Part shown: positions 1 through 64,000 of the stretch, one piece after another
Layout of the letters: the number at the start of each line of letters is the position of its first letter
How positions within the stretch are numbered: position 1 is the stretch's first letter
Virus record (IMG/VR): IMGVR_UViG_3300040801_004428
Location: 1-64,000 of that record
DNA from: a virus
DNA length: 64,000 nucleotides
Reading direction: 5' to 3' (one strand)
The notes under the pieces: generated by a model
The model's input: the letters and a program-made list of their open reading frames with translations, nothing else
Told to the model about the DNA's origin: nothing
Databases searched by the model: none
Translations under genes and position numbers: made by a program

Positions 1-90
1 AAGATTGAGAAGATTTACGGTCATTTGCGCAGGGAGGTTTAATTCCTCTGTGATGAATGTATCACATTGTGGTTTGTCTACTTCATACAT
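1..90 (-). CDS. hypothetical protein, first 30 codons only (gene runs off the window start)
   Basis: ATG at 90 (MYEVDKPQCDTF...), open to position 1. Leader GAAAAAAACAAACTAGGTACCACAAC is almost identical to the leader of the CDS starting at 23097. Confidence 0.4.
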   Translation of the reverse strand, partial: MYEVDKPQCDTFITEELNLPAQMTVNLLNL

Positions 91-100
91 GTTGTGGTAC

Positions 101-128
101 CTAGTTTGTTTTTTTCATGCCAACCAAT
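101..128 (-). promoter_or_regulatory. TGn-N6-TG-A7 upstream element (copy m)
   Basis: Minus strand reads TGG-TTGGCA-TG-AAAAAAA-CAAAC, then AGGTACC and the ATG at 90. It overlaps the last codons of the 101..718 CDS. Confidence 0.45.
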
Positions 129-718
129 ATAAGCGGCAATGAGGTGGCGTTCCCCTTGCCAGTTAGGGTCACAACTTGGTGTTGCATCAAATCGTTGAGG
201 GTGCGCCACTCTTGGTGAACAACTACTCCGTCTCCGTAAACAACGATGTAGGTTTCACCCTCCTTGGTGCGAGCCTTACAATCGTCCGTAATACCATGCG
301 CGGCTAACTCGTTGGAGTTTAGTCCTGCGACGAGGTAGCGATTCCCTTGTGGGTATATCTCAATGATGTGGTATTCCTCCGTGCGTGTTAGATCCTCCAG
401 TTGCTCTCCAGTCAAGTAGTACCAGTCTTTCTTAGGTTTAGCATTGGTGTAGTATTCTACCTTGTGGGGGTAGTACTCCGCTCTTGCGTATTTCCCATTA
501 TAGGATAGCTGAACACCTACGAAGCGATTCACACGGCTCCCATCCACATACAGTGTGTTGTGGTATGATTTTAGTTGATGCTTTTGCATGACTTCTATAG
601 GTCCAAAGTTATCATAGAATAGGTTTACAACATTGATTAAGTTATCCCCCCAGATGTAACCATAATGAAGGACTTCAGTGATGAAAGTCATATACTGCTC
701 TTTGGTTACCTTAAACAT
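101..718 (-). CDS. hypothetical protein, HQEW-motif paralogue family
   Basis: 205-aa ORF with GGAG about 8 nt before the ATG. Clearly similar by eye to the adjacent 733..1335 product (shared GETY.h.Y.DGV..HQEW ... LP..LVGMKKT). Confidence 0.75.
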   Translation of the reverse strand: MFKVTKEQYMTFITEVLHYGYIWGDNLINVVNLFYDNFGPIEVMQKHQLKSYHNTLYVDGSRVNRFVGVQLSYNGKYARAEYYPHKVEYYTNAKPKKDWYYLTGEQLEDLTRTEEYHIIEIYPQGNRYLVAGLNSNELAAHGITDDCKARTKEGETYIVVYGDGVVVHQEWRTLNDLMQHQVVTLTGKGNATSLPLILVGMKKTN

Positions 719-726
719 TTAGATTT

Positions 727-756
727 CTCCAACTAGGTTTTTTTCATGCCAACCAG
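727..756 (-). promoter_or_regulatory. TGn-N6-TG-A7 upstream element (copy k)
   Basis: Minus strand reads CTGG-TTGGCA-TG-AAAAAAA-CCTAG-TTGGAG...ATG(718). Confidence 0.5.
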
Positions 757-1335
757 TGTGAGTGGCAACGTGCATTTGAGTCCTTCACGGAAGGCCACAA
801 GCCGCCGGTTGTCTAAATCTTCTTGGGTGTACCACTCTTGGTGGATTGTAACCCCATCGTCGTAGATGATTGCGTAGGTTTCTCCTTCACACGTGTGGGC
901 TAAACTGCCTATGTTTGGTAGTATTTTATCGAGCTGCTCAGATACTAGGTAGCCCTTTTCGTATGGGATCTTTTGCATGGTGAAATAGCCCGGGCGTATT
1001 TGTAGCACCATTTCTAGTATGTCCTTATACTCAGGACCCACTTGATAGTAGGTGGAAACCACTGGCCGCTTGCTGATAAAGTATACCGGATCCCCGCATA
1101 GTTGGAACTCAATTTGTGCGCGGCTCCCATTGGCAGCAAATTGCGCGCCGATTATATCAAAATCGGGAGTTACAGCATAGAGGGTGCTTTCTTCGGGGTA
1201 TAAGTCCTCTTCGTTGATTATCACCCGGCTGTTGATATACTTCATTGCTTCGTGCAATGAGGAAATTTGATCATATCCTAGCTCCTCTCTAAGGAATGTA
1301 TTAAATTCATCCTGGTTAACTTGATGCATGTTCAT
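733..1335 (-). CDS. hypothetical protein, HQEW-motif paralogue family
   Basis: 200-aa ORF with GGAGG before the ATG. Paralogue of the 101..718 product. Confidence 0.75.
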   Translation of the reverse strand: MNMHQVNQDEFNTFLREELGYDQISSLHEAMKYINSRVIINEEDLYPEESTLYAVTPDFDIIGAQFAANGSRAQIEFQLCGDPVYFISKRPVVSTYYQVGPEYKDILEMVLQIRPGYFTMQKIPYEKGYLVSEQLDKILPNIGSLAHTCEGETYAIIYDDGVTIHQEWYTQEDLDNRRLVAFREGLKCTLPLTLVGMKKT

Positions 1336-1338
1336 AAT

Positions 1339-1367
1339 CCTCCGATTAGGTTTTTTTTCAAAAAAAG
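1339..1367 (-). promoter_or_regulatory. A-tract upstream element (copy l) inside a T8-C-A7 palindrome
   Basis: Minus strand reads TTTTTTTGAAAAAAAACCTAATCGGAGG...ATG(1335). It lies in the divergent intergenic region. Confidence 0.4.
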
Positions 1368-1393
1368 AAAAAAGTACTAATTGGGAAATTCAC

Positions 1394-1759
1394 ATGGATA
1401 TGGACTATTCCAAGCTCTCGGCCACCACACTAGTTGAGCTAATGGGTGCTTACCCAAAGCACGAACGTTTAGAGTTCATTAGTGGTATTTATGACCGCGA
1501 ATTGCTCGGCCGCGAGGCTGAACTTGCCGCCGCGCTTTGGGCTGAAACTAGTGTAAGCAGCCAATTGGCTGCGATTAGACCCTCTTATGCCCAATGGCAT
1601 GAGGTGGTCGATGAAATTGATTGGATGATTGTAAAGCCTCGATTCAATAGCAGCGATCATGCTGCAAGGTGCGCATACATGCTGGCTCTACTGCCTAGAA
1701 CACCTAGGCATCAACTGCTGCAATTAGCAGCAATTGACTACATCCGACAGGGGCTATAA
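1394..1759 (+). CDS. hypothetical protein
   Basis: The ORF-track start at 1328 overlaps the divergent gene start. The first ATG is at 1394 (MDMDYSKLSATT...), in frame with the tracked ORF. Confidence 0.6.
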   Translation: MDMDYSKLSATTLVELMGAYPKHERLEFISGIYDRELLGREAELAAALWAETSVSSQLAAIRPSYAQWHEVVDEIDWMIVKPRFNSSDHAARCAYMLALLPRTPRHQLLQLAAIDYIRQGL

Positions 1760-1769
1760 CGCCCTCCAC

Positions 1770-1797
1770 TGGTGTACAAGAAAAAACTCAAATGGAG
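1770..1797 (+). promoter_or_regulatory. TGn-N6-xG-A6 upstream element (copy q)
   Basis: TGG-TGTACA-AG-AAAAAA-CTCAAATGGAGAATGTTA-ATG(1805). The leader is nearly identical to that of the CDS starting at 4914. Confidence 0.5.
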
Positions 1798-1804
1798 AAT
1801 GTTA

Positions 1805-2161
1805 ATGAAATATTACTGCGTGTCAGATGAGATGAAATCGCATTTGGTGGATTATGATAACTACCAATATGTCTGGAAAGGATATATAGATAGAATAATC
1901 ATCAGTGAAGAAACAGCCCGTAGATTTGAAATCCCTGTAACCCCTGATGAGGAGGTCGTACAATACAATGACGGAACTGAGGTTATCGTATTCGACTTAA
2001 ACGAATATATGACCATTAGATTAGGCTTCTATTGTCCTGCTTTACACAAGGACTATGAAGACTTGGTGCTAATCAAGCGAGAGCCGAACGGCCAGTCGGT
2101 TGAGTTATACACAATCGAGCAAAGGCATTTGCCTTTAATTAGCCTAAATTTGCTTAGCTAA
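1805..2161 (+). CDS. hypothetical protein
   Basis: In-frame ATG at 1805 (MKYYCVSDEMK...) preceded by GGAG. The upstream part of the tracked ORF is the leader element. Confidence 0.65.
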   Translation: MKYYCVSDEMKSHLVDYDNYQYVWKGYIDRIIISEETARRFEIPVTPDEEVVQYNDGTEVIVFDLNEYMTIRLGFYCPALHKDYEDLVLIKREPNGQSVELYTIEQRHLPLISLNLLS

Positions 2162-2250
2162 AAGCAAAATAGCTAAGAGCTAGTAAGTAAATAACGAGAG
2201 GGTAGGTGTTATGAGCACTTACCCTCTTACCACTTTGTTATACGTGAAAA
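2161..2250 (+). repeat. inverted-repeat arm L (gene-end block + stem-loop + partial TATACGTGAAAA motif)
   Basis: AAAGCAAAATAGCTAAGAGCTA ... AGAGGGTAGGTGTTATGAGCACTTACCCTCT ... TATACGTGAAAA. Its reverse complement recurs at 3374..3465. Confidence 0.85.
2197..2227. terminator. 12-bp stem-loop between convergent genes (possible bidirectional terminator)
   Basis: AGAGGGTAGGTG / CACTTACCCTCT with one G-T pair and a 7-nt loop. The flanking U-tracts are only moderate. Confidence 0.45.
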
Positions 2251-3005
2251 CTTTCTCGTACAACATTGAGTTGGTGTCTCTCTCCAGTGACCAGGTCCAA
2301 TGTGGTTAAACCCACCCCATCGGGCATAAACACCGATTGATACATGCACGTGGCTATTTTCGCCAACGTGACGTTCTCCACAGATTGTAGGGGCGGAAAC
2401 GCGTACCAATCCTCCTCCGGTGTCGTGAGCACCAACGTTTGTTCTTGACTAAACGCCCAATTAAAGGCGTTGATGAACCCTGGCGACCCGTTCTTGATAA
2501 CGGCGTCTTTTATTGAGCAGTATTGCTCGTAAGTGACAATGGGGTCTTTTCTCCGATTTGTTACCATTGTAAACCATTCACTTTTGGTTTCTTTATAAGC
2601 GTGGATTCCCCACAAGTGGTGTATGGGTTGTACCTCTGCTAGCCTCAACCCGTAGCACCATGCGATGGTATCTACCCATTCCTCCTGAGTTAAAGGTTTG
2701 AGGATTCTAGGCAATCCTGCAGCTTTGTAAGCGATCTTTAAATGATCAGCATCCCACGATGATACGTCTTCATTGGGGCTAATCCACGCTTTCCAGAGGT
2801 AGTCTTGGCGTAGTTTGGGCTCTGATCTGCAATATTCGCATGCAATGGCCTTGAGGTATTCTAATGGGCTGTATGTGTTTGCAAGCATAAGCCTCCAGTA
2901 TTGATTGTTCTGCTGCATTGCGAGTAGGTCATGTACTGGCATTTGCTGTAGATGCTCTAGTGCCTCTTCGTAGCTCATCTTAGATAGGGTGTCTCTCAAA
3001 CTCAT
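2238..3005 (-). CDS. hypothetical protein
   Basis: 255-aa ORF. Its ATG lies immediately after the stop of the 3007..3348 CDS. Confidence 0.75.
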   Translation of the reverse strand: MSLRDTLSKMSYEEALEHLQQMPVHDLLAMQQNNQYWRLMLANTYSPLEYLKAIACEYCRSEPKLRQDYLWKAWISPNEDVSSWDADHLKIAYKAAGLPRILKPLTQEEWVDTIAWCYGLRLAEVQPIHHLWGIHAYKETKSEWFTMVTNRRKDPIVTYEQYCSIKDAVIKNGSPGFINAFNWAFSQEQTLVLTTPEEDWYAFPPLQSVENVTLAKIATCMYQSVFMPDGVGLTTLDLVTGERHQLNVVRESFHV

Positions 3006-3006
3006 T

Positions 3007-3348
3007 TTAGACTTCCTCCATGAAGAATTTTGTAACTGATGGTCCTGTTACTGTAACAGGCCCGCCGGTGAGTTCCAATACCACGCCTGTTTCCTCATTA
3101 TACTTTGTAATCCAGTTTTGGTGGTAGTAGCTACCAAATTCATCCTCTACTAGATAAGAGGTACCAGGAGAAGCTGGGCTTACTTTGCAAGATTCTAGTT
3201 GAACCCAGTCAATCGCCTCAGGATGTTGGTCAATGAGCGTTTCTGGAACCAGCATTATGCTAGTTGTATCTTCAGGTGTGTAGATCTTAAACCGGTTATG
3301 GTAATTGGCGTATTCGCCTTCCTTTAATACTACTAAATAGTAGTCCAC
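3007..3348 (-). CDS. hypothetical protein (distant HQEW-family-like segment SYLVEDEFGSYYHQNW)
   Basis: 113-aa ORF with a GTG start at 3348, preceded by AAGGAG. Confidence 0.7.
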   Translation of the reverse strand: MDYYLVVLKEGEYANYHNRFKIYTPEDTTSIMLVPETLIDQHPEAIDWVQLESCKVSPASPGTSYLVEDEFGSYYHQNWITKYNEETGVVLELTGGPVTVTGPSVTKFFMEEV

Positions 3349-3360
3349 TTCGATTGTCTC

Positions 3361-3392
3361 CTTAATTAGGTTTTTTTCACGTACAGCAATGC
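3361..3392 (-). promoter_or_regulatory. TGn-N6-TG-A7-CCTAA upstream element (copy a, archetype)
   Basis: Minus strand reads GCATTGC-TGTACG-TG-AAAAAAA-CCTAATTAAGGAG...GTG(3348). Confidence 0.55.
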
Positions 3393-3465
3393 GGCAAGAG
3401 GGTAAGTGCTCATAACACCTACCCTCTGCCTAGTCTATATTCTTAGCTCTTAGCTATTTTGCTTT
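3374..3465 (-). repeat. inverted-repeat arm R
   Basis: Reverse complement of the blocks at 2161..2250: the same 22-nt gene-end block (3444..3465), the same stem-loop (3397..3427) and the TACGTGAAAA motif. Confidence 0.85.
3397..3427 (-). terminator. stem-loop downstream of the 3450..3920 CDS
   Basis: Same 12-bp stem as 2197..2227. There is no clear U-tract, so terminator function is uncertain. Confidence 0.35.
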
Positions 3466-3920
3466 TTTATCACAAAGGAAGGATTCCACTCAGGATTCCA
3501 TCCATCTTGTACTTCCAGTTCTAATAGCTCTTCTTGAAGCCTCCTTGGAAGCTTAAAGAAATCCCCATTAACCCCGAGGTCAACCAACCTGCGAGTTTCT
3601 TCCCCAAATCTGTGTTTTACCTCCACCTCGTCGGTGGGCCCTAGTTGGTCTGTATCTTCAGGGTGGAGTAACTCATCATTGGGAAGAAATACAGACAGTT
3701 CTACAACTCCCTCTATGAGGGAAATTGTTATTGAAACAGTACTAGAGTACTTCAATCCTCTTATTAAGTTCTCTAAAACGTTTTCATACTCCCGGTCTGT
3801 ATGTTCCTCAAAGCAGATGGTTATATCAACACCTTCTTGCTCAACCTCGACCGATACTCCGGGCTTCAGAACCTCCGCTAGGAAGTCTCGCACAGGTCCA
3901 CAATACCTACATTTTAGCAT
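3450..3920 (-). CDS. hypothetical protein
   Basis: 156-aa ORF with AGAGG before the ATG. The last codons (..VIKKQNS) fall in the repeated block. Confidence 0.7.
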   Translation of the reverse strand: MLKCRYCGPVRDFLAEVLKPGVSVEVEQEGVDITICFEEHTDREYENVLENLIRGLKYSSTVSITISLIEGVVELSVFLPNDELLHPEDTDQLGPTDEVEVKHRFGEETRRLVDLGVNGDFFKLPRRLQEELLELEVQDGWNPEWNPSFVIKKQNS

Positions 3921-3925
3921 AATTA

Positions 3926-3963
3926 CCTCTAAGTTTTTTTTTTTCTTTCACACACGCCATTGC
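3926..3963 (-). promoter_or_regulatory. TGn-N6-TG-A-tract upstream element (copy g)
   Basis: Minus strand reads GCAATGG-CGTGTG-TG-AAAGAAAAAAAAAAA-CTTAGAGG...ATG(3920). Confidence 0.45.
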
Positions 3964-4471
3964 GGTTCAGTATTATCAACAACGTATCCGGGTCCAACAA
4001 TGCCTGTGGATTTTCCTCCATATAGCAAGCAACTATTAGGCGGTTTATATACTCCCTGGGTTGTTTCAACCCTTGCGGGGTGATAAAATCCGCCCAGTTG
4101 ATATACTTAGCTTCTACTCGCGCCATGTTGGCAGGAAGCGTATTGGTTATTAAATCCTCCTTGATGTATAAACTACGCGGAAATATACGATCAACGTATA
4201 AGTCCGCCCCGGGTTCGTAGTCCTGCATTGCCAGGTCCACCTTCTTCCCGGTGGTGTTAGTTGGTTGATGCCAGTCTGTGGCGTTTAGGTTCAAGTAAAC
4301 CAAAACACTTCTAGACGTGGGCACTTTGTATAGTACAATCCACCGGTTCTCAACCTTCGTGGCGTACAGGTAGTGATTTGGGCCATACCAATGTTTGTGG
4401 CCCGATTTGCCGATTTCTTCGGCTATCGCATTATACTCTCTTTTGAGGAAAAGATCGATGTAGTTACTCAT
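3929..4471 (-). CDS. hypothetical protein
   Basis: 180-aa ORF. The C-terminal ..CERKKKT is encoded by the downstream A-tract element. Confidence 0.7.
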   Translation of the reverse strand: MSNYIDLFLKREYNAIAEEIGKSGHKHWYGPNHYLYATKVENRWIVLYKVPTSRSVLVYLNLNATDWHQPTNTTGKKVDLAMQDYEPGADLYVDRIFPRSLYIKEDLITNTLPANMARVEAKYINWADFITPQGLKQPREYINRLIVACYMEENPQALLDPDTLLIILNRNGVCERKKKT

Positions 4472-4476
4472 TGCGT

Positions 4477-4914
4477 TTAATTACTCTTACTCTTCTTGTG
4501 GAATAGGTAAATCAGTGTGATTAACTCGCGCGCTTCTTTCTCACTAACGAATTCTATGTCTGCTATGGGACGATACGCTGTGGCTCTAATATAAGGCCAG
4601 ATTTCTTTAACCAAGGCTGGAACTTGCTTGATTGTTCTAAATATGTCCAGTAAGCCATCCGCCGAGGGATAGTTTGCGATTTCTGCAATCCTCGATGGGA
4701 GTTCGTTCTCATCCCATTTGTTGTTCAACAGCGCAGTGCGCGCTTCATCATATTTTCCTGCCTTGAAGAGAAGCAATATATACTCCTCAATCAATTCAGC
4801 CTCTCGGTAGTGTTCTTCTAATTCGGAAAGAGGCACGTCCGCCTTTACTAGCAACTCTAGCAGCTCTACTGCTTCTTCCGAGTCAAGTTGATCTAGCTTC
4901 AGTTCAATCTTCAT
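4477..4914 (-). CDS. hypothetical helical protein
   Basis: Start moved to the ATG at 4914 (MKIELKLDQLD...), preceded by GGAG. The upstream part of the tracked ORF covers the leader and promoter region. Confidence 0.65.
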   Translation of the reverse strand: MKIELKLDQLDSEEAVELLELLVKADVPLSELEEHYREAELIEEYILLLFKAGKYDEARTALLNNKWDENELPSRIAEIANYPSADGLLDIFRTIKQVPALVKEIWPYIRATAYRPIADIEFVSEKEARELITLIYLFHKKSKSN

Positions 4915-4920
4915 TAACAT

Positions 4921-4946
4921 TCTCCATTGAGTTTTTTTCTTTGTGG
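4921..4946 (-). promoter_or_regulatory. A7 leader element (copy r)
   Basis: Minus strand reads CCACAAAGAAAAAAACTCAATGGAGAATGTTA-ATG(4914), a near copy of 1770..1804. Confidence 0.45.
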
Positions 4947-4975
4947 TAATAATACCCATAGAGTTAGAAAAACCG
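4927..4975 (+). promoter_or_regulatory. sigma-70-type promoter with shared leader
   Basis: TTGAGT ... TGTGGTAATAAT followed by ACCCATAGAGTTAGAAAAACCG-ATG. The leader is the same as at 15754..15777. Confidence 0.55.
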
Positions 4976-5983
4976 ATGAACGTTAACGCTACATCTGTAG
5001 AAATACATGGGAGTTTAATCTTCCCCTCGAATGGGTTCCTCCAGTCGCTTACCGCCGCGGCGGGATTAACCAGCACGCATAGTATCTATCTCCCCACTTC
5101 TCTGCCCGGTACTAAGCAAATGGTCACGTTGGACCAACTTGGCCAACTTGCAACCGAAGCTATACCCACAAGCGGTGCTTCGGGCACGGTGGAGTCTGTC
5201 AACATCTCTGCACCAGCAATGTTTGACGTCACCGGGGGTCCAATTACAACTACTGGTACAATAGACCTAGCGCTGGTTTCACAAGCAACGAAGACATTTT
5301 TCGCCGCGCCTGATAACGCCTCGGGTGTACCCACCTTTAGGCAGATCACCCAAGCGGATTTATCCCACCTTCCGTTAGACTTCCACGCGCAAAATACCGA
5401 CACACATACAAACGCCCTAGCATTTACCATCGCAGATGGAACACCCACTCAAACGGTTAAGTTCCAAACCGGCGCGTCTAACACTCTAACCTTAGAAGAC
5501 GGATCGGGCGCGCGGGCTAATCTAGCCGTGGCGAATTTAGACATCTCCGGTGAAGTCACCGGAACAATATTTGAAGTCTCAGTAGAGGAAATCAAACTTG
5601 ACGACAACACAATTGAACTCAATTCTAACTACACGGGTTCGACACCTACAGAAAACGCGGGCATTGAGGTCCAACGCGGAACGCTTAGCAATGCACAATT
5701 TCTATGGAATGAAACAGACGACCGCTGGGAAATCGGCACAGTCGCGGCAAGACACTACATCGGCCGAGTCGCAGAATTCGCCGTCATTAACGCAGACCTC
5801 ACCGCAGGCATTTTGGACCTCGTACACGGTTTCAACGACGCGAGAGTCTCAATCCAAGCGTATGACTCTGCCGACAAACCCTATCACATTGGTTTTTCAA
5901 TTATTGACGCGAATACTGTGCGGGCGGACTTCTCCGACCTCGCACCGTTAACTGGTACATGGCACGTAAAAATTAGGGAGTAA
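4976..5983 (+). CDS. tail-fibre-like protein
   Basis: ATG at 4976. Ser/Thr/Gly-rich beta-type sequence (..VTGGPITTTGTIDLALVSQATKTFFAAPDNASGVPTFRQIT..). Adjacent to a second fibre-like gene and to baseplate genes. Confidence 0.55.
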   Translation: MNVNATSVEIHGSLIFPSNGFLQSLTAAAGLTSTHSIYLPTSLPGTKQMVTLDQLGQLATEAIPTSGASGTVESVNISAPAMFDVTGGPITTTGTIDLALVSQATKTFFAAPDNASGVPTFRQITQADLSHLPLDFHAQNTDTHTNALAFTIADGTPTQTVKFQTGASNTLTLEDGSGARANLAVANLDISGEVTGTIFEVSVEEIKLDDNTIELNSNYTGSTPTENAGIEVQRGTLSNAQFLWNETDDRWEIGTVAARHYIGRVAEFAVINADLTAGILDLVHGFNDARVSIQAYDSADKPYHIGFSIIDANTVRADFSDLAPLTGTWHVKIRE

Positions 5984-5988
5984 CCCAA

Positions 5989-6861
5989 ATGACTGTAAAC
6001 ACAACAAGCTTATTGATCGACGGCACGTTGAAGATTGTCACCGACGGAGGAGGGGTAGTTACATTTGAAGTACCTACCGCTACTGTTGGTAATGATTACG
6101 GTATTCAATTTTTCTATCCGGATTTCACAAAAGCTGGTAATGTGGTCCAATCCACCGCGGATGGGTTTGCGCTAACTGATCAGCCCGTAATTGCGTTGAG
6201 TGATGATGCGGCGGAAAAAACGATCAATGGGCCGATTAACATCCATGCTAATGAACTAGTAAATCCGGAGACCTACATTGCTCAATTCTCCCATGGGGAG
6301 AGCCAAAACCCAGTCGATGCTACAGATGATAAGCTGCACATTAAAGCAGACGGTATCGGTTTTAGAATCGATTACACAAATTCACTCAAACTTTCTGGCT
6401 ACGGCGCGGCTGGCAAACCAACCTGGGCACCAGATGGCAGCGAGTTTGTAACCGACTCGGTGTTTCCCCTCTCAATTGCTAACGGCGGGACTGGCGAAAC
6501 AACTAAGGCAGAAACCCAAAAGGCGCTAAACATATCTTATGTTAAAACTGCCAATGTTTCCTCAAACACCGCTTTGGTTGCCGACGACTCTGGCACAACC
6601 TACAGAGCGGGTACCGCATCTAACAACGTGTTTTTTACCCTCCCCCTATTTTCCACCGTCGATGATGGCTTCACCGCAACGTTTGTAAAAGGCGCCGTTG
6701 CCAATCTAATGATTGTGCGCGCAAATCCATCAGATTCAGGCATCTTTATCGATGGACAAACATCCCATTCCTTCAGCCAAATCTACGACGCCATTACAGT
6801 TGTAAAACTCGGCGGCCGGTGGTTTATTACCAGCCGCGTTGATGGAACCTTATTTGATTAG
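5989..6861 (+). CDS. tail-fibre-like protein
   Basis: GGGAG before the ATG. Carries the ..SIANGGTGETTKAETQKALNI.. motif common in phage fibre proteins. Confidence 0.55.
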   Translation: MTVNTTSLLIDGTLKIVTDGGGVVTFEVPTATVGNDYGIQFFYPDFTKAGNVVQSTADGFALTDQPVIALSDDAAEKTINGPINIHANELVNPETYIAQFSHGESQNPVDATDDKLHIKADGIGFRIDYTNSLKLSGYGAAGKPTWAPDGSEFVTDSVFPLSIANGGTGETTKAETQKALNISYVKTANVSSNTALVADDSGTTYRAGTASNNVFFTLPLFSTVDDGFTATFVKGAVANLMIVRANPSDSGIFIDGQTSHSFSQIYDAITVVKLGGRWFITSRVDGTLFD

Positions 6862-8750
6862 TAGTCCACATAGTGGCGGGCCAAGACCCTCTCACTATTA
6901 GTGAAGAATAATAACTCGGCTCTATTGAGATCATTTGTATCATTAGGGCCGCTTTTTACTACCTTCAAGATGAAGGATCGCCAGTTGTCGTTCAACGGCA
7001 GCCAGGTGATATTCGATGCAACGGGTGCAATACCGTTAGGTACTTCAACTGGGAGGAAGGTTCGGGTCTCCGCAACTCTCACAGTTGAGATTTCTCCCTC
7101 AACGCTGTAGTTCATATTCACAATTGTGGCACTATTACAAGGCGCTCCATCACATCGTGCTATTGTTCTAATCCTCACCCACGCAGCATTTGCTACATTC
7201 GGCGCGCCAGTGTTACCAATAATGAATTTTTGCTGCGATCTGTTATTAGTACCCGCAGAGCCGAACCCACCCACGATTTCATCAACAAAACCGGAGTTAT
7301 CAAACTCTACAACTTCCTCATTTACGGCGCCATCTTCATCACCGATGGTAATACGCCGGAAGTCAATCCCCAACTGCATGTGGTCTTCCACAAACCCGCG
7401 CTTGGCGTAATGGGAAGATTCAGAATCCATACATCTCGGATCGCGTGGTACTTTGACCGGATCCTGCGTGGGGGAGTGATTAACTGCTTGGTATTCACCC
7501 GTGTTGCCTACGCATCTTAGGAAACCACCCCTACTAGAGCCATCACACCGCGGGTCTTGAAAATTAATAACTTCATTCCCATCACCTCGGTCATAATACC
7601 CATGACCTCCCTCACACCGTTTGAAGGTTCCTCTCCGGTCGAAGCACTTAACACCCGCGTCTAGTCTATACGCGCAGCGGCAGTTGTTGTCATACTCTGT
7701 GTAGAAGATTTCCCCTGGATTTTTTGACGCATATACACCAAACAATTGTGGAATCATACACTTCTGCAGATTCGTATTCCAGTTAAATGGGGCCACACAA
7801 GCTTCGGGCGAGTCAATCATGGGGTGTGGACCACCACAACCGATGAATGAACCCGGCGCGGGGTCACAATTACCATCGGGCATTTCCTCAAAAAACCAGG
7901 AGCCCTCATTTTCGACATAAACTAATACGATGTATGAATACGGTGTGTTGAAGATCCAGTCTTTTGACTCCTGATTGATGGAGTGAACGGGGGTTGCAAT
8001 CTCCCCAATGACTTGCTTCTTCGCTCCAATGACGGCCGGAAATACGTTCAACGCCCCGCCAACGTCTAACATCGCAACGCGGTCTCCATCCCGTGGGTTT
8101 TCGGGCAATAGGATGGTTAAACTCCCGCCGGAGGTATCTACCGGTACTCTGTCCCACGAATTTGCTTCATAATCCCCAGTGGCGACATTAGTGTTGACTA
8201 ACTGAAGTGGCGTGTCATTATGCGCACCGGCATAAACATGCGGGCGTAAATCTTCAATGGTAGTTAAGTCCCCCGATGCTGAAACAGCTGCAAGAGGGGT
8301 GTGTGGAACCACTCTACTTGGGAGGATGTCGTCTACATTGATCGCTCCCAAGTCATCAACATACACATAGGAGACTTGCCCATCGGTGCACTGCACAGGT
8401 TGGTCCACCCAACAGCGTTTGACTGAATTTGTGTCGATGATACACCCCGCGGCCACATCCACCGTGTGGAAGGGTGGCGTATGAGCGTAGCCACTTGGCT
8501 TGTCGGTAACCTCCCCTCCCCAAGGAGAGACAATATTCCCCTCCCCATTGAGGAATTTCTTATTCTCTCCACTGAAGCCCACTAGGTCTTTTTTAATATG
8601 CACGGAGGGAACAAACAACTGGCCATTTGGCAAGTCCATTTGTTCAAAACCGTCGGGGTAATCAGCTCTTGAGACGAACTGCGGATCTTGCCAGCCATTG
8701 GCGTGTTCTGGACCGACCGGGGTACCGTGCGCGAATTGTGTTTTTGCCAT
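6858..8750 (-). CDS. Cys-rich baseplate/tail structural protein
   Basis: 630-aa ORF whose ATG shares a base with the stop of the baseplate-J-like gene (TAATG). More than 20 Cys are clustered in the central third. The functional call is positional only. Confidence 0.5.
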   Translation of the reverse strand: MAKTQFAHGTPVGPEHANGWQDPQFVSRADYPDGFEQMDLPNGQLFVPSVHIKKDLVGFSGENKKFLNGEGNIVSPWGGEVTDKPSGYAHTPPFHTVDVAAGCIIDTNSVKRCWVDQPVQCTDGQVSYVYVDDLGAINVDDILPSRVVPHTPLAAVSASGDLTTIEDLRPHVYAGAHNDTPLQLVNTNVATGDYEANSWDRVPVDTSGGSLTILLPENPRDGDRVAMLDVGGALNVFPAVIGAKKQVIGEIATPVHSINQESKDWIFNTPYSYIVLVYVENEGSWFFEEMPDGNCDPAPGSFIGCGGPHPMIDSPEACVAPFNWNTNLQKCMIPQLFGVYASKNPGEIFYTEYDNNCRCAYRLDAGVKCFDRRGTFKRCEGGHGYYDRGDGNEVINFQDPRCDGSSRGGFLRCVGNTGEYQAVNHSPTQDPVKVPRDPRCMDSESSHYAKRGFVEDHMQLGIDFRRITIGDEDGAVNEEVVEFDNSGFVDEIVGGFGSAGTNNRSQQKFIIGNTGAPNVANAAWVRIRTIARCDGAPCNSATIVNMNYSVEGEISTVRVAETRTFLPVEVPNGIAPVASNITWLPLNDNWRSFILKVVKSGPNDTNDLNRAELLFFTNSERVLARHYVDY

Positions 8751-10279
8751 TATTGGTTACCTTCTGAACAAATGGGATCGTTTTGGATGATGTTTGTCGT
8801 GCCGTCAAAGTTAGCACGAAATGCTGTTGTTCCTTTACAAGCTAGTAAATCTCCTGCTCTTATTTTATCAGATGGTGTGGATGGAGCCACATTAACTGAG
8901 CGGAGCTTCCATGCGGAGTAAGGATACGCGGGTTGGATTTCACTATCTGTTAAGTAGCGGATAGTATTACCATCCATTGTTTCTTGGAGCACTAATCCGC
9001 GAGAGTTGAGCGCTCTGAGTGGGAGGGATTTTCTTACTTCGGAGGTTAAACCATCGTTTAGGGCCAATATGGAGGTTGAAAAAACGTACGAGGAAACTTG
9101 CGCGTAGCGTCTCAAATATGCGAAGAAATCATTATAGGAGATTGTCGCATTAATGCTTGCCCTATACAAGTAGTCGTTTGCCGCGCGGAGTAGTGTTTGT
9201 CGGATGATGTCAGGCTGGGTGAGATTGTCCACCATGATGGTGAGGTCTACATACTCAGCGCGTGCATTTTCGATATGAATTTCAGAGTTAATCCAAATTG
9301 TTCGATTCGCTGCCTCTCGGACTTTTTCCAAAATCCCTTCTTCAAAAGCCGTATTACGCTCCGATCGCAGGAAGACAAACAAATGCTGGGAGTTTTGCGC
9401 ATTGTGGGTGTCTAAATCCGCTAGGCGGTCAACCAATCGGGATACAAAATTACTATCGTATTCAATGCCCGCGCGGTTTTGATAATCGAGGAGTTTGTCG
9501 AGTAAGTTTTCAACCTGCCCGTTGTAGGGTAGGTCAATTTGCTCCGGAACCAGGCGGTTTACCTCATCGCGGTAAACATACCCCGCGCGAAATGTCCTCG
9601 TTGGGGTTGAACTCTGCGGAACAACTACAACCTGCGTGTTGTCGCCCAACATGTGGCGAAACCAATCAGACCAGTCAACCACTGAGACAGGGTTTCTCCT
9701 CCTTAAGGAGTTAAATGCCCGACCTTTGGTATCTTGCCAGGACTCGCCATTCCGCCCGCCGTATGCAGAAACAGGATTAGTGACAATCAAATTAGGAATC
9801 GATCTCAACAAACGGGTGACGGTCCGCGCGGGTACGTTGCCCACAGTGCCTGGAGTCTCACAAACTGCTACAACTGACACTGTTGACTGGCCCGGTAAAT
9901 AGTCAATCACCTCAGAAGTTTTGAAAATAACTCCGGATTGGGTAGACACGCGTAGGCCTTTATCAATAATGAGGGATTTTTCTGTCTCTGTGCGCGTGAA
10001 TACGAGGCCAACCACCGCGGGCGCACTGGCAATTTGCATAAAACCGAGCGTGCGCAGCCAATTTGCGGTCCAAGCCTCCGGCGCTTTGTTCAACTCATTT
10101 AGAAGTTGTGCCAAGGAGTAGGCTGTACCTTCGGCGATAATAGCCGGCACGGAGCCAGGACTAATATCGGTGAGTCTACCCCCAGAGGACATAAGCATTT
10201 TGCGCTTACTATACTCCGCGAGTTGAAGCTCATTGCGCGGATCTAGGTTAACTGGTAATATAGGTTGGTATAATGGCAT
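8750..10279 (-). CDS. baseplate J-like (P2 gpJ / T4 gp6 family) protein
   Basis: 509 aa. Contains ..VVAVCETPGTVGNVPARTVTRLL.SIPNL.VTNPVSAYGGRNGES.., which matches the gpJ-family signature (A..G..gN ... N...GG.d.Es). Confidence 0.65.
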   Translation of the reverse strand: MPLYQPILPVNLDPRNELQLAEYSKRKMLMSSGGRLTDISPGSVPAIIAEGTAYSLAQLLNELNKAPEAWTANWLRTLGFMQIASAPAVVGLVFTRTETEKSLIIDKGLRVSTQSGVIFKTSEVIDYLPGQSTVSVVAVCETPGTVGNVPARTVTRLLRSIPNLIVTNPVSAYGGRNGESWQDTKGRAFNSLRRRNPVSVVDWSDWFRHMLGDNTQVVVVPQSSTPTRTFRAGYVYRDEVNRLVPEQIDLPYNGQVENLLDKLLDYQNRAGIEYDSNFVSRLVDRLADLDTHNAQNSQHLFVFLRSERNTAFEEGILEKVREAANRTIWINSEIHIENARAEYVDLTIMVDNLTQPDIIRQTLLRAANDYLYRASINATISYNDFFAYLRRYAQVSSYVFSTSILALNDGLTSEVRKSLPLRALNSRGLVLQETMDGNTIRYLTDSEIQPAYPYSAWKLRSVNVAPSTPSDKIRAGDLLACKGTTAFRANFDGTTNIIQNDPICSEGNQ

Positions 10280-10311
10280 AAGAAAAAAACCTAACTGGGA
10301 GGTATTACCAC
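10266..10311 (+). promoter_or_regulatory. extended -10 promoter plus A7-CCTAACT leader (copy o)
   Basis: TGGTATAAT-GGCAT-AAGAAAAAAACCTAACTGGGAGGTATTACCAC-ATG. Positions 10280 onward are a near copy of 57705..57735. Confidence 0.55.
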
Positions 10312-10389
10312 ATGGTAGACTTCATTCTAGTGGATGTAGCAATCCTGGCGATTGTTATATCCCTAATGTACGTAACGGAGGGGAAATGA
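10312..10389 (+). CDS. 25-aa hydrophobic peptide
   Basis: MVDFILVDVAILAIVISLMYVTEGK. GGGAGG lies upstream, and the stop overlaps the next ATG (ATGA). Too short for the ORF track. Confidence 0.4.
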   Translation: MVDFILVDVAILAIVISLMYVTEGK

Positions 10390-10523
10390 ACTTACTACTA
10401 GTTGCTGCATTTGTTGTGGCAATTTATTCAATGGTGGAAGCTCCTCTTTGGGTGCTTCTCACAACCACGGCTGTTACGATGATGTTTATACTATGGAGCG
10501 TGTATGCCAATGAGAAGTCTTAG
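10386..10523 (+). CDS. 45-aa membrane peptide
   Basis: MNLLLVAAFVVAIYSMVEAPLWVLLTTTAVTMMFILWSVYANEKS has two hydrophobic segments. GGAGGGG precedes the ATG. Confidence 0.5.
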   Translation: MNLLLVAAFVVAIYSMVEAPLWVLLTTTAVTMMFILWSVYANEKS

Positions 10524-10770
10524 ATACTGGGTCACAATTGCAATCTTGAGCTTAATGCTCTTGATCTTGCTGCCCCTGTTTCCATTCACCGGCGCGGTGG
10601 CAAAAGTCGCGCTGGGGAGGGAAACCCCGGCGGGATTTGAATCGGCGTTGGATTATTGCCTCGAGGTAATACACCACGAGCCTTCAAATGAAGCCGCGAA
10701 GTCTTTCTGCGGCCCCGACGTATGGGATATAAAGTTCGTCGTAACCCCTAGACATCACAAAACATGGTAG
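10504..10770 (+). CDS. membrane-anchored small protein
   Basis: 88 aa with an N-terminal hydrophobic segment (YWVTIAILSLMLLILLPLFPF). Confidence 0.55.
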   Translation: MPMRSLRYWVTIAILSLMLLILLPLFPFTGAVAKVALGRETPAGFESALDYCLEVIHHEPSNEAAKSFCGPDVWDIKFVVTPRHHKTW

Positions 10771-10928
10771 ATTTGGAAGAATTGGCCAAGCACCTGTACC
10801 AGGCCGATGGGAACAAACTTCCCACAACGTATGAGTTGACATTCTATGGCCATCCAAATCCCCGCATTGGGCGGTATTGGCACATAGCCTACGCAGCGGC
10901 TCAATATATTACCAAAGGAGGTAACTAA
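10764..10928 (+). CDS. hypothetical 54-aa protein
   Basis: The ATG at 10764 overlaps the previous stop. Reads MVDLEELAKHLYQADGNKL...QYITKGGN. Not in the ORF track because it is under 60 aa. Confidence 0.45.
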   Translation: MVDLEELAKHLYQADGNKLPTTYELTFYGHPNPRIGRYWHIAYAAAQYITKGGN

Positions 10929-10932
10929 ACTA

Positions 10933-11376
10933 ATGGCCTTTACGCTTCCCTTAGGGGGCTACTTCAAAGAGCCTACAACATTCACGGAAGTACACACGCG
11001 CTTTGTAGAGTTCCCCGAGAGTCCCTTAATAAACTCTGTGGTACTCTGGAGCGGGGTATACTTCCGCTGGAGTGGCACAGAATGGCAGACCACTCTACCC
11101 ATAGTTGTACATGAATCTGCCGGTTCTGACGGTGGGGTGTTATCCAACCTTGAGAGTATCACCTACATGTTTGACAACAACGCACTAGCAAACGGGCAGT
11201 TTATTGCAATCCATAGTAAAGGCGTTGAAGCTAATTCAATCGAACTTTATAATAACAACAACGAACAAGTTCTCGCCGGCATACAGTCGACAATAAACTC
11301 GATCGTTGTCGATGTTGGTGGGTTTGTGCCAATTCAAGGCTCTTGGCGGTTGGAGGTAATCTTCCCTATAGTTTAA
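10933..11376 (+). CDS. hypothetical protein (fibre-tip-like C-terminus)
   Basis: 147 aa with AAGGAGG before the ATG. The C-terminus ..GGFVPIQGSWRLEVI resembles ..LAPLTGTWHVKIRE of the 4976..5983 product. Confidence 0.6.
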   Translation: MAFTLPLGGYFKEPTTFTEVHTRFVEFPESPLINSVVLWSGVYFRWSGTEWQTTLPIVVHESAGSDGGVLSNLESITYMFDNNALANGQFIAIHSKGVEANSIELYNNNNEQVLAGIQSTINSIVVDVGGFVPIQGSWRLEVIFPIV

Positions 11377-12448
11377 CTAAATCCCAGTCAATATTAGCGA
11401 TGGTGGTATAACTATCGCTGTTTTTGCCTGCAAAGAAGTCATTATGCGTGGAATTTTGCAACATGCTGATGAATTCAGCCAAATCGGTGGATACCCCCGT
11501 TACGAAGTAATTCCCATAAAGGTTGTGCCCTTGCAGCATTTCATTCGCCCGGCGGTAGATGAAGTCAATTGCTTCTGCCTTGCTAATGATGCCATCCAAC
11601 GCTTTGGTGCCGCCAAACACGGAGTCAATAAACGAAATTTCACATTTCACCAAATGATGAAGTGCTTCTCGGAGGGTCTTTTCCTCTTCGCTGGTCCACG
11701 AATACCCACGCTCGCGGCGGATGATTTTACTCAATTCGATACCGCCTTGTGCGTGGAGCGACTCGTCTTGGAGGCTCCACCCAATTACCTTTTTAATCGG
11801 TCGGATTAGGTTCTTCCTATAGGTGAATGCCAACAAGAGGAGAAAGCTAGAATAGAGGCTGATTCCCTCAACGAAGGAGAATAATGCAATTTGGAGCAAA
11901 TCTCCATCTTGGATTGAATTCCAGATGTTGTCAAACCTTTGTCGAGCTACCTCATCTTGGAGGAATTCGTCATGCGTATCCATATCAAGCACATCTTCCA
12001 TTTGGTTGTAAGCACTCGCGTGGACTGTTTCCACGTAGGAGTTTAATGCCGCGAGTTGAATTACCTCCGGGCGGGGGTAATGCTCACCTACTTTTTTCCA
12101 ATGGTCGAGGACTAGCAACTCCGTGATCGTGAAGCCCTTTAGGATTTTCTTAATAAAGTTTTGCTCCTCCTCGGTGAGTTTGGTCTCCCAGTCGGTGACA
12201 AACTCTGAGAAGTTTACTTCATCCTCGGTCCATAAAGACCGGCGACCAATTAAGTACAGTTCCCGAAGCTCGGGGTACTCAATCGGGCGGAGCTTGAACA
12301 CAGTTTGCTCAATAGGAAGCTTTCCGGCAGCTGGCGCATGGTCTTCTCCTATATGCTTGTCGGTTGTATTTGTCGATTTCATACCTGTCGAATTTCCTCC
12401 TTGTAGGTTTCGCATCAAGGTTTTTAAGTAAGAATTTAATCTTATCAT
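11366..12448 (-). CDS. nrdB: ribonucleotide reductase class I beta (R2) subunit
   Basis: Ferritin-like di-iron motifs are present: ..VHASAYNQM.., ..FSFVEGISLYSSF.. and ..QDESLHAQGG.. (E..H pairs). Confidence 0.85.
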   Translation of the reverse strand: MIRLNSYLKTLMRNLQGGNSTGMKSTNTTDKHIGEDHAPAAGKLPIEQTVFKLRPIEYPELRELYLIGRRSLWTEDEVNFSEFVTDWETKLTEEEQNFIKKILKGFTITELLVLDHWKKVGEHYPRPEVIQLAALNSYVETVHASAYNQMEDVLDMDTHDEFLQDEVARQRFDNIWNSIQDGDLLQIALFSFVEGISLYSSFLLLLAFTYRKNLIRPIKKVIGWSLQDESLHAQGGIELSKIIRRERGYSWTSEEEKTLREALHHLVKCEISFIDSVFGGTKALDGIISKAEAIDFIYRRANEMLQGHNLYGNYFVTGVSTDLAEFISMLQNSTHNDFFAGKNSDSYTTIANIDWDLVKL

Positions 12449-12894
12449 GTTTTGCTGCCATTATTCATGTGCTCTTCTTCTTTTTTGAGGTAAATATCCA
12501 TAGCGTGTAGCATGTCCTTAACAGTGGTCATGTCCTGTTCTAAAAGCCATGGAAGAACAGAGTAGGACTTTTTTCCAAAAGCATAGGCTACTTGGAGAAA
12601 ATCAAACCAAGGCATAATGTCACCCACAATTAGGTCTAATACCTTGGTTAGTACTTCCTTATACTCTTCAAACTCCAGTTGCTCATGGAGCTCGTGGAGA
12701 TTATTACCCCTCGACTCAATGAGCAATTTAGACATAAGCTTCATTGATTTACGCACAGTGAAGTGCTCATCATTAATCAGACGCTCCACTTCGCGCAACT
12801 CAGAACCTTTGATGTCCCTAAAATAGAAGGAGTACCCGGAGTCTGTAAAAACCCCGAGTATGTTCTCATCCTCTATGACTTTATACGTCAGCAT
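12445..12894 (-). CDS. hypothetical protein
   Basis: 149-aa ORF overlapping both neighbours by a few nt (ATGA at 12445..12448). Confidence 0.65.
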   Translation of the reverse strand: MLTYKVIEDENILGVFTDSGYSFYFRDIKGSELREVERLINDEHFTVRKSMKLMSKLLIESRGNNLHELHEQLEFEEYKEVLTKVLDLIVGDIMPWFDFLQVAYAFGKKSYSVLPWLLEQDMTTVKDMLHAMDIYLKKEEEHMNNGSKT

Positions 12895-13450
12895 CTTCTG
12901 GTGCGTTGGGCATTAACTTCATCTGAGCAAACATCATATTGTTTGCATCCACCGCTTCGAATTCCTTAAACTGTTCGAAGGAGACCTCCTCACGGGTGAG
13001 AATCAACAGCATTCGGTATCCCGTCAATGTGGACTTATAACTCGTCATTTTTTTACCCTCTCTCACGTCAGCGGAGAGTTCCTCAATTTCCGCCATTTCA
13101 ATCGCGTTTGGACGATACATAGTGACGGTTTTACCCGACGTGAGTAGTACTTCCATATTCCGGCCTGCGGGTTTTACAGCCTCTTGATTGAGTTCATTGA
13201 TTTTATTTTCAAACTCGGTGAGAAACTTCTGGACGGTTTCATACTCCATTTGTCCAATCATCTCCTCGGTGAGATTGCGCTGGTTGTATGCGCCCAACGC
13301 GGCGTATTTACCCTTCAGGAAGCTCTTCGGATATTTGTCCATCAGCTTCGCGATGTTCATCAAATCTTTCACCTTGAAACTCTTGGGTAAGAAATCCGTC
13401 GGTGTCGAAGATGAAGTAGTCTTGTTCGTCGTAGTTGGTTTCACTGCCAT
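12881..13450 (-). CDS. hypothetical protein
   Basis: 189-aa ORF with GAGGAAA 7 nt before the ATG. Confidence 0.7.
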   Translation of the reverse strand: MAVKPTTTNKTTSSSTPTDFLPKSFKVKDLMNIAKLMDKYPKSFLKGKYAALGAYNQRNLTEEMIGQMEYETVQKFLTEFENKINELNQEAVKPAGRNMEVLLTSGKTVTMYRPNAIEMAEIEELSADVREGKKMTSYKSTLTGYRMLLILTREEVSFEQFKEFEAVDANNMMFAQMKLMPNAPEDADV

Positions 13451-13459
13451 TGTTAATTT

Positions 13460-13485
13460 CCTCGTTGACTTTTAGTACGTAGTTG
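13460..13485 (-). promoter_or_regulatory. degenerate TACGT-A-tract element (copy u)
   Basis: Minus strand reads CAACTACGTACTAAAAGTCAACGAGG...ATG(13450). A weak match to the consensus. Confidence 0.25.
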
Positions 13486-13593
13486 TAGAATTCGGGCCCA
13501 GTAGCCCAGATATACAGTTCCACAAGATGTGGGAAGAATGGGTTCAAATCGCAAGGAGTCCAATCGAGTTTGAACTTCTCTTGGAAGTAACAC

Positions 13594-14031
13594 TTATTCG
13601 GGATCTTCTTCCCAAGGGTCAGGAATATCCTCCGCTCGATACTCTGTAGGCGGTTCAATCCCTCTTTGTCGCATAAACTCCTCAACTTTCTCTGCCAAGC
13701 TGGCATTGTCAGCTTTCTTATCCATGAGTTCAGATTCATTGTCTGGATATTCTCCTTTGTTGATTTTTGACATTACTTCGACAACCCTAGAAGGAGCGAC
13801 AAAACCTTCTTCGATGTACACGGGGTTTTGTTTTTCAATGTAGATTAAAGCCGGGAATGCGCTAATTGAATAGCGTTTTTTCACCTCTTGGGATTTTGTC
13901 AACATTACGCGGATTCCCATTGCGTTAAGCAACGGTACCGTTTGAGAATGCATGCGTTTGCACCACGGGCATCCTTCAGTCATTACTACTACAACTGAGA
14001 ATTTTTTAGTCACGTCGGTTAGTTGGTCCAT
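13594..14031 (-). CDS. thioredoxin-fold protein (CPWC active site)
   Basis: ..FSVVVVMTEGCPWCKRM... ..AFPALIYIE.. has the Trx-like layout. The start is uncertain (ATG at 14031 chosen; 14058 also possible). It carries an acidic C-terminal extension. Confidence 0.7.
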   Translation of the reverse strand: MDQLTDVTKKFSVVVVMTEGCPWCKRMHSQTVPLLNAMGIRVMLTKSQEVKKRYSISAFPALIYIEKQNPVYIEEGFVAPSRVVEVMSKINKGEYPDNESELMDKKADNASLAEKVEEFMRQRGIEPPTEYRAEDIPDPWEEDPE

Positions 14032-14044
14032 ATTTCTTGCTGAT

Positions 14045-14707
14045 CTAGTTGGTTCCATTATACAACATCTCGAAGTCATACTGAGTGAAGACCATATTTT
14101 TTAATTGGTCTCTCACTTCTTGTTCTTGCTTACGGGCACGATTACACTGGCGGAGGTTTTTACCACCCTCGCAGATGGTCCTATCGTTGGTGTAACTAAT
14201 CAAGAAGTTTAGATCTCTATCGGAAAGATCTGTTCCAATGGTTGGCACCCCTGAAGGAGTATAATCACTCTGAACTTCATGCGTGTCGTCAAACAAAGGC
14301 CCGGGTTCCATAACCCCTACTTTTAACGTCTCCTCGAGTTTATCCATGGTAATACTTAACATCTCACAGACCTTCTCCTTCGGTACGTTTTTACTCGTCT
14401 GTTCGATAATCTTATAATAGAGGGTTTGCTCTGCTCGGGGAATTCTAATCGCGCGAGTTTTATCACGATAAAAATGCCCAATGTAAGCTACCACCCTCTG
14501 CCAGGCATAAGTAGACAGTTTCATCCCCTTATTGGGGTTATAATCATGCACCGCCACACAAGCAGCATACCAAGCCACTTGGGTTATATCATCCAAAGTG
14601 GCAGCATTCCCCGAATGCTTTTTAGCATACGCGCGCCTGGCAAGGGTCTCTACAACCCATTTTAACTTTAGCACATCTTTTTGTTGTTTTCTGGTAAGTT
14701 TTCTCAT
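14045..14707 (-). CDS. sigma-70 family RNA polymerase sigma factor
   Basis: Regions 2-3 are recognisable: ..LDDITQVAWYAACVAVHDYNPNKGMKLSTYAWQRVVAYIGHFYRDKTRAIRIPRAEQ.. . The C-terminal region is divergent. Start taken at the ATG at 14707, with AAGAGG upstream. Confidence 0.8.
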   Translation of the reverse strand: MRKLTRKQQKDVLKLKWVVETLARRAYAKKHSGNAATLDDITQVAWYAACVAVHDYNPNKGMKLSTYAWQRVVAYIGHFYRDKTRAIRIPRAEQTLYYKIIEQTSKNVPKEKVCEMLSITMDKLEETLKVGVMEPGPLFDDTHEVQSDYTPSGVPTIGTDLSDRDLNFLISYTNDRTICEGGKNLRQCNRARKQEQEVRDQLKNMVFTQYDFEMLYNGTN

Positions 14708-15518
14708 GACCTCTTTTGTTTGTAAAAATCCTAATACAGGCCTAACCTTAAAGGAATTCAATCTAAATACAATATCCCGCCAAAAGGCGATCAACCAATG
14801 CGTCCAGCTTCAACTTGAAGTGTCTACCTCCACCGAGCAGGGACAATCCGCCCAGCGGGCCACCGGAGATCCGGCAATAATCGAAGGAAGGTGGAAAGAC
14901 ATCGATGGTGTAGTAAACGATGTGTATAAATCAGAGCCAGAAAGCAGGCAAAAGATTCATTACAAACCATTTGATGACCGTCACGCCCATGATAGGATTG
15001 TTGAATCCTTCACAGAGCGGTTGGATTATGTATTCCAACGAGCGGCTGAACTTGACGGGGATGATAAAACTCGCGCAATGGAGATGATCTTTAGGGATAT
15101 TACCTCCGTCGTTAGAGCTCTTTACGGAGACATCTTCGACCTCCAAGAAAGGCTAGGCGAAGCCATGGTGAGATTAGATGCGTTGGAAGATTGGAACGGC
15201 GCGGCGTATAATGATGGGTTTGACCTACCCGGGCATGATATACCCCACCATGATCAGTATGACCCACATCCGCCGTATCCTCACTTCCATGGGCGTCATT
15301 TGATTCTAGATAGAGAACAGGATCTCCGCTATCATCAGGGTAGAATGACTTTGTATGATCCATTATACCAGAAATCCCCGGGAATGAAGCGCTACTTGGC
15401 AGCACAACAACAGGCGGGAGTTTCCAAGCCTGAGAATTCTCCCCATAGGGAAGAAAAAGGCTATAGATTTGACCAATCTAAGCTTAAGGGGGACGGCTCT
15501 TCACGTACACCAGTGTAG
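14706..15518 (+). CDS. hypothetical His/Pro/Tyr-rich protein (start uncertain)
   Basis: Long ORF. Its ATG at 14706 shares the tetranucleotide CATG with the divergent sigma start, and no good SD is present. The true start may be an internal GTG. Confidence 0.45.
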   Translation: MTSFVCKNPNTGLTLKEFNLNTISRQKAINQCVQLQLEVSTSTEQGQSAQRATGDPAIIEGRWKDIDGVVNDVYKSEPESRQKIHYKPFDDRHAHDRIVESFTERLDYVFQRAAELDGDDKTRAMEMIFRDITSVVRALYGDIFDLQERLGEAMVRLDALEDWNGAAYNDGFDLPGHDIPHHDQYDPHPPYPHFHGRHLILDREQDLRYHQGRMTLYDPLYQKSPGMKRYLAAQQQAGVSKPENSPHREEKGYRFDQSKLKGDGSSRTPV

Positions 15519-15521
15519 CAA

Positions 15522-15547
15522 AGAGGACAGGTTTTACCCTGCCCTCT
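15522..15547. terminator. stem-loop between convergent genes
   Basis: AGAGGACAGG-TTTTAC-CCTGCCCTCT (one mismatch). No clear U-tract. Confidence 0.35.
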
Positions 15548-15554
15548 GGTCTTC

Positions 15555-15704
15555 CTAGCTGTTGCTAGACGACATCTTCAGCGCAATGCTGAACAACACC
15601 ACGCCGGCCGTTAGGCCCACGGTGGCGGCAACTGTAGGGTCAATGGGCTTGTCTGTATCACCCATTGCAGCTGAGGCGGTTGGATTCTTCTTGAGATTCT
15701 TCAT
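15555..15704 (-). CDS. 49-aa membrane protein
   Basis: MKNLKKNPTASAAMGDTDKPIDPTVAATVGLTAGVVLFSIALKMSSSNS, with GAGGGAA upstream. Below the ORF-track length cut-off. Confidence 0.45.
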   Translation of the reverse strand: MKNLKKNPTASAAMGDTDKPIDPTVAATVGLTAGVVLFSIALKMSSSNS

Positions 15705-15721
15705 AATGTTCCCTCATTAGG

Positions 15722-15777
15722 TCTTAAGTTCTTTTTCTTTTTTATGGTATAATATACCTATAGAGTTAGAAAAACCG
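15722..15777 (+). promoter_or_regulatory. extended -10 sigma-70-type promoter with shared leader
   Basis: TGGTATAAT (15745..15753), then ATACCTATAGAGTTAGAAAAACCG-ATG. Confidence 0.6.
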
Positions 15778-16443
15778 ATGATCAATCTCACCAAAGAAGC
15801 GATCTTCATCGGGGACTTACACGGTAACTTAGACGCGCTGGAGCAAATCCTAACAAGATATGAATCCCACCATAAAGTTTTTCTCGGTGATTTTTTCAAC
15901 GACAAAGCTGAACTTTGCACCGTGCCCGAAGTAGACAAAATTGTAGAAACAATCCACAACCTGCCCGATACCACCATTGTACACAGCAACCACAATCAAT
16001 TGGTGATTCAAGCCTTAGAGGCTAGAAAACCGCTGGATGTAAATGTGCGCGGGTGGAATATCACCCAGCAGTATATCAACACCTTAGGATTTTCACGCCA
16101 GGAGAGGCTAAAACACTGGTTGAGTTCACACCCCGTGTGGGAGGAATTCCGCACTGTTAATGGCCTAACAATTGCCGCAGCTCACGCGTATCCAAACACC
16201 GCGGCGGAAAAATACCGCAAGGGGAAGTACCTCACCGAGGAGCAAAAGTCCTGCGTGGGGATCAAAACCCCTCATAGGTGGTGGTCTAATAGGAATCTCA
16301 AAGGTGTGTTGTTAAACTGGGACGCCGCAGTTATCGGCCACTATGCACACATTTCTATTAAAGAACGGTTGGTTATTGCCGACCTGGGTGGTTATCAAAT
16401 CCCTGTGTGGGACCCACAAATGGGAAAAATCAAAGTGTTTTGA
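15778..16443 (+). CDS. calcineurin-like metallophosphoesterase (Ser/Thr phosphatase-like)
   Basis: Motifs IGDLHGN, FLGDFFND and HSNHN match the GDxHG / GDxxDR / GNHE pattern. Confidence 0.75.
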   Translation: MINLTKEAIFIGDLHGNLDALEQILTRYESHHKVFLGDFFNDKAELCTVPEVDKIVETIHNLPDTTIVHSNHNQLVIQALEARKPLDVNVRGWNITQQYINTLGFSRQERLKHWLSSHPVWEEFRTVNGLTIAAAHAYPNTAAEKYRKGKYLTEEQKSCVGIKTPHRWWSNRNLKGVLLNWDAAVIGHYAHISIKERLVIADLGGYQIPVWDPQMGKIKVF

Positions 16444-17074
16444 GTTCACGTTTGCCATTGGCAAATGCGACCCAGCGTACATACGCTTGGACAATTAGTG
16501 CTTCATGGTAAGCATCATCCAATGCATTATGTTTTGTACCTTCAAACTTAGGCAAAAGCTTAATCTCCTCTCTGGGGAGTGAACTTTTCGCTGTTCGAAC
16601 ACACCGGTTGCCCCAATACTTGGGAAGGCCAATCCCACCCAAGCCGGGTATAGCCTGTTTGCAGGCATACTCAACGCGGTCAATTAGCACCCGGTCAAAG
16701 CTGGGATCGTTTGCCCACATAGTTGTGTTGTATATACCAATCCCTGAGGTTATCTTTGAAAACCACGAGGTTAATTGGACCATCAAAGTCATCAAATCCC
16801 TGGAAGGTAGACCCTCAACCCAGGAGGTTAGATTCATTTGATCGTACCATTTCGCGGTGTCCGCATCCATTGGGTTTTGTGTTAATGCGTGGACCTTTCC
16901 TTCAAAGTAGAAGGCCATGTCTTTGCGTATGCGCAATTCAGACAGCATTCCCATTCTATCATACACCGCAAAGATTGGCACAATCCCGATTGAGTAAATC
17001 GGGCAGTCGTATGACCGGGTCCCGCCTGTTTCACAGTCAATTACGAAGCCGCAGTCACCAAGAAGCTCTTTCAT
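16430..17074 (-). CDS. DEDDh 3'-5' exonuclease (DnaQ/RNase T-like)
   Basis: Exo I VIDCETGG, Exo II WANDPSFD, Exo III HNALDDAYH. Confidence 0.7.
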   Translation of the reverse strand: MKELLGDCGFVIDCETGGTRSYDCPIYSIGIVPIFAVYDRMGMLSELRIRKDMAFYFEGKVHALTQNPMDADTAKWYDQMNLTSWVEGLPSRDLMTLMVQLTSWFSKITSGIGIYNTTMWANDPSFDRVLIDRVEYACKQAIPGLGGIGLPKYWGNRCVRTAKSSLPREEIKLLPKFEGTKHNALDDAYHEALIVQAYVRWVAFANGKRELKTL

Positions 17075-17874
17075 GGGTTATATCCACTAAGGTTTTTTTC
17101 TTCACGTATAGCATCGGCAACCAAGTTTAGTTTGCGCAAATCGCGAGATGCCGAACGTCGGTCTTGTGCCAACACACCCCATTCTTGCGCCGCGCGGGTG
17201 AGGTAGTACGTTAGTTTGCAATACACCTCCGCGTCGTTAGCCAATCCGGGTTGGACCGCTTGGTCGGCGTGCTCTTCCGCGACTTCCAAGTAGGTTTGGT
17301 ATTTTCGACTTTCTTTGTAGTCTTCGCCGAAGATTGCCTCGTACATCCGCTCCTCTAGAGAGTTGGATTTACTAAGGTTGTGAAGCCGCACGGTGTCGTC
17401 ATTCACCTGGGTGACTAATCGCTCGCGGAGCTTATTCCACTGGGCGGATAGTTCCACTTCGTGAGTTTTACGATGCGCAATTGGGACGTCTAGTTTATTC
17501 GCTAACGTGCTCAGTGCGTTTGAGCAATACACCTGAAAGGTTGTGAACCCCACACGCGTGCTACCACCGCCGCGGTAGTCAAGCATGGTTAGGTAAGCCC
17601 CAATGGTTGCATTTTGAAAGCTTTCGATTACTTTCGCGTTTACGTATGCTACTGCACCGTTGTTGTAGTGAGCGATTTCTGGCTTTTCGATAAACCCCTC
17701 TAAGTGGAGAGGTTCAAAATACTTGAGCATCTCCTGATCGTTGAGAAACGAGTACGTGGGGGAAACAATAGATAGGATTTTCCCCTCATCGTTGTAGATG
17801 GCATCCTTAGGGATGGATAGCTCAGTTCCATCTTCTAATAGAATTTGACTAATCCGTCCACGTGATACTTTCAT
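17071..17874 (-). CDS. DUF932-like protein
   Basis: ..GGGSTRVGFTTFQVYCSNAL.. resembles the DUF932 ..R.vCsNg. core. Recognised by eye only. Confidence 0.4.
   Translation of the reverse strand: MKVSRGRISQILLEDGTELSIPKDAIYNDEGKILSIVSPTYSFLNDQEMLKYFEPLHLEGFIEKPEIAHYNNGAVAYVNAKVIESFQNATIGAYLTMLDYRGGGSTRVGFTTFQVYCSNALSTLANKLDVPIAHRKTHEVELSAQWNKLRERLVTQVNDDTVRLHNLSKSNSLEERMYEAIFGEDYKESRKYQTYLEVAEEHADQAVQPGLANDAEVYCKLTYYLTRAAQEWGVLAQDRRSASRDLRKLNLVADAIREEKNLSGYNP
17084..17115 (-). promoter_or_regulatory. TGn-N6-TG-A-tract upstream element (copy d)
   Basis: Minus strand reads GATGC-TATACG-TG-AAGAAAAAAA-CCTTAGTGG...ATG(17074). It lies inside the end of the upstream CDS. Confidence 0.5.
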
Positions 17875-17879
17875 ACAGT

Positions 17880-17918
17880 CTCCTTAAGACTTAGTTTTTT
17901 TTTCATGTATGACATTGC
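17880..17918 (-). promoter_or_regulatory. TGn-N6-TG-A9 upstream element (copy e)
   Basis: Minus strand reads GCAATGT-CATACA-TG-AAAAAAAAA-CTAAGTCTTAAGGAGAC...ATG(17874). The leader is identical to copy h. Confidence 0.55.
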
Positions 17919-17920
17919 AT

Positions 17921-17949
17921 ATAAAAAGAGGGGAGTGTTAATCCCCTCT
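17921..17949 (-). terminator. rho-independent terminator
   Basis: Minus strand reads AGAGGGGA-TTAACAC-TCCCCTCT followed by TTTTTAT, directly after the 17970..19238 CDS. Confidence 0.7.
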
Positions 17950-17969
17950 GTGTTTATACTAACTCAACG

Positions 17970-19238
17970 CTACAGCGATTGTAGGCTGACCTGTTTGTAA
18001 TTAAGGCCCATAATTTGACTTCCTGTCAGTTGTTGGTTACCTTTAGCGTTACGTTGAAGGCTTGAAATTTCCAAAGTTGCATACTTATCAATGTATGCGT
18101 TCTCTTGATACGTGCGCGCATTACGTGCAGGAATCTGAGCAACGTGGAATTCATCATCTTCATCTGTAAACGCAGCAATTACTGACGGATATTTGCCTGA
18201 CGTTTCTCGGTATAGACCTAAAATTGTTAGAGTCTCTCCGTATTCGTCTAACTCTCCTAGGACTTCGATCAACTTAGGGGCAAATCGTCCCTTGTGAGAC
18301 ACACTAATACATTGTGGGCCGTGCTCGGAAGCCTCATGATCGTGGAGAGTGTACTCGAACGTGTGGTTCTTATACATTTTGGTTCCATCTTTTGATGCGG
18401 TTTCCTCGAACCCTTTATAAGTGATCTCTAAATCCGTCTTCGTGTTATTTGCAGCATCGGCAATGGCATGAATGACTGTACTCGGTGCAAAGAAGCTAAT
18501 CTTAGCTCCTGTACTGTCTACCGCCTCAATAATCGAGTATGGATTCCCCTTCTTGGAGATTCCAGTCTTTAGGGTTACTTCCGTAAAGGTGTCACCCACG
18601 GCCATGTCGTCGATCTCAATTGTTTTACTCGAAGATCGCATGGCCAGAACGTCAGGAAATCCTTCCAAAGGTAGGAGGAGATCATGAAGTTGGCGAGTTT
18701 CCGCTAGTACTGGAATCTCCGCTGCTTTGACAGACACATCATCTTTGTAGACCTCCGGCTTCCACTTAAGTGAACCGTCGAAGGAGTATGTCACCGCGCG
18801 AGATTTGTCCGGATGGCGGAAGGTGATATTCGCCTGTGGTCGGACTAAGTTCTTGCTGGGAACTTCGTAGTCCGTGAGGGTGATTCTAATCGTCGTGCCT
18901 TTGATTGTGAAGAAGTCATATTCTTCGTTATATTCTAACGGCAGAGTGTGTTCTCCCCACATCATGGCAAATTCACCGTCGGAGTCTAACCCAAGTTGGA
19001 GCGTGACTACTCGTTTTGGCACAGGTTGGGTGCCTTCCATATCGAGTTGTAATGCTGCGTACTTGTTATCCAGCGGCAGGCCGAGAATTTTGTTCGGCAT
19101 TTCAAAATCGCTGGGGTTATCTTCATCCCGATCGCCGGGAATGTTGATTTGCAAATAGCGAGGTACTTCAGTTGGTTCCATCTGGGTTGCGAGAGAAATC
19201 CCATAACCAAAGATTTGTTGAGTTAGAGCTTCAGACAT
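17970..19238 (-). CDS. hypothetical protein, possible OB-fold ssDNA-binding protein
   Basis: 422-aa monocistronic unit between its own TGGTAAAAT promoter and a strong terminator. Two OB-like segments (..TFTEVTLKTGISKKGNPYSIIEAVDSTGAKISFFA.., ..TLTILGLYRETSGKYPSVIAAFTDEDDEF..). The functional call is speculative. Confidence 0.3.
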   Translation of the reverse strand: MSEALTQQIFGYGISLATQMEPTEVPRYLQINIPGDRDEDNPSDFEMPNKILGLPLDNKYAALQLDMEGTQPVPKRVVTLQLGLDSDGEFAMMWGEHTLPLEYNEEYDFFTIKGTTIRITLTDYEVPSKNLVRPQANITFRHPDKSRAVTYSFDGSLKWKPEVYKDDVSVKAAEIPVLAETRQLHDLLLPLEGFPDVLAMRSSSKTIEIDDMAVGDTFTEVTLKTGISKKGNPYSIIEAVDSTGAKISFFAPSTVIHAIADAANNTKTDLEITYKGFEETASKDGTKMYKNHTFEYTLHDHEASEHGPQCISVSHKGRFAPKLIEVLGELDEYGETLTILGLYRETSGKYPSVIAAFTDEDDEFHVAQIPARNARTYQENAYIDKYATLEISSLQRNAKGNQQLTGSQIMGLNYKQVSLQSL

Positions 19239-19293
19239 ATGTTACGGCCTCCAAAGGCTATTTTGTATTTTTTCTTACATCTATATTTTACCA
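19239..19293 (-). promoter_or_regulatory. extended -10 promoter plus A-tract leader
   Basis: Minus strand reads TGGTAAAAT-ATAGATGT-AAGAAAAAATAC...GGAGG...ATG(19238). Confidence 0.55.
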
Positions 19294-19310
19294 CTAAGTG
19301 TACTTAGAAT

Positions 19311-19369
19311 AAAATTAGGGGTATTTTTCAAACTTTTTCTATTCTCCGAGTCCTACCCCCGGCTAGGAG
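19311..19369 (+). repeat. 58-bp direct repeat, copy 1 (diverged)
   Basis: AAAATTAGGGGTATTTTTCAAACTTTTTCTATTCTCCGAGTCCTACCCCCGGCTAGGAG. Confidence 0.8.
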
Positions 19370-19389
19370 AACAACAATATATGAAAAAT

Positions 19390-19449
19390 AAAATTAGTAG
19401 TATTTTTTGAACTTTTTTCTATTCCCCGAGTCCTACCCCGGACTGGGAG
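19390..19449 (+). repeat. 58-bp direct repeat, copy 2
   Basis: AAAATTAGTAGTATTTTTTGAACTTTTTTCTATTCCCCGAGTCCTACCCCGGACTGGGAG. Confidence 0.85.
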
Positions 19450-19452
19450 TAT

Positions 19453-19486
19453 GCAAAAAAGAAAAAATAGACCTATGCTAGGTCTA
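19453..19486 (-). terminator. rho-independent terminator
   Basis: Minus strand has a perfect 8-bp stem, TAGACCTA-GCA-TAGGTCTA, followed by TTTTTTCTTTTTT, just after the 19499..19774 CDS. Confidence 0.75.
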
Positions 19487-19498
19487 CCTCTACAAGGG

Positions 19499-19774
19499 TT
19501 ATGCTAACTTTTTGCGCGTAGTGGAAAGACCTACGGCCACTGGTGCACGTGAAAGACTTTCTTGTATACCAGTGAGAGGGTCAGGAACTTCCTCTCCCTT
19601 ATGAAACCATTTGAAAACTCCGGAGTTCCAATTATAAACTCCGATCGTTGATGTCAACTGTCCAGGCTCACGGACAGTTAGAATGGACCCATTAATGTCT
19701 ATAATGAGTCCCTTATCTTCCGCCTTCTGCTTGTATGCAGAAATTAGAAGCATTAAATCCTCTTGGCTATGCAT
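19499..19774 (-). CDS. hypothetical protein
   Basis: 91-aa ORF. The ATG directly follows repeat copy 3, with no obvious SD. Confidence 0.55.
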   Translation of the reverse strand: MHSQEDLMLLISAYKQKAEDKGLIIDINGSILTVREPGQLTSTIGVYNWNSGVFKWFHKGEEVPDPLTGIQESLSRAPVAVGLSTTRKKLA

Positions 19775-19777
19775 AAT

Positions 19778-19835
19778 AAATTAGTAGTAATTTTTGAACT
19801 TTTTTCTATTCCCCGAGTCCTACCCCGGACTGGGA
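19778..19835 (+). repeat. 58-bp direct repeat, copy 3
   Basis: Differs from copy 2 at only a couple of positions: AAATTAGTAGTAATTTTTGAACTTTTTTCTATTCCCCGAGTCCTACCCCGGACTGGGA. Confidence 0.85.
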
Positions 19836-19862
19836 TTTTTCAAAGATCACGTACACCTGTGG
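19835..19862 (-). promoter_or_regulatory. TGTACGTGA-type element (copy t)
   Basis: Minus strand reads CCACAGG-TGTACG-TG-ATCTTTGAAAAAT immediately upstream of repeat copy 3. Resembles copy c (TGTACGTGATTGAAAAAAA). Confidence 0.4.
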
Positions 19863-20210
19863 CTAAATCTGCTCTTGCACCTCATATATTGTGGCCGTTG
19901 TTGACATGGCAGAGCAATTTGCTCGTGCGATTAGTGCCAACACGTCTGACGTACCGTTGTTTCGAGCCGCCGTTAACGAAGTATAGAATAAACTAAACTC
20001 GCGCCGGCGGCCGTTTTGACACGTTGCTTCCATTACAGCTTCGTATCCGACCGTAATGTAGAGTTGTTTGCTCTGGTAGTCCAAGATCTCAAACCGCCGG
20101 GTTCCGCGACACCCAGATCCCTCGCACTCATATCGTGCCTCTGCGGAAGGGGTGGTGATTGACACCGCGGTGAGAATAAGGATTGTATAGACAAGTATTT
20201 GTTTGATCAT
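19863..20210 (-). CDS. small secreted protein (signal peptide)
   Basis: The ATG at 20210 overlaps the upstream stop (ATGA). N-terminus MIKQILVYTILILTAVSITTPSAEA. The mature part has 4 Cys. Confidence 0.6.
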   Translation of the reverse strand: MIKQILVYTILILTAVSITTPSAEARYECEGSGCRGTRRFEILDYQSKQLYITVGYEAVMEATCQNGRRREFSLFYTSLTAARNNGTSDVLALIARANCSAMSTTATIYEVQEQI

Positions 20211-20449
20211 GATTCTATGATTGGTGTTACTGTAATAGGAGCATCTTCCCACATCAGACAGTTGTTTCTAACCCCTGTTGAAAACAACTCCAAGTGCATC
20301 GCACTCGAGTGAACGAAGTCATAAACTGCTTGGTACTGCCCAGAGGGTACTATTACCTCCATTTGAACCGTACACGGTTCGGCGTATCCGTCCAAACTTT
20401 GGCCCGGGGCCGAAACAATAAACGCTACAACTGATGCCAGTAAATCCAT
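20207..20449 (-). CDS. small protein with hydrophobic N-terminus
   Basis: 80 aa, MDLLASVVAFIVSAPGQ.., with AGAGG before the ATG. Follows tRNA-Met. Confidence 0.55.
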   Translation of the reverse strand: MDLLASVVAFIVSAPGQSLDGYAEPCTVQMEVIVPSGQYQAVYDFVHSSAMHLELFSTGVRNNCLMWEDAPITVTPIIES

Positions 20450-20478
20450 ATCTACCTCTTAGTGTGTTTTTTTCCCAA

Positions 20479-20551
20479 TGCGAGTTACAGGAGTTGAACC
20501 TGTCTGAGCCCAATTATGAGTTGGGTGCCTTATCCGCTCGGCCAAACTCGC
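20479..20551 (-). tRNA. tRNA-Met (anticodon CAT; an Ile-lysidine type cannot be excluded)
   Basis: Folded by hand into a 73-nt cloverleaf: acceptor GCGAGTT/AACTCGC, anticodon stem CCCAA/TTGGG, loop CTCATAA, T-arm ACAGG-TTCAACT-CCTGT. No encoded CCA. Confidence 0.85.
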
Positions 20552-20574
20552 GTGGTTCATGTTCACCAAAGAGA

Positions 20575-21009
20575 CTAACTTATGTTGTTCATAAACTCCT
20601 CCGCTGCCTTTTCGGAGGAAAACACAAACGGGGAAAACTGATTCCCAGCTACGTGGACGTAGCATTGACCATCTAACTTATCAATGAAGATCTTTCGACC
20701 GTCGTGGTCGAACCGGCCAGTTTCTGCCGGAAACCAGCTTAGACAAAATAGGTTTGCCGCCGGGTAGGAGTTTGCAACCTCCTTTGTTAGCATTCCTAGG
20801 TCGGTTCTATCGTTGCTGATTATCCAGTCTAGGACTTCCTCCTTGGTCGTAAACTCCTCCTTTAATAGTTTCCTATCAATTCGGATATTGCCAATATCTT
20901 CTGTATTGGCTGGATACGTAGCATTAGAGGTAACTACGTACCTCTTACCTAGGTGCATTTCGACCTTATCTTCTACAAATTCCCACCACGCCTCAAATAT
21001 TAATCTCAT
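20575..21009 (-). CDS. hypothetical protein
   Basis: ATG at 21009 (MRLIFEAWWEF..), preceded by GAGG. The tracked TTG start lies inside the leader. Confidence 0.65.
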   Translation of the reverse strand: MRLIFEAWWEFVEDKVEMHLGKRYVVTSNATYPANTEDIGNIRIDRKLLKEEFTTKEEVLDWIISNDRTDLGMLTKEVANSYPAANLFCLSWFPAETGRFDHDGRKIFIDKLDGQCYVHVAGNQFSPFVFSSEKAAEEFMNNIS

Positions 21010-21038
21010 TTTACACCTCAATTAGGTTTTTTCTCCAA

Positions 21039-21111
21039 CGCCCCGTGTAGGATTCGAACCTACGACCCACGGTTTAGAAGACCGTTGCTCTATCCGCTGA
21101 GCTAACGAGGC
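21039..21111 (-). tRNA. tRNA-Arg (anticodon TCT)
   Basis: Hand-folded 73-nt cloverleaf: acceptor GCCTCGT/ACGGGGC (one G-T pair), D-stem GCTC/GAGC, anticodon stem ACGGT/ACCGT, loop CTTCTAA, T-arm GTAGG-TTCGAAT-CCTAC. Confidence 0.9.
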
Positions 21112-21121
21112 AGATGTGTTT

Positions 21122-21130
21122 ATTATACCA
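21122..21130 (-). promoter_or_regulatory. extended -10 box upstream of tRNA-Arg
   Basis: Minus strand has TGGTATAAT, 10 nt before tRNA position 1. Confidence 0.6.
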
Positions 21131-21149
21131 TTTCATGTACTACAGAGGG

Positions 21150-21491
21150 TTAGTACGCCGGGTTGGTGTATGTAGCCCTATAAGTTCCTGGCACCAATCG
21201 GTGCGTTTCCGCGTATCGAATCCCATAGGTGTATGAATCACATAGTAAATCGCCATGTGTTGAGACTAGAAACGACACCTCTAGATGGGCCACATCTAGC
21301 GAATGCACTACACCAGATGAATCGTAAAACGGACCAGTTGCATTTACGTAACCTACGCCTTCTACATAGACTCTTCTCACAATGCAATTGGTGTAATTGA
21401 CAAAAGCATAGTATCCCGCATATGCCTCTGCGGCGGGGCCCAATACTACTGCGGCGATAGTTGCGATGGCTGATGTTAATAGTTTCATCAT
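21150..21491 (-). CDS. small secreted protein (signal peptide)
   Basis: 113 aa, MMKLLTSAIATIAAVVLGPAAEAYA.. . Confidence 0.65.
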   Translation of the reverse strand: MMKLLTSAIATIAAVVLGPAAEAYAGYYAFVNYTNCIVRRVYVEGVGYVNATGPFYDSSGVVHSLDVAHLEVSFLVSTHGDLLCDSYTYGIRYAETHRLVPGTYRATYTNPAY

Positions 21492-21502
21492 CTTGGTTCC
21501 TC

Positions 21503-21844
21503 TTAGAGTTGTACTCGTGTTCCGGTGGCTTCTGCGCCAGTTCTATAGTCGTAAATTGCAATATAGCCAATGCAATTCTGCATTTGGTATGCCGTTACCG
21601 TTTCAGCTAAGCCTCTCCTAGCGTCATTGTAAGTGTAGAAAACCCGGCTAAACTCATCAGCATTGATGGTGTTATATTCCACCTGTTCTCTTCTTGATCC
21701 GTCAAAAGGATCCGTTACGATGTAAATGATCGGGCATTGAATCCACCCATCGGTGTAAAACCGCTGAGCCATTGCCGGGAGGGTAGATATTACCCAGGTG
21801 GATGCAACCACCACAGCTCCGCCAATCACGTGTTTCCACTTCAT
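21503..21844 (-). CDS. small secreted protein (signal peptide)
   Basis: 113 aa, MKWKHVIGGAVVVASTWVISTLPAMA.. . Confidence 0.65.
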   Translation of the reverse strand: MKWKHVIGGAVVVASTWVISTLPAMAQRFYTDGWIQCPIIYIVTDPFDGSRREQVEYNTINADEFSRVFYTYNDARRGLAETVTAYQMQNCIGYIAIYDYRTGAEATGTRVQL

Positions 21845-21850
21845 ATCTTG

Positions 21851-21881
21851 CTCCTAAGCTTTTTTTCTCGTACGACATTGA
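21851..21881 (-). promoter_or_regulatory. TGn-N6-xG-A7 upstream element (copy f)
   Basis: Minus strand reads TCAATGT-CGTACG-AG-AAAAAAA-GCTTAGGAG...ATG(21844). Confidence 0.5.
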
Positions 21882-21884
21882 TCA

Positions 21885-22127
21885 TCACTCAATGGTTAAT
21901 CGCACATTGCGACAATCAGACAAAATAAGATTGCCAATTGTATGGCCATTCTGCAAACTTATTTTGTAATGATCTTGGAGAAATTCAAAGTCTCGCAGAT
22001 TCTGACGAACTGGGACTTGCCCGAGTTGAATATCTCTCACTGTTTGGTATTGTGAGCGGTTGGTCTCTACATCATAGACATTGCAATGTGCAGAGTCCAA
22101 CACAATGGTAGCTAACACAGTTAGCAT
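21885..22127 (-). CDS. small protein with hydrophobic N-terminus
   Basis: 80 aa, MLTVLATIVLDSAHC.. . Confidence 0.5.
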   Translation of the reverse strand: MLTVLATIVLDSAHCNVYDVETNRSQYQTVRDIQLGQVPVRQNLRDFEFLQDHYKISLQNGHTIGNLILSDCRNVRLTIE

Positions 22128-22789
22128 TTGATCGCCTCCATGGGAAAGTACGCATTGCGTAGTATGATCCGCGTATCATCCTTAGGATAAAAGGTTTCCC
22201 ACTCGGAGATTACCTCCCTCCCTAGGTTGAAATCCGGATTTACATACAATATCAAACTCTTCTGAATCGGCAAATTGATCTTCTCATACTCTGGCTGCAA
22301 TTCAATTGTCCGTTCCATATGCTTAAGTTGATAATAAGCACTCATGGAATGTTCCAATGCTCCAGTATTATGCGGATTAATCAACAACTTACATTCAACC
22401 AAATGCAAGCGATTATCCGACACATAGAGTAAATCAGGCACCTTAGGCTTACTCCTAAACCCTTGAATTTTCCACCTCATGGGAATTCTAATCATGTTTA
22501 GGTTGTACACCTTGTCGTAGATTTCAACCAGATGGGAGTTTAACATCGTCTCACGCGCGCCGATTTCAATACCCGGCGTTACGATGTTGAACCTCTCTAG
22601 GAGGGCTTGCCTCTTTACTGTCCAATGAGCCGCGGGGTTCATTGGATTCCTATACATCAAGTACTCAATTTCGGGGTCTTGATGTAGCTTCTTCTTCGGA
22701 GGATTGAGCCAATTATACTCGCGTCTACTCAGTCCACGTCGTGGTAACCTAGGGTAGACATAACTCGTGACTGTGGAATTGCCAGCCAT
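22121..22789 (-). CDS. putative PD-(D/E)xK nuclease
   Basis: ..PDLLYVSDNRLHLVECKL.. fits D-x(n)-E-x-K. Strong AAGGAG before the ATG. Confidence 0.4.
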   Translation of the reverse strand: MAGNSTVTSYVYPRLPRRGLSRREYNWLNPPKKKLHQDPEIEYLMYRNPMNPAAHWTVKRQALLERFNIVTPGIEIGARETMLNSHLVEIYDKVYNLNMIRIPMRWKIQGFRSKPKVPDLLYVSDNRLHLVECKLLINPHNTGALEHSMSAYYQLKHMERTIELQPEYEKINLPIQKSLILYVNPDFNLGREVISEWETFYPKDDTRIILRNAYFPMEAIKC

Positions 22790-23097
22790 TTTGAAGCTCC
22801 TTCTGTTAATCTAAGCACGGATTTTTTGTACATGGCGAGGAGTTCCTCCGTCAGGTCAGCAGCCTCTTCGGGTGTTAGCCGCTCCGCTGTTTTGTTATAA
22901 AGCTTATCCATGTAAGCCTTGTCTAGAGCGGCGCCCATGGTTGACAGGTCTCTCCCATTTTCCTGCAACCCAGTTTCTGGACTACATTCCATGAGAACCA
23001 ACCCATCGAGAGCTTCAATCGCTTGGCGTAGACCTTCAGCTACTTTGGTAGGACCCATTTCAATCGCTTCTTTGATAAATTTGTCTCTATCATACAT
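22729..23097 (-). CDS. hypothetical protein
   Basis: ATG at 23097 (MYDRDKFIKEAIE..). Its leader matches that of the CDS at 90. The 3' end overlaps the next gene by about 60 nt. Confidence 0.55.
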   Translation of the reverse strand: MYDRDKFIKEAIEMGPTKVAEGLRQAIEALDGLVLMECSPETGLQENGRDLSTMGAALDKAYMDKLYNKTAERLTPEEAADLTEELLAMYKKSVLRLTEGASKWLAIPQSRVMSTLGYHDVD

Positions 23098-23800
23098 AGT
23101 GTGGTACCTCGTTTGTTTTTTCAAACTCAATTAGGAGTTTTTCCACATAGGTGTCGAATCTCCTCTTGTCGTAGTATGCAGCAAGTGAGTGCTCAAACGC
23201 ACCGTTGGTCTCATTTTCAATTGCCTCCAACATTTTTTGCGCAACTTGGCGGATTTCAACCTGCGCGTGGGGAGAATTCCGCAAATTGCAAAAATGCATA
23301 AATGAGCGGAAATTAAACGAAACATCTAGAGTTATCATGGAATTATAACCTAGGTAGTACCGGCACGCTTCTTTAGCACGCTTACGGCCTAACTCCAACT
23401 CTGTGTTGTTAATACACTTGTGGTACTGTTCAACTCCCATTACGCCCGCGGTGGCTAGGACCATCTCCTCGTAGCCTTCAAAATCTGCAGGGGTGTAGAT
23501 GTAGTTGTCCTTGATTTCTTTGTACCGCGCGGATTCGCCATTAACCGAGACGCCAATCCTATGTTTTAGTAGATGTATATGGGTAGCCTGATCCACCTTG
23601 ATTAAGAATTGCAAGTATGATTTCTCAAACGGGGTGTGATGCCCATGTAGCATCAACATCCTCAAAAATGCTGGAATCCGCGCGCGTTTTTTCTCCGTTA
23701 GTTCTCGCGACGTGGATGTCCAACCACTACACGCGTGGGATTCATCCCCACCGGCATAGCGGATTAATTCAACATCCTGTGATCTTTTCTCGTACATCAT
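23090..23800 (-). CDS. thyX: FAD-dependent thymidylate synthase ThyX
   Basis: ThyX signature ..LLKHRIGVSVNGESARY.. (RHR..S....S.R type). Start taken at the ATG that overlaps the helicase stop (ATGA). Confidence 0.85.
   Translation of the reverse strand: MMYEKRSQDVELIRYAGGDESHACSGWTSTSRELTEKKRARIPAFLRMLMLHGHHTPFEKSYLQFLIKVDQATHIHLLKHRIGVSVNGESARYKEIKDNYIYTPADFEGYEEMVLATAGVMGVEQYHKCINNTELELGRKRAKEACRYYLGYNSMITLDVSFNFRSFMHFCNLRNSPHAQVEIRQVAQKMLEAIENETNGAFEHSLAAYYDKRRFDTYVEKLLIEFEKTNEVPHYV
23103..23150 (-). promoter_or_regulatory. A-tract leader element (copy n)
   Basis: Minus strand reads ..GGAAAAACTCCTAATTGAGTTTGAAAAAACAAACGAGGTACC.., inside the 3' end of thyX. Confidence 0.4.
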
Positions 23801-25413
23801 AGTGAGTATTCCTTGCTCAAAATTGCTTGGACCGCAGGTGTAAGGTCTTGACTCCTCAATTGAGGTTTCAACCCCATGAATCGCTGCGCATGTGGAGAGT
23901 TCCACCCATCGTGTGATTTACTGCTCGGTCCTAGGTCCATTTTACCATGGAAGTCAGCACACTGCGTACGCATTGCCTCGACGAATTTCTGCCTCGACAT
24001 GCATGTGGCCCCCGGATTGTTGTCCACCAACCATGCGCGGTACGTCTCGTATACTGTACGTACAGTGGGATTTTGATACGGATCGTTGGGGTCATACAAC
24101 TTGTCGGGGATAACATCCCAGAGGGAGTCAACAAACAGGGCGATGTTACTCGATTGGCCTGTAACCTCGAGTGCGAATGCATTAAAGGTTAGAGTGTCCT
24201 TTGCGTCTCGGAACACCCCGGAGGCTTCCTCCACTGAAGAGAATTGACTCAACAGGTAGCCAATAATCTGAGGAGTTTCTTCCTCAAGTTTGGTTCCCAT
24301 ATTAAAGTCTTTCTTCCCAGTGATGGGTGGTACCACGATGACTAAGGCCCTCCGGTTGAGTCCCGAATCAGTGGGTGGTAACACCGCAGTGTTTGAAGCC
24401 ATGATGATCATTGCCCTACAGCGGAATGAATACGGCGTGCGGGCATACGCCACCCGGCCGGTTATTTCATCCGCTGTCGCCATTTTGAGCAGAATGCCGC
24501 CATGTTTCGACACGACGAGGGGTTCTCTCTCATCGGGGAATACCACCAGTGAGGATGATCTAATCGGGTAGATTGAACTCGCGTCTGTTAGCTCCTTAAT
24601 TGTCAGGGTGCTGGTTCTGGTCTGCCCCGCAATGCTATTTAGACAATCAATGTATGTTGATTTCCCCGTTCCTCCTTGTGAGGAGTATAGATGCAAAATT
24701 GATGTCTGCTGCGATCTATGACGCCCTGACATTGATATCAGCGCCGCTGCGAGGAGTACTCGCTTGACTTCGGGCTTACCTCCGGAGAGGTTATCAATCA
24801 TTTGGAGGAAGTTAACTGGCGGGTTTTCCTCACTAGGTGGGACATAATCATGCTTGATTTTGGAAATCAGGTGCCAGTCCTTCTCGTGGGGGACTAGCTC
24901 CTTTGTGGAGAATACATACACTCCGTTATTGAACGGAATGTAACCTTTACTAAGGTCGTATTTCTCCCTGATTGATTTCTCCGGGTTGGGGTAGAACTTC
25001 CTAGCTCCGTTGTAACAGGCGATCTTAGTCACAAGGTGTTCTAATTGGCGGGAAGTTAGTGACTGTAGGTCGTCGAACGACTGGCCTTGTAACTGAGCGT
25101 GTAGGATACTTGCTTTTATTTTGAATTCATCGTATGGAACGTCTTCCCAAGTTCCATAAGCAGCATCAGAATCATCACCGGCATCAGAAGGATCCCTAAA
25201 GTTATAAACAGTAAACTCTTTCCCGTCTCTAGGAAAGCATCCAGCCTGGGCGATTGTGACTGCGGTTCTCGTGATAGGGGAGAATTGTTCCCCGTCTGCC
25301 GGTTTGAGTTCTCCGAGTTGAGAGGGATTAAGCTCAATTCCTCCTCCTCCTTCTCCTCGATTTCGGTAGTCTCCTGTAATGTTGGCAAGAATATCTGATA
25401 GTCCAGACTCCAT
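23797..25413 (-). CDS. SF3 (D5/P4-type) replicative helicase
   Basis: Walker A SSQGGTGKST, Walker B LVVFPDERE, motif C IIMASNTA. GAGGA lies 7 nt before the ATG. Confidence 0.75.
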   Translation of the reverse strand: MESGLSDILANITGDYRNRGEGGGGIELNPSQLGELKPADGEQFSPITRTAVTIAQAGCFPRDGKEFTVYNFRDPSDAGDDSDAAYGTWEDVPYDEFKIKASILHAQLQGQSFDDLQSLTSRQLEHLVTKIACYNGARKFYPNPEKSIREKYDLSKGYIPFNNGVYVFSTKELVPHEKDWHLISKIKHDYVPPSEENPPVNFLQMIDNLSGGKPEVKRVLLAAALISMSGRHRSQQTSILHLYSSQGGTGKSTYIDCLNSIAGQTRTSTLTIKELTDASSIYPIRSSSLVVFPDEREPLVVSKHGGILLKMATADEITGRVAYARTPYSFRCRAMIIMASNTAVLPPTDSGLNRRALVIVVPPITGKKDFNMGTKLEEETPQIIGYLLSQFSSVEEASGVFRDAKDTLTFNAFALEVTGQSSNIALFVDSLWDVIPDKLYDPNDPYQNPTVRTVYETYRAWLVDNNPGATCMSRQKFVEAMRTQCADFHGKMDLGPSSKSHDGWNSPHAQRFMGLKPQLRSQDLTPAVQAILSKEYSL

Positions 25414-25652
25414 AGGTAGTCCTCAGTAAGGGTTAGTGAGCTAATTTGACCTTCTTGTTCCATGACAACTAATGTGGTCGGCATTTCGTTGTTTGGGAGA
25501 TTTGTTTGTAGGATATGCTCAACGTATGGGCCTTTTGTAAAGCCCGTTGGTTGGAGCATAATTGCCGCGTCGTCGATTAGAATAAATTCCATAGGTACGT
25601 CTTTCATTAGATACACGTATACCACTGGAATTGCAATTTGTTCTTCAATCAT
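25116..25652 (-). CDS. hypothetical protein; 3' 300 nt overlaps the helicase gene out of frame
   Basis: The ATG at 25652 overlaps the stop of the ThyA-like gene (ATGA). The first ~80 codons fill the 25414..25652 gap. The rest is an alternative frame of the helicase N-terminus (acidic run plus a hydrophobic segment). Confidence 0.4.
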   Translation of the reverse strand: MIEEQIAIPVVYVYLMKDVPMEFILIDDAAIMLQPTGFTKGPYVEHILQTNLPNNEMPTTLVVMEQEGQISSLTLTEDYLWSLDYQIFLPTLQETTEIEEKEEEELSLIPLNSENSNRQTGNNSPLSREPQSQSPRLDAFLETGKSLLFITLGILLMPVMILMLLMELGKTFHTMNSK

Positions 25653-26491
25653 GTTATGGGTTTGAACCTCTCTTTTGGTAGGTCTAGTTTGTAATAGTTC
25701 CCCACGTTGAAGTGCCTCGGCTTGAGCGCGAGCATATCTTCAAAGCTTTGCAATGGGGGAATTACCACATTCTCGTGGGATGGGTATTCGAGTGTTGGAA
25801 ACTCCTTAGATTGTATTACCTTGTGTGCGTACTTCGAATGCGGTTGGTACACATGTGAATTGGAAACAGTCCAGTGTAGCTTCCAAGGTTTTACTTCTAA
25901 CAATTTAGAAAACATTTGAAGCAATGCCCAATAGCGGATTACATCACCCGGGAATCCCACGATCAAGTCTTGCGACCTACCGACTACGTGCAACTCCAAC
26001 CAATTGCTCTTAGTCGCGTGGAATATCAACGTCGGGTGGCAAGGCGGGACGCGGTCGATACCCAAATCCGATGGGCCCGGCTGATTGGTGGGATCAAACA
26101 GTTGGATGACTGCCCGTCGGGTGAGTATATTCTCTTTGAGTAGTACATAAGTATTGTAGAGCTGATCTACCTGTCCAGCGAAGTTTCGAAAGCTCGCTCC
26201 GTAGGTGTTTGGCAACGACCCGTCGCGATTAGCCCAAGTTTGCCACAAATACGAGGCTTTACCCAACTTATTTACATTCGTATTCCCATTGAGGTCCCAC
26301 ATCAATTCTTGCAAATAATGTTTGACCGGATGGCGACGGTCCGTCAAATATGGGGCCGGTTCCCCATACTCCCAAACAGTAACGGTTGGTTGAAACGTAG
26401 CTTTTGTAGAAGCACCTCTGGAGAAGATAGTCGTGCCTGTAAGGAGAGCCCTAGTAAGCATCTCCTTATATATTTCCATTATTGGTTGCAT
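25649..26491 (-). CDS. ThyA-fold pyrimidine C5 (hydroxy)methylase, predicted dCMP-specific
   Basis: ThyA landmarks ELMWDLNGNTN, RRAVIQLFDP, PPCH (catalytic Cys), GRSQDLIVGFPGD and SNSHVY. Asp replaces the Asn177 equivalent. Confidence 0.7.
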   Translation of the reverse strand: MQPIMEIYKEMLTRALLTGTTIFSRGASTKATFQPTVTVWEYGEPAPYLTDRRHPVKHYLQELMWDLNGNTNVNKLGKASYLWQTWANRDGSLPNTYGASFRNFAGQVDQLYNTYVLLKENILTRRAVIQLFDPTNQPGPSDLGIDRVPPCHPTLIFHATKSNWLELHVVGRSQDLIVGFPGDVIRYWALLQMFSKLLEVKPWKLHWTVSNSHVYQPHSKYAHKVIQSKEFPTLEYPSHENVVIPPLQSFEDMLALKPRHFNVGNYYKLDLPKERFKPIT

Positions 26492-26495
26492 ATTT

Positions 26496-26525
26496 CCTCC
26501 TTAGTTTTTTTCAATCACGTACAGC
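26496..26525 (-). promoter_or_regulatory. TGTACGTGA-A7 upstream element (copy c)
   Basis: Minus strand reads GC-TGTACG-TG-ATTGAAAAAAA-CTAAGGAGG...ATG(26491). Confidence 0.5.
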
Positions 26526-29291
26526 TTAGTAGGAGAACAACTCCTCCGGTTGTAGGGACTCAGATACAATTTGTCCCTCCCAACTAGGGGTTTTAATACT
26601 CCCTCCTTCTTTTGCAAATCGATCCATGATTTCAATAGATTCTGGAAATGCCAGCACGGTTGGTATTTCAAACACCAACCCTAGCGCTTCGATTAACATC
26701 GCCCATGAGAGTAAGTGCGCGACTGCTGCATTTTGAGCGACTTTATACGCATCAGATTTTGCCACCAACCAACCGTATTCATCATGGTAGGGGATCAAGA
26801 ACTTTGCGTCGAGACCCATATGGTTGTTGAAATAATCTGTGAGGGTAATCATTGTGTGCATAAAATCCGCACCGGATCCTTGAATAAAGGCGTTAAATCG
26901 CGATGTTAGTTCTGCATTTGGGCGAGGCAAGTATCTCGTCTGAATTGGCAGGGGTAGTCTAACCCCCAGCAATGGAGTTGCGGGCGTTGGATCTTCCATC
27001 AGGGATAGAACCCCATTAAAGAATTCAGTATGAGTTCCTGACTGCTCCTCGTAGTAGCTAGAACGCAGCTTCTTAGTCCCCCTCATGTATTGTAAGGTCT
27101 CTACAGCGGCAGATTTTGCAAGAGCTTGGTCTGGAATGTGTGCTGCCATTTCTTTCCAGATGGTTTTCGTGGCGGCGGTAACCCCACAGAAGTAGTTTAA
27201 CGCATAGTTGAGCTGCTTCCCGCTGTCACGAGAGTAGTTTGGTAGACCAATCAACGCTCCCAACTTCCGAGCGGTGTTACTATGCGCGTCGGTTTTGTCA
27301 TGTTTGTTACCTGCAAATTGCATGTAGCCAAACGGCGTTATGCCTAGCACTGGAATTGTTGCAAACTTTGAGGCAATTAGCGCAGCAATGAATGCCTCCT
27401 GTGCTGTTACGTCAAAACATACGATTCTCTGCTCTTCGGGTGGAGCAATAAGCATGAGTCGAACTTCATTCCCGATCTTCTTGTCATTTGGGCCCGGAGA
27501 TGGGACCGTTGATAAGACAGGTGATCCAGCCCGGCCTGTGATTGTTTGGTGCGGGACATGGTCGGTTACAATCTTTCCGTTGTAGATGATAGTTCCGTCA
27601 ATCCGGCCGCGCATCGAAGTCCAATAACAGACTTTAATTGCCAGGTCTAGTAGCTCCTGACCTTGTGCAATTTGAGACTTGATAGCCCCGGTCTCGAAGA
27701 ACTCAACGTAGGATTGGTTCAACACTCCTCCTACATTAGCACCAAGGTTCTTCATATGAGGGATTTTAATAACCTCACCTGTGTCATCAACAATGTGGTA
27801 CTTAACCTCCGAGTTGTATAACACCGGATAGTCTTTATACGTCAATCGGGCTAACACATGCGCGAGTTGTGTCTTCGCACCGTAGGCGTCTTTCTTATCT
27901 GCGGTGATATACCAACGGGGTTTACCATAAAGTTCGGGATACTGCGGTACTTTGTATGTCCGCTTGGCGATGATTGGTTTGCCCGTGCGTGGGCTTGGTT
28001 CTTTCTCCCACTTGCCGGGAGTTGCCGCGCACCGGATTTCGTAATTCTTCAGTTTGGTGTTCATTGACCAATCGAGTTGCGACAACCAAGGGTCTGATTC
28101 AGGATCAACGTCCCCACTGAGAAATGCTTTGTACACATTCTTTGCCTCGGCTTTGATGATTTCTTCGAATTGGTGGTTTGCTTCGTGGTAGAGTTTCTCA
28201 CATTTGTGATACCACTCAATGATGTTATCGTCCGCTTTGACTGAGTTGAACGATACTGCTAACATCCCATAGAGGGAGATCATATTGTCTTGCCCAATCT
28301 GCTCGAAGTACTTCATAAGCAAGATTTGGGTGAGTGGGATTAGATCCGCCGCGTCTTGTAGCGAGTATTTGATAATCTCCGCAAAGTGGTCTAACATCTC
28401 ATTGATGTTGCACTTCACGAAATATTCTCGCGTATCTTTAGCATCCTTAGTTCGATTGACCCTATCCGCCAGATGATGCTCTAACAATGAGATTAAGTCC
28501 CCCCGGCAGCCATGCTTAGGCTTGTTGGGGGATTTCATTTGGTTGGAGGTCATTCCCGAAACTTTCTGGTGAAGGGAGAAGGTATCAATGACGAGAATGT
28601 CACACTTGTCTTGGTAGAATTCCTCAGTGCGGATGACGTCAAATCTTGCGTTGTGGGCGATTAGGATCTTGACATGTGGTCCGATGGGTAGTAGTTTAGG
28701 CTGGTAGGGTTCATCAGGTTGGAACCATACCTCATGGAGGTGGATGTACAACTCACCGGTGGCAGTTGCGGCGGTTCCGATAATCGGTGTGTTTGCCATT
28801 GGAAATTCGGATCCCAAGACGTAGGTTTCAGTATCGTAGAAGAGTACTGATTCGGTGGGGTACTCCACTCGGATTGGAGAGCCTAATTTGTCAAGTTTGT
28901 ACCAACCTTCTCCGTCAAACTCATCGATGGAGTATGAGCCCTTGATTTTGTACTTCGGAGTTGGAGGTATCAACGTCGAGAGTAGGCGAATTCGTTTGAG
29001 GTTATCTTCTCCGATTAGTTTACGCGCGGCGGTGTTGGCCCGCTCGCGGAGAGTACTCCCTTGGGGGAGACCTTTAATGATGGTGTCAACCTTATCGATT
29101 AGACTATCAGAAAAAGGTTCTCCAGGCTCGGGTAGTACATCAGTACCAATTTGCTCATTCCATCGTTGCTTAGCATTAGCCACCATCGTCTTAGTAAATT
29201 CAGACATGGCGGGTGGCTCGTACTCGGGTGCAATAGCACGCAGCACTTTGGGGTCTACTGCTGGGTAGCCCATCAATGTTTTATTACTCAT
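26526..29291 (-). CDS. family A DNA polymerase with 3'-5' exonuclease domain
   Basis: Exo motifs FYDTETY and HNARFDV. Pol motif A FDVTAQEAFIAA, motif B RDSGKQLNYALNYFCG, motif C PYHDEYGW. Confidence 0.85.
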   Translation of the reverse strand: MSNKTLMGYPAVDPKVLRAIAPEYEPPAMSEFTKTMVANAKQRWNEQIGTDVLPEPGEPFSDSLIDKVDTIIKGLPQGSTLRERANTAARKLIGEDNLKRIRLLSTLIPPTPKYKIKGSYSIDEFDGEGWYKLDKLGSPIRVEYPTESVLFYDTETYVLGSEFPMANTPIIGTAATATGELYIHLHEVWFQPDEPYQPKLLPIGPHVKILIAHNARFDVIRTEEFYQDKCDILVIDTFSLHQKVSGMTSNQMKSPNKPKHGCRGDLISLLEHHLADRVNRTKDAKDTREYFVKCNINEMLDHFAEIIKYSLQDAADLIPLTQILLMKYFEQIGQDNMISLYGMLAVSFNSVKADDNIIEWYHKCEKLYHEANHQFEEIIKAEAKNVYKAFLSGDVDPESDPWLSQLDWSMNTKLKNYEIRCAATPGKWEKEPSPRTGKPIIAKRTYKVPQYPELYGKPRWYITADKKDAYGAKTQLAHVLARLTYKDYPVLYNSEVKYHIVDDTGEVIKIPHMKNLGANVGGVLNQSYVEFFETGAIKSQIAQGQELLDLAIKVCYWTSMRGRIDGTIIYNGKIVTDHVPHQTITGRAGSPVLSTVPSPGPNDKKIGNEVRLMLIAPPEEQRIVCFDVTAQEAFIAALIASKFATIPVLGITPFGYMQFAGNKHDKTDAHSNTARKLGALIGLPNYSRDSGKQLNYALNYFCGVTAATKTIWKEMAAHIPDQALAKSAAVETLQYMRGTKKLRSSYYEEQSGTHTEFFNGVLSLMEDPTPATPLLGVRLPLPIQTRYLPRPNAELTSRFNAFIQGSGADFMHTMITLTDYFNNHMGLDAKFLIPYHDEYGWLVAKSDAYKVAQNAAVAHLLSWAMLIEALGLVFEIPTVLAFPESIEIMDRFAKEGGSIKTPSWEGQIVSESLQPEELFSY

Positions 29292-29296
29292 CTTTA

Positions 29297-29332
29297 CCTC
29301 TTAGGTCTTTTTTCTATTATACCCTTTCACGC
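29297..29332 (-). promoter_or_regulatory. -10 box plus A-tract leader upstream of the polymerase gene
   Basis: Minus strand reads GCGTGAAAGGGTATAAT-AGAAAAAAGACCTAAGAGG...ATG(29291). Confidence 0.5.
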
Positions 29333-29345
29333 TCGCCAAAGCAAA

Positions 29346-29771
29346 TTACCACCTAAATGTGCGAAAGTTGGAATGGCGAAGCAAGGGTTTCCAGTCCTGC
29401 GCAACATAGTGGTCATATACCACTTGTAAGAAGCGGTAGAACTGACACTCCGAAACTTGCCGGCGGTTTAGCTCCTCTTGTTTGATTAAATCCTTGCAGA
29501 TCCAGTTCTCCAAGGAGACAATCTTCCCTTCGAAGGAGACTCCCATGAATGCCATAGTGGTGTGTTCTTTAACCTCATTGGCGAGAGTCACGGTGGCTAG
29601 GTCCACCTCAAGTTTGAAATTACCTTGGAAGATTATTTTCACCTTTAGTGAAGACTTAGCTTTTGGTTCAAAACTAATGTAGTTCAACCCTTTGAATACT
29701 TCCTCATAAGAAGGATGAGCATTCAATATGTTAGTTGTCTCCTCGACAATTACCCTCTGATCTAGTTTCAT
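29346..29771 (-). CDS. hypothetical protein
   Basis: 141-aa ORF with AGAGG before the ATG. Confidence 0.7.
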   Translation of the reverse strand: MKLDQRVIVEETTNILNAHPSYEEVFKGLNYISFEPKAKSSLKVKIIFQGNFKLEVDLATVTLANEVKEHTTMAFMGVSFEGKIVSLENWICKDLIKQEELNRRQVSECQFYRFLQVVYDHYVAQDWKPLLRHSNFRTFRW

Positions 29772-29776
29772 AAGTA

Positions 29777-29807
29777 CCTCTTAAGTTTTTTTCACGTATA
29801 ACATTGC
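29777..29807 (-). promoter_or_regulatory. TGn-N6-TG-A7 upstream element (copy b)
   Basis: Minus strand reads GCAATGT-TATACG-TG-AAAAAAA-CTTAAGAGG...ATG(29771). Confidence 0.55.
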
Positions 29808-29863
29808 GGCTGGAGTCTGCCTCCTCCGATTTGACCTCAATAGCCTCCTGTCGAATATTATCG

Positions 29864-30400
29864 TTAATAATCTTCAGTAGGCTGAGAGCCGTGCCGGTCA
29901 GCTTCTGGCTGTTGGCTACCAGGTAGTTGGTAGCTTGGGTCATTAATTGCATTCTTTACAATGTCCTCCACGAAGTGTTTGCAATTGTAGCGCACAAGAT
30001 GGTATCGCTTGTGTTTACCACTAACCATCTGGAGCGATTTGTACGTCATGTATTCCAGAATCTTCTGGTTTATCTCAGTGTTCCAAGCTAAACCTGGTAC
30101 TGGCAATACAGTATTTGGATCCCAGGGTTCGTAAGCTGGATGACAGAAGTAGTATCCAGCTGATAATTCGGGATCTTGTAGTTCAGGTCCTGTATAAAGT
30201 CCTAACAACAACGGCCCCGAACTTGTTCCGTGAATTAACACGAAGTAGTGCGGGACCGGTATGTAATAACCATCTGCTGTTTGGATTAGCCCTAATTTGT
30301 ACCACACTAGTGGTGTTTCATCAGGGCTTATCTTTGACTGACTTTCAGGACCCTTAGTGAGGATTTTTAACAAATCTTCATTCAGGATCTTTGGGATCAT
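29864..30400 (-). CDS. H-box/NC thiol hydrolase (LRAT/H-rev107-like, NlpC/P60 superfamily; PPPDE-like is the alternative)
   Basis: ..PHYFVLIHG.. (H-box) and ..YHLVRYNCKHFVEDIV.. (NC motif; compare NCEHFV). The ATG shares a base with the stop of the RHH gene. Confidence 0.5.
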   Translation of the reverse strand: MIPKILNEDLLKILTKGPESQSKISPDETPLVWYKLGLIQTADGYYIPVPHYFVLIHGTSSGPLLLGLYTGPELQDPELSAGYYFCHPAYEPWDPNTVLPVPGLAWNTEINQKILEYMTYKSLQMVSGKHKRYHLVRYNCKHFVEDIVKNAINDPSYQLPGSQQPEADRHGSQPTEDY

Positions 30401-30726
30401 TATTCTGCGGCAACCGCCTCCTTAACAGGTGCAACTGGCTCGAATTGTTGATCTACCGCGAATTGGTACAACTGCGTGGTAACATTATTCATCGGAAGAG
30501 AAAGATTCTGCGCAATGTCTTTAATCGCAGCTTTTACGTCCGTTGAAATTGTAACCGAGGTAGATTCCTCACCCAGTTCAGCCTCGGGGCTAACCGGTGC
30601 GCTGTTTTGTAGTGCATAGTTGAGCATCTGATCGAGATATTCTCGACGACTCATACTTGCTGCGTTTGCTTCAGCGTTGATTGTTTCGCGGTCTACTTTG
30701 ATTTGTACAGAAGCAGTATTAGCCAT
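30400..30726 (-). CDS. ribbon-helix-helix DNA-binding protein (two RHH-like units)
   Basis: ATG at 30726 (MANTASVQIKVDRETINAEANAASMSRREYLDQML..), with a second unit ..VTISTDVKAAIKDIAQNLSL.. . AAGGAG lies upstream. Confidence 0.45.
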   Translation of the reverse strand: MANTASVQIKVDRETINAEANAASMSRREYLDQMLNYALQNSAPVSPEAELGEESTSVTISTDVKAAIKDIAQNLSLPMNNVTTQLYQFAVDQQFEPVAPVKEAVAAE

Positions 30727-30735
30727 TATTTGTGT

Positions 30736-30770
30736 CTCCTTAAGACTTAGTTTTTTTCTTTGGTCGACCC
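30736..30770 (-). promoter_or_regulatory. A7 leader element (copy h)
   Basis: Minus strand reads GGTCGACCAAAGAAAAAAACTAAGTCTTAAGGAGAC. The leader is identical to copy e. Confidence 0.45.
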
Positions 30771-30850
30771 CCTTTGGGATATCTCCATTATATAAGTATA
30801 CGCACTCGGTTTGGGTAATATTATATGAATTACAGGAAAAATTTTTTCTC

Positions 30851-31738
30851 ATGGATTATCGCCAAAAAGCAATTGATCTCATCACAACACGCTGGCAACG
30901 AGAGAATCTCATCAACCATGAGAATGAGATTGATGGCATTCTACGCTCAATTGTGGGACAACCTCCTCGGCCTGCTAACCGCAAACCGTTTGAAGGCCTG
31001 TATGGAATTCGTCCCATGGCAGAATACTACCGCCTGGCTTGGGGAACCATTAAAGCAAATTTGCCCCAAATCTCAGACGAAATTTTAGACTCACTCCTCC
31101 GTGTGTTGGTCAACCAACCGCCAAGGCCAGAAGGCGATGAACCATACATAGGCCTGTTTGGAAAACGACCGCCGGAGGAGGTACAACCTCTCCAGGTTAA
31201 GATCGATAAGAATGTACTACTCCAAGTGCCATATTACTCCCAACGGGATAATAAAAACCAACCATGGAGAGAGTGTTGTAGTAGCTCGGCCGCAATGGTA
31301 GCTGAAGCGCTAAAACCGGGATGTATTAACGGCTCTGATGATTTGTACGTATCAAAGTATGTAAACAAATATGGCGACACTACTAGCCATAGAGTGCATA
31401 CTCTCGCCCTCAAGGAGTTAGGTATTGACTCTCATTGGATCTACAATGGGGATTTTAGAGACATTGATGAGCAATTAGAAAAAGGTTATCCGGTAATGTT
31501 TGCGTACCTCCACCGAGGGTCGGACTCCCACCCCGTTGGTGGCCATTGCGCTGTGATCATCGGAAAGGAAAAAGACGGGTATAAGATCAACGACCCATGG
31601 GGTTCTTACGCGCCGGATTTCTACGACCCATACTGGGGCGCGGGGATTTACTACCCCAAATCGTTTTTCAAATCCCGGTGGTTGGTAAATCAACGTAAGT
31701 CAGGCTGGATGAGAGTAATAGACAATGTTAAAGTGTAA
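30851..31738 (+). CDS. peptidase C39-like (C39_2) cysteine peptidase, candidate endolysin
   Basis: ATG at 30851. ..VPYYSQRDNKNQPWRECCSSSAAM.. (Cys), ..GGHCAVIIG.. (His), ..INDPWG.. (Asp). The N-terminus holds two copies of a 26-aa QPPRP...GL(Y/F)G.RP repeat. Confidence 0.55.
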   Translation: MDYRQKAIDLITTRWQRENLINHENEIDGILRSIVGQPPRPANRKPFEGLYGIRPMAEYYRLAWGTIKANLPQISDEILDSLLRVLVNQPPRPEGDEPYIGLFGKRPPEEVQPLQVKIDKNVLLQVPYYSQRDNKNQPWRECCSSSAAMVAEALKPGCINGSDDLYVSKYVNKYGDTTSHRVHTLALKELGIDSHWIYNGDFRDIDEQLEKGYPVMFAYLHRGSDSHPVGGHCAVIIGKEKDGYKINDPWGSYAPDFYDPYWGAGIYYPKSFFKSRWLVNQRKSGWMRVIDNVKV

Positions 31739-32504
31739 AGGCAATACTAAGCTATGCAAAAAGAAATGCATCCCCCAATGGCAGGAATGTATCGAACCGG
31801 CTGAAAAACCAGCCCCATTAGAAGAACCCGATACATCTTCCTACGACCGATTGTTGGATGACTTCCGATTTTCTTTAGACCTCCGCAGGGATGTACTAAA
31901 ACGCGCGTTTAATACTCCCCTTGAGTCTTCTAAAATCGCAATGCAAAAGATCGAAGAGGGTAACACCTTCATTAGGAGACAAATCTCCCATAATGAGGTA
32001 AACTTCCGCCCTACTTTGAATGAATATGCCATATCGAGAATCAACCGAGCAATTGTAGAATCTTCAAACTCCGCCTGGCAAGCAGTGGAAAAGGCTGCAA
32101 ATATGCTTACCCACTCCCTTGTAGCCCTCCTATGGCAGGAGACAACCCACGAGAAAGTCTACTACCAACAAGTTGTAGCTTCCCTAAATAGACCTGCAGG
32201 CGGGGTTGGTAATACTCTATCAGAGATATGGAACAATGATCTTGACCTTTCTACGTTGAAGGAAACATACGTGAGGTATGTAAAAATAGGCAGAGAAAAC
32301 ATGCTTAGAGATCAAGAAAGCGAATCAGGCTCACCAACTAGGAATGCCATTCACTTTTTTGAAGACTTCAAAGGAGCTGTAACCTTCAGCCTTTCAGAAG
32401 CCTTAATTGGCACGGGGGTTGAATGGAAAGAACCATTTAGCAAAACGTTCCATCTATTCGCAACAATCTACGGAGAGCCAACTAACAGCAATGTCACAAA
32501 TTAA
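31725..32504 (+). CDS. hypothetical protein with N-terminal C-x6-C-x3-C-x6-C motif
   Basis: 259 aa, MLKCKGNTKLCKKKCIPQWQEC.. . Confidence 0.65.
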   Translation: MLKCKGNTKLCKKKCIPQWQECIEPAEKPAPLEEPDTSSYDRLLDDFRFSLDLRRDVLKRAFNTPLESSKIAMQKIEEGNTFIRRQISHNEVNFRPTLNEYAISRINRAIVESSNSAWQAVEKAANMLTHSLVALLWQETTHEKVYYQQVVASLNRPAGGVGNTLSEIWNNDLDLSTLKETYVRYVKIGRENMLRDQESESGSPTRNAIHFFEDFKGAVTFSLSEALIGTGVEWKEPFSKTFHLFATIYGEPTNSNVTN

Positions 32505-34185
32505 ATGCGGACCGGGCAACAAAGCATGCGGTAAGCGCTGCATTCCACAAAAGCATAAATGCGCACTCCGCGGTGAAAAAGACGCCGAGGAGATGAAGCC
32601 CGATAAGGCTAAAAAACAAGAAGATCCTAGAAAACAAAAGAAGGAAAAAGCCGCTCCTGAAGAAAAACCCGAGAAGAAAAAAGGCTCTAAGCTTAAAACC
32701 GCCGCTATTGTAGGCGCGTCTGTGCTTGGTGCTGCCGGTGTTGCGTTTGTCGCGGCGGGTGTTGCTACAGGGAAGGTTAAACTCCCTGGGCAGGATCAAG
32801 CAGTGTCGGCGTTTCAAACAACTAAGGGAGTTGTCACAGACCCTGAACAGCGCAAGGCTGCCATACAACAAGGTCGTCAGCAACTTTCCACGATGACTCA
32901 AACGGTTTCGGAACAAGCCTCCGCGCAGTACGGAAAGGTTTCTGAAGGGTTTAAAGGTATCCAAAAGGCTATACAAAACCCGGGTCAGACCATCAACGCA
33001 ACTTTTTCAAACTCCACGTTGGAAAACATGGGCCAGACTATAGCCCTCGGGTCTAAGTCCGCTTTAGAGGGAGTTTCTTCTTCTGTGAAAGGCTCCGCGA
33101 CTATTATGGCAGCGGCGGGTAAAGACTTATTCGAAAAAGCCGGCGCGGATATGAAAGCAGTGTCAGAAGCCACTACAAATAGCATTCGCGGCGCTGGGGA
33201 TGACATGAAGCAGTATTGGGCAACTATGAAAGATGCCTCACCTTCAGAAATGAAGGCTGCTACTCTAGACCTCGCCGGTAAATACATGGAAGGCGGTCGC
33301 GAAGGTGCAAAAGCTTTCATGCAAGGAGCCGGCGCAAGTGCTAAAGGTGCTGGAGAGACGCTAGGCGCGGCAGGCTCTCTAATCAAAGGTGAAATGGCAG
33401 CCGGAGCTCAAAAGGTCGGAGAATCCGCAGCTTTCATGAAAGAAGGCCTATCATCCTACGCCCCTGAACTCAAAGACCAAGTAGTTGGCGCAGCCCAAGG
33501 TGCTAAAGACATGGCAGGCAATGCAGTCCAAGGTGCCAAAAACATGGCGGGCAATGCTGTCCAAGGCGCACAAAACGCCGCGGGTAGTGCCGTCCAAGGG
33601 GTTAAAGACGCCGCCGGTGCAACAGTCTCCGAAGCGCAACGCGTTGGAGGAGAACTCGGCGCATTTGCAAAAGACGTCGGTGCGGCGGGGCAAGCTATAG
33701 GTGATGCGACCAATCAGGCTGCGCGTCAAGCTGGCGCTGCAGTGACACGAGCCGGCACAGATGTGGCTAGCAGAACTGGTGCGTCGTTTGAAAACGCGGC
33801 GGGGAATATTGCCAGCAGTGCGGAGCAAAACATGCAGGCGGTAGACATTGCCAGAGAAGAGTTGGGGAATAATATCCGCGGTGCTTTGGATGCTCCTGAT
33901 GCTGCAGCTTCTGAAAAGTTGGTCAGCCAAGCGAATGACCTCTACGGTAATGCGCAAGCTGAGGCTGGAAAAAACATCGTGAATACAGCCACCGAGAATG
34001 CCAAAGCATTTATGGGTGATTTCAAAGGTGCCGTTGAGGATAACATGACGGAGATGGTGCAAAAACTAACGGGCGCTGGTCAAACTTGGCAAACGGCCGT
34101 GGCATCCGCTTTTGGATCCCTAAATTCAATGCACGGCGACGGAGCTAGTGGCATTGGTGGGGAAATTGATGATCCTTGGGATTAA
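32491..34185 (+). CDS. membrane-anchored Ala/Gly-rich repeat protein with N-terminal C-x6-C-x3-C-x6-C motif
   Basis: ATG at 32491 (MSQIKCGPGNKACGKRCIPQKHKC..), a Lys/Glu-rich linker, a hydrophobic segment AAIVGASVLGAAGVAFVAAGVATG, then 11-residue amphipathic repeats. Confidence 0.65.
   Translation: MSQIKCGPGNKACGKRCIPQKHKCALRGEKDAEEMKPDKAKKQEDPRKQKKEKAAPEEKPEKKKGSKLKTAAIVGASVLGAAGVAFVAAGVATGKVKLPGQDQAVSAFQTTKGVVTDPEQRKAAIQQGRQQLSTMTQTVSEQASAQYGKVSEGFKGIQKAIQNPGQTINATFSNSTLENMGQTIALGSKSALEGVSSSVKGSATIMAAAGKDLFEKAGADMKAVSEATTNSIRGAGDDMKQYWATMKDASPSEMKAATLDLAGKYMEGGREGAKAFMQGAGASAKGAGETLGAAGSLIKGEMAAGAQKVGESAAFMKEGLSSYAPELKDQVVGAAQGAKDMAGNAVQGAKNMAGNAVQGAQNAAGSAVQGVKDAAGATVSEAQRVGGELGAFAKDVGAAGQAIGDATNQAARQAGAAVTRAGTDVASRTGASFENAAGNIASSAEQNMQAVDIAREELGNNIRGALDAPDAAASEKLVSQANDLYGNAQAEAGKNIVNTATENAKAFMGDFKGAVEDNMTEMVQKLTGAGQTWQTAVASAFGSLNSMHGDGASGIGGEIDDPWD
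33490..33621 (+). repeat. four tandem 33-nt (11-codon) repeats within the CDS
   Basis: Encodes AAQGAKDMAGN / AVQGAKNMAGN / AVQGAQNAAGS / AVQGVKDAAGA. Confidence 0.8.
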
Positions 34186-35937
34186 TCACGTACAACATAG
34201 TGGCTCAAAGAACAGACCAGGATCTCCGGTTTCTTTATACCGGCTCTTGATCTGTTTTGCCATGCGAGCAGCTGAGTTTGGATTATCTTTAGTTGCTCGG
34301 CTGGGATGGCCGAGGTCAATTAGATGTTGTTTCAGCTGCTTGTCGTTAAACAAGCCGAGTTTACCAACCTCAATTAGTTGCTTAAAACTTGCGGCTATAT
34401 CGGACCCTTTGTAGTTGCGCCGCCAGTAGTTATACCACAGGGAGGTAATTCCCGCCTCTGCGGCTTGCTCTTTGTGAGGATCCGTCTGCCGTTTCTTAGT
34501 TTGAGCTTTCTTAGCCGGTGGGGTGTAATCATCCACTGGGAGGATTTCAACCGAGTTGATGGTTAGAGCCTGAAGTTCGGATCTATAATAGTTGCGCGTG
34601 TCATTGTAGCGATCATTCCATAGGTCGTGTTCTCCCCGGGTGGTTTCAATATCCCGTTCGACTTTGCCCTTATCGGATTTTGTAATCCGTTTGATTGATT
34701 GCTTCATAAGCCAGGGCAAATGTTCTGGATATGGCACAATTTTGGCCAGTTCCTCTTCGGGTAGGTCTGTAACCTGGGTCGAATGCTCTCGCGCGTATTT
34801 CAACAACAGAAGTTGGTGCAATTTAATTTGTGTGTCCGCGCGGCGGTTGTATGCAAATTTGCGCAAATAATCGAGGGTAGTTTCCACATAGTAGGTTAGG
34901 TAGTCTCCCTCATTTGTGAATTCAATTGGGCGTGAGGTCTTTGGATCATAGTATTTGAACTTTTCAACGGTGGTTTTGCGCAAGCCCGCGGTATAGAGTA
35001 AGGGTAAGACATCCTTTTCAGTTCTTCCCCGCTTAAGTTGAATCTTAATATGGATTCCAATCTTACCTGATGACAGGTCTTGAACGGATTTGATAGGCAC
35101 ATTGGTGGCCTTCTTCAACTTCTTGACCTTATCGGCCAAGTTTGTGCAGAATTTTGCAGCTGACACATTGGGCGGCAGCGATCGGATGTTGATTACAGAC
35201 CCGTTGGTGTTCCACTCACCGGTGACCACATACGACAATTCGTCTTTCTGCGCAATGCGCCCACCCGTCGGTGGAGTTGGTACCATGCGGTCGGCCGTCC
35301 GACCACGGAGAATTTCCAAAATTTGGTCTTTCAACTGCTGTGGTGTGCGCGCCATAGTTGTATGACTATAGCCAACCGCAATGCCGGTCATGTTCCACAG
35401 TAGGGATAGGGGTAACAGACTGGGTAGATACGTCGGTTCGTAACCTTGCCCGTCGTAGGTTGGCACCATTTGGAGTAATTCCTTATCGATGTAAGGTTTC
35501 ACCATTTGGAACAACAAGTCTGATCCACGGACCTCGGTGTATCGTTCTGCGGCTGGTGGATCCTCACTGATGAGTGCTACGTACTCGCTTCCTTCGGGCG
35601 CTGTGTACATCCACGGGCCATTACCATGCCCGGTGATCATTGGCGCGTGGGAGTTTGACCGATCTGCGAGGTAGCACACTGATCCGTATGAGCCACTATG
35701 TGGGTGGATAGCCATCACCTGGCCTACCAACTTTGCGGATTTCATCAACTTATTGATGTTCTGCGACAAGATTGTCCACAAAATGCGTCGGTAGACTTCC
35801 GATAGTCCGTCGTCCGATGATGGCAAGGCTCTCGACATGACAGAAATCGCATACTCAAAGTATGAATCCTGCATTTCTTTGATTAAAGGTGTGGTTACGA
35901 TCTCACTCGCCTTTCCTATCGTCTGGCGGTTCGTCAT
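34186..35937 (-). CDS. type II topoisomerase A-subunit homologue (GyrA/ParC/T4 gp52-like)
   Basis: ..EYAISVMSRALPSSDDGLSEVYRRILW.. , ..AIHPHSGSYG.. , ..AAERYTEVR.. (active-site Tyr context). Confidence 0.75.
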   Translation of the reverse strand: MTNRQTIGKASEIVTTPLIKEMQDSYFEYAISVMSRALPSSDDGLSEVYRRILWTILSQNINKLMKSAKLVGQVMAIHPHSGSYGSVCYLADRSNSHAPMITGHGNGPWMYTAPEGSEYVALISEDPPAAERYTEVRGSDLLFQMVKPYIDKELLQMVPTYDGQGYEPTYLPSLLPLSLLWNMTGIAVGYSHTTMARTPQQLKDQILEILRGRTADRMVPTPPTGGRIAQKDELSYVVTGEWNTNGSVINIRSLPPNVSAAKFCTNLADKVKKLKKATNVPIKSVQDLSSGKIGIHIKIQLKRGRTEKDVLPLLYTAGLRKTTVEKFKYYDPKTSRPIEFTNEGDYLTYYVETTLDYLRKFAYNRRADTQIKLHQLLLLKYAREHSTQVTDLPEEELAKIVPYPEHLPWLMKQSIKRITKSDKGKVERDIETTRGEHDLWNDRYNDTRNYYRSELQALTINSVEILPVDDYTPPAKKAQTKKRQTDPHKEQAAEAGITSLWYNYWRRNYKGSDIAASFKQLIEVGKLGLFNDKQLKQHLIDLGHPSRATKDNPNSAARMAKQIKSRYKETGDPGLFFEPLCCT

Positions 35938-36355
35938 AGTTTCCTTCCTCCATTAGTATTTTTTCTAACGTTTCGTGGATAAACGCCACGTCGGATTTAT
36001 TCAACCCTGGAGGTGTAAAAGCAACCGTGGCTTTCCAAGCAAGTTTTTTCTTATTAAGAAGGTCGCTCGCGTGGAGGAAGTAGGCCGCTTGTGAGGGCGC
36101 CCACTCAGGGTGTGAGATAATCAACTTGAATCCATCATACAAGGAGTCGTAATGCTCTTCGACCAGCTGATTAGCTTCTGTCACCCTATCAGTGATGTCG
36201 GCCCCAAAGGTGCTGAAAAAATAATGGAGGAGAGTTACTAGGAATTTTACATACTCCGTTCGACCAGACCGCACGAAGGCTTCTAACTCTATGTGAGTAT
36301 TCAAACCATGCAATCTGGACGCCCAGGTTTTATATCTATGAGATTGGTCTAACAT
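35903..36355 (-). CDS. hypothetical protein
   Basis: Start taken at the ATG at 36355, overlapping the upstream stop. Confidence 0.55.
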   Translation of the reverse strand: MLDQSHRYKTWASRLHGLNTHIELEAFVRSGRTEYVKFLVTLLHYFFSTFGADITDRVTEANQLVEEHYDSLYDGFKLIISHPEWAPSQAAYFLHASDLLNKKKLAWKATVAFTPPGLNKSDVAFIHETLEKILMEEGNYDEPPDDRKGE

Positions 36356-36603
36356 GGTAGTACATCCACAATGAGGGTTGGGTACACGCCCGTGTGACAT
36401 CCGCCGGATTTTGGATTATTTAGGATCTTAATCGGCTTGCCAAATCTACCTGGTAGGTTTCTATCCAAATAGAGGTTGCGCGGAATGGGGTATAACATAT
36501 CCGCAGTGGCAATTCCAACAGGTAGAGCTCCCTCCCTGAGGTAGCAAACTCCAACTGCTCCGGGCAATGTTTTTAGTAACGAAAGTGTTCGGGTATTAAT
36601 CAT
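36349..36603 (-). CDS. hypothetical protein
   Basis: Start taken at the ATG at 36603 (ATGATTAA overlap with the upstream stop). Confidence 0.5.
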   Translation of the reverse strand: MINTRTLSLLKTLPGAVGVCYLREGALPVGIATADMLYPIPRNLYLDRNLPGRFGKPIKILNNPKSGGCHTGVYPTLIVDVLPC

Positions 36604-37210
36604 TTTGGTAGTAATCTTCAATTGGATTGGACAACTCTAGGGCTATCACCCTCACTGTGTTGGGGTTTGCATTGCCGTAGCCACGCACATACCCAACAAG
36701 CAGTGAACCGGCAGTGATTGGGCAGTAAGTACTGCTTCCATTGCCGGTTGTGCATTGATGGAGAGCGAGGTCCAAGTAGACGTTAATAAACTCAGAGGTT
36801 ATTGATGAACTTCTTCGGCCTTCTCCTGGTATGATTCTACCATAAACTAGGGAAGAACTAATAGAGGGGTTCTTAGAAAGGTCGAATAACCACACCTGGA
36901 TGTCATCCCTAGGAAAGTTGTACTCTGAAATTATATCGCTAATCTCTTCTTCATCTATCGTAATCTCTAGCCTCAACGCGCGCAGTTGTTCTTGTCTACT
37001 TTCGGCTTTAGTTACAATGAATTCAAAATTCTGAACGAAGGTAAATATAAGCGCAGCAAAAATTGCCACCACGCTATACATAGCCGCCTTGGACCAGGAC
37101 AGACTACTTAGGAGTCTATAAATTAGGGCAGCAATTGTCTCCGGCTGCTCTTCGGCTTGTGTAGGTCTTCGCAGCTGGTCGTTAAGTTGCTTGTGGGGAT
37201 TCTGATCCAT
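36596..37210 (-). CDS. membrane protein
   Basis: 204 aa with a hydrophobic segment (AAMYSVVAIFAALIFTFV). Confidence 0.6.
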   Translation of the reverse strand: MDQNPHKQLNDQLRRPTQAEEQPETIAALIYRLLSSLSWSKAAMYSVVAIFAALIFTFVQNFEFIVTKAESRQEQLRALRLEITIDEEEISDIISEYNFPRDDIQVWLFDLSKNPSISSSLVYGRIIPGEGRRSSSITSEFINVYLDLALHQCTTGNGSSTYCPITAGSLLVGYVRGYGNANPNTVRVIALELSNPIEDYYQND

Positions 37211-37538
37211 ACAGCAGTTCTGAGTTATCTAAGAGGTCATCAAGCTGCTCGGGGGTAAACGCAGCGCTGCTTTGGGGAGGAGCAGGTAGTATTACCTCTT
37301 CGGTTTTAGCGGGCTTGCTGTATTTCAACTCTAGGAGGTTTATTTCATATTCGAGGATTGCCAATGCGCGATCATACACATCGGGGTACGTCTCTTTTAG
37401 GGAGTTTAACCACGGCGCGGAGTATGTTTCTTTGCAGAAGTCTTCAAATGTGTCTAGTTCCACATAGGTTTTTTTCAAATGCCGTTCGTTTGAAAAAATT
37501 TTGTGCAGTCTGCGAAAGGTGGGTAGGGATCTCTTCAT
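37182..37538 (-). CDS. hypothetical protein
   Basis: 118-aa ORF, first gene of the leftward unit that starts at the divergent promoter pair. Confidence 0.6.
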   Translation of the reverse strand: MKRSLPTFRRLHKIFSNERHLKKTYVELDTFEDFCKETYSAPWLNSLKETYPDVYDRALAILEYEINLLELKYSKPAKTEEVILPAPPQSSAAFTPEQLDDLLDNSELLYGSESPQAT

Positions 37539-37554
37539 GGTTAAGTGTCTATTA

Positions 37555-37574
37555 TGCTATAATGATTATATCAG
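37555..37574. promoter_or_regulatory. back-to-back divergent extended -10 boxes
   Basis: Plus strand TGCTATAAT (37555..37563) and minus strand TGATATAAT (37574..37566). The two hexamers are 1 bp apart. Confidence 0.55.
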
Positions 37575-37599
37575 AAAAAAGTGATTAGAGGAAACTTGT

Positions 37600-38421
37600 G
37601 TGAGTAACAAAGACTTGCGTGTAAAGAGAGATCAGTTGAAAATCCTCCGAGATGAGAATTTCCAATTCGGATCTTACTACCTATTACCCAGTGGAGACCC
37701 TGGGCAATACATTGCCATTGAGGGTCTTAGTCCCTCGCGGGCAAGTCGGGTTTTAGATGAGTTTGACCCGCATTGGTACCATCTTTCAATCGTCAACAAA
37801 CTAAAAGACTCATTTATGGAAGCGTATCCGCAAATTGGACCTGAGTTTGTTGAAGATCTAGCTCCAGAAATTGCCCAGAGGTTGAACAAAGTCGCCCAAG
37901 ATAAGGGCAAGCGAGTGCATGAAGCTCTAGAAGAGCCGGAGCAAATGTACATGTTGGATGAAATGGAGACCTTAGTCTACCAGCAGATTCTAAAAGCACT
38001 GAATAAGCTAAACATTGAAGAGTTCATCTACCCAGAACTGTTTATGTTCGGGCATCTAAACACCCAAGATGGGAAGAACAAGATCCCAATCATCTGCTTT
38101 GCTGACTTGGTCACAAAAGATTTGGATGGCAACTGGCGACTAATTGACTTCAAAACCAAGATGAAGTACAATTGTGCAAAACCATCAAAGGAAAACTACC
38201 TCATTCAGGCGTTATTCAACGCTGTTTGTTTTAAGAACCTGTTTGGAGTTTCACTACCGAAGGGTATGGACTTCATTGTAGGAACTCCAGAAAAGTACTG
38301 GATCTTCAACTTCACAATTGAAGAACTGCAAGAATTTGCAACAAAATCAGGAGTAATTCGCAAAATTGAAGAACAATTTACGCCAGAATATGCAGATGCA
38401 GTATCAAATCTGCTTGGATAG
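37600..38421 (+). CDS. PD-(D/E)xK (RecB-like) nuclease
   Basis: GTG start after AGAGGAAA. ..CFADLVTKDLDGNWRLIDFKTK.. followed by ..YLIQALFNAV.. (D ... D/E-x-K ... Q pattern). Confidence 0.55.
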   Translation: MSNKDLRVKRDQLKILRDENFQFGSYYLLPSGDPGQYIAIEGLSPSRASRVLDEFDPHWYHLSIVNKLKDSFMEAYPQIGPEFVEDLAPEIAQRLNKVAQDKGKRVHEALEEPEQMYMLDEMETLVYQQILKALNKLNIEEFIYPELFMFGHLNTQDGKNKIPIICFADLVTKDLDGNWRLIDFKTKMKYNCAKPSKENYLIQALFNAVCFKNLFGVSLPKGMDFIVGTPEKYWIFNFTIEELQEFATKSGVIRKIEEQFTPEYADAVSNLLG

Positions 38422-39370
38422 TATTGCGTACAAATCCAAGCCAAGCTCAAAGACGGATGTGATAACCAACTCCGGTTATGTAACATCCCAAATTGCCCAA
38501 CTATCCGCAAGGATAACGAACAAAACAGTTTCCATTGGCCAACATGAACTCGAACTAGCAATTGCGCAAGGTAAGACATTTACCCTCGGCCAGTTTGGAG
38601 TTTGCCCAACGGCGAAGAGACCGCGTAGGGTGATTGACCTCTTGGAGGTTTTATCAATCATTACGGTGGACTTCGATAATGGCAAACACGAGTTGAGGGA
38701 AATCATTGATTCGGGACTATTTGGCACGGTGTATACCACTTTTAGTAGTACGGCTCTCGAGCCTAAATACAGAGCGATTGGATACCTCCGAGAGCCTATA
38801 TACAACACCGAATCAGCAATCAGACTGTGCAAAGCCGCCTATGCGCAATTCCCCCACGCAGATGCAATCTGCGCTGATGTGACTAGGCTCAACTTTGGTG
38901 GGAGGGAAATCCTCCACTCTGATTCGACCAAAATAGAACCAGAAACAGTCATGGATTTAGTTTCCTCCCAACCGCAGGTTAAATGGAAGTCGGGCAAAGT
39001 GCCAGATATCGACTTTCCGGATTTAACCGACGCCCAACAGCAAAGACTGATTAAGTCAGTCCCACCAAGGGCGCGAAACTACACGGTGGCTGCCTTGCAT
39101 GGGATTGTAAACGAAGTGGTACAATATGACCATAAGATGAAATCCCGATATCAAACTGTCTGGTATGCAGCAATGCAAATTGGTAAACTCACCATCATTG
39201 CGCCAAACATAGCAAGGAAGCTCATCACAGCGGCGATTGAACAAAACCCAGTGTTCGCCGACTGGGACAAAGACCCCGAGTGGGTCATCGACATGGGCTA
39301 TGCCTACGGTCGGAAAGTAATAGACGCAGAACTTATGGAGGATTTGGGAATTGATCTACAGAATGATTGA
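38366..39370 (+). CDS. possible archaeo-eukaryotic-type primase (VirE_N/Prim-Pol-like); start uncertain
   Basis: ..LSIITVDFDNGKHEL.. (DxD-like) and ..TTFSST..PKYRAIGYL.. . TTG at 38366 or ATG at 38390. A weak call made by eye. Confidence 0.3.
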   Translation: MKNNLRQNMQMQYQICLDSIAYKSKPSSKTDVITNSGYVTSQIAQLSARITNKTVSIGQHELELAIAQGKTFTLGQFGVCPTAKRPRRVIDLLEVLSIITVDFDNGKHELREIIDSGLFGTVYTTFSSTALEPKYRAIGYLREPIYNTESAIRLCKAAYAQFPHADAICADVTRLNFGGREILHSDSTKIEPETVMDLVSSQPQVKWKSGKVPDIDFPDLTDAQQQRLIKSVPPRARNYTVAALHGIVNEVVQYDHKMKSRYQTVWYAAMQIGKLTIIAPNIARKLITAAIEQNPVFADWDKDPEWVIDMGYAYGRKVIDAELMEDLGIDLQND

Positions 39371-39863
39371 ACTAGGTGGATGGTGGTCTGATCGGTTGAC
39401 GGATGCCAATGGAGTAATTTGGAAAGCGTTATTAGGTATCAAAGTGGAACAACCAACATCGGAGGTATTTACCCCCACAATGTACGACACTATTAGTGAA
39501 TACCAATCACTGCACAATGACGGTGTCAGACTACAAGACACAGACTACCACCCGAAAGAAATCCAAGAAGCGATTTTCTTCATCATGGAAGAACTCCACG
39601 AAGCAGCACAAGAACTGCCCGATAATCGCAAACCATGGAAAGATGCCTTAGAAGGCTGGTCCGACTGGTTTGAAACCAACGAACAAGCATTCATGGAAGA
39701 AATGATCGACGTGATGTTTATGATCTATAGACTATTCCTAATGATGGGTTGGACCCCTGAACAGGTCAACCAAGCATTTGAGAACAAGCTCAATAAGAAC
39801 ATGAAACGACCCGATCACCGCTTTGTTGCACGTGAATTAGGGGGTAATACTCTTAAACAATAG
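39351..39863 (+). CDS. mazG: MazG-like all-alpha NTP pyrophosphohydrolase
   Basis: ..FFIMEELHEAAQEL.. (E-E-x-x-E) and ..FMEEMIDVMFM.. (E-x-x-D), then ..KLNKNMKR.. . TTG start with GGAGGA 8 nt upstream (alternative ATG at 39363). Confidence 0.65.
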   Translation: MIYRMIELGGWWSDRLTDANGVIWKALLGIKVEQPTSEVFTPTMYDTISEYQSLHNDGVRLQDTDYHPKEIQEAIFFIMEELHEAAQELPDNRKPWKDALEGWSDWFETNEQAFMEEMIDVMFMIYRLFLMMGWTPEQVNQAFENKLNKNMKRPDHRFVARELGGNTLKQ

Positions 39864-39877
39864 AGACTTTTTGAAAT

Positions 39878-40357
39878 ATGAGAGTGTCACTAAACATAGG
39901 TCTCCTAGACCTTGAGTTTATCTATGATGCTATATGTAAATCCACAGGTGTAGAGGAATTCATTGATAAGCTCCTTGAGTTAGTATCTGACCCAAACGAA
40001 ACTTCAACAATGGATACTTTCGCCTGGCGTGGTTTTTTTCGCCAGTTGAGGGCAATCCCTTTAACAGATTATCAACGGCGAATGGTGTACTCCAAACTTC
40101 TTGTGGAAGTATCCCTGCCTGCTGAAATAATGTGGCCTCTTATAATTGAATACCCTTCACTGTTGACAGACGCTCTTACGGGGATTAACGAACGTGCGTT
40201 GAGGGAATACGGCAAATTGGATCGCAAATCTTATGATTTGCTACTCCATGGGATTCTGGACCTCACGAGGTCATACATCAATAAGAAAAAAAGACCTGAT
40301 GTGGCAAACTACATTAGGACGATAAAAACGTATTTGGAGGCAAAACATGCAGAGTAA
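39878..40357 (+). CDS. hypothetical helical protein
   Basis: 159-aa ORF. Confidence 0.65.
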   Translation: MRVSLNIGLLDLEFIYDAICKSTGVEEFIDKLLELVSDPNETSTMDTFAWRGFFRQLRAIPLTDYQRRMVYSKLLVEVSLPAEIMWPLIIEYPSLLTDALTGINERALREYGKLDRKSYDLLLHGILDLTRSYINKKKRPDVANYIRTIKTYLEAKHAE

Positions 40358-40964
40358 AATATTCTGTGTAATTGGACCAGATAGAGTTGGTAAGTCCACT
40401 CTAATTAATGAAATGGTCCACAATTTGGAGACTGAATATGGGGTGGCAAATCTACACTTCTCAGGGCCCTTGCGTGGAGACTTAACCCCTATTGATCAGT
40501 ATTTAGTCCCACTTCAGTCGTACTACCCCTATAACAACGTTGATTTCTTCATCCTCGACCGAGGACCGCAAGAAGTACTGTTTTATGAAAAGAGCAGGCG
40601 GGCTGCAAACATTCCGGGCTATTACTACCATGTGATGGAAGATGTGATGTTGAAGCTTGGCCAGCCGTTTGTTGTCCTAGTGGAGCAAAGCTGGGATGCT
40701 GTAAAACCAAGACACGAAGAAGAACTAGCTGGACCAAACCCAGGCGAGCCTTTTACGCTTGAAGAACGGAGAAGAGAGCATGAGTCATATTATGACTTTA
40801 TGTATCAGCTGCAAAAGCAGTCACGGATACATTGGATCACGGTGGACAAAGCTGCTTATGAGCAGAATCCAGAGTGGGAACTATCAAAAGATATAATCTA
40901 CACTTATGGATTTAACTACCGTAATGAAGATAGCATAAGCTATCTACCTCCCTCTCAACGTTAA
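40347..40964 (+). CDS. P-loop nucleotide kinase-like protein
   Basis: N-terminal Walker A (IGPDRVGKST), about 200 aa, with the size and layout of (d)NMP kinases. Substrate unknown. Confidence 0.45.
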   Translation: MQSKIFCVIGPDRVGKSTLINEMVHNLETEYGVANLHFSGPLRGDLTPIDQYLVPLQSYYPYNNVDFFILDRGPQEVLFYEKSRRAANIPGYYYHVMEDVMLKLGQPFVVLVEQSWDAVKPRHEEELAGPNPGEPFTLEERRREHESYYDFMYQLQKQSRIHWITVDKAAYEQNPEWELSKDIIYTYGFNYRNEDSISYLPPSQR

Positions 40965-40987
40965 ACCGCTATGGAATACATGAAACC

Positions 40988-41233
40988 ATGGTTGATACAA
41001 TCGTACGACAGTTTTACGGAAAACGTCCTATAGGTTTGGAAGAAATGTTCTTGCTTGATCTACACTACGTGTTGGATCATCCCCAATTGGAAGTTGAAGA
41101 CATTATTAGACTCGAACTAGCATGTTCCAAATGCACAGAGTCTATTCGAGATTTGGCCCTATCCATAATAAGAAAAAAATACTTGGATCTTATGTATGGC
41201 AGAGCATCTCTGCGGCGCTCAAGTTTCGCTTGA
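40988..41233 (+). CDS. hypothetical protein
   Basis: 81-aa ORF. Confidence 0.55.
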   Translation: MVDTIVRQFYGKRPIGLEEMFLLDLHYVLDHPQLEVEDIIRLELACSKCTESIRDLALSIIRKKYLDLMYGRASLRRSSFA

Positions 41234-41789
41234 AGGCGGCCGCTGGTACATAGAGTACCCTAATAGCAAAGATGAAGCGCAATCTTTATTAGAAGCAGCG
41301 TATAAAATCGCGCTGCATAAATACCTCGAAACCTCCCATTGGGGGGATAAGAGGCAAGTCATTGGTCTACAAGCCGCAATGGGCAGAATAGACCCACAGC
41401 TTAACCTCTTTTCTGCCACAGCAGCAATGTTGAGGCTAATCGAAGTATCGGCACTATACCGATATAAGATCAATAAACTTAGTTCAACCGAGGTAGAGGT
41501 TGAATTTAAGTCGTATAGAATCTCCCTTTGGGGACCCGCATGGACAGAGGTTCCCACCTACGTGTACGGTTTCCCCACGGAGGACTACCTCCAAGAGAGG
41601 GGATACCAATTTCTGGTCAGACCAGGAGTGTTTAGTCTGTCCAGAATTTTGCCAAAATCTAAATCGGTAAAAGTTTGGTGGAAGGTAGTCCCCGACCTGG
41701 GGACGGAGCTACGCGAGTTAAGCTTAGATCGAGATTTGCTTACCACTGGTGTACATGAGAAAAATCAGGGGATAACACTAACGTGGTAA
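41196..41789 (+). CDS. hypothetical protein
   Basis: 197-aa ORF overlapping the previous gene by 38 nt. Confidence 0.55.
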   Translation: MAEHLCGAQVSLEGGRWYIEYPNSKDEAQSLLEAAYKIALHKYLETSHWGDKRQVIGLQAAMGRIDPQLNLFSATAAMLRLIEVSALYRYKINKLSSTEVEVEFKSYRISLWGPAWTEVPTYVYGFPTEDYLQERGYQFLVRPGVFSLSRILPKSKSVKVWWKVVPDLGTELRELSLDRDLLTTGVHEKNQGITLTW

Positions 41790-41814
41790 TATAACCCAGT
41801 GAAGGGTTTTTACA

Positions 41815-43659
41815 ATGGCAGATTTAGTGAAAGGGATCGACCTAGATGATATTTTTATCGTAGGTGAAGATCCAACCGATGATATTTTAACCCCCTTTGA
41901 AGAGTTAGAACCTTCTTCTGATCCCTACCGATCTTGGGGTTGGGCCGAGATAGACGACCTACCTTGGCCAATTGAAGAAGACCTGCTTGTGCAACTTGGC
42001 GGTGATTCGTCCGTTGCTTTAATGGTCTGGAAAAGGTTGATGGACGACCAGGCCGTCAGCTCCACCTATACAAAAGTACTGCAGAATATTATCTCCCGTG
42101 AGTTAGTAGTCGAGCCGTCGATTGAAGAAGGATCAGAGCCAACGCCCGAAGCATTGGAAGTTGCGGCGTTTATTAAAAAAGAACTTAAGAAGAATAAATT
42201 TGATGCACTCACCTCCACATTGTTAGAAGCCTACATTGTGGGCATCTGCAATGTGCAACTCGACTGGAGACCAGACCCAACAACCGGAGAGTTGAAATGG
42301 GAAGGGCATGAATACATATTTCCAAGACGAATTGTGTACTCTAAAAAAGGCGAGGGCAGAATTTTAACCAAAGAAGATCCTGTCCGCGGAGCACCTTTGA
42401 GTGAATTTCCGCGGCGGATTATTACTTTTAAGTATTATCACGTGCCGACCGATCACCCCTATGGGAGAGGCCTAGGTGTGGAGCTATACCACCCCGTGCT
42501 TTTTCTCCGCCGGAGTTTTGAATCCTGGAATGTGGCAGGTGACCGACACGCCACACCGCTCGGCGTTGCTACTGTAACCCCTGATGCAACTAAGACTGAA
42601 AAAAGGCTGTTGATGAAGCAGCTGATGAATTTATCACGCCAGAAAGGGGTAGTCCTCCCTCAAGGATGGACCATCCAATTTGCACAAGGTAAGGTAGACT
42701 CCCAATTCTACGCCCAGCAAGTTAATATGTACCAAATGATTATTAACAAACTGATTGCGGGAGAAACAACCACGGGGGAACAGACCACCAGCGCGGGATC
42801 ATACTCACGCGATCGTGTTTCCATGGATCTACTAACCCAAAGAAGTAAAATGCTTTCGGATTTACTCTCCGAGACATTAAACAACACATTAATTCGCTGG
42901 ATGGTGGATCTAAAATTCGGGCCAGAGGTACCCTCCCCGCATGTGTATAGATCCTTCCCTGAACAGACAGCCTCCATTGATGTCCAATCTATGACTACCT
43001 TGGTTGCTGCTGGGTTTGAAATTGATCCAGAATGGGTTGCAGAAACCTACAATGTTAAAATCAAAGCCGCAGAGGATCCCGCCGCTGGAGGTGGTGGTGA
43101 GGCTCCACCTGATATTGGTGATGATATTGGCGAAGGTGGTGAGGTTGAAGAAGAAGAAGCACCTCCTGAAGAGGAAGAAGCCTTACCAGATGGAGACGCA
43201 ACCGGCGAAGCAGAAGACTTTTTTGGGGAACTTAACCAAGGGCCCGAAGAAGATGAAGAAGACCCCGAAGGGGAAGGAGCTACAGATGGTGAAGATCAAC
43301 CGCAGATGGAAGACTTTTTTACGGAGGTTGACCCTGCGCAAGCTACAGAAGGAAATGACCAGGCTGCTGAGGAAGAAAAAGGAGAAGAACTAACCACTGA
43401 AGAATTAATGGAAAGTCCAGAACTTAGCGGGATGGAGGTTGAAGAAACACCTCCACCCGTTGAGCCTGAGGCTGAGCCTGAGCCTGAGCCTGTCACTCCC
43501 GTTGAAGCTGAAGATATTATGCAAGCACCACCAGAAGAGGTGGACCCTGATAGTGCGGAACAGATTATGCAAACCCCACCGGAGGAGGAAGAAACAGAAA
43601 ATCTAGATTCCTTCATGGAGTTTGCAGAACTGCCGTATTCGAAAAACTTATTTAGATAA
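41815..43659 (+). CDS. portal protein (DUF935/Mu gp29-like) with acidic low-complexity C-terminal tail
   Basis: 614 aa. ..HPYGRGLGVELYHPVLFLRRSFESWNVAGDRHATPLGVATV.. resembles the portal core motif (gl...l.w.y.fk....W..f.e.fG.P). The C-terminal ~190 aa are Glu/Asp/Pro-rich. Confidence 0.55.
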   Translation: MADLVKGIDLDDIFIVGEDPTDDILTPFEELEPSSDPYRSWGWAEIDDLPWPIEEDLLVQLGGDSSVALMVWKRLMDDQAVSSTYTKVLQNIISRELVVEPSIEEGSEPTPEALEVAAFIKKELKKNKFDALTSTLLEAYIVGICNVQLDWRPDPTTGELKWEGHEYIFPRRIVYSKKGEGRILTKEDPVRGAPLSEFPRRIITFKYYHVPTDHPYGRGLGVELYHPVLFLRRSFESWNVAGDRHATPLGVATVTPDATKTEKRLLMKQLMNLSRQKGVVLPQGWTIQFAQGKVDSQFYAQQVNMYQMIINKLIAGETTTGEQTTSAGSYSRDRVSMDLLTQRSKMLSDLLSETLNNTLIRWMVDLKFGPEVPSPHVYRSFPEQTASIDVQSMTTLVAAGFEIDPEWVAETYNVKIKAAEDPAAGGGGEAPPDIGDDIGEGGEVEEEEAPPEEEEALPDGDATGEAEDFFGELNQGPEEDEEDPEGEGATDGEDQPQMEDFFTEVDPAQATEGNDQAAEEEKGEELTTEELMESPELSGMEVEETPPPVEPEAEPEPEPVTPVEAEDIMQAPPEEVDPDSAEQIMQTPPEEEETENLDSFMEFAELPYSKNLFR

Positions 43660-43662
43660 ATC

Positions 43663-46600
43663 ATGCTAGGACAAAACCGCGCCAGCGATCACAATAGCAA
43701 TATAGAATCAGCCGAGGCTCAGTCTTCAAATGATGCAAGACTAGCCTTCTGGCAACGATTAAACGAACAAATTGGGCGAGTAAACACCGGCTTAGAGATT
43801 TCCTCTGAGCTTATGAAGGAGAACTACGGCTCCGCGGCAACCCAAGTTGGTGCGTTGCTAACCCCCATGCAGTTTCTCAACTCAAAGTTGCTAGAAGTTA
43901 ATAGTAACTACAAAGCATTGGGAGTTACTGTCGAAGATGTTGCCGCATCGACGCAGTTTCATGCCGCACAGCTTACTTCCATTTTTGATCGGGCCAGAGG
44001 GTTTATACTATCCTTCCCTAATATGCTCAAGCAGGGCTTATACCGCGGGATGGATATGGAATCAACCGCAATCTCCGGCGCGGCAGGTATCGTCAGATCT
44101 GAGTTCACCAACTCAATTGACGAAGGTAAGATGATTATCTCCCAGGTGAAAGACATCGTACGTAGGGAATCAGCCCCTCTGCCTGGTGACACGCAAACTC
44201 ACATGCTGGTGGCTGAAAACACCGTGGATGATTCCTTCCGCTTGGCCAAACTAGCCGGCGTGGAGATGGAGGAAGCAAAAGACTTCGCCGCTTGGACTGC
44301 TGGTCAAATTGGTGCCATTGGTGGTGTGCAGGGCGCGAATAGTTCTGACACATTGAGATTTGCCAACGCATTGATGTCCGGTACTCTGTCGGCTAAGTCT
44401 CAGCTTAATATCGTCGAACGAAATCCAGCACTAAAATCCGCCATCACCGACACATTGAAAGAATACGGCGCGACACAATTCTACCAAATTTCCAAAGACA
44501 AGCAGATGGAAGCTATGCGCACCTTGTTGGAAAAAGCATTTCCCAAGGATCAGCTTGAGGCTTCTGCTAATACTTTAGACGGTGCGATGCAAGGCATGCA
44601 AACGGGTCTAAAATCGCTGCAAGACATGACCCGCGTGCTTGAGAAAAAGTACGATATCGAAATCTCAGTGTATTCTGAGATGAGAGAATTAGCGATGCGA
44701 GTTTTGCTACCCGCCTCGGCTGTATTGGAAAAATTCTCAGCTCCGGATTTTGAATACGACCCAATGAAGTTGCTTCAAAAAGGCCTGTCGCAACTTTATC
44801 CCTTACTCGGCGGGACTGCCAAAGATGACAGTGATTTAGTCGACATGTCAGCTAAGGAGGCCATGGGTTCATTAGGCGGATTTGATACCCTCCAGTGGTT
44901 TAATGCAAAAATGAACCGGGGTGATGAATTCTCCGAAGTGTTTGAAGATCCCGAACAAGCATTGCGTATATTCAAATCAACGCTTAATTCGTTCCAAATG
45001 GGCTGGGACGAAGCTATGTCAAGATTCACCGGGTGGTTAAAATTCACGGAGATTATACCCACCAGAAGTATTGCTAACCTCGCGGGTGAGATTCTCGCCT
45101 CGATTGTCAACTCCGTTGCGCGAGCTAAATCAAGCTTGATTCCCGTGATTAGGGACTTCATGGTTGAGTTATTCGCCTCTGTTAAGGAGAATCTCGACAT
45201 AGCTTCCATATTTAGCTTTCTGCGGGAGTTTCATTCCATCACTCAGCTATTCGACCGGTTGAAAGGAAACATAGCTAATATTCAAAAACTGCCTAGTTTG
45301 TTCTCCGGAATGGGCAAGGCACTAATCACATTGACGGGATTAATCAGCTCAGCAAGTTTTGCCTTCGGGATATTGATCCCCCTCTTGAAGTCTAAACCCC
45401 TAGCAAATAATATGCTCGGGAATGTAGCGGCTGCTCCGTTGGGCCTCGTTGCTGGGATTCAAAAAGGCTTTGGCGGAAACTACCAAGGCACGTTAAACGC
45501 CGCTAATGCAGTCCGCGGTGGTATTGGTGGCGCCCAGAACTATCTTGTCAATGAACATGACAGAATGAATGCAATGTCCGGGCAAATTGCTGGGCTTAAT
45601 CCGCTAAGTTGGTTGTTCCCTAATAAAGGGAAGGATTACAAAAATCCATTATCTCCCGGACAGGCGAGAATCCAACAAGGTTTGGCCTCCAGCGCGGGTG
45701 CTATGGGCAAGATGGCGATGATCCTCCCGGCTTTGTCAGCCATACCGGGCATTTCCGATATTCCTGTGTTGAACCAAATTGCTTCTCCCATGGGAGGAGT
45801 TGGTGCAGCTTTGCTTGGAGGCGGGTTGCAGTTGGGAAGCATGAGTGTGGGACTAGCCGCGCAGGCGGGCGGTGGAGCGGAGAAGTTAACTTCCATGTTG
45901 GGGAAGAAAAATCCACTGTTTGAGCGTCTTTCTAAGTCTCTCGGTAAGTTTGGTGAAGCTATTACGGGGATTCTTACATCTCCGGGTAAACTCATGGCTA
46001 TTGGTAAAGCCTTGACTATGTTTATGATGTGGTTCACTGTCTTTGCGGGATTCATATTTGCGATTTATAAACAATCGCCGGAGTTACAATCCGCAGTGAA
46101 GAGATTCATTAATGGTATTATGGATCTGTTTACATACCTTGATGATAGACTGCGCGTGTTTTTCAAACCTTTGGAGAGGATATTCCGCGCGGTGGGTAAA
46201 GTCCTGGCTTGGATTCTCAACAAAGTGTCAGATCTCCTCGGATTTGCAAAAGTTGATAGAGTTGACACCACTGAAGTGCAAGACCGCCTGTTGAGGGGAC
46301 AATCTCGCGCGCAGCAAGAACGCATTGATGATGCAAACGCCGCGGCGGATTCCTCCTATATGGGGTCTGCGCCTGCGCTGATTTACACAGCGGCGAATGG
46401 CTTTGTGGGTAATTTAGTCTCCGCGGCAAAGCGAGAGTCTCAGAATATGCCCACGGGATCAAATTTGGTCCTGGCTAACAGCTCGGAGACAATTCGCACG
46501 GCTGAGCAAGAAGAAGCTTTGCGACTGAAGATGGGTTACAGAGGGCAGTCTATTAACATAGAAACTATAAATATCAACGTGCATGGGATTCAATCCGAGG

Positions 46601-46680
46601 AAGGTCCACTCGGTGTGGGGAATGAAATTGCGCGGGTATTACTCACCCGGTTGAGAGAAGCATCAGAGGATCCTAGATAG
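43663..46680 (+). CDS. large virion-associated protein (tape-measure-like or ejection protein) with Gly-rich and transmembrane segments
   Basis: 1005 aa, helical N-terminal half, hydrophobic segments (LITLTGLISSASFAFGILIPLL, ALTMFMMWFTVFAGFIFAIY), Gly/Ala-rich stretches. Lies directly after the portal gene. Confidence 0.4.
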   Translation: MLGQNRASDHNSNIESAEAQSSNDARLAFWQRLNEQIGRVNTGLEISSELMKENYGSAATQVGALLTPMQFLNSKLLEVNSNYKALGVTVEDVAASTQFHAAQLTSIFDRARGFILSFPNMLKQGLYRGMDMESTAISGAAGIVRSEFTNSIDEGKMIISQVKDIVRRESAPLPGDTQTHMLVAENTVDDSFRLAKLAGVEMEEAKDFAAWTAGQIGAIGGVQGANSSDTLRFANALMSGTLSAKSQLNIVERNPALKSAITDTLKEYGATQFYQISKDKQMEAMRTLLEKAFPKDQLEASANTLDGAMQGMQTGLKSLQDMTRVLEKKYDIEISVYSEMRELAMRVLLPASAVLEKFSAPDFEYDPMKLLQKGLSQLYPLLGGTAKDDSDLVDMSAKEAMGSLGGFDTLQWFNAKMNRGDEFSEVFEDPEQALRIFKSTLNSFQMGWDEAMSRFTGWLKFTEIIPTRSIANLAGEILASIVNSVARAKSSLIPVIRDFMVELFASVKENLDIASIFSFLREFHSITQLFDRLKGNIANIQKLPSLFSGMGKALITLTGLISSASFAFGILIPLLKSKPLANNMLGNVAAAPLGLVAGIQKGFGGNYQGTLNAANAVRGGIGGAQNYLVNEHDRMNAMSGQIAGLNPLSWLFPNKGKDYKNPLSPGQARIQQGLASSAGAMGKMAMILPALSAIPGISDIPVLNQIASPMGGVGAALLGGGLQLGSMSVGLAAQAGGGAEKLTSMLGKKNPLFERLSKSLGKFGEAITGILTSPGKLMAIGKALTMFMMWFTVFAGFIFAIYKQSPELQSAVKRFINGIMDLFTYLDDRLRVFFKPLERIFRAVGKVLAWILNKVSDLLGFAKVDRVDTTEVQDRLLRGQSRAQQERIDDANAAADSSYMGSAPALIYTAANGFVGNLVSAAKRESQNMPTGSNLVLANSSETIRTAEQEEALRLKMGYRGQSINIETININVHGIQSEEGPLGVGNEIARVLLTRLREASEDPR

Positions 46681-47203
46681 GTTCATGTGTACCTCTGAGA
46701 ATAATTTCCTCGTACTTTTCCATCGGCCAGTTGTATTGGCACAGATGGTATGGAATATGGTAGTAATCAAAAGATGCAGCTATTCTACTATGTATGTGTT
46801 TTGCTTGCTCTCTATTTTGTGATCTTCCTATTTGCTGATAGAAGCAATGCTCTTCTCTCTCCACAACAAAGCATAGGTTGTTAAACCTATGGAATAGCTC
46901 CATAATGTAGTCCTCTTCAGCATTTGAGTATTCATTGTAGAATAGTGAACTAAACAGGACTGAATCCGTAATAGCTAAGTCTACTCCATGTCTTTCTAAT
47001 CTTTTTAGTTTGTTATATTGCTTCCCCGTCACAAAAGGAGTGCTAGAAATACCCCGATGTTCATTCCAAGTCAATGACTTGGCCGCCTCCTCTACATACT
47101 CCACCACTATTTCCGGGTGATGGCGCTTCATATACCCGGCAAGTTCAAGAGCTATTGTGGATTTACCAATCCCTGGTCCGCCAACTAAATTAGCTACTAT
47201 CAT
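46673..47203 (-). CDS. P-loop NTPase (kinase-like)
   Basis: ATG at 47203. Walker A NLVGGPGIGKST at the N-terminus. About 176 aa. Confidence 0.5.
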   Translation of the reverse strand: MIVANLVGGPGIGKSTIALELAGYMKRHHPEIVVEYVEEAAKSLTWNEHRGISSTPFVTGKQYNKLKRLERHGVDLAITDSVLFSSLFYNEYSNAEEDYIMELFHRFNNLCFVVEREEHCFYQQIGRSQNREQAKHIHSRIAASFDYYHIPYHLCQYNWPMEKYEEIILRGTHEPI

Positions 47204-47212
47204 AATTAAGAT

Positions 47213-47243
47213 CTCCAATTAGATTTTTTCATGCATGCCATTG
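47213..47243 (-). promoter_or_regulatory. TGn-N6-TG-A6 upstream element (copy s)
   Basis: Minus strand reads CAATGG-CATGCA-TG-AAAAAA-TCTAATTGGAG...ATG(47203). Confidence 0.45.
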
Positions 47244-47866
47244 ACCCGAATCCCAAACGAAGCGTAGAAGTCCACAATGTCTTCTACGTTTTCGGCCAAG
47301 AGGGACGTTGCGCGGATTACCGCGCCGGCGTATTCCAGTCCCGCAGCGGCCACGGCTGGGACGTAGCCTTGGACTTCGTATCTGCTCATTGGTCCGATGG
47401 TGTTGTCCAATTTGCAGGGCCATTCGTTTGCCCTGCAGTTTTCAACCAGCATTTGAGCCTCGTCACCTCGGGCGAGTACGTGAGTGTACTCCACCTTGAT
47501 CCAATCCAATGTGGGGAACAGTGGCTTCATCGAGGCCCCACCTATAAGTTCGATTAGCACTCTATCATCGATCCTCCATGCACGTAGCATAGAGGAGTCT
47601 TTATTTACCCAGATAAACTCCATTATCGAAGAGGATTTGGCAAAACCGTACCAGTCCTCCTCGTTGGATTTGCCGTCTGGCCTGATCAGCTCCGTATCTG
47701 GCCAGTGATAATCCTCCTCTCCGTACCGGCGGATGTAAGAGGCTTGATGGCCCTCGGGATACTTAGGGGCCGGCAACCACACTAGATCATCGGTTGGTTC
47801 TGCACCCTTTGTGTAAAGGTGCGAAAACTCGCACAGTTGGGCCCACAGGCATGATGAAACTAACAT
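47219..47866 (-). CDS. hypothetical protein, C.W..LC.FS paralogue family
   Basis: ATG at 47866 (MLVSSCLWAQLCEFS..). Shares the N-terminal Cys motif, W..V.Y, EWP and GY.PA landmarks with the 47908..48501 product. Confidence 0.65.
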   Translation of the reverse strand: MLVSSCLWAQLCEFSHLYTKGAEPTDDLVWLPAPKYPEGHQASYIRRYGEEDYHWPDTELIRPDGKSNEEDWYGFAKSSSIMEFIWVNKDSSMLRAWRIDDRVLIELIGGASMKPLFPTLDWIKVEYTHVLARGDEAQMLVENCRANEWPCKLDNTIGPMSRYEVQGYVPAVAAAGLEYAGAVIRATSLLAENVEDIVDFYASFGIRVNGMHEKI

Positions 47867-47871
47867 AGCTT

Positions 47872-47899
47872 CTCCAATTTGGTTTTTTTCATGCCCACC
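47872..47899 (-). promoter_or_regulatory. N6-TG-A7 upstream element (copy i)
   Basis: Minus strand reads GGTGGGCA-TG-AAAAAAA-CCAAATTGGAG...ATG(47866). Confidence 0.45.
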
Positions 47900-47907
47900 T
47901 TTGGGTG

Positions 47908-48501
47908 TTAGTAAAGAAGCTTTCTTACTATCTCCCACACTTTACTAGCCCGCGCCCTGATTATTTCATCTTCAATGTCTTCTTCAGGTATAAACGCCGC
48001 GGGTATATAGCCAGTAAGTTCGATGTTTCCCCCATTGCAGGAAACATTCGCGTTAAGTGGCCATTCAAGAGCGGGTATTCCCTCAAGCACTGTTTTAGCA
48101 AGGTCGTCGTGGAGGGTAGTCTTTACGTAGTCTACTTGAGTCCAGGCTATGTTATCATCAAAGTATTGTATATACTCATGATTGCCCGAACTTTCTAGAT
48201 AGTGGCGACCTTTTGCGTATTTCCAGGTCTTTAGTACTGACCCGGAGGTGGACTCCCACATACATTCGCAAGTTTCTTCGAATTCAAAGATCTCACTGTT
48301 GAAATCTAGCTTTCCTGTGTGCATGGCAATTGCCATATCCGCAGACATGAGCTTTCCCTTATAAAGAATCTGTCTTTTCCCCGGTGTGAGGTTTGACCTC
48401 ATGTAGAGGTGTTCCTCACTAGAGGGGGTAAAACCCTTGCCTACTACTTTCGCAGAAAATTTGCACAACTCTTTCCACGAACATTCTGAAACTTTTATCA
48501 T
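47908..48501 (-). CDS. hypothetical protein, C.W..LC.FS paralogue family
   Basis: 197 aa, MIKVSECSWKELCKFS.. . Confidence 0.65.
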   Translation of the reverse strand: MIKVSECSWKELCKFSAKVVGKGFTPSSEEHLYMRSNLTPGKRQILYKGKLMSADMAIAMHTGKLDFNSEIFEFEETCECMWESTSGSVLKTWKYAKGRHYLESSGNHEYIQYFDDNIAWTQVDYVKTTLHDDLAKTVLEGIPALEWPLNANVSCNGGNIELTGYIPAAFIPEEDIEDEIIRARASKVWEIVRKLLY

Positions 48502-48507
48502 AGGTTT

Positions 48508-48536
48508 CTCCTACGGCTTTTTTTCATGCACGCCAG
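48508..48536 (-). promoter_or_regulatory. TGn-N6-TG-A7 upstream element (copy j)
   Basis: Minus strand reads CTGG-CGTGCA-TG-AAAAAAA-GCCGTAGGAG...ATG(48501). Confidence 0.5.
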
Positions 48537-48868
48537 TGTAGCCAGGTTAGGCTGATGACCCGACTAGCGGGTCTAGTCGCCACAGCCTGTATTCTGGCCA
48601 CCTTCACCTGATCGCTATATAGGTAATTCCTCTTGGCGTTCAGGCCAAAGAAAGTTGCCATATGAGGCGCAATTGCCTCCGTAAAACTTTGCCTCGTTTG
48701 AAGGCGTAAAGTTTTGCACCCATTACGCAGGATAATCTGCGCGGCGGGGCGTGAGCTCTCAGAGAGCTCGTCTAGTGCCATCACTTCAATTGAAGTGCCC
48801 CACGGGGTACTCCCACATTCGAGTATGCTTTCAGCCACTTGGCGAAGGATTTCTTGCGAAATATACAT
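48524..48868 (-). CDS. hypothetical protein
   Basis: 114-aa ORF. Confidence 0.6.
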   Translation of the reverse strand: MYISQEILRQVAESILECGSTPWGTSIEVMALDELSESSRPAAQIILRNGCKTLRLQTRQSFTEAIAPHMATFFGLNAKRNYLYSDQVKVARIQAVATRPASRVISLTWLHWRA

Positions 48869-48897
48869 ACACTTACCTAAAGATTACTTTTTCTTTT

Positions 48898-50805
48898 TTA
48901 CCCATCACAGGCCGAGCAATCTCCGGTAATTTCTCCCCCTGTGAGTTGATCATACCCACCTATAAACACGCCATTTTTCCAAATCTGCGGGAACGTCACC
49001 CCACTTTTTACTCTATCCACTGAGTCATCTCGATCCCCACTAGTGAAGGGCAAATTCCGCTCCTCCAACCACGCGAGTGCTTTCTCACACCACGGGCAGC
49101 CCCGTTTTGTGATTACATGATAATTCACCGACTCCTCCCTGTAGGATCTGATTTTTTGTTTTGTTGCCGCATCGCTGTAGACGTAATACAAAGTTGGCAG
49201 GCCTAGTCTCCAAGCTTGCATATGGACATCATGAATAACCTGCGGGTGAGTATTCTCATCCATGAATAGGTTAATCGACTGAGTTTGTTCCAAATAAGGT
49301 TGCCGATCCGCGGCGAGGGTTACAATCACCATTTGGTCTAACTCCCTTGCGGTACGAAACACTTCGCGATCCAATGTCGACATCCAGGTTAACCCCTGAA
49401 CAGAGCCATTATGTTGTAGGACTTGCTCCCATGCGGAGCCTACCTCAACATCGGAGAGTTTATACGAATTACGCCAGCACTCTTCGAGGTACTTATTCTT
49501 CCGTTTGAATACACCCTTTGCGCCGTCACTAACGTAGTAGTTAGTCGCAATGGGGGTTACACCCGCTGAGACTGCTCCACAAATGGCGGAATTAGACACA
49601 GTGGGAGCAATTGCCGTGGTTTGTATATTCCTCCGACTAGTACTCTTGCACCATACAGGCACGCCTAATATTGAACCTAGTTTATAGCTCGCCAACCGGG
49701 TTTTTTCACCAATGAATTGGAAGATCTCTTTGTTATAAGCCCTCGCAACTGGAGAAGAAAACGCAACTCCTCTACGCATGAAGAACCCATGCAGGCCAAA
49801 AGCTCCCAACCCGAGAGGTCTACCCTTAATGGCATAAGTACGCGCTCTTTGCATTTCAGGCTCATTGGCGGTTTTGTCAATAAATTCCTGCATTACTGCA
49901 TCGAGAAAATAAACCCCCAACTCAGGCAGGGTAAGCCCTGACTCACCAACCCAATTTCTCCAATCATCATATAGTTCTAAATTAACAGATGCTAAGCAGC
50001 AAACCATCGAACGTTCATCAGTCGCAGCGGAGCTAATCTCTGTGCATATATTAGTCCCCGTGATGTACATCCCCTCATTTACTAAAGCCTCAGCGCGAGT
50101 CCTATTATGATTGTCAATAAAATGCAAGTATGGTACACCTGTCTCAATTCTCGTTTGCAGGATTTCAAACCACAAATCTGCGGCTTCCTTATCGTGGGGA
50201 ATCTTCTCCATGAAGGAATCACTAACATGGAGGCCAATATTCTGATAAATGTGCCTCCGATGATCGCCCACCGCGTGGTTTTTACTCCTCAATAGGTCGC
50301 GCACATCCGGGTGGTCAATATCCAAAAACATTGAAAACGCGCCGCGGCGTGTACCACCCTGAGAAACTTCATCCGCTGTGCGGTCATAAACCGTCATGAA
50401 TGAAACAGGCCCCGAGGCAATACCCCCACCGGCAATTTCAGACCCCCGAGCGCGCGCATTAAAGCCAATACCAACCCCACCGCCGCGTTGTGCCATTTTT
50501 GCAACTTCCGGCAAGTGGCCAAAAATCGAAGAAATGGTATCATCCGTATGCACAACAAAGCAAGAGATTGGCAGCGCCGCTGTGCCGCTGTTGAAATTTG
50601 CCGCGACAGGTGTTGCAGCACCCAACCAGGAGTTGAAAAAAGCCGTGCGGAGATCCTCTTCTAAGTGGGGGACTTTTCCATTGTAGTAGGTGACGGTGCC
50701 TTGGATTAGCCTCTCTAGGAGGTCTTCAGGCTCTTCGCCAGGTTGTAAGTAGCCGGATTTTAGAATTCGTCTGGATTCGTCGGTTAGATTAAGCTGTGCG
50801 TTCAT
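48898..50805 (-). CDS. nrdA: ribonucleotide reductase class I alpha subunit with C-terminal glutaredoxin-like domain
   Basis: Catalytic ..TNICTEIS.. (N-x-C-x-E), ..ISCFVV.., ..MVCCLASVNL.., and the radical-transfer ..PTLYYVY.. . These are followed by ..VITKRGCPWCEKALAWL...FPQIWKNGVFIGGYDQL.. and a terminal ..CSACDG. No ATP-cone. Confidence 0.85.
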   Translation of the reverse strand: MNAQLNLTDESRRILKSGYLQPGEEPEDLLERLIQGTVTYYNGKVPHLEEDLRTAFFNSWLGAATPVAANFNSGTAALPISCFVVHTDDTISSIFGHLPEVAKMAQRGGGVGIGFNARARGSEIAGGGIASGPVSFMTVYDRTADEVSQGGTRRGAFSMFLDIDHPDVRDLLRSKNHAVGDHRRHIYQNIGLHVSDSFMEKIPHDKEAADLWFEILQTRIETGVPYLHFIDNHNRTRAEALVNEGMYITGTNICTEISSAATDERSMVCCLASVNLELYDDWRNWVGESGLTLPELGVYFLDAVMQEFIDKTANEPEMQRARTYAIKGRPLGLGAFGLHGFFMRRGVAFSSPVARAYNKEIFQFIGEKTRLASYKLGSILGVPVWCKSTSRRNIQTTAIAPTVSNSAICGAVSAGVTPIATNYYVSDGAKGVFKRKNKYLEECWRNSYKLSDVEVGSAWEQVLQHNGSVQGLTWMSTLDREVFRTARELDQMVIVTLAADRQPYLEQTQSINLFMDENTHPQVIHDVHMQAWRLGLPTLYYVYSDAATKQKIRSYREESVNYHVITKRGCPWCEKALAWLEERNLPFTSGDRDDSVDRVKSGVTFPQIWKNGVFIGGYDQLTGGEITGDCSACDG

Positions 50806-52000
50806 AGGATAATTGTAGGGTTAGATACTTAACGGAGGGGATATTTCCAGTCACAGTTGCGCGGGCGTAGATTGCTCCATAGTTTGTAACAATAGGGTCG
50901 AGTATTGCCTGGATGGGGAATACTTCTACAATGGACTCTGCAGGATCGGAGATAATCACAGAATGGAGGGGACCATCTGCGGTGAAAATCTCCACGGTGA
51001 GGTAGTTACTCCCGTCGAAGAACGTCGTGGTTAGGTTGGGATCTTCGACGTCATACATCACGTGGAAGCTTACAATATTGTATTTGTACTCACTAGAGAG
51101 GGCTAACATGGCGGTGTCGGCTCCATCAGGGGTTATATCCCTAACAATGTCTCTAATCCCCGAACGGTAGTTCGAATCTGAGTACCAATAAACTTCTTTG
51201 GATTTCAACCACGGGGAGGTAACATCCGCCACGAGTGGAGGTACAATGTCGTCTACTACTGGCGCGTCGACAAACGTCGAGGTGTCTAAATCCCCAATGT
51301 CCGCCTGCACAATAGTAAGTCCGACATCCGAGGGAACAAACCCTCCTGTTGGTATGTGTCCCCCAGCGCCGGAAAGTGCCGCGTGGGAGGTAACATCTTC
51401 GCCCGTAACGGGCAACCAGGACGGTGCACCTGATTTGTCCAAATACTTGAGTTGATATGGACTGGTGGTTGAATCAAACCAGAGGTAGCCCTCAGGTAGG
51501 TCAGCGGTTCCTGGTGCGATGTTACCAATCTCGGCTTCGCCTTGGAGATAGATGGTTCCACCGGCAACTCGCCGGAAGGTTAGGTCCTCTATCTCTACTA
51601 TTGTACCACCGGAGGTACTTAAATCTAAGGAGGCGATAGAATCTGTGTCATCCACATAGTAGAGAATATTACCCACTTGTACTAACTCACCGGGGATCAT
51701 TGACACCGGCGCAACATCACGTGAGTGTAGGATAGCATTAACCGATCCATCAATTGTGAATCCAGCCAACGGCGCGGAATTTTGCCCAAGGAGGCTTCCT
51801 CCATCGAGGATAGTTAGCGCATTTTGGGAAATCCCCACTGTGGAGTGAACCCCATCGCCGGAACCCAACACCTTGGAGGTTACTTCCAAAATGCCAACGT
51901 TGCCTGGCGGAGATGCGGTAGCCGGAAAAGCGAACAGAACTGACCCGTAGGAGTCCTGTGGCGTGTAGCCGGCCATATTATGTTCGGGAACTAAAGTCAT
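50789..52000 (-). CDS. tail-fibre-like protein
   Basis: ATG at 52000 after GGAG (ATGA overlap with the upstream stop). Gly/Ser/Thr-rich beta-type sequence. The 3' end overlaps the RNR alpha start by 17 nt. Confidence 0.5.
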   Translation of the reverse strand: MTLVPEHNMAGYTPQDSYGSVLFAFPATASPPGNVGILEVTSKVLGSGDGVHSTVGISQNALTILDGGSLLGQNSAPLAGFTIDGSVNAILHSRDVAPVSMIPGELVQVGNILYYVDDTDSIASLDLSTSGGTIVEIEDLTFRRVAGGTIYLQGEAEIGNIAPGTADLPEGYLWFDSTTSPYQLKYLDKSGAPSWLPVTGEDVTSHAALSGAGGHIPTGGFVPSDVGLTIVQADIGDLDTSTFVDAPVVDDIVPPLVADVTSPWLKSKEVYWYSDSNYRSGIRDIVRDITPDGADTAMLALSSEYKYNIVSFHVMYDVEDPNLTTTFFDGSNYLTVEIFTADGPLHSVIISDPAESIVEVFPIQAILDPIVTNYGAIYARATVTGNIPSVKYLTLQLSYERTA

Positions 52001-52908
52001 AGTGTATCTCCTGGTTCGTAGCAATCCTTATAGGTGAGTAAAACCGACACGGTATTAGCCGCGGGCGGGGATCCGACCGGTTGGACGGCAATCCTAATTT
52101 GAGCGTAGTCAGTTCCGAGGTTTGTCAACAGGAGGTGGTCATTCCTTGAAGATTTAGACGGTAGAGCTGTGGTCCACGCTTGGGTGTTCAAATCATAGTT
52201 GGGGTCAATAATTGTAATTGAATCAAACTCGGTTAGTTCCACCCAGATGTTGTAATAATTCGTAGTGTTGAAAAACGACCCAGTTGCATACCCCGTGGCT
52301 TTTAGACCCGTAAGGAGGAGCTTATCCGTTGTGAATTCACCCACCGCGTCAGTCACCACATACTCAGTACTCAACGGGTTGAGAGAACTCACCGTTGTTT
52401 TGAGCACATAATCTCGTTCACTCATCCACACGGAGGTAGTTGCGTCCCAGATGTACCTCTCATGGTTTGGACCCACCCAGAGGAACCTCTGATTAGGGCC
52501 GAGAGTCCCACTTGGAGCTGCTGGAGCAGTGAGGCCATCCCCAGCGATGAAGTAATAAGGCGTGTATAGGTCTACATCCAATTCTAGCCACTCCGCACCG
52601 GTGGAAACAAACACGCGGTTTTCATCATTGGAGAGGTAGAGTACTCCTTTGTTGGTTGGTGTAGCTGCGGGTCTTAACGCTGTTGTGCCGTCCAACAACC
52701 GGTTGTATTGCGACTGTACGAAGGAGATCAGTGCGTTTGTTTCCTCAAATTTGGCATTGAGTTGGCGACGGGTGTATACAGACCCAATATTTGCTTTGAC
52801 GGAGAGTCCTCGCGCAACGTCTTCACAACTTGGGACACATTTTGCGCGATTGTCACCACAACAGGGTTTTAGAAACCCGTCTTCGAAATTCGGACTAGGT
52901 GGTTGCAT
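51997..52908 (-). CDS. tail-fibre-like protein with N-terminal CC-x6-C-x3-C motif
   Basis: 303 aa, ..KPCCGDNRAKCVPSCED.. then a coiled segment and a beta-rich C-terminus. Confidence 0.5.
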   Translation of the reverse strand: MQPPSPNFEDGFLKPCCGDNRAKCVPSCEDVARGLSVKANIGSVYTRRQLNAKFEETNALISFVQSQYNRLLDGTTALRPAATPTNKGVLYLSNDENRVFVSTGAEWLELDVDLYTPYYFIAGDGLTAPAAPSGTLGPNQRFLWVGPNHERYIWDATTSVWMSERDYVLKTTVSSLNPLSTEYVVTDAVGEFTTDKLLLTGLKATGYATGSFFNTTNYYNIWVELTEFDSITIIDPNYDLNTQAWTTALPSKSSRNDHLLLTNLGTDYAQIRIAVQPVGSPPAANTVSVLLTYKDCYEPGDTL

Positions 52909-53515
52909 TACGTTTGTTCCTCATCGGATGGTATAGGGTCTCACTTGGGTTGGTAAGACTAAGAGTTTTGTCCACAAATGCGCGAATATTCATCTCGCGG
53001 CAAAGATATGCGAGCATAAGATCCTGCGAATGGCGGTGCACGCCGAATTTTAGATACTCATCGTTAGGAGCGTGGGCTAGATCGCGCGCTGCGGGAACTG
53101 TAAAATTTAGGTATCCACCCATGGGGAGGTACAAACCCTCTCGGTCGTAGGTCCAATGAGCGAGGACAGACCTACTGAGGGTGTTAAAACTCGGAGGTAG
53201 TTTAGCATAACCGTTAATTCTAGTATCTGGGTCAATTTTCGTAATGACGGTTGGCCTATGTGTTAGAGCCTTCTTCAAGTAGTTTTGCGTCCAGGCGAAA
53301 CCCAACGTGGGTTGTTTCAACCTCATGGGGTTGTAATAAATTTTGAGGAATCGATCCTCGTTGTGGCACAACCGTGTGAGGTTCTTATCCCTATGATTGT
53401 CGTCTGAAATTGCGATAATCAAATCCTCGTTGCTTAGTGCGAGCAGGTTTAGTACATTAGTTACAGCTAAATCTGCATCTTGTTTTACAAAATTGATGAC
53501 CCAAACTCTTACCAT
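52895..53515 (-). CDS. possible GT-A-fold glycosyltransferase
   Basis: N-terminal beta-alpha-beta pattern ..VWVINFVKQDADLAVTNVLNLL...LIIAISDDNH.. (DxD-like). Start at ATG 53515 or GTG 53524. A weak call. Confidence 0.3.
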   Translation of the reverse strand: MVRVWVINFVKQDADLAVTNVLNLLALSNEDLIIAISDDNHRDKNLTRLCHNEDRFLKIYYNPMRLKQPTLGFAWTQNYLKKALTHRPTVITKIDPDTRINGYAKLPPSFNTLSRSVLAHWTYDREGLYLPMGGYLNFTVPAARDLAHAPNDEYLKFGVHRHSQDLMLAYLCREMNIRAFVDKTLSLTNPSETLYHPMRNKRNATT

Positions 53516-53991
53516 GTCATCCACACCTCGTTGTCGCTCACACTAGGGGCAAACTCTGCATTGAATAAATAACCCCCGGAGCCCGAGCCAGATACTTCAT
53601 AATGAACTTGGAATACATGATCGGGGAGTAAACTACCCCAAGCATAAGTATTCGCCCAAGAAAATCCCGACCAAAATTCCCACGCGGAGCCGTTCCACAC
53701 ATACATGAAGCTTTTCCCCGGAGTTGCGATATCTGGAAATGGTTCAGCTATTGGCATGTTGCGATAATAATAAACCCCGCTTGATCCGGTGGGAGTTGTG
53801 CCGGCGGTGAATGGGTCCACGGTGGAGTAAAACACTTCGGTGTCTCCACCCCCACCGCCACCTTCCGCTTGGGGGAAGATGCTCGCCGGCGCGCGATAAG
53901 TTACTCCTGATAAGGACATTGGGATCATGCCTCCCGAGGGGAGAGCGCTACCTCCGAAGAGAGGTAATTCGGTAATTCTTCTATCTGCCAT
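53509..53991 (-). CDS. tail-fibre/collar-like protein
   Basis: The N-terminus MADRRITELPLFGG.. is typical of fibre N-termini. Contains a Gly6 run. Confidence 0.45.
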   Translation of the reverse strand: MADRRITELPLFGGSALPSGGMIPMSLSGVTYRAPASIFPQAEGGGGGGDTEVFYSTVDPFTAGTTPTGSSGVYYYRNMPIAEPFPDIATPGKSFMYVWNGSAWEFWSGFSWANTYAWGSLLPDHVFQVHYEVSGSGSGGYLFNAEFAPSVSDNEVWMTW

Positions 53992-54812
53992 TATGCTGCT
54001 TGGTTTAAGGACAAAATTTTATTCAATCTAAAGGTGAAGGTGGTCCCATCGGTAATAAGCCCACCGTTGGGATTCTTCGCATATGCGAGTACATAACTAT
54101 CTTGGGCAACCATGAGCCCTAAAATAGGCAGGCCTGATTCAATCAAGAGATTGTCCCAAGTGAATAGGTCAACAGTTGGGACTAAAGAAACTTCCGCGTC
54201 TTCAACCACCAGGGTGACTTCCCCAATCGGTTTAGCCAAACCTTCTTCAACAAACCACTCCGAGCGGTCGGATGCAAGATGTGTTCCACCCGCGGGTTCG
54301 CCCGTAACTATGTACAGAGTAAGAGGATCAGTAGTAGGATTAAATCCCACCCCAGGACCGATAGTACCAGCAGAGAGGAAAGCCAAACTCGGTGAGTCGT
54401 TAAAGATAAATCGTGTAAATACTCCACTGTCCACGACAACGGTGTAATCAGCTCCATTGGGAACATAAGCATCAAATTGGTCAACAACTAGGATTTTATC
54501 ACCCGCGCAGATGGCGTACCCTACAATGGTTTCGCCACCCGTGTCAAGTGACGGGAATAGGAGGTCGAGCCCATTTGAGTCCACAATATCAAAGGTGTCA
54601 GTTATGTAGGAGATAACTTCACCAATAGGAGGGAGCGCAAGCGGTGCATATGTACCACCCGTGGGGGTTAACAAATCACCACGATTCTCAAGCTGCGCAA
54701 TTTGCAACCGATCGTAAGTCGCGGTGAGAAGTTCTACTTCGAGTAAATAGTTGCTCCAACTATCACCTTGGAGGATTAGAGCTTTTGAGTAGTTTGTTAA
54801 ACCTGTGGCCAT
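53991..54812 (-). CDS. tail/baseplate structural protein
   Basis: 273-aa ORF inside the structural operon. TAATG junction with the next gene. Confidence 0.45.
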   Translation of the reverse strand: MATGLTNYSKALILQGDSWSNYLLEVELLTATYDRLQIAQLENRGDLLTPTGGTYAPLALPPIGEVISYITDTFDIVDSNGLDLLFPSLDTGGETIVGYAICAGDKILVVDQFDAYVPNGADYTVVVDSGVFTRFIFNDSPSLAFLSAGTIGPGVGFNPTTDPLTLYIVTGEPAGGTHLASDRSEWFVEEGLAKPIGEVTLVVEDAEVSLVPTVDLFTWDNLLIESGLPILGLMVAQDSYVLAYAKNPNGGLITDGTTFTFRLNKILSLNQAA

Positions 54813-55777
54813 GTAATGCCCTCGTATATTGTGGATGGGATTTCGACAATTTGCCTATCTAATATTATATTACCATTGACCGTGTAGGTAATTTTCGCAT
54901 AGTTGTTGGGTAGCGCAAATCCGTCGTGATCCATGCCTTCGTAATTAATTGGAGAGCGCGCAACCGTGAAGGTGAATCCAGACTCGTTGGTCGTAGTACA
55001 CCAGATGATGCGATCCCCACCTTCGGTAATAAGAGTGTCATCATCATCTGTGAGAATAGCACACGATGATTGGCAACTATAAGTTGTGACTAACCCACAG
55101 GGGTTAAATCCCCCACAGTTTGAGGGATCCGCGCGGGTTATTGCCACAACGTCATCTTCAGGCCCAACACATGGACCCTGTGGAACAACATCCTTAAATC
55201 GTGGTCGAGCTCCCGGCGAATAGTACGTATCTACTACAACCCATGAGTTGCCACATATATCATCCATATACGAACTTGCGCAATTCATCGCCGCGCCAAA
55301 TGGGGTTGAAATATCTCCCCATTGGATTGTTAAATTCTCGTATGTGTCCTCCGAGCAGGAGGCTACTGGCGCGACGGATTGAAACGGTCCTTGGCACTTC
55401 TCCGACCAGCCTTGATTATAAAGGCCTTGAATACCTGTTTTGATCAACGCGGCGCCGAATCTATCCAAACAGCGGTATACCTCCCCACGGGTTGGCTTCT
55501 TCGGTGGGCAAACTCCACCCATTTCATCCGAATAGCGGAGATAATCAGCCCCTAGTTCAAACTTATTGATGCAACCTTCGCGCGTGTCAACTCGCAAACG
55601 GTATGTGCCATCAAGGAGTAGTTCCCACCCAAGAGAGACGCAATCCCCTGCATTAACAACCGGCAGTCCGGCTTGAAATGAGCCGGGATACCACCTATCA
55701 ACTCGCGGTCGGGCGTAGCAAGTCATCGAGCGTGTGGTACCCGAACAGGAGATTGAAGTAAGTCGTTTGTTATACAT
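54797..55777 (-). CDS. Cys-rich tail/baseplate structural protein
   Basis: 326 aa with about 18 Cys. Embedded in the structural operon. Confidence 0.45.
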   Translation of the reverse strand: MYNKRLTSISCSGTTRSMTCYARPRVDRWYPGSFQAGLPVVNAGDCVSLGWELLLDGTYRLRVDTREGCINKFELGADYLRYSDEMGGVCPPKKPTRGEVYRCLDRFGAALIKTGIQGLYNQGWSEKCQGPFQSVAPVASCSEDTYENLTIQWGDISTPFGAAMNCASSYMDDICGNSWVVVDTYYSPGARPRFKDVVPQGPCVGPEDDVVAITRADPSNCGGFNPCGLVTTYSCQSSCAILTDDDDTLITEGGDRIIWCTTTNESGFTFTVARSPINYEGMDHDGFALPNNYAKITYTVNGNIILDRQIVEIPSTIYEGITWPQV

Positions 55778-57704
55778 CTGACGTTAGCTCCAAAAATATG
55801 GTTTCTCTAATTGAGGGGTTACGCTCGCAGATTATTTCAACCCTAAAGGTGGTAGAACCCCTGATGGGAGTAAATTCCACAATGCCATTGCCAAGAATTT
55901 GTATATCAAACGTTTCAATCTCTGGATGGATGTTGATAACCCTTATTTTGGTATCCTCTACAGGTGCGCTAATACCTCCGAGAGCAAAAAGATCCAAACT
56001 AGTAGCTTCACTAAGGGTCTGCTGGATGACTTTATTAACGGCCACATAGTCTTGCGGATCCACCGTCTCATCGTAGCCAGATCCCGTTTCGTCCCATAAT
56101 CCATAGATTGGTTCTCCAATTGTGGATATTCCCGTCATGAAGTAAAAATACCCTGTTTTTATAGTCCTCGGGGAGCTATAAACATACACTGATTCCATGA
56201 CTCGGTTATATGCTTCTGAGTTCCTCTCATAATATGTGGGAATTCGCAGCTGAGGTCTAACATCAGGGGTTGACACCCTATCAATTCCCACCCTCAGTGG
56301 GGTTACATCCCCCACTTCGTCAGAAACCGCCGGGCGGGAGAACTTCCTCAAGCGCAGTGGCATGGTGAATTCACCCACATCGGGGGTTAGATGATCCGCG
56401 CGATGTCTCATCCCATTGAGGTTGAGCACATCAAAAAAGAAGTGCAAACACATGTAGGTGCCCTTCATGCGTTGGATTCCCTTCCAGCGGTCATAGCTAT
56501 GATAATAAGGAGCTCCCCAGTTTGAATTATACTGGTATCCGCCGTGGATGTAGGCATTGAAGGGGTATAAGTCTTTACGACCGGAGGTAAATCCGTTGTG
56601 GAGAATATGCCTTTTTTCAGTAATAGACAAGCTTACATAACTGCCGGTGAGATTATGCCAGTTTTTGTACAAAGGCGGGTCGCGGTCAGAATCAATGAAG
56701 CCGAAATGCTGCGCGAGCCAGTCTAAGACCATATGAGTTTTGGTCTTAAAATGTTCTAGTTCGATATATTCCGCGGAATTTAATCCGGGGATGGAGAGAT
56801 TCGATTCTGCGGCTAGCACTGTTTCGATGAAGTTCTCCCTCCGGCGAATACGCGCAGAGCAGGGGATAAACTGATAGCCCGCGCTCAATGGGTTTAGGTA
56901 ATCAGTGAAAAAATTGTCAATTGTTTCTTTGCCGACCTGGAGGGTTTCGTCTCCCGGTTCGGTCAAGTACTTCATGATGGGAGGTTCATAGGTTGTGTCA
57001 ACCTTACGCAGATCCTCAATATCAATGACTCTTCCCTCACGGGTTGTCATCCTATAAAGGGGAAACACCTTGGTTAGGTATTCCTCATCACAAGAGGCAG
57101 CCAACACACGTTCTTCACAAACTGGGAGAGTTTGCGTGTAGTCTCTAACCGCCCTTGCGGCGTAATCCTCATCACAGAAGAAAGTCGATATTCGGCTATT
57201 AACCCTATCGGGTAGCTCCCCACTGATTTGTAATACCCCTAAGTAGTCAACCCACACATGGAAGTTAGCATCACTTGGGAGTTCCACACTAAGGCCGGGG
57301 AAATTCACTTCATCGCCTTCTCTCCATTTGATGGTTGCTGATCGGAGGACTACCTTCTCCGAGACGTCCGTCCCCTCTTGGACGATATCCCCATTTGTGG
57401 TTAACATCACTCCGGAGCCCGCGCCCACGTAGGACCCCAGCGAATCGTATTCAACCCTCAACCAGGGGAATCTACTAATAAAGTAACCATCAACTTGGGT
57501 GATTTTATACTCTAAGATGATGCGTGCTTCGTCGTAATACTGCTCAACTTCTGGCCTCAACCAAATTGGGAGAGAATGATATGTGGGTCTGCCAACAAGT
57601 CCTGGTTCGCAGCATGTGTAGCGATGTACTAACGCGGACTTGCCACTCGGTCTGGAACCACGCCGGGGTGCCCATGGATCTGTTTGTAGTCGATTATTGA
57701 CCAT
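55770..57704 (-). CDS. large baseplate/tail structural protein
   Basis: 644-aa first gene of the leftward structural operon. The functional call is positional only. Confidence 0.4.
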   Translation of the reverse strand: MVNNRLQTDPWAPRRGSRPSGKSALVHRYTCCEPGLVGRPTYHSLPIWLRPEVEQYYDEARIILEYKITQVDGYFISRFPWLRVEYDSLGSYVGAGSGVMLTTNGDIVQEGTDVSEKVVLRSATIKWREGDEVNFPGLSVELPSDANFHVWVDYLGVLQISGELPDRVNSRISTFFCDEDYAARAVRDYTQTLPVCEERVLAASCDEEYLTKVFPLYRMTTREGRVIDIEDLRKVDTTYEPPIMKYLTEPGDETLQVGKETIDNFFTDYLNPLSAGYQFIPCSARIRRRENFIETVLAAESNLSIPGLNSAEYIELEHFKTKTHMVLDWLAQHFGFIDSDRDPPLYKNWHNLTGSYVSLSITEKRHILHNGFTSGRKDLYPFNAYIHGGYQYNSNWGAPYYHSYDRWKGIQRMKGTYMCLHFFFDVLNLNGMRHRADHLTPDVGEFTMPLRLRKFSRPAVSDEVGDVTPLRVGIDRVSTPDVRPQLRIPTYYERNSEAYNRVMESVYVYSSPRTIKTGYFYFMTGISTIGEPIYGLWDETGSGYDETVDPQDYVAVNKVIQQTLSEATSLDLFALGGISAPVEDTKIRVINIHPEIETFDIQILGNGIVEFTPIRGSTTFRVEIICERNPSIRETIFLELTSDV

Positions 57705-57735
57705 AAGAAAAAAACCTAACTAGGAGAGTATTACC
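57705..57735 (+). promoter_or_regulatory. A7-CCTAACT leader element (copy p)
   Basis: AAGAAAAAAACCTAACTAGGAGAGTATTACC-ATG(57736), a near copy of 10280..10311. Confidence 0.5.
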
Positions 57736-58197
57736 ATGGATCTCAACAAAGTCGTACGCGATAACAGCGCGCCAGTTGCTGCAAAGTTTATCTACGATTG
57801 TGTAATGGTAGCAAGCTTTGAGCTGAACTTAGCAAGAATGGCAGAGCTCCACCGGGAGGTGGCTAACGAACTGCTTATTCTGATCTTAGAGAACTACGAT
57901 GAATGTAAAGATCGGTTTCCCAACGCGGAAGCGTTAGTTCCAACCGAGCGGTTTGAAGGTATATCGTATAGAACCTTAATGCAGGAGTTCGACCCCGCAT
58001 ACGGGACTGCTCTCACGAATGAGGGACTGGCTATGGTGGTCAACCTCACAGAGATCGTCAGCCCCGGTCATCCAATCCTTCATGAAATTTTCCGCCTTTG
58101 GATAGGGAGACAAACAGAAATAAAGTATAACGAAACTGCACTTCGAAATACTCTGTTACGAATGTTGGCTGACTCTGGCGCACGAGAAAAAAGCTAG
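57736..58197 (+). CDS. hypothetical helical protein
   Basis: 153-aa ORF with AGGAG upstream. Confidence 0.65.
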   Translation: MDLNKVVRDNSAPVAAKFIYDCVMVASFELNLARMAELHREVANELLILILENYDECKDRFPNAEALVPTERFEGISYRTLMQEFDPAYGTALTNEGLAMVVNLTEIVSPGHPILHEIFRLWIGRQTEIKYNETALRNTLLRMLADSGAREKS

Positions 58198-58213
58198 TCT
58201 TAAGGAGACAACA

Positions 58214-58696
58214 ATGAAAGCAACAATTGACTTAGAACAACTGATTAACGAAGCACCGCCCGAGATTATGGCCTACGTTCTGGAGTCAATAGACCCGGTA
58301 GAGAATCAAAATGTATGCAGCTGGCTGCATGAGAACTTCTGCCGCAATGGGCAACTTGACACCTTTTATAAGGTCTCTGAAAGCCGGCGGAAGCTACTTC
58401 ATCAAATGTATGAAAATAGCCCCCGCTCAAGGTGGGTGTTAATCAACCTTATAGGGGGTGAAACCACCACTGTTAAAGCCATAGCTCTATTAGAGGAAGC
58501 TTGCAAATCTGGGCAAATTTCCCTCATAGCTTATGTCTTAACAGTGGCAGACTACCACAACTACATTAACGCGCGCAAGGTGATAGACGCCTTGCCTCGG
58601 GAGTTTGCATGGGCGACGAGCCCATCTGCGGGTGTTATAATCGACGTAGTACGGAAATACGCCGATGGCTTACATGAATTACACGGACGTACTTAA
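58214..58696 (+). CDS. hypothetical helical protein
   Basis: 160-aa ORF with AAGGAG upstream. Confidence 0.65.
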   Translation: MKATIDLEQLINEAPPEIMAYVLESIDPVENQNVCSWLHENFCRNGQLDTFYKVSESRRKLLHQMYENSPRSRWVLINLIGGETTTVKAIALLEEACKSGQISLIAYVLTVADYHNYINARKVIDALPREFAWATSPSAGVIIDVVRKYADGLHELHGRT

Positions 58697-59191
58697 TTGC
58701 GTTGAAGCTGCAGCCGCAGATTGGCCTTTGGACCAGTTGTCGACGGAGAATGTTAGGGTGATTCTAGACACGTCGTTACCATCCCTATTAGCTTCTGCAA
58801 ATCGGCAGCCAACCCACAAACAGCCTGTTAAAATAATAGGCTCTCCAATAGGGTTTTCTTCCTCACTACCGCGAGCACCACACGCAATTGGTTGCACTTC
58901 AATTTGGAGTTCCTCACATTGGTAGGCGAACCAAGCATCGAGGATTACCTGATGTTCGTTTACCTTATAAGGGGCCATTAACGTAATGTCTTGAATCTCC
59001 CGCGCGCCCATAGTTTTACGCTTTTTCTGCCGGGTGGGGTCGGCATACGGGACTGCCTGTGATTGGTCTTGGATGCCTGAAAAGCTAGTAAAGTAGATGT
59101 CGGTAAGATCAGGCATTTGACCTCCACCCATGGCGGAAATTCTAATTCGGAACTGTGATTGAGAGATGGGTCTCTCCATTGATTTTTTCAT
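58679..59191 (-). CDS. tail tube-like protein (T4 gp19 / TIGR02241-type pattern)
   Basis: ..FRIRISAMGGG....IYFTSFSGIQDQSQAVPYADP....KTMGAREIQDITLMAPY.. follows the pattern F.V.I ... F..vSGl ... eY ... k.pG ... itL. Ends ..ITLTFSVDNW.. . Confidence 0.5.
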   Translation of the reverse strand: MKKSMERPISQSQFRIRISAMGGGQMPDLTDIYFTSFSGIQDQSQAVPYADPTRQKKRKTMGAREIQDITLMAPYKVNEHQVILDAWFAYQCEELQIEVQPIACGARGSEEENPIGEPIILTGCLWVGCRFAEANRDGNDVSRITLTFSVDNWSKGQSAAAASTQLSTSV

Positions 59192-59214
59192 ATTTATTCC
59201 TAAATCCTGTATGG

Positions 59215-59240
59215 ATTATTACCACGCCAACTGGTATAAT
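59215..59240. promoter_or_regulatory. back-to-back divergent extended -10 boxes
   Basis: Minus strand TGGTAATAAT (59224..59215) and plus strand TGGTATAAT (59232..59240). The plus leader CTCCTATGTAGAGTTAGAG resembles the leaders at 4954 and 15754. Confidence 0.55.
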
Positions 59241-59266
59241 ACTCCTATGTAGAGTTAGAGTAAATT

Positions 59267-59596
59267 ATGGCCGATATATTTTTAGGGGACATTATACGAT
59301 CGTGGGCTCTCCGTTTGATAAGAGATTCCGCACCTGAGGATTTCAAAAACAACAACCGATTGGAGAGGGTAAAAACACTCATAGAAAACACCCGGTTGGA
59401 GAATCTCCGCGCAGTGTCTACCTTCCACAAGATGGAGCTCCACTATAGTGTGTTCTCCTTCATTATGGCATTAAACCGCGCGGAGCAGCTTACCAAACTG
59501 TGGGCGCAGTTTCCGTTGAATATGTCTGAATATCCAGACACCTTCTTATTTGGCACAAACAACATATTGTACATCTACATTAATGAGGATCAATAA
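59267..59596 (+). CDS. hypothetical protein
   Basis: 109-aa ORF. Confidence 0.6.
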   Translation: MADIFLGDIIRSWALRLIRDSAPEDFKNNNRLERVKTLIENTRLENLRAVSTFHKMELHYSVFSFIMALNRAEQLTKLWAQFPLNMSEYPDTFLFGTNNILYIYINEDQ

Positions 59597-60045
59597 TGAC
59601 CGATTTCAGCATACGGGCAGTGCTCGACTTGTCCTTTCAAAACTATGATGAGTTGCACCCCGAGGGGCGTGAATACACACAACAAGAACGCGAATTGATT
59701 ATCACAATGGCGATAGAGCAACCTTCTATTGTGACAATCACTCCTTTGAGTTCAGGCTTAAGGTCTTATGAATCCGGGGATTTTGGCGGACGGAAGAGGG
59801 CTTATCTCGAATATCACGTAACCAATGCGTTATCAATTCCCAAGTTGAGAATCTACCGCCGCTGGAAGACGTTCTTATTTGATCTCTCTGTTAATAAGGA
59901 CCTCGACGTATTTCACGAATACTGCAGATTGCAAGAATATGGTAGTAAAAAAGACCCGGCTGTATTTGCCGGATCTTACCTTTATGCATATCTGCCCCGC
60001 AATAAGGCCACTAAAAAACCCAGTGGATTTTCTACTGAACCTTAA
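59596..60045 (+). CDS. hypothetical protein
   Basis: 149-aa ORF with a TAATG junction to the previous gene. Confidence 0.6.
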   Translation: MTDFSIRAVLDLSFQNYDELHPEGREYTQQERELIITMAIEQPSIVTITPLSSGLRSYESGDFGGRKRAYLEYHVTNALSIPKLRIYRRWKTFLFDLSVNKDLDVFHEYCRLQEYGSKKDPAVFAGSYLYAYLPRNKATKKPSGFSTEP

Positions 60046-61048
60046 CTAGCAATGCCGAAGTAGGTCCAGTGACTTTTACTTTCCGCTCGGCGATGATTTG
60101 CGCATGATAGAAGCGCCGATCTTCGTCGAACTTTTCTTTAGTCATCACAGGGTATCCTTTCAACTGGAAAGTATACGCAAACGAAGGAGTTCCCATGTTG
60201 GCGGATACATCCGGCATTACACCAGAGGTTCTAGTGCCTTCCGGCGCATAAAACATCAAAATCGAATCAGGATCAAAGATGTACTTAAGCGTGTTATCAG
60301 TACCCAATGCTTGTTTATTAGCCACTTTTACATTGTCGCTAGAGAAGCCCATCTCCCGAAGGATTTGATCTCTACCCGGTTGGCCATAATTGTACGAGTT
60401 CGTACGCTCTGGGTCCATACCATAAGTTGCTAGTGAAATATTCACATTGGATCCAATAATCAGTCGATTAGGCTCAGAGCCGATTTGGTCCGCAATCCGC
60501 TGTTTCCAAGTCAAGCTTTGCTTAACTGGGAAGGACTTAGAACTAGACCAACGATCATCTCCCGCCAACACGTTGTTCGAAGTACCTGCGAGGAAAGTCG
60601 CCCAGGTGTTATTTAACACCGTTGCGTCCAACTCCCTCAATGCGGAACTAAACGTGCGAATTTCGTGCGCTCGCTGAAAGCGCTCCATCATATCTCCAAT
60701 GTACAATTCGCGTAAGGAAAATTTCGCCTCACCGGATTTAGCTTCCTGCTCAATTTCTTCCACAATACGATACGCCAGCGCATGTTGCTCCAACGTATAA
60801 GTACCGTGCGAGAATGAGCTTTCCACAAACGGTGCGGTGGTCATCGGAGCTCGCAGGGTATCAACCGCCGCGAATGCTTCTTTGCCAAATTTCAGGTAAC
60901 GACCTGATCTACGATCTACCGACACAACAGGTGCGACAAAATTGCCCAAGTATTCGCCCCGGTCGTGGTGACCTTGAGCGAGGCGGGTAAGCAGAGCGTC
61001 GTAACCTGCGGCCGAGTTGTGAGTTCCTGGTGCCCATGTAAGAGCCAT
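60032..61048 (-). CDS. major capsid protein (HK97-fold, lambda gpE-like size and context)
   Basis: 338 aa with GAGGA before the ATG. Lies downstream of scaffold/protease-like and small decoration-like genes. Not verified by search. Confidence 0.55.
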   Translation of the reverse strand: MALTWAPGTHNSAAGYDALLTRLAQGHHDRGEYLGNFVAPVVSVDRRSGRYLKFGKEAFAAVDTLRAPMTTAPFVESSFSHGTYTLEQHALAYRIVEEIEQEAKSGEAKFSLRELYIGDMMERFQRAHEIRTFSSALRELDATVLNNTWATFLAGTSNNVLAGDDRWSSSKSFPVKQSLTWKQRIADQIGSEPNRLIIGSNVNISLATYGMDPERTNSYNYGQPGRDQILREMGFSSDNVKVANKQALGTDNTLKYIFDPDSILMFYAPEGTRTSGVMPDVSANMGTPSFAYTFQLKGYPVMTKEKFDEDRRFYHAQIIAERKVKVTGPTSALLVKVQ

Positions 61049-61091
61049 GATTTATATCCTCAATCTTTCTGTTGTTTAGTATTACCCTGTC

Positions 61092-61658
61092 CTACGCAGC
61101 AACTACGCCGGAGAGGTCAAGTCTCACCGTGACGTAATAAGTTGCGACGGTTTCTTGCACGCCGTTGAACGGTAGCATGCCAATTAGGCCTTCTCCGTTA
61201 TTGCCGGGCGTTCCATTTTCGTCAGTCCAACCATAGGCGGCAGTCGCAATAGAGCGAGTGTAACCTACTACAGTCTGACCAGTAGTTGCAATTACAGCTT
61301 GGCCGTTTTCGTTAGTCGCAACTGGAAGATCAATGGCATTGAAGTCACCCTCTGCACCAGGAGCAATTTCCACACCCATTGCGCGGGCTTTATCGACAAC
61401 AGTTGCCGCTTGGCCTGCAATTACATCGTAGCGGTTAACACCCGCGACGCGAACTCCAGCGCTGCCTGGAAGGGCTACAACTAAGGCTTGAGAGTATGTC
61501 TGCAAGCCGGTGTTCATCCCCATGGGAGGAGTTCCACCATAAGGTCCGGGAGTGTCAACTCCGGTATAAGACACGAATCTGTTTGCTGGGAGAGCTTCAA
61601 ACGCTTCTCCGGTGACCGCGGAACAAATATCCTGGGCCAAAGTAGTCAAAGTTTTCAT
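61092..61658 (-). CDS. small capsid-associated (decoration/cement-like) protein
   Basis: ATG at 61658 after GGAG. 188 aa, Gly/Ala/Val/Thr-rich, between the scaffold-like and capsid genes. Confidence 0.4.
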   Translation of the reverse strand: MKTLTTLAQDICSAVTGEAFEALPANRFVSYTGVDTPGPYGGTPPMGMNTGLQTYSQALVVALPGSAGVRVAGVNRYDVIAGQAATVVDKARAMGVEIAPGAEGDFNAIDLPVATNENGQAVIATTGQTVVGYTRSIATAAYGWTDENGTPGNNGEGLIGMLPFNGVQETVATYYVTVRLDLSGVVAA

Positions 61659-61689
61659 AAGAAACTCCAAATTTTTGTTCTGGGGAGTA

Positions 61690-64000
61690 TTACCCCAAGG
61701 ATAAGCGGTTTCTCGCGGAAATTTTCGCCGACGCTTGTTCGTAAGCTTTTGCCATCGACAAGTTGGAGTTACTAGCCATGAGGTTTTCAATCTCAAAGAT
61801 TAGTAGCTGCGAGTCGGGGGTGAAACTCTCCGAGAATTGCAAAGAAGTGGTGTCAGCCGCGACGGCATTTACCGACTCCGAGAAGTCAGCCACTTCAATT
61901 TTTTCAGCAACGGCTCGTTCATTATGATGGAGGAGGCCCAAAATAACATCGACTGGATTGGCTTGTTTGCCAGACCCTTCGGAGAAGTTAATTGCGCCGG
62001 ACTTTGCACCTGTGTCGATTTCCACCAACATGGTGACTAGCTCCTCTTTGGAGATTTTCCCAGGGAGGATTTTAGTCTCTGAGAAGAGGAGCCCCACTTG
62101 GTTGTCGATCCATGCGCGGGATTGCTTCTCCTCAATTTCGGCTATCTGCCGTTGGAGCTCCTCATTGCGATCAATAATTGCTTGAGTGTTAGGATCAACA
62201 TTGCTTCCTTCAACCTCGTGAATGTCTTCAGGAATAGTTTCTGACTTTTCAGAGTATTCGACAGTTTTGGTGTCTTCTTCCCCGAGGACTTCGGGCGCGT
62301 CATTAGCCTGGTCTTGTGATACATAGAGCTCATCTAGGTTGGTTTCGCCAAAGTCGTACACCACGGAATTGACGTCAGAAAAGAAGGTTTCTGCTTCAAT
62401 TGTTGGGCGGTCGTCATCAGGTTCTTCGAAGTCCAAACTTGAGATTAGCCCGTCTGGGTTGCGTTCAACTACTGTGGTGGAATTCTTTGTCATGTCAAAT
62501 TCACTAAAGTCAAAAAAGCTTTCAGCTTCAAGGGCGGCGGGTTCGGAGAATTCTCTCGGCTGTTCTCTGTCTAAGTACTGAGCCAAGCGGAGGTAGATCG
62601 GCACGGAGAGGAAGCTCTGAGCCTTTCTTAACTCTTCGGGGGTTAAATCATTAGGGTCTTTGGTAAGCACGTCAGACAACATATTGGATAGTTGGTCTGC
62701 GTCCATACCTTCTAAGTCTTTGTCTAAACCCATAAGAACTTGCTGCAGGCGGTTTGTATCCCTACGGACAAACTGAACCTGTTGTTTGATCGAATCAGTT
62801 TGTTTGTTACTCATCCGATTCTGCGCAGCGAGGACTTCTCCAAGCTCTTGTTTGGTAACAAAATCTTTGTCTTCCTCCGGTGGGGTTTTTCCACTCCCTT
62901 CGGCGTAAACCTTATAGCCTGTTGTCAGCGCAAAGTCGAAAGAATTCGCAACAGCCGCAGCACTGCCGTCGATTTTCCCACTGAAGAGGATATCTCCCAC
63001 CGAGGTATTAATCGCTCGCGTTGCAGCACCACTGAAGATTTCTGCCGTGCGAGGGTTGATATTCGGCTCATCGGCTAATGCATAGTTGATGCCAGACTCA
63101 AGGCTGGTGGTCAACCCATCGTAGAGGGCTTTTGAAATGCGCGTTTTAGCGTCCGCTTGTTCTTCATCTAAGGTGATTTGACCCATGATGATACCCGACG
63201 CAACGTTGGCGGCTGCTTCGGTCATTGGACTCCCATCGCCTAGTTCTTCCGCGGCGATTTTAATCCCCACGGAGAGTGCGGCGGCGCCGATGCCTTTAGC
63301 AACGGACATGTATTTTGCGGATTGCACTCTGTCGGCCTTTTTATCCTCAAAGGCTTTTTCTTTCTCAGGGTCTTTTTTACAATATTCTTTGAATGGAATG
63401 CATTCACCATTACAAATTTTCATCCCATCTGGGCATGAGGCGTACCCGCGTTTTGAAATCTCGGGTTCTTTATTACCCGTGGGTTTTTCTTCCCCCGTGG
63501 CTTTGTCCACCGAGCATTCCCAATCCTGATCTATGCAGCGACCTCCGCAGCGTTTGTGTCCCGGTTTGCAATTAAACACCCGGCCAAATCGCTTTGCGGT
63601 GGAGAAATCATACGTTTCATGAGGAAGGATGATGCTGGCTTCGGAGAAATAGAATAGTTTAGAAAGGTCTACCTCCTCATCAAAGTGCGCAACCAGTTCT
63701 TCGTCCTCAATTTCGGAGTAATCCATCACAACTTCGAGAATCGGGTCGAGATCTTTCAACGCAGGAGGTTCTGCCCCTAGCGCGGCAATATGCCTCAAAG
63801 ACCATTTACCTGGCACTGGGTTTGCCACATAGTTGGGTGGATACAACGAAGCGGAGATATTCTCATAATATCCCCCATCAATTAGTGCTTGACCTGCCTT
63901 TGTTGCTTTAACAACAGAGTACAGGTTTCCTTTTTCGTAGAGTGTATCTTTTACCCACCCTAGAGAAGGCATATGACCGGCGGGTTTGTGGCCCAAAGTC
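61690..64000 (-). CDS. capsid scaffold/protease-like protein (GPO/DUF2213-like N-terminal domain), 5' end outside the window
   Basis: Open to the window edge. ..LYSVVKATKAGQALIDGGYYENISASLYPP...GKWSLRHIAALGAEPPALKDL.. resembles the GPO-type scaffold/protease pattern. It is followed by two C-x6-C-x3-C-x6-C motifs, a hydrophobic segment and a long acidic helical region. Confidence 0.45.
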   Translation of the reverse strand, partial: TLGHKPAGHMPSLGWVKDTLYEKGNLYSVVKATKAGQALIDGGYYENISASLYPPNYVANPVPGKWSLRHIAALGAEPPALKDLDPILEVVMDYSEIEDEELVAHFDEEVDLSKLFYFSEASIILPHETYDFSTAKRFGRVFNCKPGHKRCGGRCIDQDWECSVDKATGEEKPTGNKEPEISKRGYASCPDGMKICNGECIPFKEYCKKDPEKEKAFEDKKADRVQSAKYMSVAKGIGAAALSVGIKIAAEELGDGSPMTEAAANVASGIIMGQITLDEEQADAKTRISKALYDGLTTSLESGINYALADEPNINPRTAEIFSGAATRAINTSVGDILFSGKIDGSAAAVANSFDFALTTGYKVYAEGSGKTPPEEDKDFVTKQELGEVLAAQNRMSNKQTDSIKQQVQFVRRDTNRLQQVLMGLDKDLEGMDADQLSNMLSDVLTKDPNDLTPEELRKAQSFLSVPIYLRLAQYLDREQPREFSEPAALEAESFFDFSEFDMTKNSTTVVERNPDGLISSLDFEEPDDDRPTIEAETFFSDVNSVVYDFGETNLDELYVSQDQANDAPEVLGEEDTKTVEYSEKSETIPEDIHEVEGSNVDPNTQAIIDRNEELQRQIAEIEEKQSRAWIDNQVGLLFSETKILPGKISKEELVTMLVEIDTGAKSGAINFSEGSGKQANPVDVILGLLHHNERAVAEKIEVADFSESVNAVAADTTSLQFSESFTPDSQLLIFEIENLMASNSNLSMAKAYEQASAKISARNRLSLG

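What the first reader, a model, noticed from the sequence alone, without database searches (positions are those of the whole stretch)
25649..26491. ThyA-fold enzyme with Asp at the Asn177 base-specificity position, encoded alongside a separate ThyX: predicted dCMP C5-(hydroxy)methylase and modified cytosine
The 280-aa product lines up with E. coli ThyA landmarks without gaps in the core: ELMWDLNGNTN (ELLWFLQGDTN), RRAVIQLFDP (RRIIVSAWNV), catalytic PPCH (APCH, Cys146), GRSQDLIVGFPGDV (QRSCDVFLGLPFNI) and SNSHVY (GDTHLY). In the R-S-x-D-x7-N segment, the Asn that reads the uracil O4/N3 edge is Asp here. That substitution marks cytosine-specific members of the family: T4 gp42 dCMP hydroxymethylase has Asp179, and ThyA N177D switches preference to dCMP. 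dTMP synthesis is already covered by a canonical ThyX at 23090..23800, so a redundant thymidylate synthase is unlikely. The gene is translationally coupled (ATGA overlaps) into the helicase operon and sits just downstream of the DNA polymerase gene. I predict 5-hydroxymethyl- or 5-methyl-dCMP synthesis, and possibly further hypermodification of virion DNA.
Basis: partly seen in the sequence, partly recalled or inferred. Interest (0 to 1): 0.85.

Follow-up and report, generated by a model that had tools for sequence, protein, structure and literature searches.

The report
Phage enzyme predicted to methylate dCMP
An uncultured cyanophage carries a thymidylate-synthase look-alike whose active site is set up for cytosine rather than uracil, so it most likely makes 5-methyl-dCMP for phage DNA; this is a new example of an already known viral trick, not a new kind of system.

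Summary
ORF 25649..26491(-) encodes a 280-aa ThyA-fold protein (Pfam PF00303, E=5e-37; AlphaFold pLDDT 92.7; Foldseek TM 0.84 to E. coli ThyA). All catalytic and folate-binding residues are intact, but Asp183 replaces E. coli Asn177. The Asp is kept in every member of its 24-sequence clade. A ThyX gene lies 1.8 kb downstream.

The cytosine-specific reading is supported, and I refine it. Published diagnostic residues argue for reductive methylation (5-methyl-dCMP + dihydrofolate), as in phage XP12:
- Val, not Asp/Glu, three residues before the catalytic Cys
- Trp83 retained
- Asp169 retained
- a ThyA-type C-terminal tail present

T4-type hydroxymethylation and RB69-type 5-hydroxylation do not fit. 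No glycosyltransferase, dioxygenase, deaminase or DHFR was found in the window, so hypermodification has no support.

A thymidylate-kinase-like gene and a MazG-like NTP pyrophosphatase gene, 13 kb away, could complete a dCTP → 5m-dCTP pathway.

Asp177 ThyA homologues are an established, experimentally validated marker of cytosine-modifying phages. This is therefore a new member of a known kind. It sits in a rare, uncharacterised clade of pol-gamma-type cyanophages, and cultured S-TIM5 has a similar enzyme. Interest is moderate to low.

The parts
25649..26491 (-). ThyA-fold enzyme, 280 aa; predicted folate-dependent dCMP C5-methyltransferase (5-methyl-dCMP synthase)
   Evidence: PF00303 E=4.9e-37. 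AF2 pLDDT 92.7. Foldseek top 50 PDB hits are all ThyA, TMq up to 0.84. Diagnostic residues.
25943..25945 (-). Codon GAT = Asp183, at the E. coli Asn177 base-specificity position
   Evidence: Gap-free RSxD-x7-(N/D) alignment. Invariant in clade alignment A1. Codon read.
26039..26050 (-). Codons for V148-P-P-C151: catalytic Cys (E. coli C146), with Val at the Cys-3 position (E. coli L143 / T4 D145)
   Evidence: Rule taken from PMC6400193 and PMC13326640.
25649..25846 (-). Codons for the 65-residue segment after the HVY motif, including the ThyA-like C-terminal tail (...RFKPIT)
   Evidence: Tail length after Y209: query 65, E. coli 55, XP12 61, T4 gp42 28, RB69 gp48 12.
26496..26502 (-). Shine-Dalgarno AAGGAGG, 4 nt upstream of the ATG
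   Evidence: Read directly from the sequence.
23090..23800 (-). ThyX, flavin-dependent thymidylate synthase (dUMP to dTMP); its start overlaps the helicase stop (ATGA)
   Evidence: PF02511 4.3e-32. TIGR02170 99.4 bits, above the 87.9 cutoff. Aligns to T. maritima ThyX with the motifs kept, except KHR for RHR.
26526..29291 (-). Family A DNA polymerase with a pol-gamma-like exonuclease domain, immediately upstream in the same orientation
   Evidence: PF18136 5e-19 and PF00476 3e-13. 31% identity to the S-TIM5 polymerase.
23797..25413 (-). D5/DUF5906-type primase-helicase
   Evidence: The order PolA, ThyA-like, helicase is conserved in L007, L008 and L009.
25116..25652 (-). Small ORF whose start overlaps the ThyA-like stop (ATGA). 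Function unknown. Its 3' part overlaps the helicase ORF by 298 nt.
   Evidence: The N-terminal part is conserved in L007 (42% identity, E=3e-11).
40347..40964 (+). Thymidylate-kinase-family P-loop kinase; candidate dNMP kinase for 5m-dCMP (the role is inferred)
   Evidence: phrog_761 4e-5. Family profile's best PDB match is TMPK 2yof, E=0.0034, with GPDRVGKST and CDR motifs. AF2 pLDDT 84.7. Foldseek top hit is human TMPK, E=1.9e-6, TM 0.56.
39351..39863 (+). MazG-like all-alpha NTP pyrophosphohydrolase; candidate dCTPase (the role is inferred and the evidence is weak)
   Evidence: phrog_12184 1.1e-6. PRA-PH 0.0026, below cutoff. ExxE...ExxD motif. JGI names it 'NTP pyrophosphatase'. No detectable similarity to T4 gp56.

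Best explanation
The gene encodes a homodimeric, methylene-tetrahydrofolate-dependent pyrimidine C5-methylase of the ThyA family that takes dCMP instead of dUMP.

Proposed mechanism:
1. Cys151 attacks C6 of dCMP.
2. Asp183, in place of Asn177, reads and protonates the N3/N4 edge of cytosine.
3. The C5 carbanion captures the folate methylene.
4. The active site is sealed as in ThyA, by Val at Cys-3 supporting Trp86 and by the C-terminal tail closing over the folate. The exocyclic methylene is therefore reduced by hydride from C6 of the folate, giving 5-methyl-dCMP and dihydrofolate.

The gene is expressed with the replication genes (PolA, this gene, small ORF, primase-helicase, ThyX). A phage thymidylate-kinase-like enzyme would phosphorylate the product, and host NDP kinase would finish it to 5m-dCTP. 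A MazG-like pyrophosphatase may remove competing dCTP. The phage DNA would then carry 5-methylcytosine in place of some or all cytosine and escape host restriction. dTMP is made separately by ThyX.

Shown here: the fold, the intact catalytic set, Asp at position 177, the methylase-type signature, and the operon context. Inferred: the substrate, the product, the roles of the partner enzymes, and the extent of replacement in DNA.
For: Fold and catalytic residues:
- PF00303 match; AF2 pLDDT 92.7; Foldseek top 50 are all ThyA.
- E58, W80, W83, Y94, R126, R127, C146, H147, R166, S167, D169, H207 and Y209 are all conserved.

Cytosine specificity:
- Asp is at position 177 in the query and in all 24 clade members.
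- Gln165, the partner of Asn177, is replaced by Gly/Ala/Ser.
- The protein scores far below all ThyA equivalog cutoffs, for example 96.7 against 327 bits.
- The literature shows that N177D/N229D converts ThyA into a dCMP methylase, and that Asp177 tracks cytosine-modified virome contigs.
- XP12 and 5 of 7 metaviromic Asp177 enzymes made 5mdC in vivo.

Methyl rather than hydroxymethyl or hydroxyl:
- All three verified hydroxylating enzymes (T4 gp42, SPO1 gp29, RB69 gp48) have Asp/Glu at Cys-3.
- All verified methylating enzymes (E. coli ThyA, XP12, PaMx74) have a non-acidic residue there plus a 55-61-residue tail.
- The query has Val, Trp83, Asp169 and a 65-residue tail.
- T4 D145N is inactive, and the tail seals the ThyA active site for hydride transfer.
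- D169N marks the 5-hydroxy-dCMP synthases.

Context:
- A separate ThyX passes its equivalog cutoff.
- The position between PolA and the helicase is conserved in three related contigs.
- A TMPK-like kinase and a MazG-like NTPase are present.
- C-containing palindromes are not avoided; the only strongly depleted 6-mer is the A/T-only TTTAAA (weak evidence).
Against: - No biochemical or DNA-composition data exist for this phage or for any member of its clade.
- The verified 5mdCMP synthases are only about 27% identical to the query. They fall outside its clade and differ at position 147 (Pro against His) and at Cys-3 (Asn against Val).
- The Cys-3 rule is a published correlation backed by one mutagenesis study, not a proven classifier.
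- XP12 and PaMx74 pair their enzyme with a DHFR and a dCMP deaminase. Neither was found in this 64-kb window, so recycling of dihydrofolate is unexplained. About 54 kb of the probable 118.6-kb contig was not seen.
- The clade has Phe176 replaced by Gly, and Ser/Thr before Tyr94, with unknown effects on folate geometry.
- The dCTPase assignment is weak, and the ORF shows no similarity to T4 gp56.
- The NJ tree has no bootstrap support.
Confidence: 0.6

Rival explanations
1. It is a T4-type dCMP hydroxymethylase. The same first steps occur, but a water molecule adds to the exocyclic methylene to give 5-hydroxymethyl-dCMP and THF, perhaps followed by glycosylation or another hypermodification of the DNA.
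For: Asp177 is shared with T4 gp42. A hydroxyl-bearing Ser/Thr precedes Tyr94 across the clade; this is the sequence position of E. coli Val93, which the T4 paper equates structurally with the water-binding Ser94. The absence of a DHFR in the window would fit a THF-producing enzyme. The phage's other folate enzyme, ThyX, also produces no DHF.
Against: The water-activating Asp/Glu three residues before the Cys is Val here, and T4 D145N is inactive. Trp83 is retained, whereas T4 has Val. A full ThyA-like C-terminal tail is present, whereas T4 gp42 lacks it. T4 gp42 is a much weaker match (BLASTP E=2e-5) than E. coli ThyA (5e-22) and is absent from the top 50 Foldseek PDB hits. No glycosyltransferase or other transferase was found in the window.
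Confidence: 0.15
2. It is still a working thymidylate synthase (dUMP to dTMP), redundant with ThyX or used under different conditions, and the Asp is tolerated.
For: The overall architecture is closest to genuine ThyA, including His147, Trp80/83, Asp169 and the tail. Databases annotate it, and the S-TIM5 homologue, as thymidylate synthase.
Against: Asn177 is the determinant of uracil recognition, and N177D/N229D mutants switch to dCMP (literature cited). The Asp is conserved across a whole clade, together with loss of Gln165. The protein is far below every ThyA equivalog cutoff. The phage already has an equivalog-level ThyX in the same operon.
Confidence: 0.1
3. It is a flavin-dependent 5-hydroxy-dCMP synthase of the RB69 gp48 / DLP3 gp80 type, feeding O-glycosylated 5-hydroxycytosine.
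For: It shares Asp177 and the ThyA fold.
Against: The diagnostic D169N substitution is absent, because the query has Asp. Cys-3 is Val, not Glu. Trp80 and the tail are retained, whereas RB69 gp48 lacks both. No sugar-nucleotide or glycosyltransferase genes were found.
Confidence: 0.02
4. It is a C5-modifying enzyme with a different substrate or product from any characterised member, for example a ribonucleotide, a different one-carbon outcome, or dual dCMP/dUMP activity.
For: The clade is uncharacterised and is at most about 30% identical to any assayed enzyme. It carries clade-specific changes in the folate pocket (F176G, C168Q, D205N). Two of seven Asp177 enzymes tested in the preprint did not give 5mdC.
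Against: The 3'-OH ligands H207/Y209 and all four phosphate-binding arginines are conserved as in dNMP-using members. The gene sits in a DNA replication operon.
Confidence: 0.1

Closest known systems
Xanthomonas phage XP12 (and Pseudomonas phage PaMx74) deoxycytidylate 5-methyltransferase, a ThyA homologue that makes 5-methyl-dCMP
   Same: ThyA fold. Asp at position 177, Asp169 kept, a non-acidic residue at Cys-3, and a long ThyA-type C-terminal tail ending in a hydrophobic residue pair. Encoded among replication and nucleotide-metabolism genes.
   Different: Only about 27% identical and not in the same clade. XP12 has Pro147, Asn at Cys-3 and Phe83, whereas the query has His147, Val and Trp83, which is closer to true ThyA. 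XP12 and PaMx74 pair the enzyme with a dCMP-family deaminase (a route to dTTP), a DHFR and a HAD hydrolase. This phage instead has ThyX, and no deaminase or DHFR was found in the window.
Engineered ThyA N177D (E. coli) / N229D (L. casei) dCMP methylases
   Same: An essentially complete ThyA active site, including His147, Trp80/83, Asp169 and the tail, with only the specificity residue changed to Asp. The query looks like a natural version of this.
   Different: The natural protein has further changes: Q165G, C168Q, F176G, D205N, and a 6-residue longer loop before the catalytic Cys. It is only 24% identical to E. coli ThyA.
Cyanophage S-TIM5 gp076, annotated 'thymidylate synthase'
   Same: It is the best structural match among viral proteins (E=2.8e-21, TM 0.82) and is 30% identical. 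It has Asp177, His147, a non-acidic Cys-3 (Cys) and the C-terminal tail. It lies beside replication genes in a cyanomyovirus with the same pol-gamma-like polymerase.
   Different: S-TIM5 has Leu at position 83, carries a dCMP deaminase, and has no annotated ThyX in the 142 kb inspected. Its enzyme and DNA have not been tested for cytosine modification in any paper I could search.
Bacteriophage T4 gp42 dCMP hydroxymethylase
   Same: ThyA superfamily. Asp at the specificity position (T4 Asp179). Located next to the DNA polymerase gene.
   Different: T4 has Asp145 at Cys-3, Val in place of Trp83, Thr147 and no C-terminal tail. The query has none of these.

Membership tests
ThyA / dCMP hydroxymethylase superfamily (Pfam PF00303) | Profile match above the curated cutoff over the whole domain | tested here: met
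   127.9 bits against a cutoff of 24.3, residues 7-266; phrog_160 4.6e-45.
ThyA / dCMP hydroxymethylase superfamily (Pfam PF00303) | ThyA fold | tested here: met
   AF2 pLDDT 92.7, pTM 0.92. Foldseek TMq 0.84 to E. coli ThyA, E about 1e-19.
ThyA / dCMP hydroxymethylase superfamily (Pfam PF00303) | Catalytic Cys146 plus Glu58, Tyr94, Arg166, Ser167, Arg126'/127', His207 and Tyr209 | tested here: met
   All are present in the query.
Canonical thymidylate synthase ThyA (dUMP to dTMP) | Asn at position 177, reading O4/N3 of uracil, oriented by Gln165 | tested here: not met
   Asp183 and Gly at position 165.
Canonical thymidylate synthase ThyA (dUMP to dTMP) | Score above the NCBIfam equivalog cutoffs | tested here: not met
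   Best is 96.7 bits against a cutoff of 327; TIGR03284 scores 66.5 against 108.35.
Phage dCMP 5-methyltransferase (XP12 type) | Asp at 177 together with Asp169 retained | tested here: met
Phage dCMP 5-methyltransferase (XP12 type) | Non-acidic residue at Cys-3 and a ThyA-type C-terminal tail, giving a sealed site for hydride transfer | tested here: met
   Val; 65-residue tail ending ...RFKPIT. Rule.
Phage dCMP 5-methyltransferase (XP12 type) | Close sequence relationship to a verified enzyme | tested here: not met
   27% identity to XP12 over 184 residues. XP12 lies outside the query's clade in the NJ tree.
Phage dCMP 5-methyltransferase (XP12 type) | Linked dCMP-family deaminase and DHFR | tested here: not met
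   Present next to the XP12 and PaMx74 genes. No deaminase motif or Pfam hit and no DHFR in the 64-kb window. The rest of the genome was not seen.
Phage dCMP 5-methyltransferase (XP12 type) | Formation of 5m-dCMP + DHF from dCMP + CH2-THF; 5mC in virion DNA | not testable with these tools
   Needs an enzyme assay or LC-MS.
T4-type dCMP hydroxymethylase | Asp/Glu three residues before the catalytic Cys (water activation) | tested here: not met
   Val148. Signature from PMC6400193.
T4-type dCMP hydroxymethylase | No C-terminal tail; Trp83 replaced by a small residue | tested here: not met
   Tail of 65 residues, against 28 in T4; Trp retained.
5-hydroxy-dCMP synthase (RB69 gp48 type) | Asn at position 169 (D169N) with Glu at 143 | tested here: not met
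   Asp175 and Val148.
ThyX (the neighbouring gene 23090..23800) | Score above the TIGR02170 equivalog cutoff; RHRxxS...S.RY and R...AQ.EI motifs | tested here: met
   99.4 against 87.9 bits. The motifs align to T. maritima ThyX, with Lys replacing the first Arg.

The most novel reading that the evidence does not exclude
Pol-gamma-type cyanomyoviruses, meaning this uncultured lineage and the ocean-wide S-TIM5 group, replace all cytosine in their DNA with 5-methylcytosine made before replication by a distinct, ThyA-like (His147/Trp83) clade of dCMP methylases. In this phage, dTMP would come from ThyX rather than from the 5m-dCTP deaminase route used by XP12. That would be the first fully C5-methylated cyanophage genomes, and it would bear on restriction evasion in cyanobacteria and on biases in marine virome sequencing. 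An alternative is that the clade's unusual folate pocket (F176G, Ser/Thr before Tyr94, no DHFR nearby) gives a product other than methyl.
Probability: 0.3. Interest if true: 0.55.

Novelty: new member of a known kind. Interest (0 to 1): 0.35.

Why it matters
If the prediction holds, this phage builds 5-methylcytosine into its DNA at the nucleotide level. That would blunt many host restriction systems, and probably some other DNA-targeting defences.

It would extend pre-replicative cytosine methylation from Xanthomonas and Pseudomonas siphoviruses to a cyanophage lineage related to the abundant marine S-TIM5 group. It would also show a different way of balancing the pyrimidine pools, with ThyX in place of a 5mC-nucleotide deaminase plus DHFR.

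There are two practical consequences. The clade offers a more ThyA-like natural dCMP methylase for enzymology. And S-TIM5, which is in culture, could be tested directly.

The principle of reading position 177 to predict cytosine modification is already established and experimentally validated, so the finding adds an example rather than a concept.

Tried and rejected
Searches for relatives and context that gave little:
- Near-identical DNA search of 8 kb against sequenced phages: no match.
- IMG/VR scans with the protein and with a clade alignment: no relatives.
- The single metagenome scan returned one partial locus.
- Attempts to retrieve the probable 118.6-kb source contig, in order to look beyond the window for DHFR, deaminase or transferases, failed because the gene calls did not match exactly.
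- Contexts of more distant clade members (P0006, P0060, P0094) were short and unannotated.
- The 62-kb contig carrying a homologue of the kinase showed no ThyA-like gene within 10 kb.

Partner-gene tests that gave little:
- The MazG-like ORF showed no similarity to the T4 gp56 dCTPase and no PDB sequence match.
- Single-sequence PDB searches of the kinase-like ORF were not significant. Only the family profile and the structure model pointed to thymidylate kinases.

Ideas rejected:
- 5-hydroxy-dCMP synthase, because D169 is not Asn.
- Inactive pseudo-enzyme, because every catalytic residue is intact.
- The idea that a ThyA-like gene next to the polymerase is a shared trait of S-TIM5 and S-CBWM1. 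It is not next to the polymerase there, although S-TIM5 has one elsewhere.

Technical caveats:
- In the 154-sequence alignment the column for position 143 slipped for T4 and RB69. I replaced it with the gap-independent definition 'three residues before the catalytic Cys'.
- Palindrome-avoidance statistics are only suggestive.
Full report
**1. Observation**

The minus-strand ORF 25649..26491 encodes 280 aa. A consensus AAGGAGG lies four bases before the ATG. The protein matches Pfam Thymidylat_synt over nearly its whole length (E=4.9e-37) and PHROG 160 'thymidylate synthase' (4.6e-45). Its best PDB sequence hits are all thymidylate synthases.

An AlphaFold2 model built on a 72-sequence alignment is confident (pLDDT 92.7, pTM 0.92). 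Its 50 best Foldseek matches in the PDB are all genuine ThyA enzymes (TMq up to 0.84). T4 dCMP hydroxymethylase is not among them.

Aligned to E. coli ThyA, whose sequence I verified as identical to PDB 1aob, the query keeps Glu58, Trp80, Trp83, Tyr94, Arg126/127, Cys146, His147, Arg166, Ser167, Asp169, His207 and Tyr209. It has Asp (residue 183, codon GAT at 25945..25943) where E. coli has Asn177. The R-S-x-D-x7-(N/D) segment aligns without gaps in more than 150 sequences, so the placement is not in doubt.

The substitution is not an accident. It is present in independent metagenomic homologues at 65%, 42%, 32% and 30% identity and in all 24 members of the query's neighbour-joining clade. It co-occurs with loss of Gln165, the residue that orients Asn177 in ThyA. 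The protein is far below every NCBIfam ThyA equivalog cutoff.

**2. Surroundings**

The gene lies in a minus-strand replication operon in this order:
- a family A polymerase with a pol-gamma-like exonuclease domain (26526..29291)
- the ThyA-like gene
- a small ORF whose ATG overlaps the ThyA-like TGA (ATGA at 25652..25649)
- a D5/DUF5906 primase-helicase (23797..25413)
- ThyX, again with an ATGA overlap (start at 23800)

ThyX passes the TIGR02170 equivalog cutoff. It aligns with T. maritima ThyX through all signature motifs, with Lys for the first Arg of RHR.

The order PolA, ThyA-like, (small ORF), helicase recurs in three related metagenomic contigs whose polymerase identity falls from 80% to 29%. 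The enzyme is therefore a stable part of this lineage's replication module.

The polymerase and portal place the phage as a distant relative (25-31% identity) of the cyanomyoviruses S-TIM5 and S-CBWM1. There is no close DNA or protein relative among sequenced phages or in IMG/VR. Two 100%-identical proteins in the large database come from a 118,605-bp JGI contig, which is probably the source.

Elsewhere in the window are:
- class I RNR subunits, a thioredoxin-like protein and a sigma factor
- a GyrA-like protein
- a thymidylate-kinase-family P-loop kinase at 40347..40964
- a MazG-like NTP pyrophosphatase at 39351..39863

No deaminase, DHFR, glycosyltransferase, DNA methyltransferase or dioxygenase was detected.

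**3. Which chemistry?**

The literature supplies explicit diagnostic residues.

- **Position 177.** Asn specifies dUMP and Asp specifies dCMP. N177D/N229D mutants become dCMP methylases. Asp177 is the most discriminating position between cytosine-modified and unmodified virome contigs (PMC8670742).
- **Cys-3 (E. coli Leu143, T4 Asp145).** A hydrophobic residue supports Trp83 and excludes water. An Asp or Glu activates the water that makes the hydroxymethyl group, and T4 D145N is inactive. T4 also replaces Trp83 with Val and lacks the C-terminal tail that seals the ThyA site for hydride transfer (PMC6400193; PMC13326640).
- **Position 169.** D169N marks the recently discovered flavin-dependent 5-hydroxy-dCMP synthases.

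I fetched the verified enzymes and aligned them. 'Tail' is the number of residues after the residue equivalent to Tyr209.

| Enzyme | Product | Cys-3 | 83 | 169 | 177 | Tail |
|---|---|---|---|---|---|---|
| T4 gp42 | 5hm-dCMP | Asp | Val | Asp | Asp | 28 |
| SPO1 gp29 | 5hm-dUMP | Asp | Phe | Asp | Asn | 157 (unrelated extension) |
| RB69 gp48 | 5ho-dCMP | Glu | Ile | Asn | Asp | 12 |
| E. coli ThyA | dTMP | Leu | Trp | Asp | Asn | 55 |
| XP12 | 5m-dCMP | Asn | Phe | Asp | Asp | 61 |
| PaMx74 | 5m-dCMP | Asn | Phe | Asp | Asp | 61 |
| Query | predicted | Val | Trp | Asp | Asp | 65 |

The query's tail ends ...RFKPIT, compared with ...KAPVAI in E. coli and ...KPEVIE in XP12.

The query therefore has the cytosine-specificity residue on an otherwise methylase-type (sealed, hydride-transfer) active site. 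It is in effect a natural version of the engineered N177D dCMP methylase.

Among the 150 nearest representatives in a 1.84-billion-protein library, 57 have Asp177. In the 154-sequence alignment that adds the reference enzymes, 59 of 60 Asp177 sequences have a non-acidic residue at the position-143 column, with a median tail of 58 residues. When Cys-3 is read directly from each sequence, the only two with an acidic residue are the T4 and RB69 references.

XP12's enzyme and five of seven metaviromic Asp177 homologues have been shown to make 5mdC in vivo (bioRxiv 2024.12.05.627091).

**4. Most likely mechanism**

The enzyme converts dCMP plus CH2-THF into 5-methyl-dCMP plus DHF. The thymidylate-kinase-like enzyme and host NDP kinase would convert the product to 5m-dCTP. 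The MazG-like enzyme may deplete dCTP. ThyX supplies dTMP independently. The phage polymerase then incorporates 5mC.

The fold, the residues and the operon context are shown here. The substrate, the product, the partner roles and the degree of replacement are inferred.

One weak, independent hint comes from site frequencies. C-containing 4-bp palindromes are not avoided (ratios 0.81-1.23). The only markedly depleted 6-bp palindrome is the A/T-only TTTAAA, seen 2 times against 12 expected, which a cytosine modification could not protect.

**5. Weak points**

- No clade member has been assayed.
- The verified methylases are only about 27% identical, lie outside the clade, and differ at positions 147 and Cys-3.
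- XP12 and PaMx74 have an adjacent DHFR and deaminase, which this window lacks. DHF recycling is therefore unexplained unless the genes lie in the unseen ~54 kb or the host supplies the activity.
- The clade has F176G, and Ser/Thr before Tyr94, in the folate and water region.
- The dCTPase assignment is weak.
- The tree is NJ without support values.

**6. Comparison and novelty**

The closest functional analogues are the XP12/PaMx74 dCMP methyltransferases and the engineered N177D ThyA.

The closest natural relative with a name is S-TIM5 gp076. It is the best viral structural match, is 30% identical, and has Asp177, His147, Cys at Cys-3 and the tail. It is annotated simply as thymidylate synthase. 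I found no paper that tests S-TIM5 DNA for modified cytosine.

Using Asp177 to predict cytosine-modifying ThyA homologues is established practice, and there is experimental validation. This is therefore a new member of a known kind. Its modest points of interest are the cyanophage lineage, the very ThyA-like active site, and the pairing with ThyX instead of a deaminase plus DHFR.

**7. Verdict**

I refine it to a methylase rather than a hydroxymethylase. Hypermodification is unsupported.

My confidence is about 0.85 that the enzyme is cytosine-specific and about 0.6 that the product is 5-methyl-dCMP. Interest is 0.35.

Noticed in passing
L018:31748-32584 (+) (Cyanophage S-TIM5 NC_019516, gp076): The cultured cyanophage S-TIM5 encodes a 'thymidylate synthase' with Asp at position 177, His147, Cys at Cys-3 and a C-terminal tail, so it too is probably a dCMP methylase. 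S-TIM5 also has a dCMP deaminase (gp144) and no annotated ThyX in the 142 kb inspected. No searchable paper tests its DNA for 5mC. This is a directly testable prediction in an available isolate.
   Followed up: partly
window 25116..25652 (-): The 178-aa ORF coupled by ATGA to the ThyA-like gene overlaps the primase-helicase ORF (start 25413) by 298 nt in another frame. Its N-terminal ~45 residues are conserved in a related contig (L007, 42% identity), while the helicase N-terminus is also conserved (L008). This is either a true overlap or a shorter real gene. It has no family match.
   Followed up: partly
window 23590..23610 region of ThyX (23090..23800, -): The ThyX signature RHR is KHR here, and there is a one-residue insertion before the S.RY motif. 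The protein still passes the TIGR02170 equivalog cutoff.
   Followed up: partly
window 48898..50805 (-) and 11366..12448 (-): The class I ribonucleotide reductase large subunit carries a C-terminal glutaredoxin domain (residues 564-615). It is encoded about 36 kb away from the small subunit. A thioredoxin-like gene lies at 13594..14079.
   Followed up: no
window 34186..35937 (-): A GyrA/ParC-like topoisomerase subunit (PF00521, 5e-43) is present, with no matching B subunit identified in the window. S-CBWM1 has a 'DNA topoisomerase II' near its polymerase.
   Followed up: no
window 14045..14794 (-): A phage-encoded sigma-70 region 2 protein. A related contig (L015) shows the same thioredoxin and sigma-factor neighbourhood next to the terminase.
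   Followed up: no
window 46673..47218 (-): A second small P-loop protein (AAA_28, 2.7e-11), possibly another nucleotide or nucleoside kinase. It was not analysed further.
   Followed up: no
window, whole: TTTAAA (an A/T-only palindrome) occurs 2 times against 12 expected, making it the most depleted 6-bp palindrome. C-containing 4-bp palindromes are near expectation. The statistic is marginal given 64 tests.
   Followed up: partly
window 20479..20551 (-) and 21038..21112 (-): Two tRNA genes, tRNA-Met(CAT) and tRNA-Arg(TCT), lie downstream of the replication operon.
   Followed up: no
L007:699-1412 (+): The closest related contig has an extra 237-aa gene inserted between the polymerase and the ThyA-like gene. 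It has no counterpart in the window and no Pfam hit.
   Followed up: no
window 16430..17874 (-): An Rv2179c-like 3'-5' exoribonuclease domain protein and a DUF932 protein are adjacent to each other. Their function in this phage is unknown.
   Followed up: no

What the first reader, a model, noticed from the sequence alone, without database searches (positions are those of the whole stretch)
29864..30726. Ribbon-helix-helix protein translationally coupled to an H-box/NC (LRAT/H-rev107-like) thiol hydrolase: a toxin-antitoxin-like or regulator-effector pair
The 30400..30726 product begins with a textbook RHH unit (VQIKVDRETINAEANAASMSRREYLDQML) and has a second RHH-like unit. Its stop shares a base with the ATG of 29864..30400 (TAATG). 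The downstream protein carries PHYFVLIHG and YHLVRYNCKHFVEDIV. These are the His-box and NC-motif of the circularly permuted papain-like LRAT/H-rev107 branch of the NlpC/P60 superfamily (compare NCEHFV); PPPDE/DeSI peptidases are the closest alternative. A small RHH gene followed by an overlapping enzyme gene is the classic type II TA layout. H-box/NC enzymes act as phospholipases/acyltransferases or as amidases/deconjugases. In a phage this pair could be a lysis or membrane-remodelling effector under tight autoregulation. It could also be a counter-defence deconjugase, or an addiction-like module. It lies divergent to the C39-like peptidase operon.
Basis: partly seen in the sequence, partly recalled or inferred. 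Interest (0 to 1): 0.7.

Follow-up and report, generated by a model that had tools for sequence, protein, structure and literature searches.

The report
Orphan phage gene pair: regulator-like plus hydrolase-like
Two small, tightly packed genes at the head of a cyanophage-like virus's DNA-replication operon are real and conserved in one other virus; the second probably encodes a very divergent cysteine hydrolase of the PPPDE/LRAT type and the first may be a small DNA-binding regulator, but neither assignment reaches significance and nothing supports a toxin-antitoxin role.

Summary
The 108-aa ORF (30400..30726, -) and the 178-aa ORF (29864..30400, -) exist, share the A of TAATG, carry the quoted motifs and lie divergent to a C39_2-like peptidase gene. 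In billions of proteins searched the pair has one relative, on a 3.4-kb metagenome contig with the same gene order, so both are real genes of a two-member orphan family.

For the 178-aa protein, every profile signal lies in the C-terminal ~45-70 residues. It is sub-threshold: Pfam Peptidase_C97/PPPDE E 0.0018 and LRAT E 0.029, and hhalign P about 0.002 against each family. PPPDE fits better than LRAT. His51, Tyr133 and Cys140 reproduce the PPPDE His-Tyr-Cys triad with the same Tyr-x6-Cys spacing. LRAT's GD, HHGIY and second-His signatures are absent. AlphaFold2 models were poor (pLDDT 37 and 45), and Foldseek returned noise.

The ribbon-helix-helix (RHH) call rests on sequence pattern and weak hits only.

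TA features are not shown. The stop/start overlap is common in this genome, and the pair has no independent mobility.

The intergenic region is conserved and holds two ATAT(N0-2)CCCAAA boxes around a TATAAT, plus a GGTCGACC palindrome.

Best reading: an autoregulated regulator-effector pair. Interest is modest.

The parts
30400..30726 (-). 108-aa small protein, first gene of the leftward operon. Candidate RHH-like DNA-binding regulator.
   Evidence: ORF with AAGGAG 10 nt upstream. It has a 50%-identical orthologue, P0003, in the same position on L003. Weak hits: phrog_5118 E 4e-9 and NCBIfam VapB_Myco antitoxin E 0.0058. There is no Pfam or PDB RHH hit for the window protein.
30607..30714 (-). 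Unit 1 (residues 5-40): strand-like SVQIKVD, then two predicted helices joined by SMS.
   Evidence: The pattern was read from the sequence. Hits: VapB_Myco model on residues 14-45 and phrog_5118 E 0.065. It also matches a Sec62 helical segment in the PDB at E 6e-4, so the hit pattern is not specific to RHH.
30451..30564 (-). Unit 2 (residues 55-92): strand-like SVTISTD, then two predicted helices.
   Evidence: Hits: phrog_5118 E 5e-6, Pfam RHH_5 E 0.11 for the orthologue's unit 2, and hhalign against CopG P 0.01. Unit 1 and unit 2 are not detectably similar to each other.
30409..30471 (-). Conserved C-terminal tail LYQFAxDxxFEPVAPxxKEAVA. Possible partner-binding peptide. Its KEA codons form an AAGGAGG 12-16 nt upstream of the next ATG.
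   Evidence: This is the most conserved block of the small protein. The sequence was read.
29864..30400 (-). 178-aa protein. Candidate divergent permuted papain-fold Cys hydrolase, closest to PPPDE/Peptidase_C97. No signal peptide or membrane segment was seen by eye.
   Evidence: Pfam: C97 E 0.0018 and LRAT E 0.029. hhalign P 0.0017 against a PPPDE mini-profile and P 0.0021 against an LRAT mini-profile. Only one homologue exists, P0004. AF2 pLDDT was 37 and 45.
30248..30250 (-). His51, candidate catalytic His, immediately before predicted strand 52-59.
   Evidence: Invariant in both family members. Aligned to PPPDE His38 only in a relaxed hhalign alignment with low column confidence. Strand position is from the low-confidence AF2 model. 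There is no independent profile support.
29972..30004 (-). Y133-H-L-V-R-Y-N-C140-K-H-F: the NC motif, with the candidate oxyanion or orienting Tyr133 and the nucleophile Cys140.
   Evidence: Invariant in both members. It is the only such motif in the window. The Tyr-x6-Cys spacing equals Tyr101/Cys108 of PPPDE1 (PMC9012467). The predicted helix 140-152 starts at Cys140.
29930..29938 (-). P155-S-Y (P-D-W in the orthologue), aligned to the PPPDE 'IP.[YW]' motif 15-16 residues after the Cys.
   Evidence: hhalign alignment and conservation. Weak evidence.
30727..30850 (.). Conserved divergent promoter/operator region between the pair and the C39_2-like gene.
   Evidence: It is 77% identical to L003. 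That compares with 51% and 62% for the two CDS and 26% for the non-coding spacer 29772..29863. Its long motifs are unique in the window. No RNA structure or Rfam hit was found.
30810..30821 (-). Box 1, ATATTACCCAAA. Candidate operator half-site upstream of the -10.
   Evidence: ATAT(N0-2)CCCAAA occurs only twice in 64 kb, both times here and in the same orientation. Both copies are conserved in L003.
30787..30792 (-). TATAAT, candidate -10 of the leftward promoter.
   Evidence: It lies within the fully conserved block GTATACTTATATAAT. Not tested.
30773..30782 (-). Box 2, ATATCCCAAA. Candidate operator half-site just downstream of the -10.
30762..30769 (.). Perfect palindrome GGTCGACC inside a 33-nt conserved block.
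30851..31738 (+). Divergent 295-aa C39_2-like peptidase, with an endolysin-type C-terminal domain.
   Evidence: Pfam Peptidase_C39_2 E 6e-8 and phrog_10051 'endolysin' E 8e-48. It is 78% identical to the L003 orthologue. Distant relatives are the C-terminal domains of 418-aa proteins whose N-terminus reads like a phage lysozyme; that reading is by eye only.
29346..29771 (-). Downstream 141-aa orphan gene of the same operon, followed by the DNA polymerase gene.
   Evidence: It is 37% identical to the partial ORF at the end of L003. No family hits.

Best explanation
The two ORFs are the first genes of the leftward early/replication operon of an uncultivated cyanophage-like virus. The order is 108-aa gene, 178-aa gene, 141-aa gene, pol-gamma-like DNA polymerase, thymidylate synthase, primase.

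The 178-aa product is most likely a cytoplasmic, very divergent member of the circularly permuted papain-fold (NlpC/P60) superfamily. Its closest family is PPPDE/Peptidase_C97, not LRAT. The proposed chemistry has Cys140, at the N-terminus of a helix, as nucleophile; His51, on an upstream strand, as general base; and Tyr133, seven residues before the Cys, as third residue. This is the PPPDE His-Tyr-Cys arrangement. That chemistry hydrolyses or transfers an acyl group: an isopeptide, amide or thioester bond on a host or phage target.

The 108-aa product is probably a small DNA-binding protein, RHH-like. It would bind the two ATAT(N0-2)CCCAAA boxes and/or the GGTCGACC palindrome that bracket the -10 in the conserved 124-bp divergent promoter. 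It would thereby limit its own expression and that of the downstream enzyme. This is a regulator-effector arrangement like arc-ant of phage P22, not an addiction module.

Shown: the genes, their conservation and synteny, the motifs, and the conserved non-coding boxes.

Inferred: the fold, the catalytic residues, DNA binding, autoregulation and the substrate.
For: The genes and their order are conserved in a second virus.

Enzyme:
- The only Pfam families touched are Peptidase_C97 (E 0.0018) and LRAT (E 0.029). The same two are the only families hit by the isolated C-terminal fragment (E 0.0014 and 0.0068), and C97 is also hit by the orthologue (E 0.022-0.11).
- The PDB profile search lists PLAAT4 over residues 108-147.
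- hhalign against a PPPDE mini-profile gives P 0.0017 over 94 columns. It places His51 on the catalytic His, Cys140 on the catalytic Cys and P155-S-Y on the IP.[YW] motif. One of 250 column shuffles reached that score.
- hhalign against an LRAT mini-profile gives P 0.0021, and 0 of 300 shuffles reached that score.
- The motif occurs once in the window, against 1.6e-3 expected.
- His51, Tyr133 and Cys140 are invariant. The Tyr-x6-Cys spacing equals His38/Tyr101/Cys108 of PPPDE1 (PMC9012467).
- The low-confidence AF2 model puts Cys140 at the first residue of a helix and His51 just before a beta-hairpin. This is as required of papain-like enzymes (PMC10318531).

Regulator:
- Weak hits: VapB antitoxin model E 0.0058, RHH_5 E 0.11 and CopG hhalign P 0.01.
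- The intergenic DNA is more conserved than either CDS.
- The two boxes occur nowhere else in 64 kb and are conserved in L003.

Operon context.
Against: - Every family hit is below the curated cut-off. Corrected for roughly 100 proteins in the window, the best Pfam E-value is about 0.2.
- All profile signal sits in the C-terminal 45-70 residues. The N-terminal halves of both family members hit no Pfam family, so the His assignment is pattern-level only.
- AF2 failed (pLDDT 37 and 45), and Foldseek against the PDB returned only noise with no papain-like hit.
- No RHH family is recovered for the window protein by Pfam or by three PDB profile searches.
- The orthologue P0003 hits no PHROG at all.
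- The two units are not similar to each other.
- No experiment links the small protein to the conserved boxes. A host or other phage factor could bind them.
- The family has two members, so conservation cannot single out catalytic residues. 56% of all positions are invariant.
Confidence: 0.42

Rival explanations
1. The motifs are chance or convergent. Both products are orphan phage proteins of unrelated fold and function, for example small host-takeover or structural-accessory proteins. The NC-like motif is not a catalytic site and the small protein does not bind DNA.
For: - All hits are sub-threshold.
- The N-terminal halves have no hit.
- AF2 and Foldseek were uninformative.
- The best PDB hits of the enzyme profile at E about 0.8 are unrelated proteins, SAC3 and PilF.
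- Residues 52-82 also resemble a CUB-like strand pair, and unit 1 resembles a Sec62 helix. This shows how easily short segments find look-alikes.
Against: - Both Pfam hits, the PDB hit and both hhalign hits converge on the same two related families, with the Cys aligned.
- The full motif is expected 1.6e-3 times per window.
- Three collinear features (His, Tyr-x6-Cys, P-x-[YW]) appear at PPPDE-like spacing and are invariant in the orthologue.
- The predicted helix starts exactly at the Cys.
Confidence: 0.3
2. It is a type II toxin-antitoxin or addiction-like module. The 178-aa thiol enzyme is a growth-arresting toxin. The 108-aa protein is an RHH antitoxin that neutralises it through its conserved C-terminal tail and represses the operon.
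For: - The layout is small gene first, then enzyme gene, with stop/start overlap.
- The small protein has a conserved C-terminal tail separate from the putative DNA-binding part.
- There is a weak hit to a VapB antitoxin model.
- The promoter holds conserved repeats.
- Permuted NlpC/P60 enzymes can be toxic effectors, for example Tox-Act1 (PMC12994826).
Against: - The pair occurs only twice in billions of proteins searched, both times in the same phage synteny at the head of a replication operon. It is never seen as a mobile two-gene cassette.
- There is no PADLOC hit.
- Overlaps of 1 or 4 nt are routine in this genome, and the orthologue has a gap instead.
- No paper in the library links PPPDE with antitoxins or RHH.
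- The operon continues into essential replication genes, which is unlike autonomous TA loci.
- GC content is not aberrant.
Confidence: 0.12
3. It is an LRAT/H-rev107-type phospholipase or acyltransferase that remodels or attacks the host membrane, for lysis or superinfection exclusion.
For: - The NC-x-HF-V motif is identical in form to NCEHFV of PLAAT and bacterial LRAT proteins.
- LRAT is hit at E 0.0068 on the C-terminal fragment.
- The His51-to-Cys140 spacing of 89 matches His23-to-Cys113 of PLAAT3, which is 90; the sequence was verified.
- Bacterial LRAT genes exist on plasmids, including one from Nostoc.
- Permuted NlpC/P60 enzymes often act on lipids (PMC12994826 and PMC3142127).
Against: - The LRAT profile aligns only 17 columns.
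- The LRAT hallmarks conserved from bacteria to man are absent: GDhI, Y-x-HHGIY-x-G, and the second His in V-I-H.
- Three of the five bacterial LRAT proteins fetched (Nostoc, Acinetobacter, Pectobacterium) have a long hydrophobic or Ala/Gly-rich C-terminal region, read by eye and not tested. The 178-aa protein has none.
- The gene sits in the early/replication operon, not with late or lysis genes.
Confidence: 0.1

Closest known systems
PPPDE / Peptidase_C97 (DeSI-1, DeSI-2; PDB 2WP7, 3EBQ), and distantly Cln5
   Same: - Circularly permuted order: His first, Cys last.
- Y-x-[LM]-x3-N-C-x-[HT]-F motif with Tyr exactly seven residues before the Cys, as in the His38/Tyr101/Cys108 triad.
- H-x2-[IV]-x-[IV] strand at the His.
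- A P-x-[YW] motif 15-16 residues after the Cys.
- Best Pfam hit, and the longest hhalign alignment.
   Different: - Scores are far below the family threshold: 18.6 bits against 29.2.
- His-to-Cys spacing is 89 residues against 70.
- The N-terminal V-x-L-N-V-Y-D-L strand motif is not recognisable.
- The N-terminal half gives no profile signal.
- The known family is eukaryotic plus dsRNA-viral. This one is in a dsDNA phage, paired with a small upstream gene.
LRAT / H-rev107 (PLAAT) family, PF04970, including bacterial plasmid members
   Same: - NC-x-HF-V motif and the preceding helix-G-x4-Y-x-L context.
- His-to-Cys spacing of about 90 residues.
- H followed by an aromatic residue and a hydrophobic strand.
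   Different: - GDhI, HHGIY-x-G and the second catalytic His (V-I-H) are absent.
- Only 17 columns align.
- No C-terminal hydrophobic region of the kind read by eye in three of the five bacterial members fetched.
Phage P22 immI arc-ant operon (RHH repressor Arc followed by its effector gene ant). Cited from my own knowledge.
   Same: - A small RHH-type gene is first in the operon.
- It is immediately followed by an effector gene.
- The promoter carries short operator repeats, and the expected logic is negative autoregulation that limits the effector.
   Different: - There is no sequence relationship (hhalign against Arc P 0.17).
- The small protein here is twice as long, with a possible second unit and a conserved tail.
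- The effector is enzyme-like, not an antirepressor.
- The operon continues into replication genes.
Type II TA systems with RHH antitoxins (RelBE, ParDE, KacAT, VapBC of mycobacteria)
   Same: - Gene order, sizes and tight spacing.
- Putative N-terminal DNA-binding part plus a conserved C-terminal tail.
- Weak VapB-model hit.
   Different: - No known TA toxin family is involved.
- No mobility, and only two occurrences.
- The pair is embedded in a phage replication operon.
- Toxicity is unknown.
Tox-Act1 / TseH permuted NlpC/P60 T6SS effectors (PMC12994826)
   Same: A permuted His...Cys core used in a biological-conflict setting, with the His and Cys essential for activity.
   Different: - Those are secreted, periplasm-acting phospholipases with membrane immunity proteins.
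- No sequence hit here.
- The protein here lacks secretion signals, and its partner is upstream and soluble.

Membership tests
PPPDE / Peptidase_C97 (PF05903) | Score at or above the Pfam gathering threshold (29.2 bits) | tested here: not met
   Window protein: 18.6 bits, E 0.0018. C-terminal fragment: 18.9 bits. Orthologue: 12.8-15 bits. Three bona fide PPPDE sequences scored 158-173 bits in the same tool.
PPPDE / Peptidase_C97 (PF05903) | His-Tyr-Cys catalytic centre in permuted order, with Tyr seven residues before Cys (His38/Tyr101/Cys108 in PPPDE1; PMC9012467) | tested here: met
   His51, Tyr133 and Cys140 are all invariant in both members, with Y-x6-C spacing. This holds at sequence level only. 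The His assignment is low-confidence.
PPPDE / Peptidase_C97 (PF05903) | Papain-like fold, with Cys at the N-terminus of the core helix and His on a beta-strand packed against it | tested here: inconclusive
   AF2 pLDDT was 37 (single sequence) and 45 (two sequences). The secondary structure is compatible: the helix starts at residue 140 and the hairpin starts at residue 52. Foldseek against the PDB gave no papain-like match.
PPPDE / Peptidase_C97 (PF05903) | Isopeptidase or thioesterase activity that depends on the Cys | not testable with these tools
   Needs biochemistry.
LRAT / H-rev107 (PF04970) | Score at or above the Pfam gathering threshold (24.3 bits) | tested here: not met
   15.1 bits for the whole protein and 17.1 bits for the C-terminal fragment. 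No LRAT hit was listed for the orthologue.
LRAT / H-rev107 (PF04970) | NCEHF-type motif with the catalytic Cys | tested here: met
   N139-C140-K-H-F-V, invariant. It aligns to NCEHF of PLAAT3, PLAAT4 and five bacterial LRAT proteins.
LRAT / H-rev107 (PF04970) | N-terminal GD strand, H-box (Y-x-H-[HW]-[GA]-I-Y-x-G) and second His 12 residues later (V-[IV]-H) | tested here: not met
   In the alignment of PLAAT3 with five bacterial LRAT proteins these are near-invariant. The query has P-H-Y-F-V-L-I-H-G, with no GD and no V-I-H, and hhalign does not align this region.
Ribbon-helix-helix (RHH) DNA-binding proteins | Significant match to an RHH family or to a solved RHH protein | tested here: not met
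   No Pfam RHH hit for the window protein at E<=10. RHH_5 scored E 0.11 for the orthologue's unit 2 only. VapB_Myco scored E 0.0058, 17 bits against a cut-off of 60. Three PDB profile searches found no RHH. The best hhalign P was 0.01, against CopG.
Ribbon-helix-helix (RHH) DNA-binding proteins | Beta-strand with alternating hydrophobic residues, then helix A, a short turn and helix B, about 45 residues in all | tested here: inconclusive
   The pattern is visible by eye in residues 5-40 and 55-92. The two units are not similar to each other.
Ribbon-helix-helix (RHH) DNA-binding proteins | Binds repeated operator sites in its own promoter | not testable with these tools
   Candidate sites exist: two ATAT(N0-2)CCCAAA boxes and GGTCGACC, conserved and unique. 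Binding is untested.
Type II toxin-antitoxin module | Two-gene cassette found in varied genomic contexts (mobile), matching known toxin or antitoxin families | tested here: not met
   Only two occurrences exist, both in identical phage synteny. No PADLOC hit and no toxin family.
Type II toxin-antitoxin module | Toxin arrests growth, and the antitoxin binds and neutralises it | not testable with these tools
   Needs expression tests.

The most novel reading that the evidence does not exclude
A dsDNA cyanophage encodes, at the very start of its early/replication operon, a new bacterial-virus branch of the PPPDE-type His-Tyr-Cys hydrolases. Until now that family was known from eukaryotes and dsRNA viruses. 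The enzyme would act in the host cytoplasm as a deconjugase or deacylase. It might strip ubiquitin-like conjugates made by host defence systems of the Bil or CBASS-Cap2 type, or remove acyl groups from a host defence or membrane-anchoring protein. A dedicated tandem-RHH repressor, co-translated with it, would keep its dose in check.
Probability: 0.08. Interest if true: 0.75.

Novelty: new variant of a known kind. Interest (0 to 1): 0.33.

Why it matters
If the assignment holds, this would be a two-member, phage-borne family of the permuted papain-fold superfamily nearest to PPPDE. PPPDE has been described from eukaryotes and dsRNA viruses, and its chemistry (isopeptidase or S-deacylase) is the kind used to reverse protein modification.

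An early-expressed, cytoplasmic enzyme of that type in a cyanophage would be a candidate host-takeover or counter-defence factor. It comes with a ready-made regulatory handle: a conserved operator-like promoter and a small partner protein.

As it stands, it is a reasonable but unproven annotation of two orphan genes. Its main practical value is a short, well-defined list of residues (His51, Tyr133, Cys140) and DNA boxes to test.

Tried and rejected
1. More family members:
- The word-indexed search of 5.8 billion clusters, with the single sequence and with the two-sequence profile, found only the window protein and P0004.
- The exhaustive phmmer search of 1.84 billion representatives found P0004 plus three repeat-protein artefacts.
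- tblastn against 50,697 phage records found nothing.
- Pattern scans of viral, metagenome and genome contigs found nothing.

2. Structure: AF2 on the single sequence gave pLDDT 37, and on the two-sequence alignment pLDDT 45. Foldseek against the PDB gave only noise: MYST acetyltransferases, ribosomal proteins and Nsp9.

3. PDB sequence and profile searches: no significant hit for either protein. A Sec62 helical segment hit for unit 1 (E 6e-4) was judged irrelevant.

4. Small protein:
- tblastn against phages found nothing.
- The homologue search found only P0003.
- The internal-repeat test of unit 1 against unit 2 was no better than shuffles.

5. PADLOC and NCBIfam: nothing for the enzyme.

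6. Synteny through the C39_2 gene: five distant loci were found, but there the domain is the C-terminal part of 418-aa proteins whose N-terminus reads like a phage lysozyme, and the pair is absent.

7. RNA element in the conserved leader: no Rfam hit, and folding z-score -0.6.

8. Horizontal-transfer signature: GC content is not aberrant.

9. Bacterial LRAT neighbourhoods were checked as a test of an 'RHH + LRAT' rule. One of five has a small upstream ORF and four do not.

10. A forced global hhalign alignment to LRAT was meaningless.

11. A CUB-like similarity of residues 52-82 was rejected as a summed-repeat artefact.
Full report
**1. Observation**

- On the minus strand a 108-aa ORF runs from ATG 30726 to TAA 30400-30402. 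AAGGAG lies 10 nt upstream of its start.
- A 178-aa ORF runs from ATG 30400 to 29864. The two share one base (TAATG).
- All three quoted peptides are present.
- The next gene on the other strand is a 295-aa Peptidase_C39_2-like protein (30851..31738; Pfam E 6e-8; phrog_10051 'endolysin' E 8e-48).

The window is a novel cyanophage-like genome.

- The 921-aa DNA polymerase (26526..29291) is pol-gamma-like. Its best tblastn hits are S-TIM5-type cyanophages at 31% identity.
- No DNA-level match exists in 50,697 phage records.
- Downstream of the pair on the same strand lie a 141-aa orphan, the polymerase, thymidylate synthase and primase.
- The pair therefore heads the replication operon.

**2. 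Are they genes, and how widespread are they?**

Both products are orphans.

- The word-indexed search of 5.8 billion clusters returned only the query for the 178-aa protein.
- An exhaustive phmmer scan of 1.84 billion representatives returned one true homologue, P0004 (166 aa, 56% identity), plus three repeat-protein artefacts.
- A second search with the two-sequence profile again found only those two.
- Pattern scans of viral, metagenome and genome contig collections added nothing.
- The small protein has one homologue, P0003 (104 aa, 50% identity).

P0003 and P0004 are adjacent on one 3.4-kb JGI contig (L003), and the synteny is complete. It runs: divergent C39_2 peptidase (78% identical), then the conserved intergenic region, the small gene, the enzyme-like gene, and a homologue of the 141-aa gene.

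On L003 the stop and start are TAG-A-ATG, a 1-nt gap. An in-frame TAA 18 nt upstream of the small gene's ATG rules out the longer 150-aa reading frame that the window alone would allow (sequence).

So the genes are real and under selection, but the family has two members. This limits every profile method.

**3. The 178-aa protein**

*Pfam.* Only two families are touched, both below threshold.

| Family | E-value | Bits | Gathering threshold | Query residues |
|---|---|---|---|---|
| Peptidase_C97 (PPPDE) | 0.0018 | 18.6 | 29.2 | 82-151 |
| LRAT | 0.029 | 15.1 | 24.3 | 126-147 |

The orthologue gives C97 only, at E 0.11.

I split the proteins to locate the signal. The N-terminal halves (residues 25-110) of both members hit no family at all. 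The C-terminal fragment alone reproduces C97 (E 0.0014) and LRAT (E 0.0068).

*PHROG, NCBIfam and PADLOC.* These give nothing meaningful for the enzyme: no family for the window protein, and only one E 0.19 chance hit for the orthologue.

*PDB.* HMMER profile searches give no significant hit. PLAAT4 appears at E about 1 over residues 108-147, alongside unrelated proteins at similar E-values.

*Reference sequences.* I verified two by searching them against the PDB: PLAAT3 and the 3EBQ/2WP7 PPPDE protein, both 100% identical to deposited chains. I fetched five bacterial plasmid proteins annotated as LRAT family, one from Nostoc.

*hhalign against the LRAT mini-profile.* It aligns only 17 columns around the NC motif. 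P is 0.0021, and 0 of 300 column shuffles reached that score. The LRAT signatures that are near-invariant from bacteria to man are absent from the query: GDhI, Y-x-HHGIY-x-G, and the second His in V-I-H.

*hhalign against the PPPDE mini-profile.* Its three sequences each score 158-173 bits on PF05903. The result is P 0.0017. With relaxed alignment it spans 94 columns (residues 47-161). It places His51 on the catalytic His, Cys140 on the catalytic Cys, and P155-S-Y (P-D-W in the orthologue) on the PPPDE IP.[YW] motif. One of 250 shuffles reached the score.

*Catalytic residues.* The PPPDE1 active centre is His38/Tyr101/Cys108 (PMC9012467). The query has His51/Tyr133/Cys140, with the identical Tyr-x6-Cys spacing, and all three are invariant.

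*Motif frequency.* Y.[LIVM]...NC.[HT]F occurs once among 454 stop-to-stop ORFs of the window, against 1.6e-3 expected.

*Structure.* AF2 failed to give a usable model: pLDDT 36.8 for the single sequence, and pLDDT 45.2 with pTM 0.40 for the two-sequence alignment. Foldseek against the PDB returned only noise. The predicted secondary structure does put a helix starting exactly at Cys140 and a beta-hairpin starting just after His51. That is the arrangement required of papain-like enzymes (PMC10318531).

*Assessment.* The signals converge on a permuted papain-fold thiol enzyme, nearer to PPPDE than to LRAT. None is significant once the window-wide selection is allowed for: the best Pfam E-value times roughly 100 proteins is about 0.2. 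The His assignment is pattern-level only. I put the fold assignment at roughly even odds, a little above.

**4. The 108-aa protein**

The RHH idea rests on the visible strand-helix-turn-helix pattern in residues 5-40 and 55-92, and on weak hits:

- phrog_5118, a family of unknown function: E 4e-9 for the whole protein, E 5e-6 for unit 2 and E 0.065 for unit 1, with both units matching the same part of the profile;
- NCBIfam mycobacterial VapB antitoxin model: E 0.0058, 17 bits against a cut-off of 60;
- Pfam RHH_5: E 0.11, for unit 2 of the orthologue only;
- hhalign against CopG: P 0.01.

Against it:

- No Pfam RHH family is hit by the window protein.
- Three PDB profile searches find no RHH protein.
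- The orthologue hits no PHROG.
- The two units are no more similar to each other than shuffled controls.

The protein evolves faster than its neighbours: 51% nucleotide identity, against 62-73% for adjacent genes. The exception is a conserved C-terminal tail, LYQFAxDxxFEPVAPxxKEAVA. I rate RHH as plausible, at about one half.

**5. The intergenic region**

The 124-bp spacer (30727..30850) is 77% identical between the two viruses. That is as conserved as the best coding DNA nearby. The other non-coding spacer (29772..29863) is 26% identical.

It contains perfectly conserved blocks:

- ATATTACCCAAA (30810-30821);
- GTATACTTATATAAT, with a TATAAT at 30787-30792;
- a 33-nt block, ATATCCCAAAGGGG(G)TCGACCAAAGAAAAAAAC, holding the palindrome GGTCGACC (30762-30769).

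The motif ATAT(N0-2)CCCAAA occurs only twice in 64 kb. Both copies are here, in the same orientation, bracketing the TATAAT. Both are conserved on L003.

There is no Rfam hit or unusual RNA fold. This looks like a promoter with operator sites. That the small protein binds them is inference.

**6. TA or not?**

The TA-like features are generic.

- Overlaps of 1 or 4 nt occur at no fewer than six other long-ORF junctions in the window: at 8750, 12445-12448, 17071-17074, 25649-25652, 53991 and 59596.
- The pair is never found outside this one phage synteny.
- There is no hit to defence or TA model libraries.
- GC content is unremarkable.
- The operon runs on into essential replication genes.
- No paper in the library links PPPDE with antitoxins or RHH.
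- Of five bacterial LRAT genes inspected, only one has a small upstream ORF.

A regulator-effector arrangement, like P22 arc-ant (my own knowledge), explains the layout at least as well.

**7. The divergent gene**

Distant relatives of the C39_2-like domain, at 33-34% identity, are the C-terminal domains of 418-aa proteins. Their N-terminus reads like a phage lysozyme, which I judged by eye only. They have no RHH/enzyme pair nearby. The neighbour is therefore probably a peptidoglycan peptidase. Nothing ties the pair itself to lysis.

**8. Verdict**

The most likely reading (about 0.4) is a small autoregulator plus a divergent PPPDE-like His-Tyr-Cys hydrolase, expressed early in the host cytoplasm. 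The substrate is unknown; by analogy with PPPDE chemistry it would be an isopeptide, amide or thioester bond (PMC9012467, PMC10318531).

The main rival (about 0.3) is that the motifs are fortuitous. TA (about 0.12) and LRAT-type lipid enzyme (about 0.1) follow.

If real, it is a new, tiny phage branch of a known superfamily with a new partner. That makes it a new variant of a known kind, of modest interest until a structure or a Cys140 phenotype is in hand.

Noticed in passing
window 31725..32504 (+) and 32491..34185 (+): Two consecutive proteins downstream of the C39_2-like gene begin with the same Cys motif (K-C-x5-C-x3-C-I-P-Q-x3-C); BLASTP E 6e-7 between their N-termini. The second is a 560-590-aa Ala/Gly-rich protein with a hydrophobic segment and internal repeats of the form GNAVQGAKNMAG. 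No family hit of note.
   Followed up: partly
window 30851..31738 (+), residues ~30-115: The C39_2-like protein has an N-terminal tandem repeat...VGQPPRPANRKPFEGLYG... and ...VNQPPRPEGDEPYIGLFG.... It is conserved in the L003 orthologue. In distant relatives (L004-L008) this N-terminal part is replaced by a domain that reads like a phage lysozyme, judged by eye.
   Followed up: partly
window 20479..20551 and 21038..21112 (-): Two phage-borne tRNA genes: tRNA-Met (CAT) and tRNA-Arg (TCT).
   Followed up: no
window 26526..29291 (-): A pol-gamma-like family A DNA polymerase with a mitochondrial-type exonuclease domain (Pfam DNApol_Exo E 5e-19). It is only 25-31% identical to those of S-TIM5, S-CBWM1, Mic1 and A-HIS cyanophages. 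The virus is a distant new relative of these phages.
   Followed up: partly
window 30157..30249 (residues 52-82 of the 178-aa protein): This stretch (YFVLIHGTSSGPLLLGLYTGPELQDP) resembles the repeated 'VRVYDGSTTGDELLGEFTGTSLPDP' strand pair of CUB-like modules in a 1473-aa metagenome protein, P0006, where it matches eight stretches. It is probably a summed-repeat artefact, but it overlaps the proposed His box.
   Followed up: no
window 30607..30699 (residues 10-46 of the 108-aa protein): Unit 1 matches a helical N-terminal segment of Sec62 (PDB 7kal_G; KMQREQLNAEAAKAGMTPEQYINQLRMRALQQ) at E 6e-4 in a PDB profile search. Unexplained, and probably a helix-turn-helix look-alike.
   Followed up: no
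L010 1156..1464 and 1489..2154 (Acinetobacter plasmid pNDM1_010055): A bacterial LRAT-family gene is preceded, 24 nt upstream, by a 102-aa hypothetical gene. The other four bacterial LRAT genes inspected have no such partner. Three of the five (Nostoc, Acinetobacter, Pectobacterium) carry a long hydrophobic or Ala/Gly-rich C-terminal region, judged by eye.
   Followed up: no
window 34186..35937 (-), 25649..26491 (-), 23797..25413 (-), 41815..43659 (+): Topoisomerase II-like, thymidylate synthase, primase and portal genes were identified by PHROG. The C39_2 operon is thus sandwiched between two leftward replication blocks.
   Followed up: no
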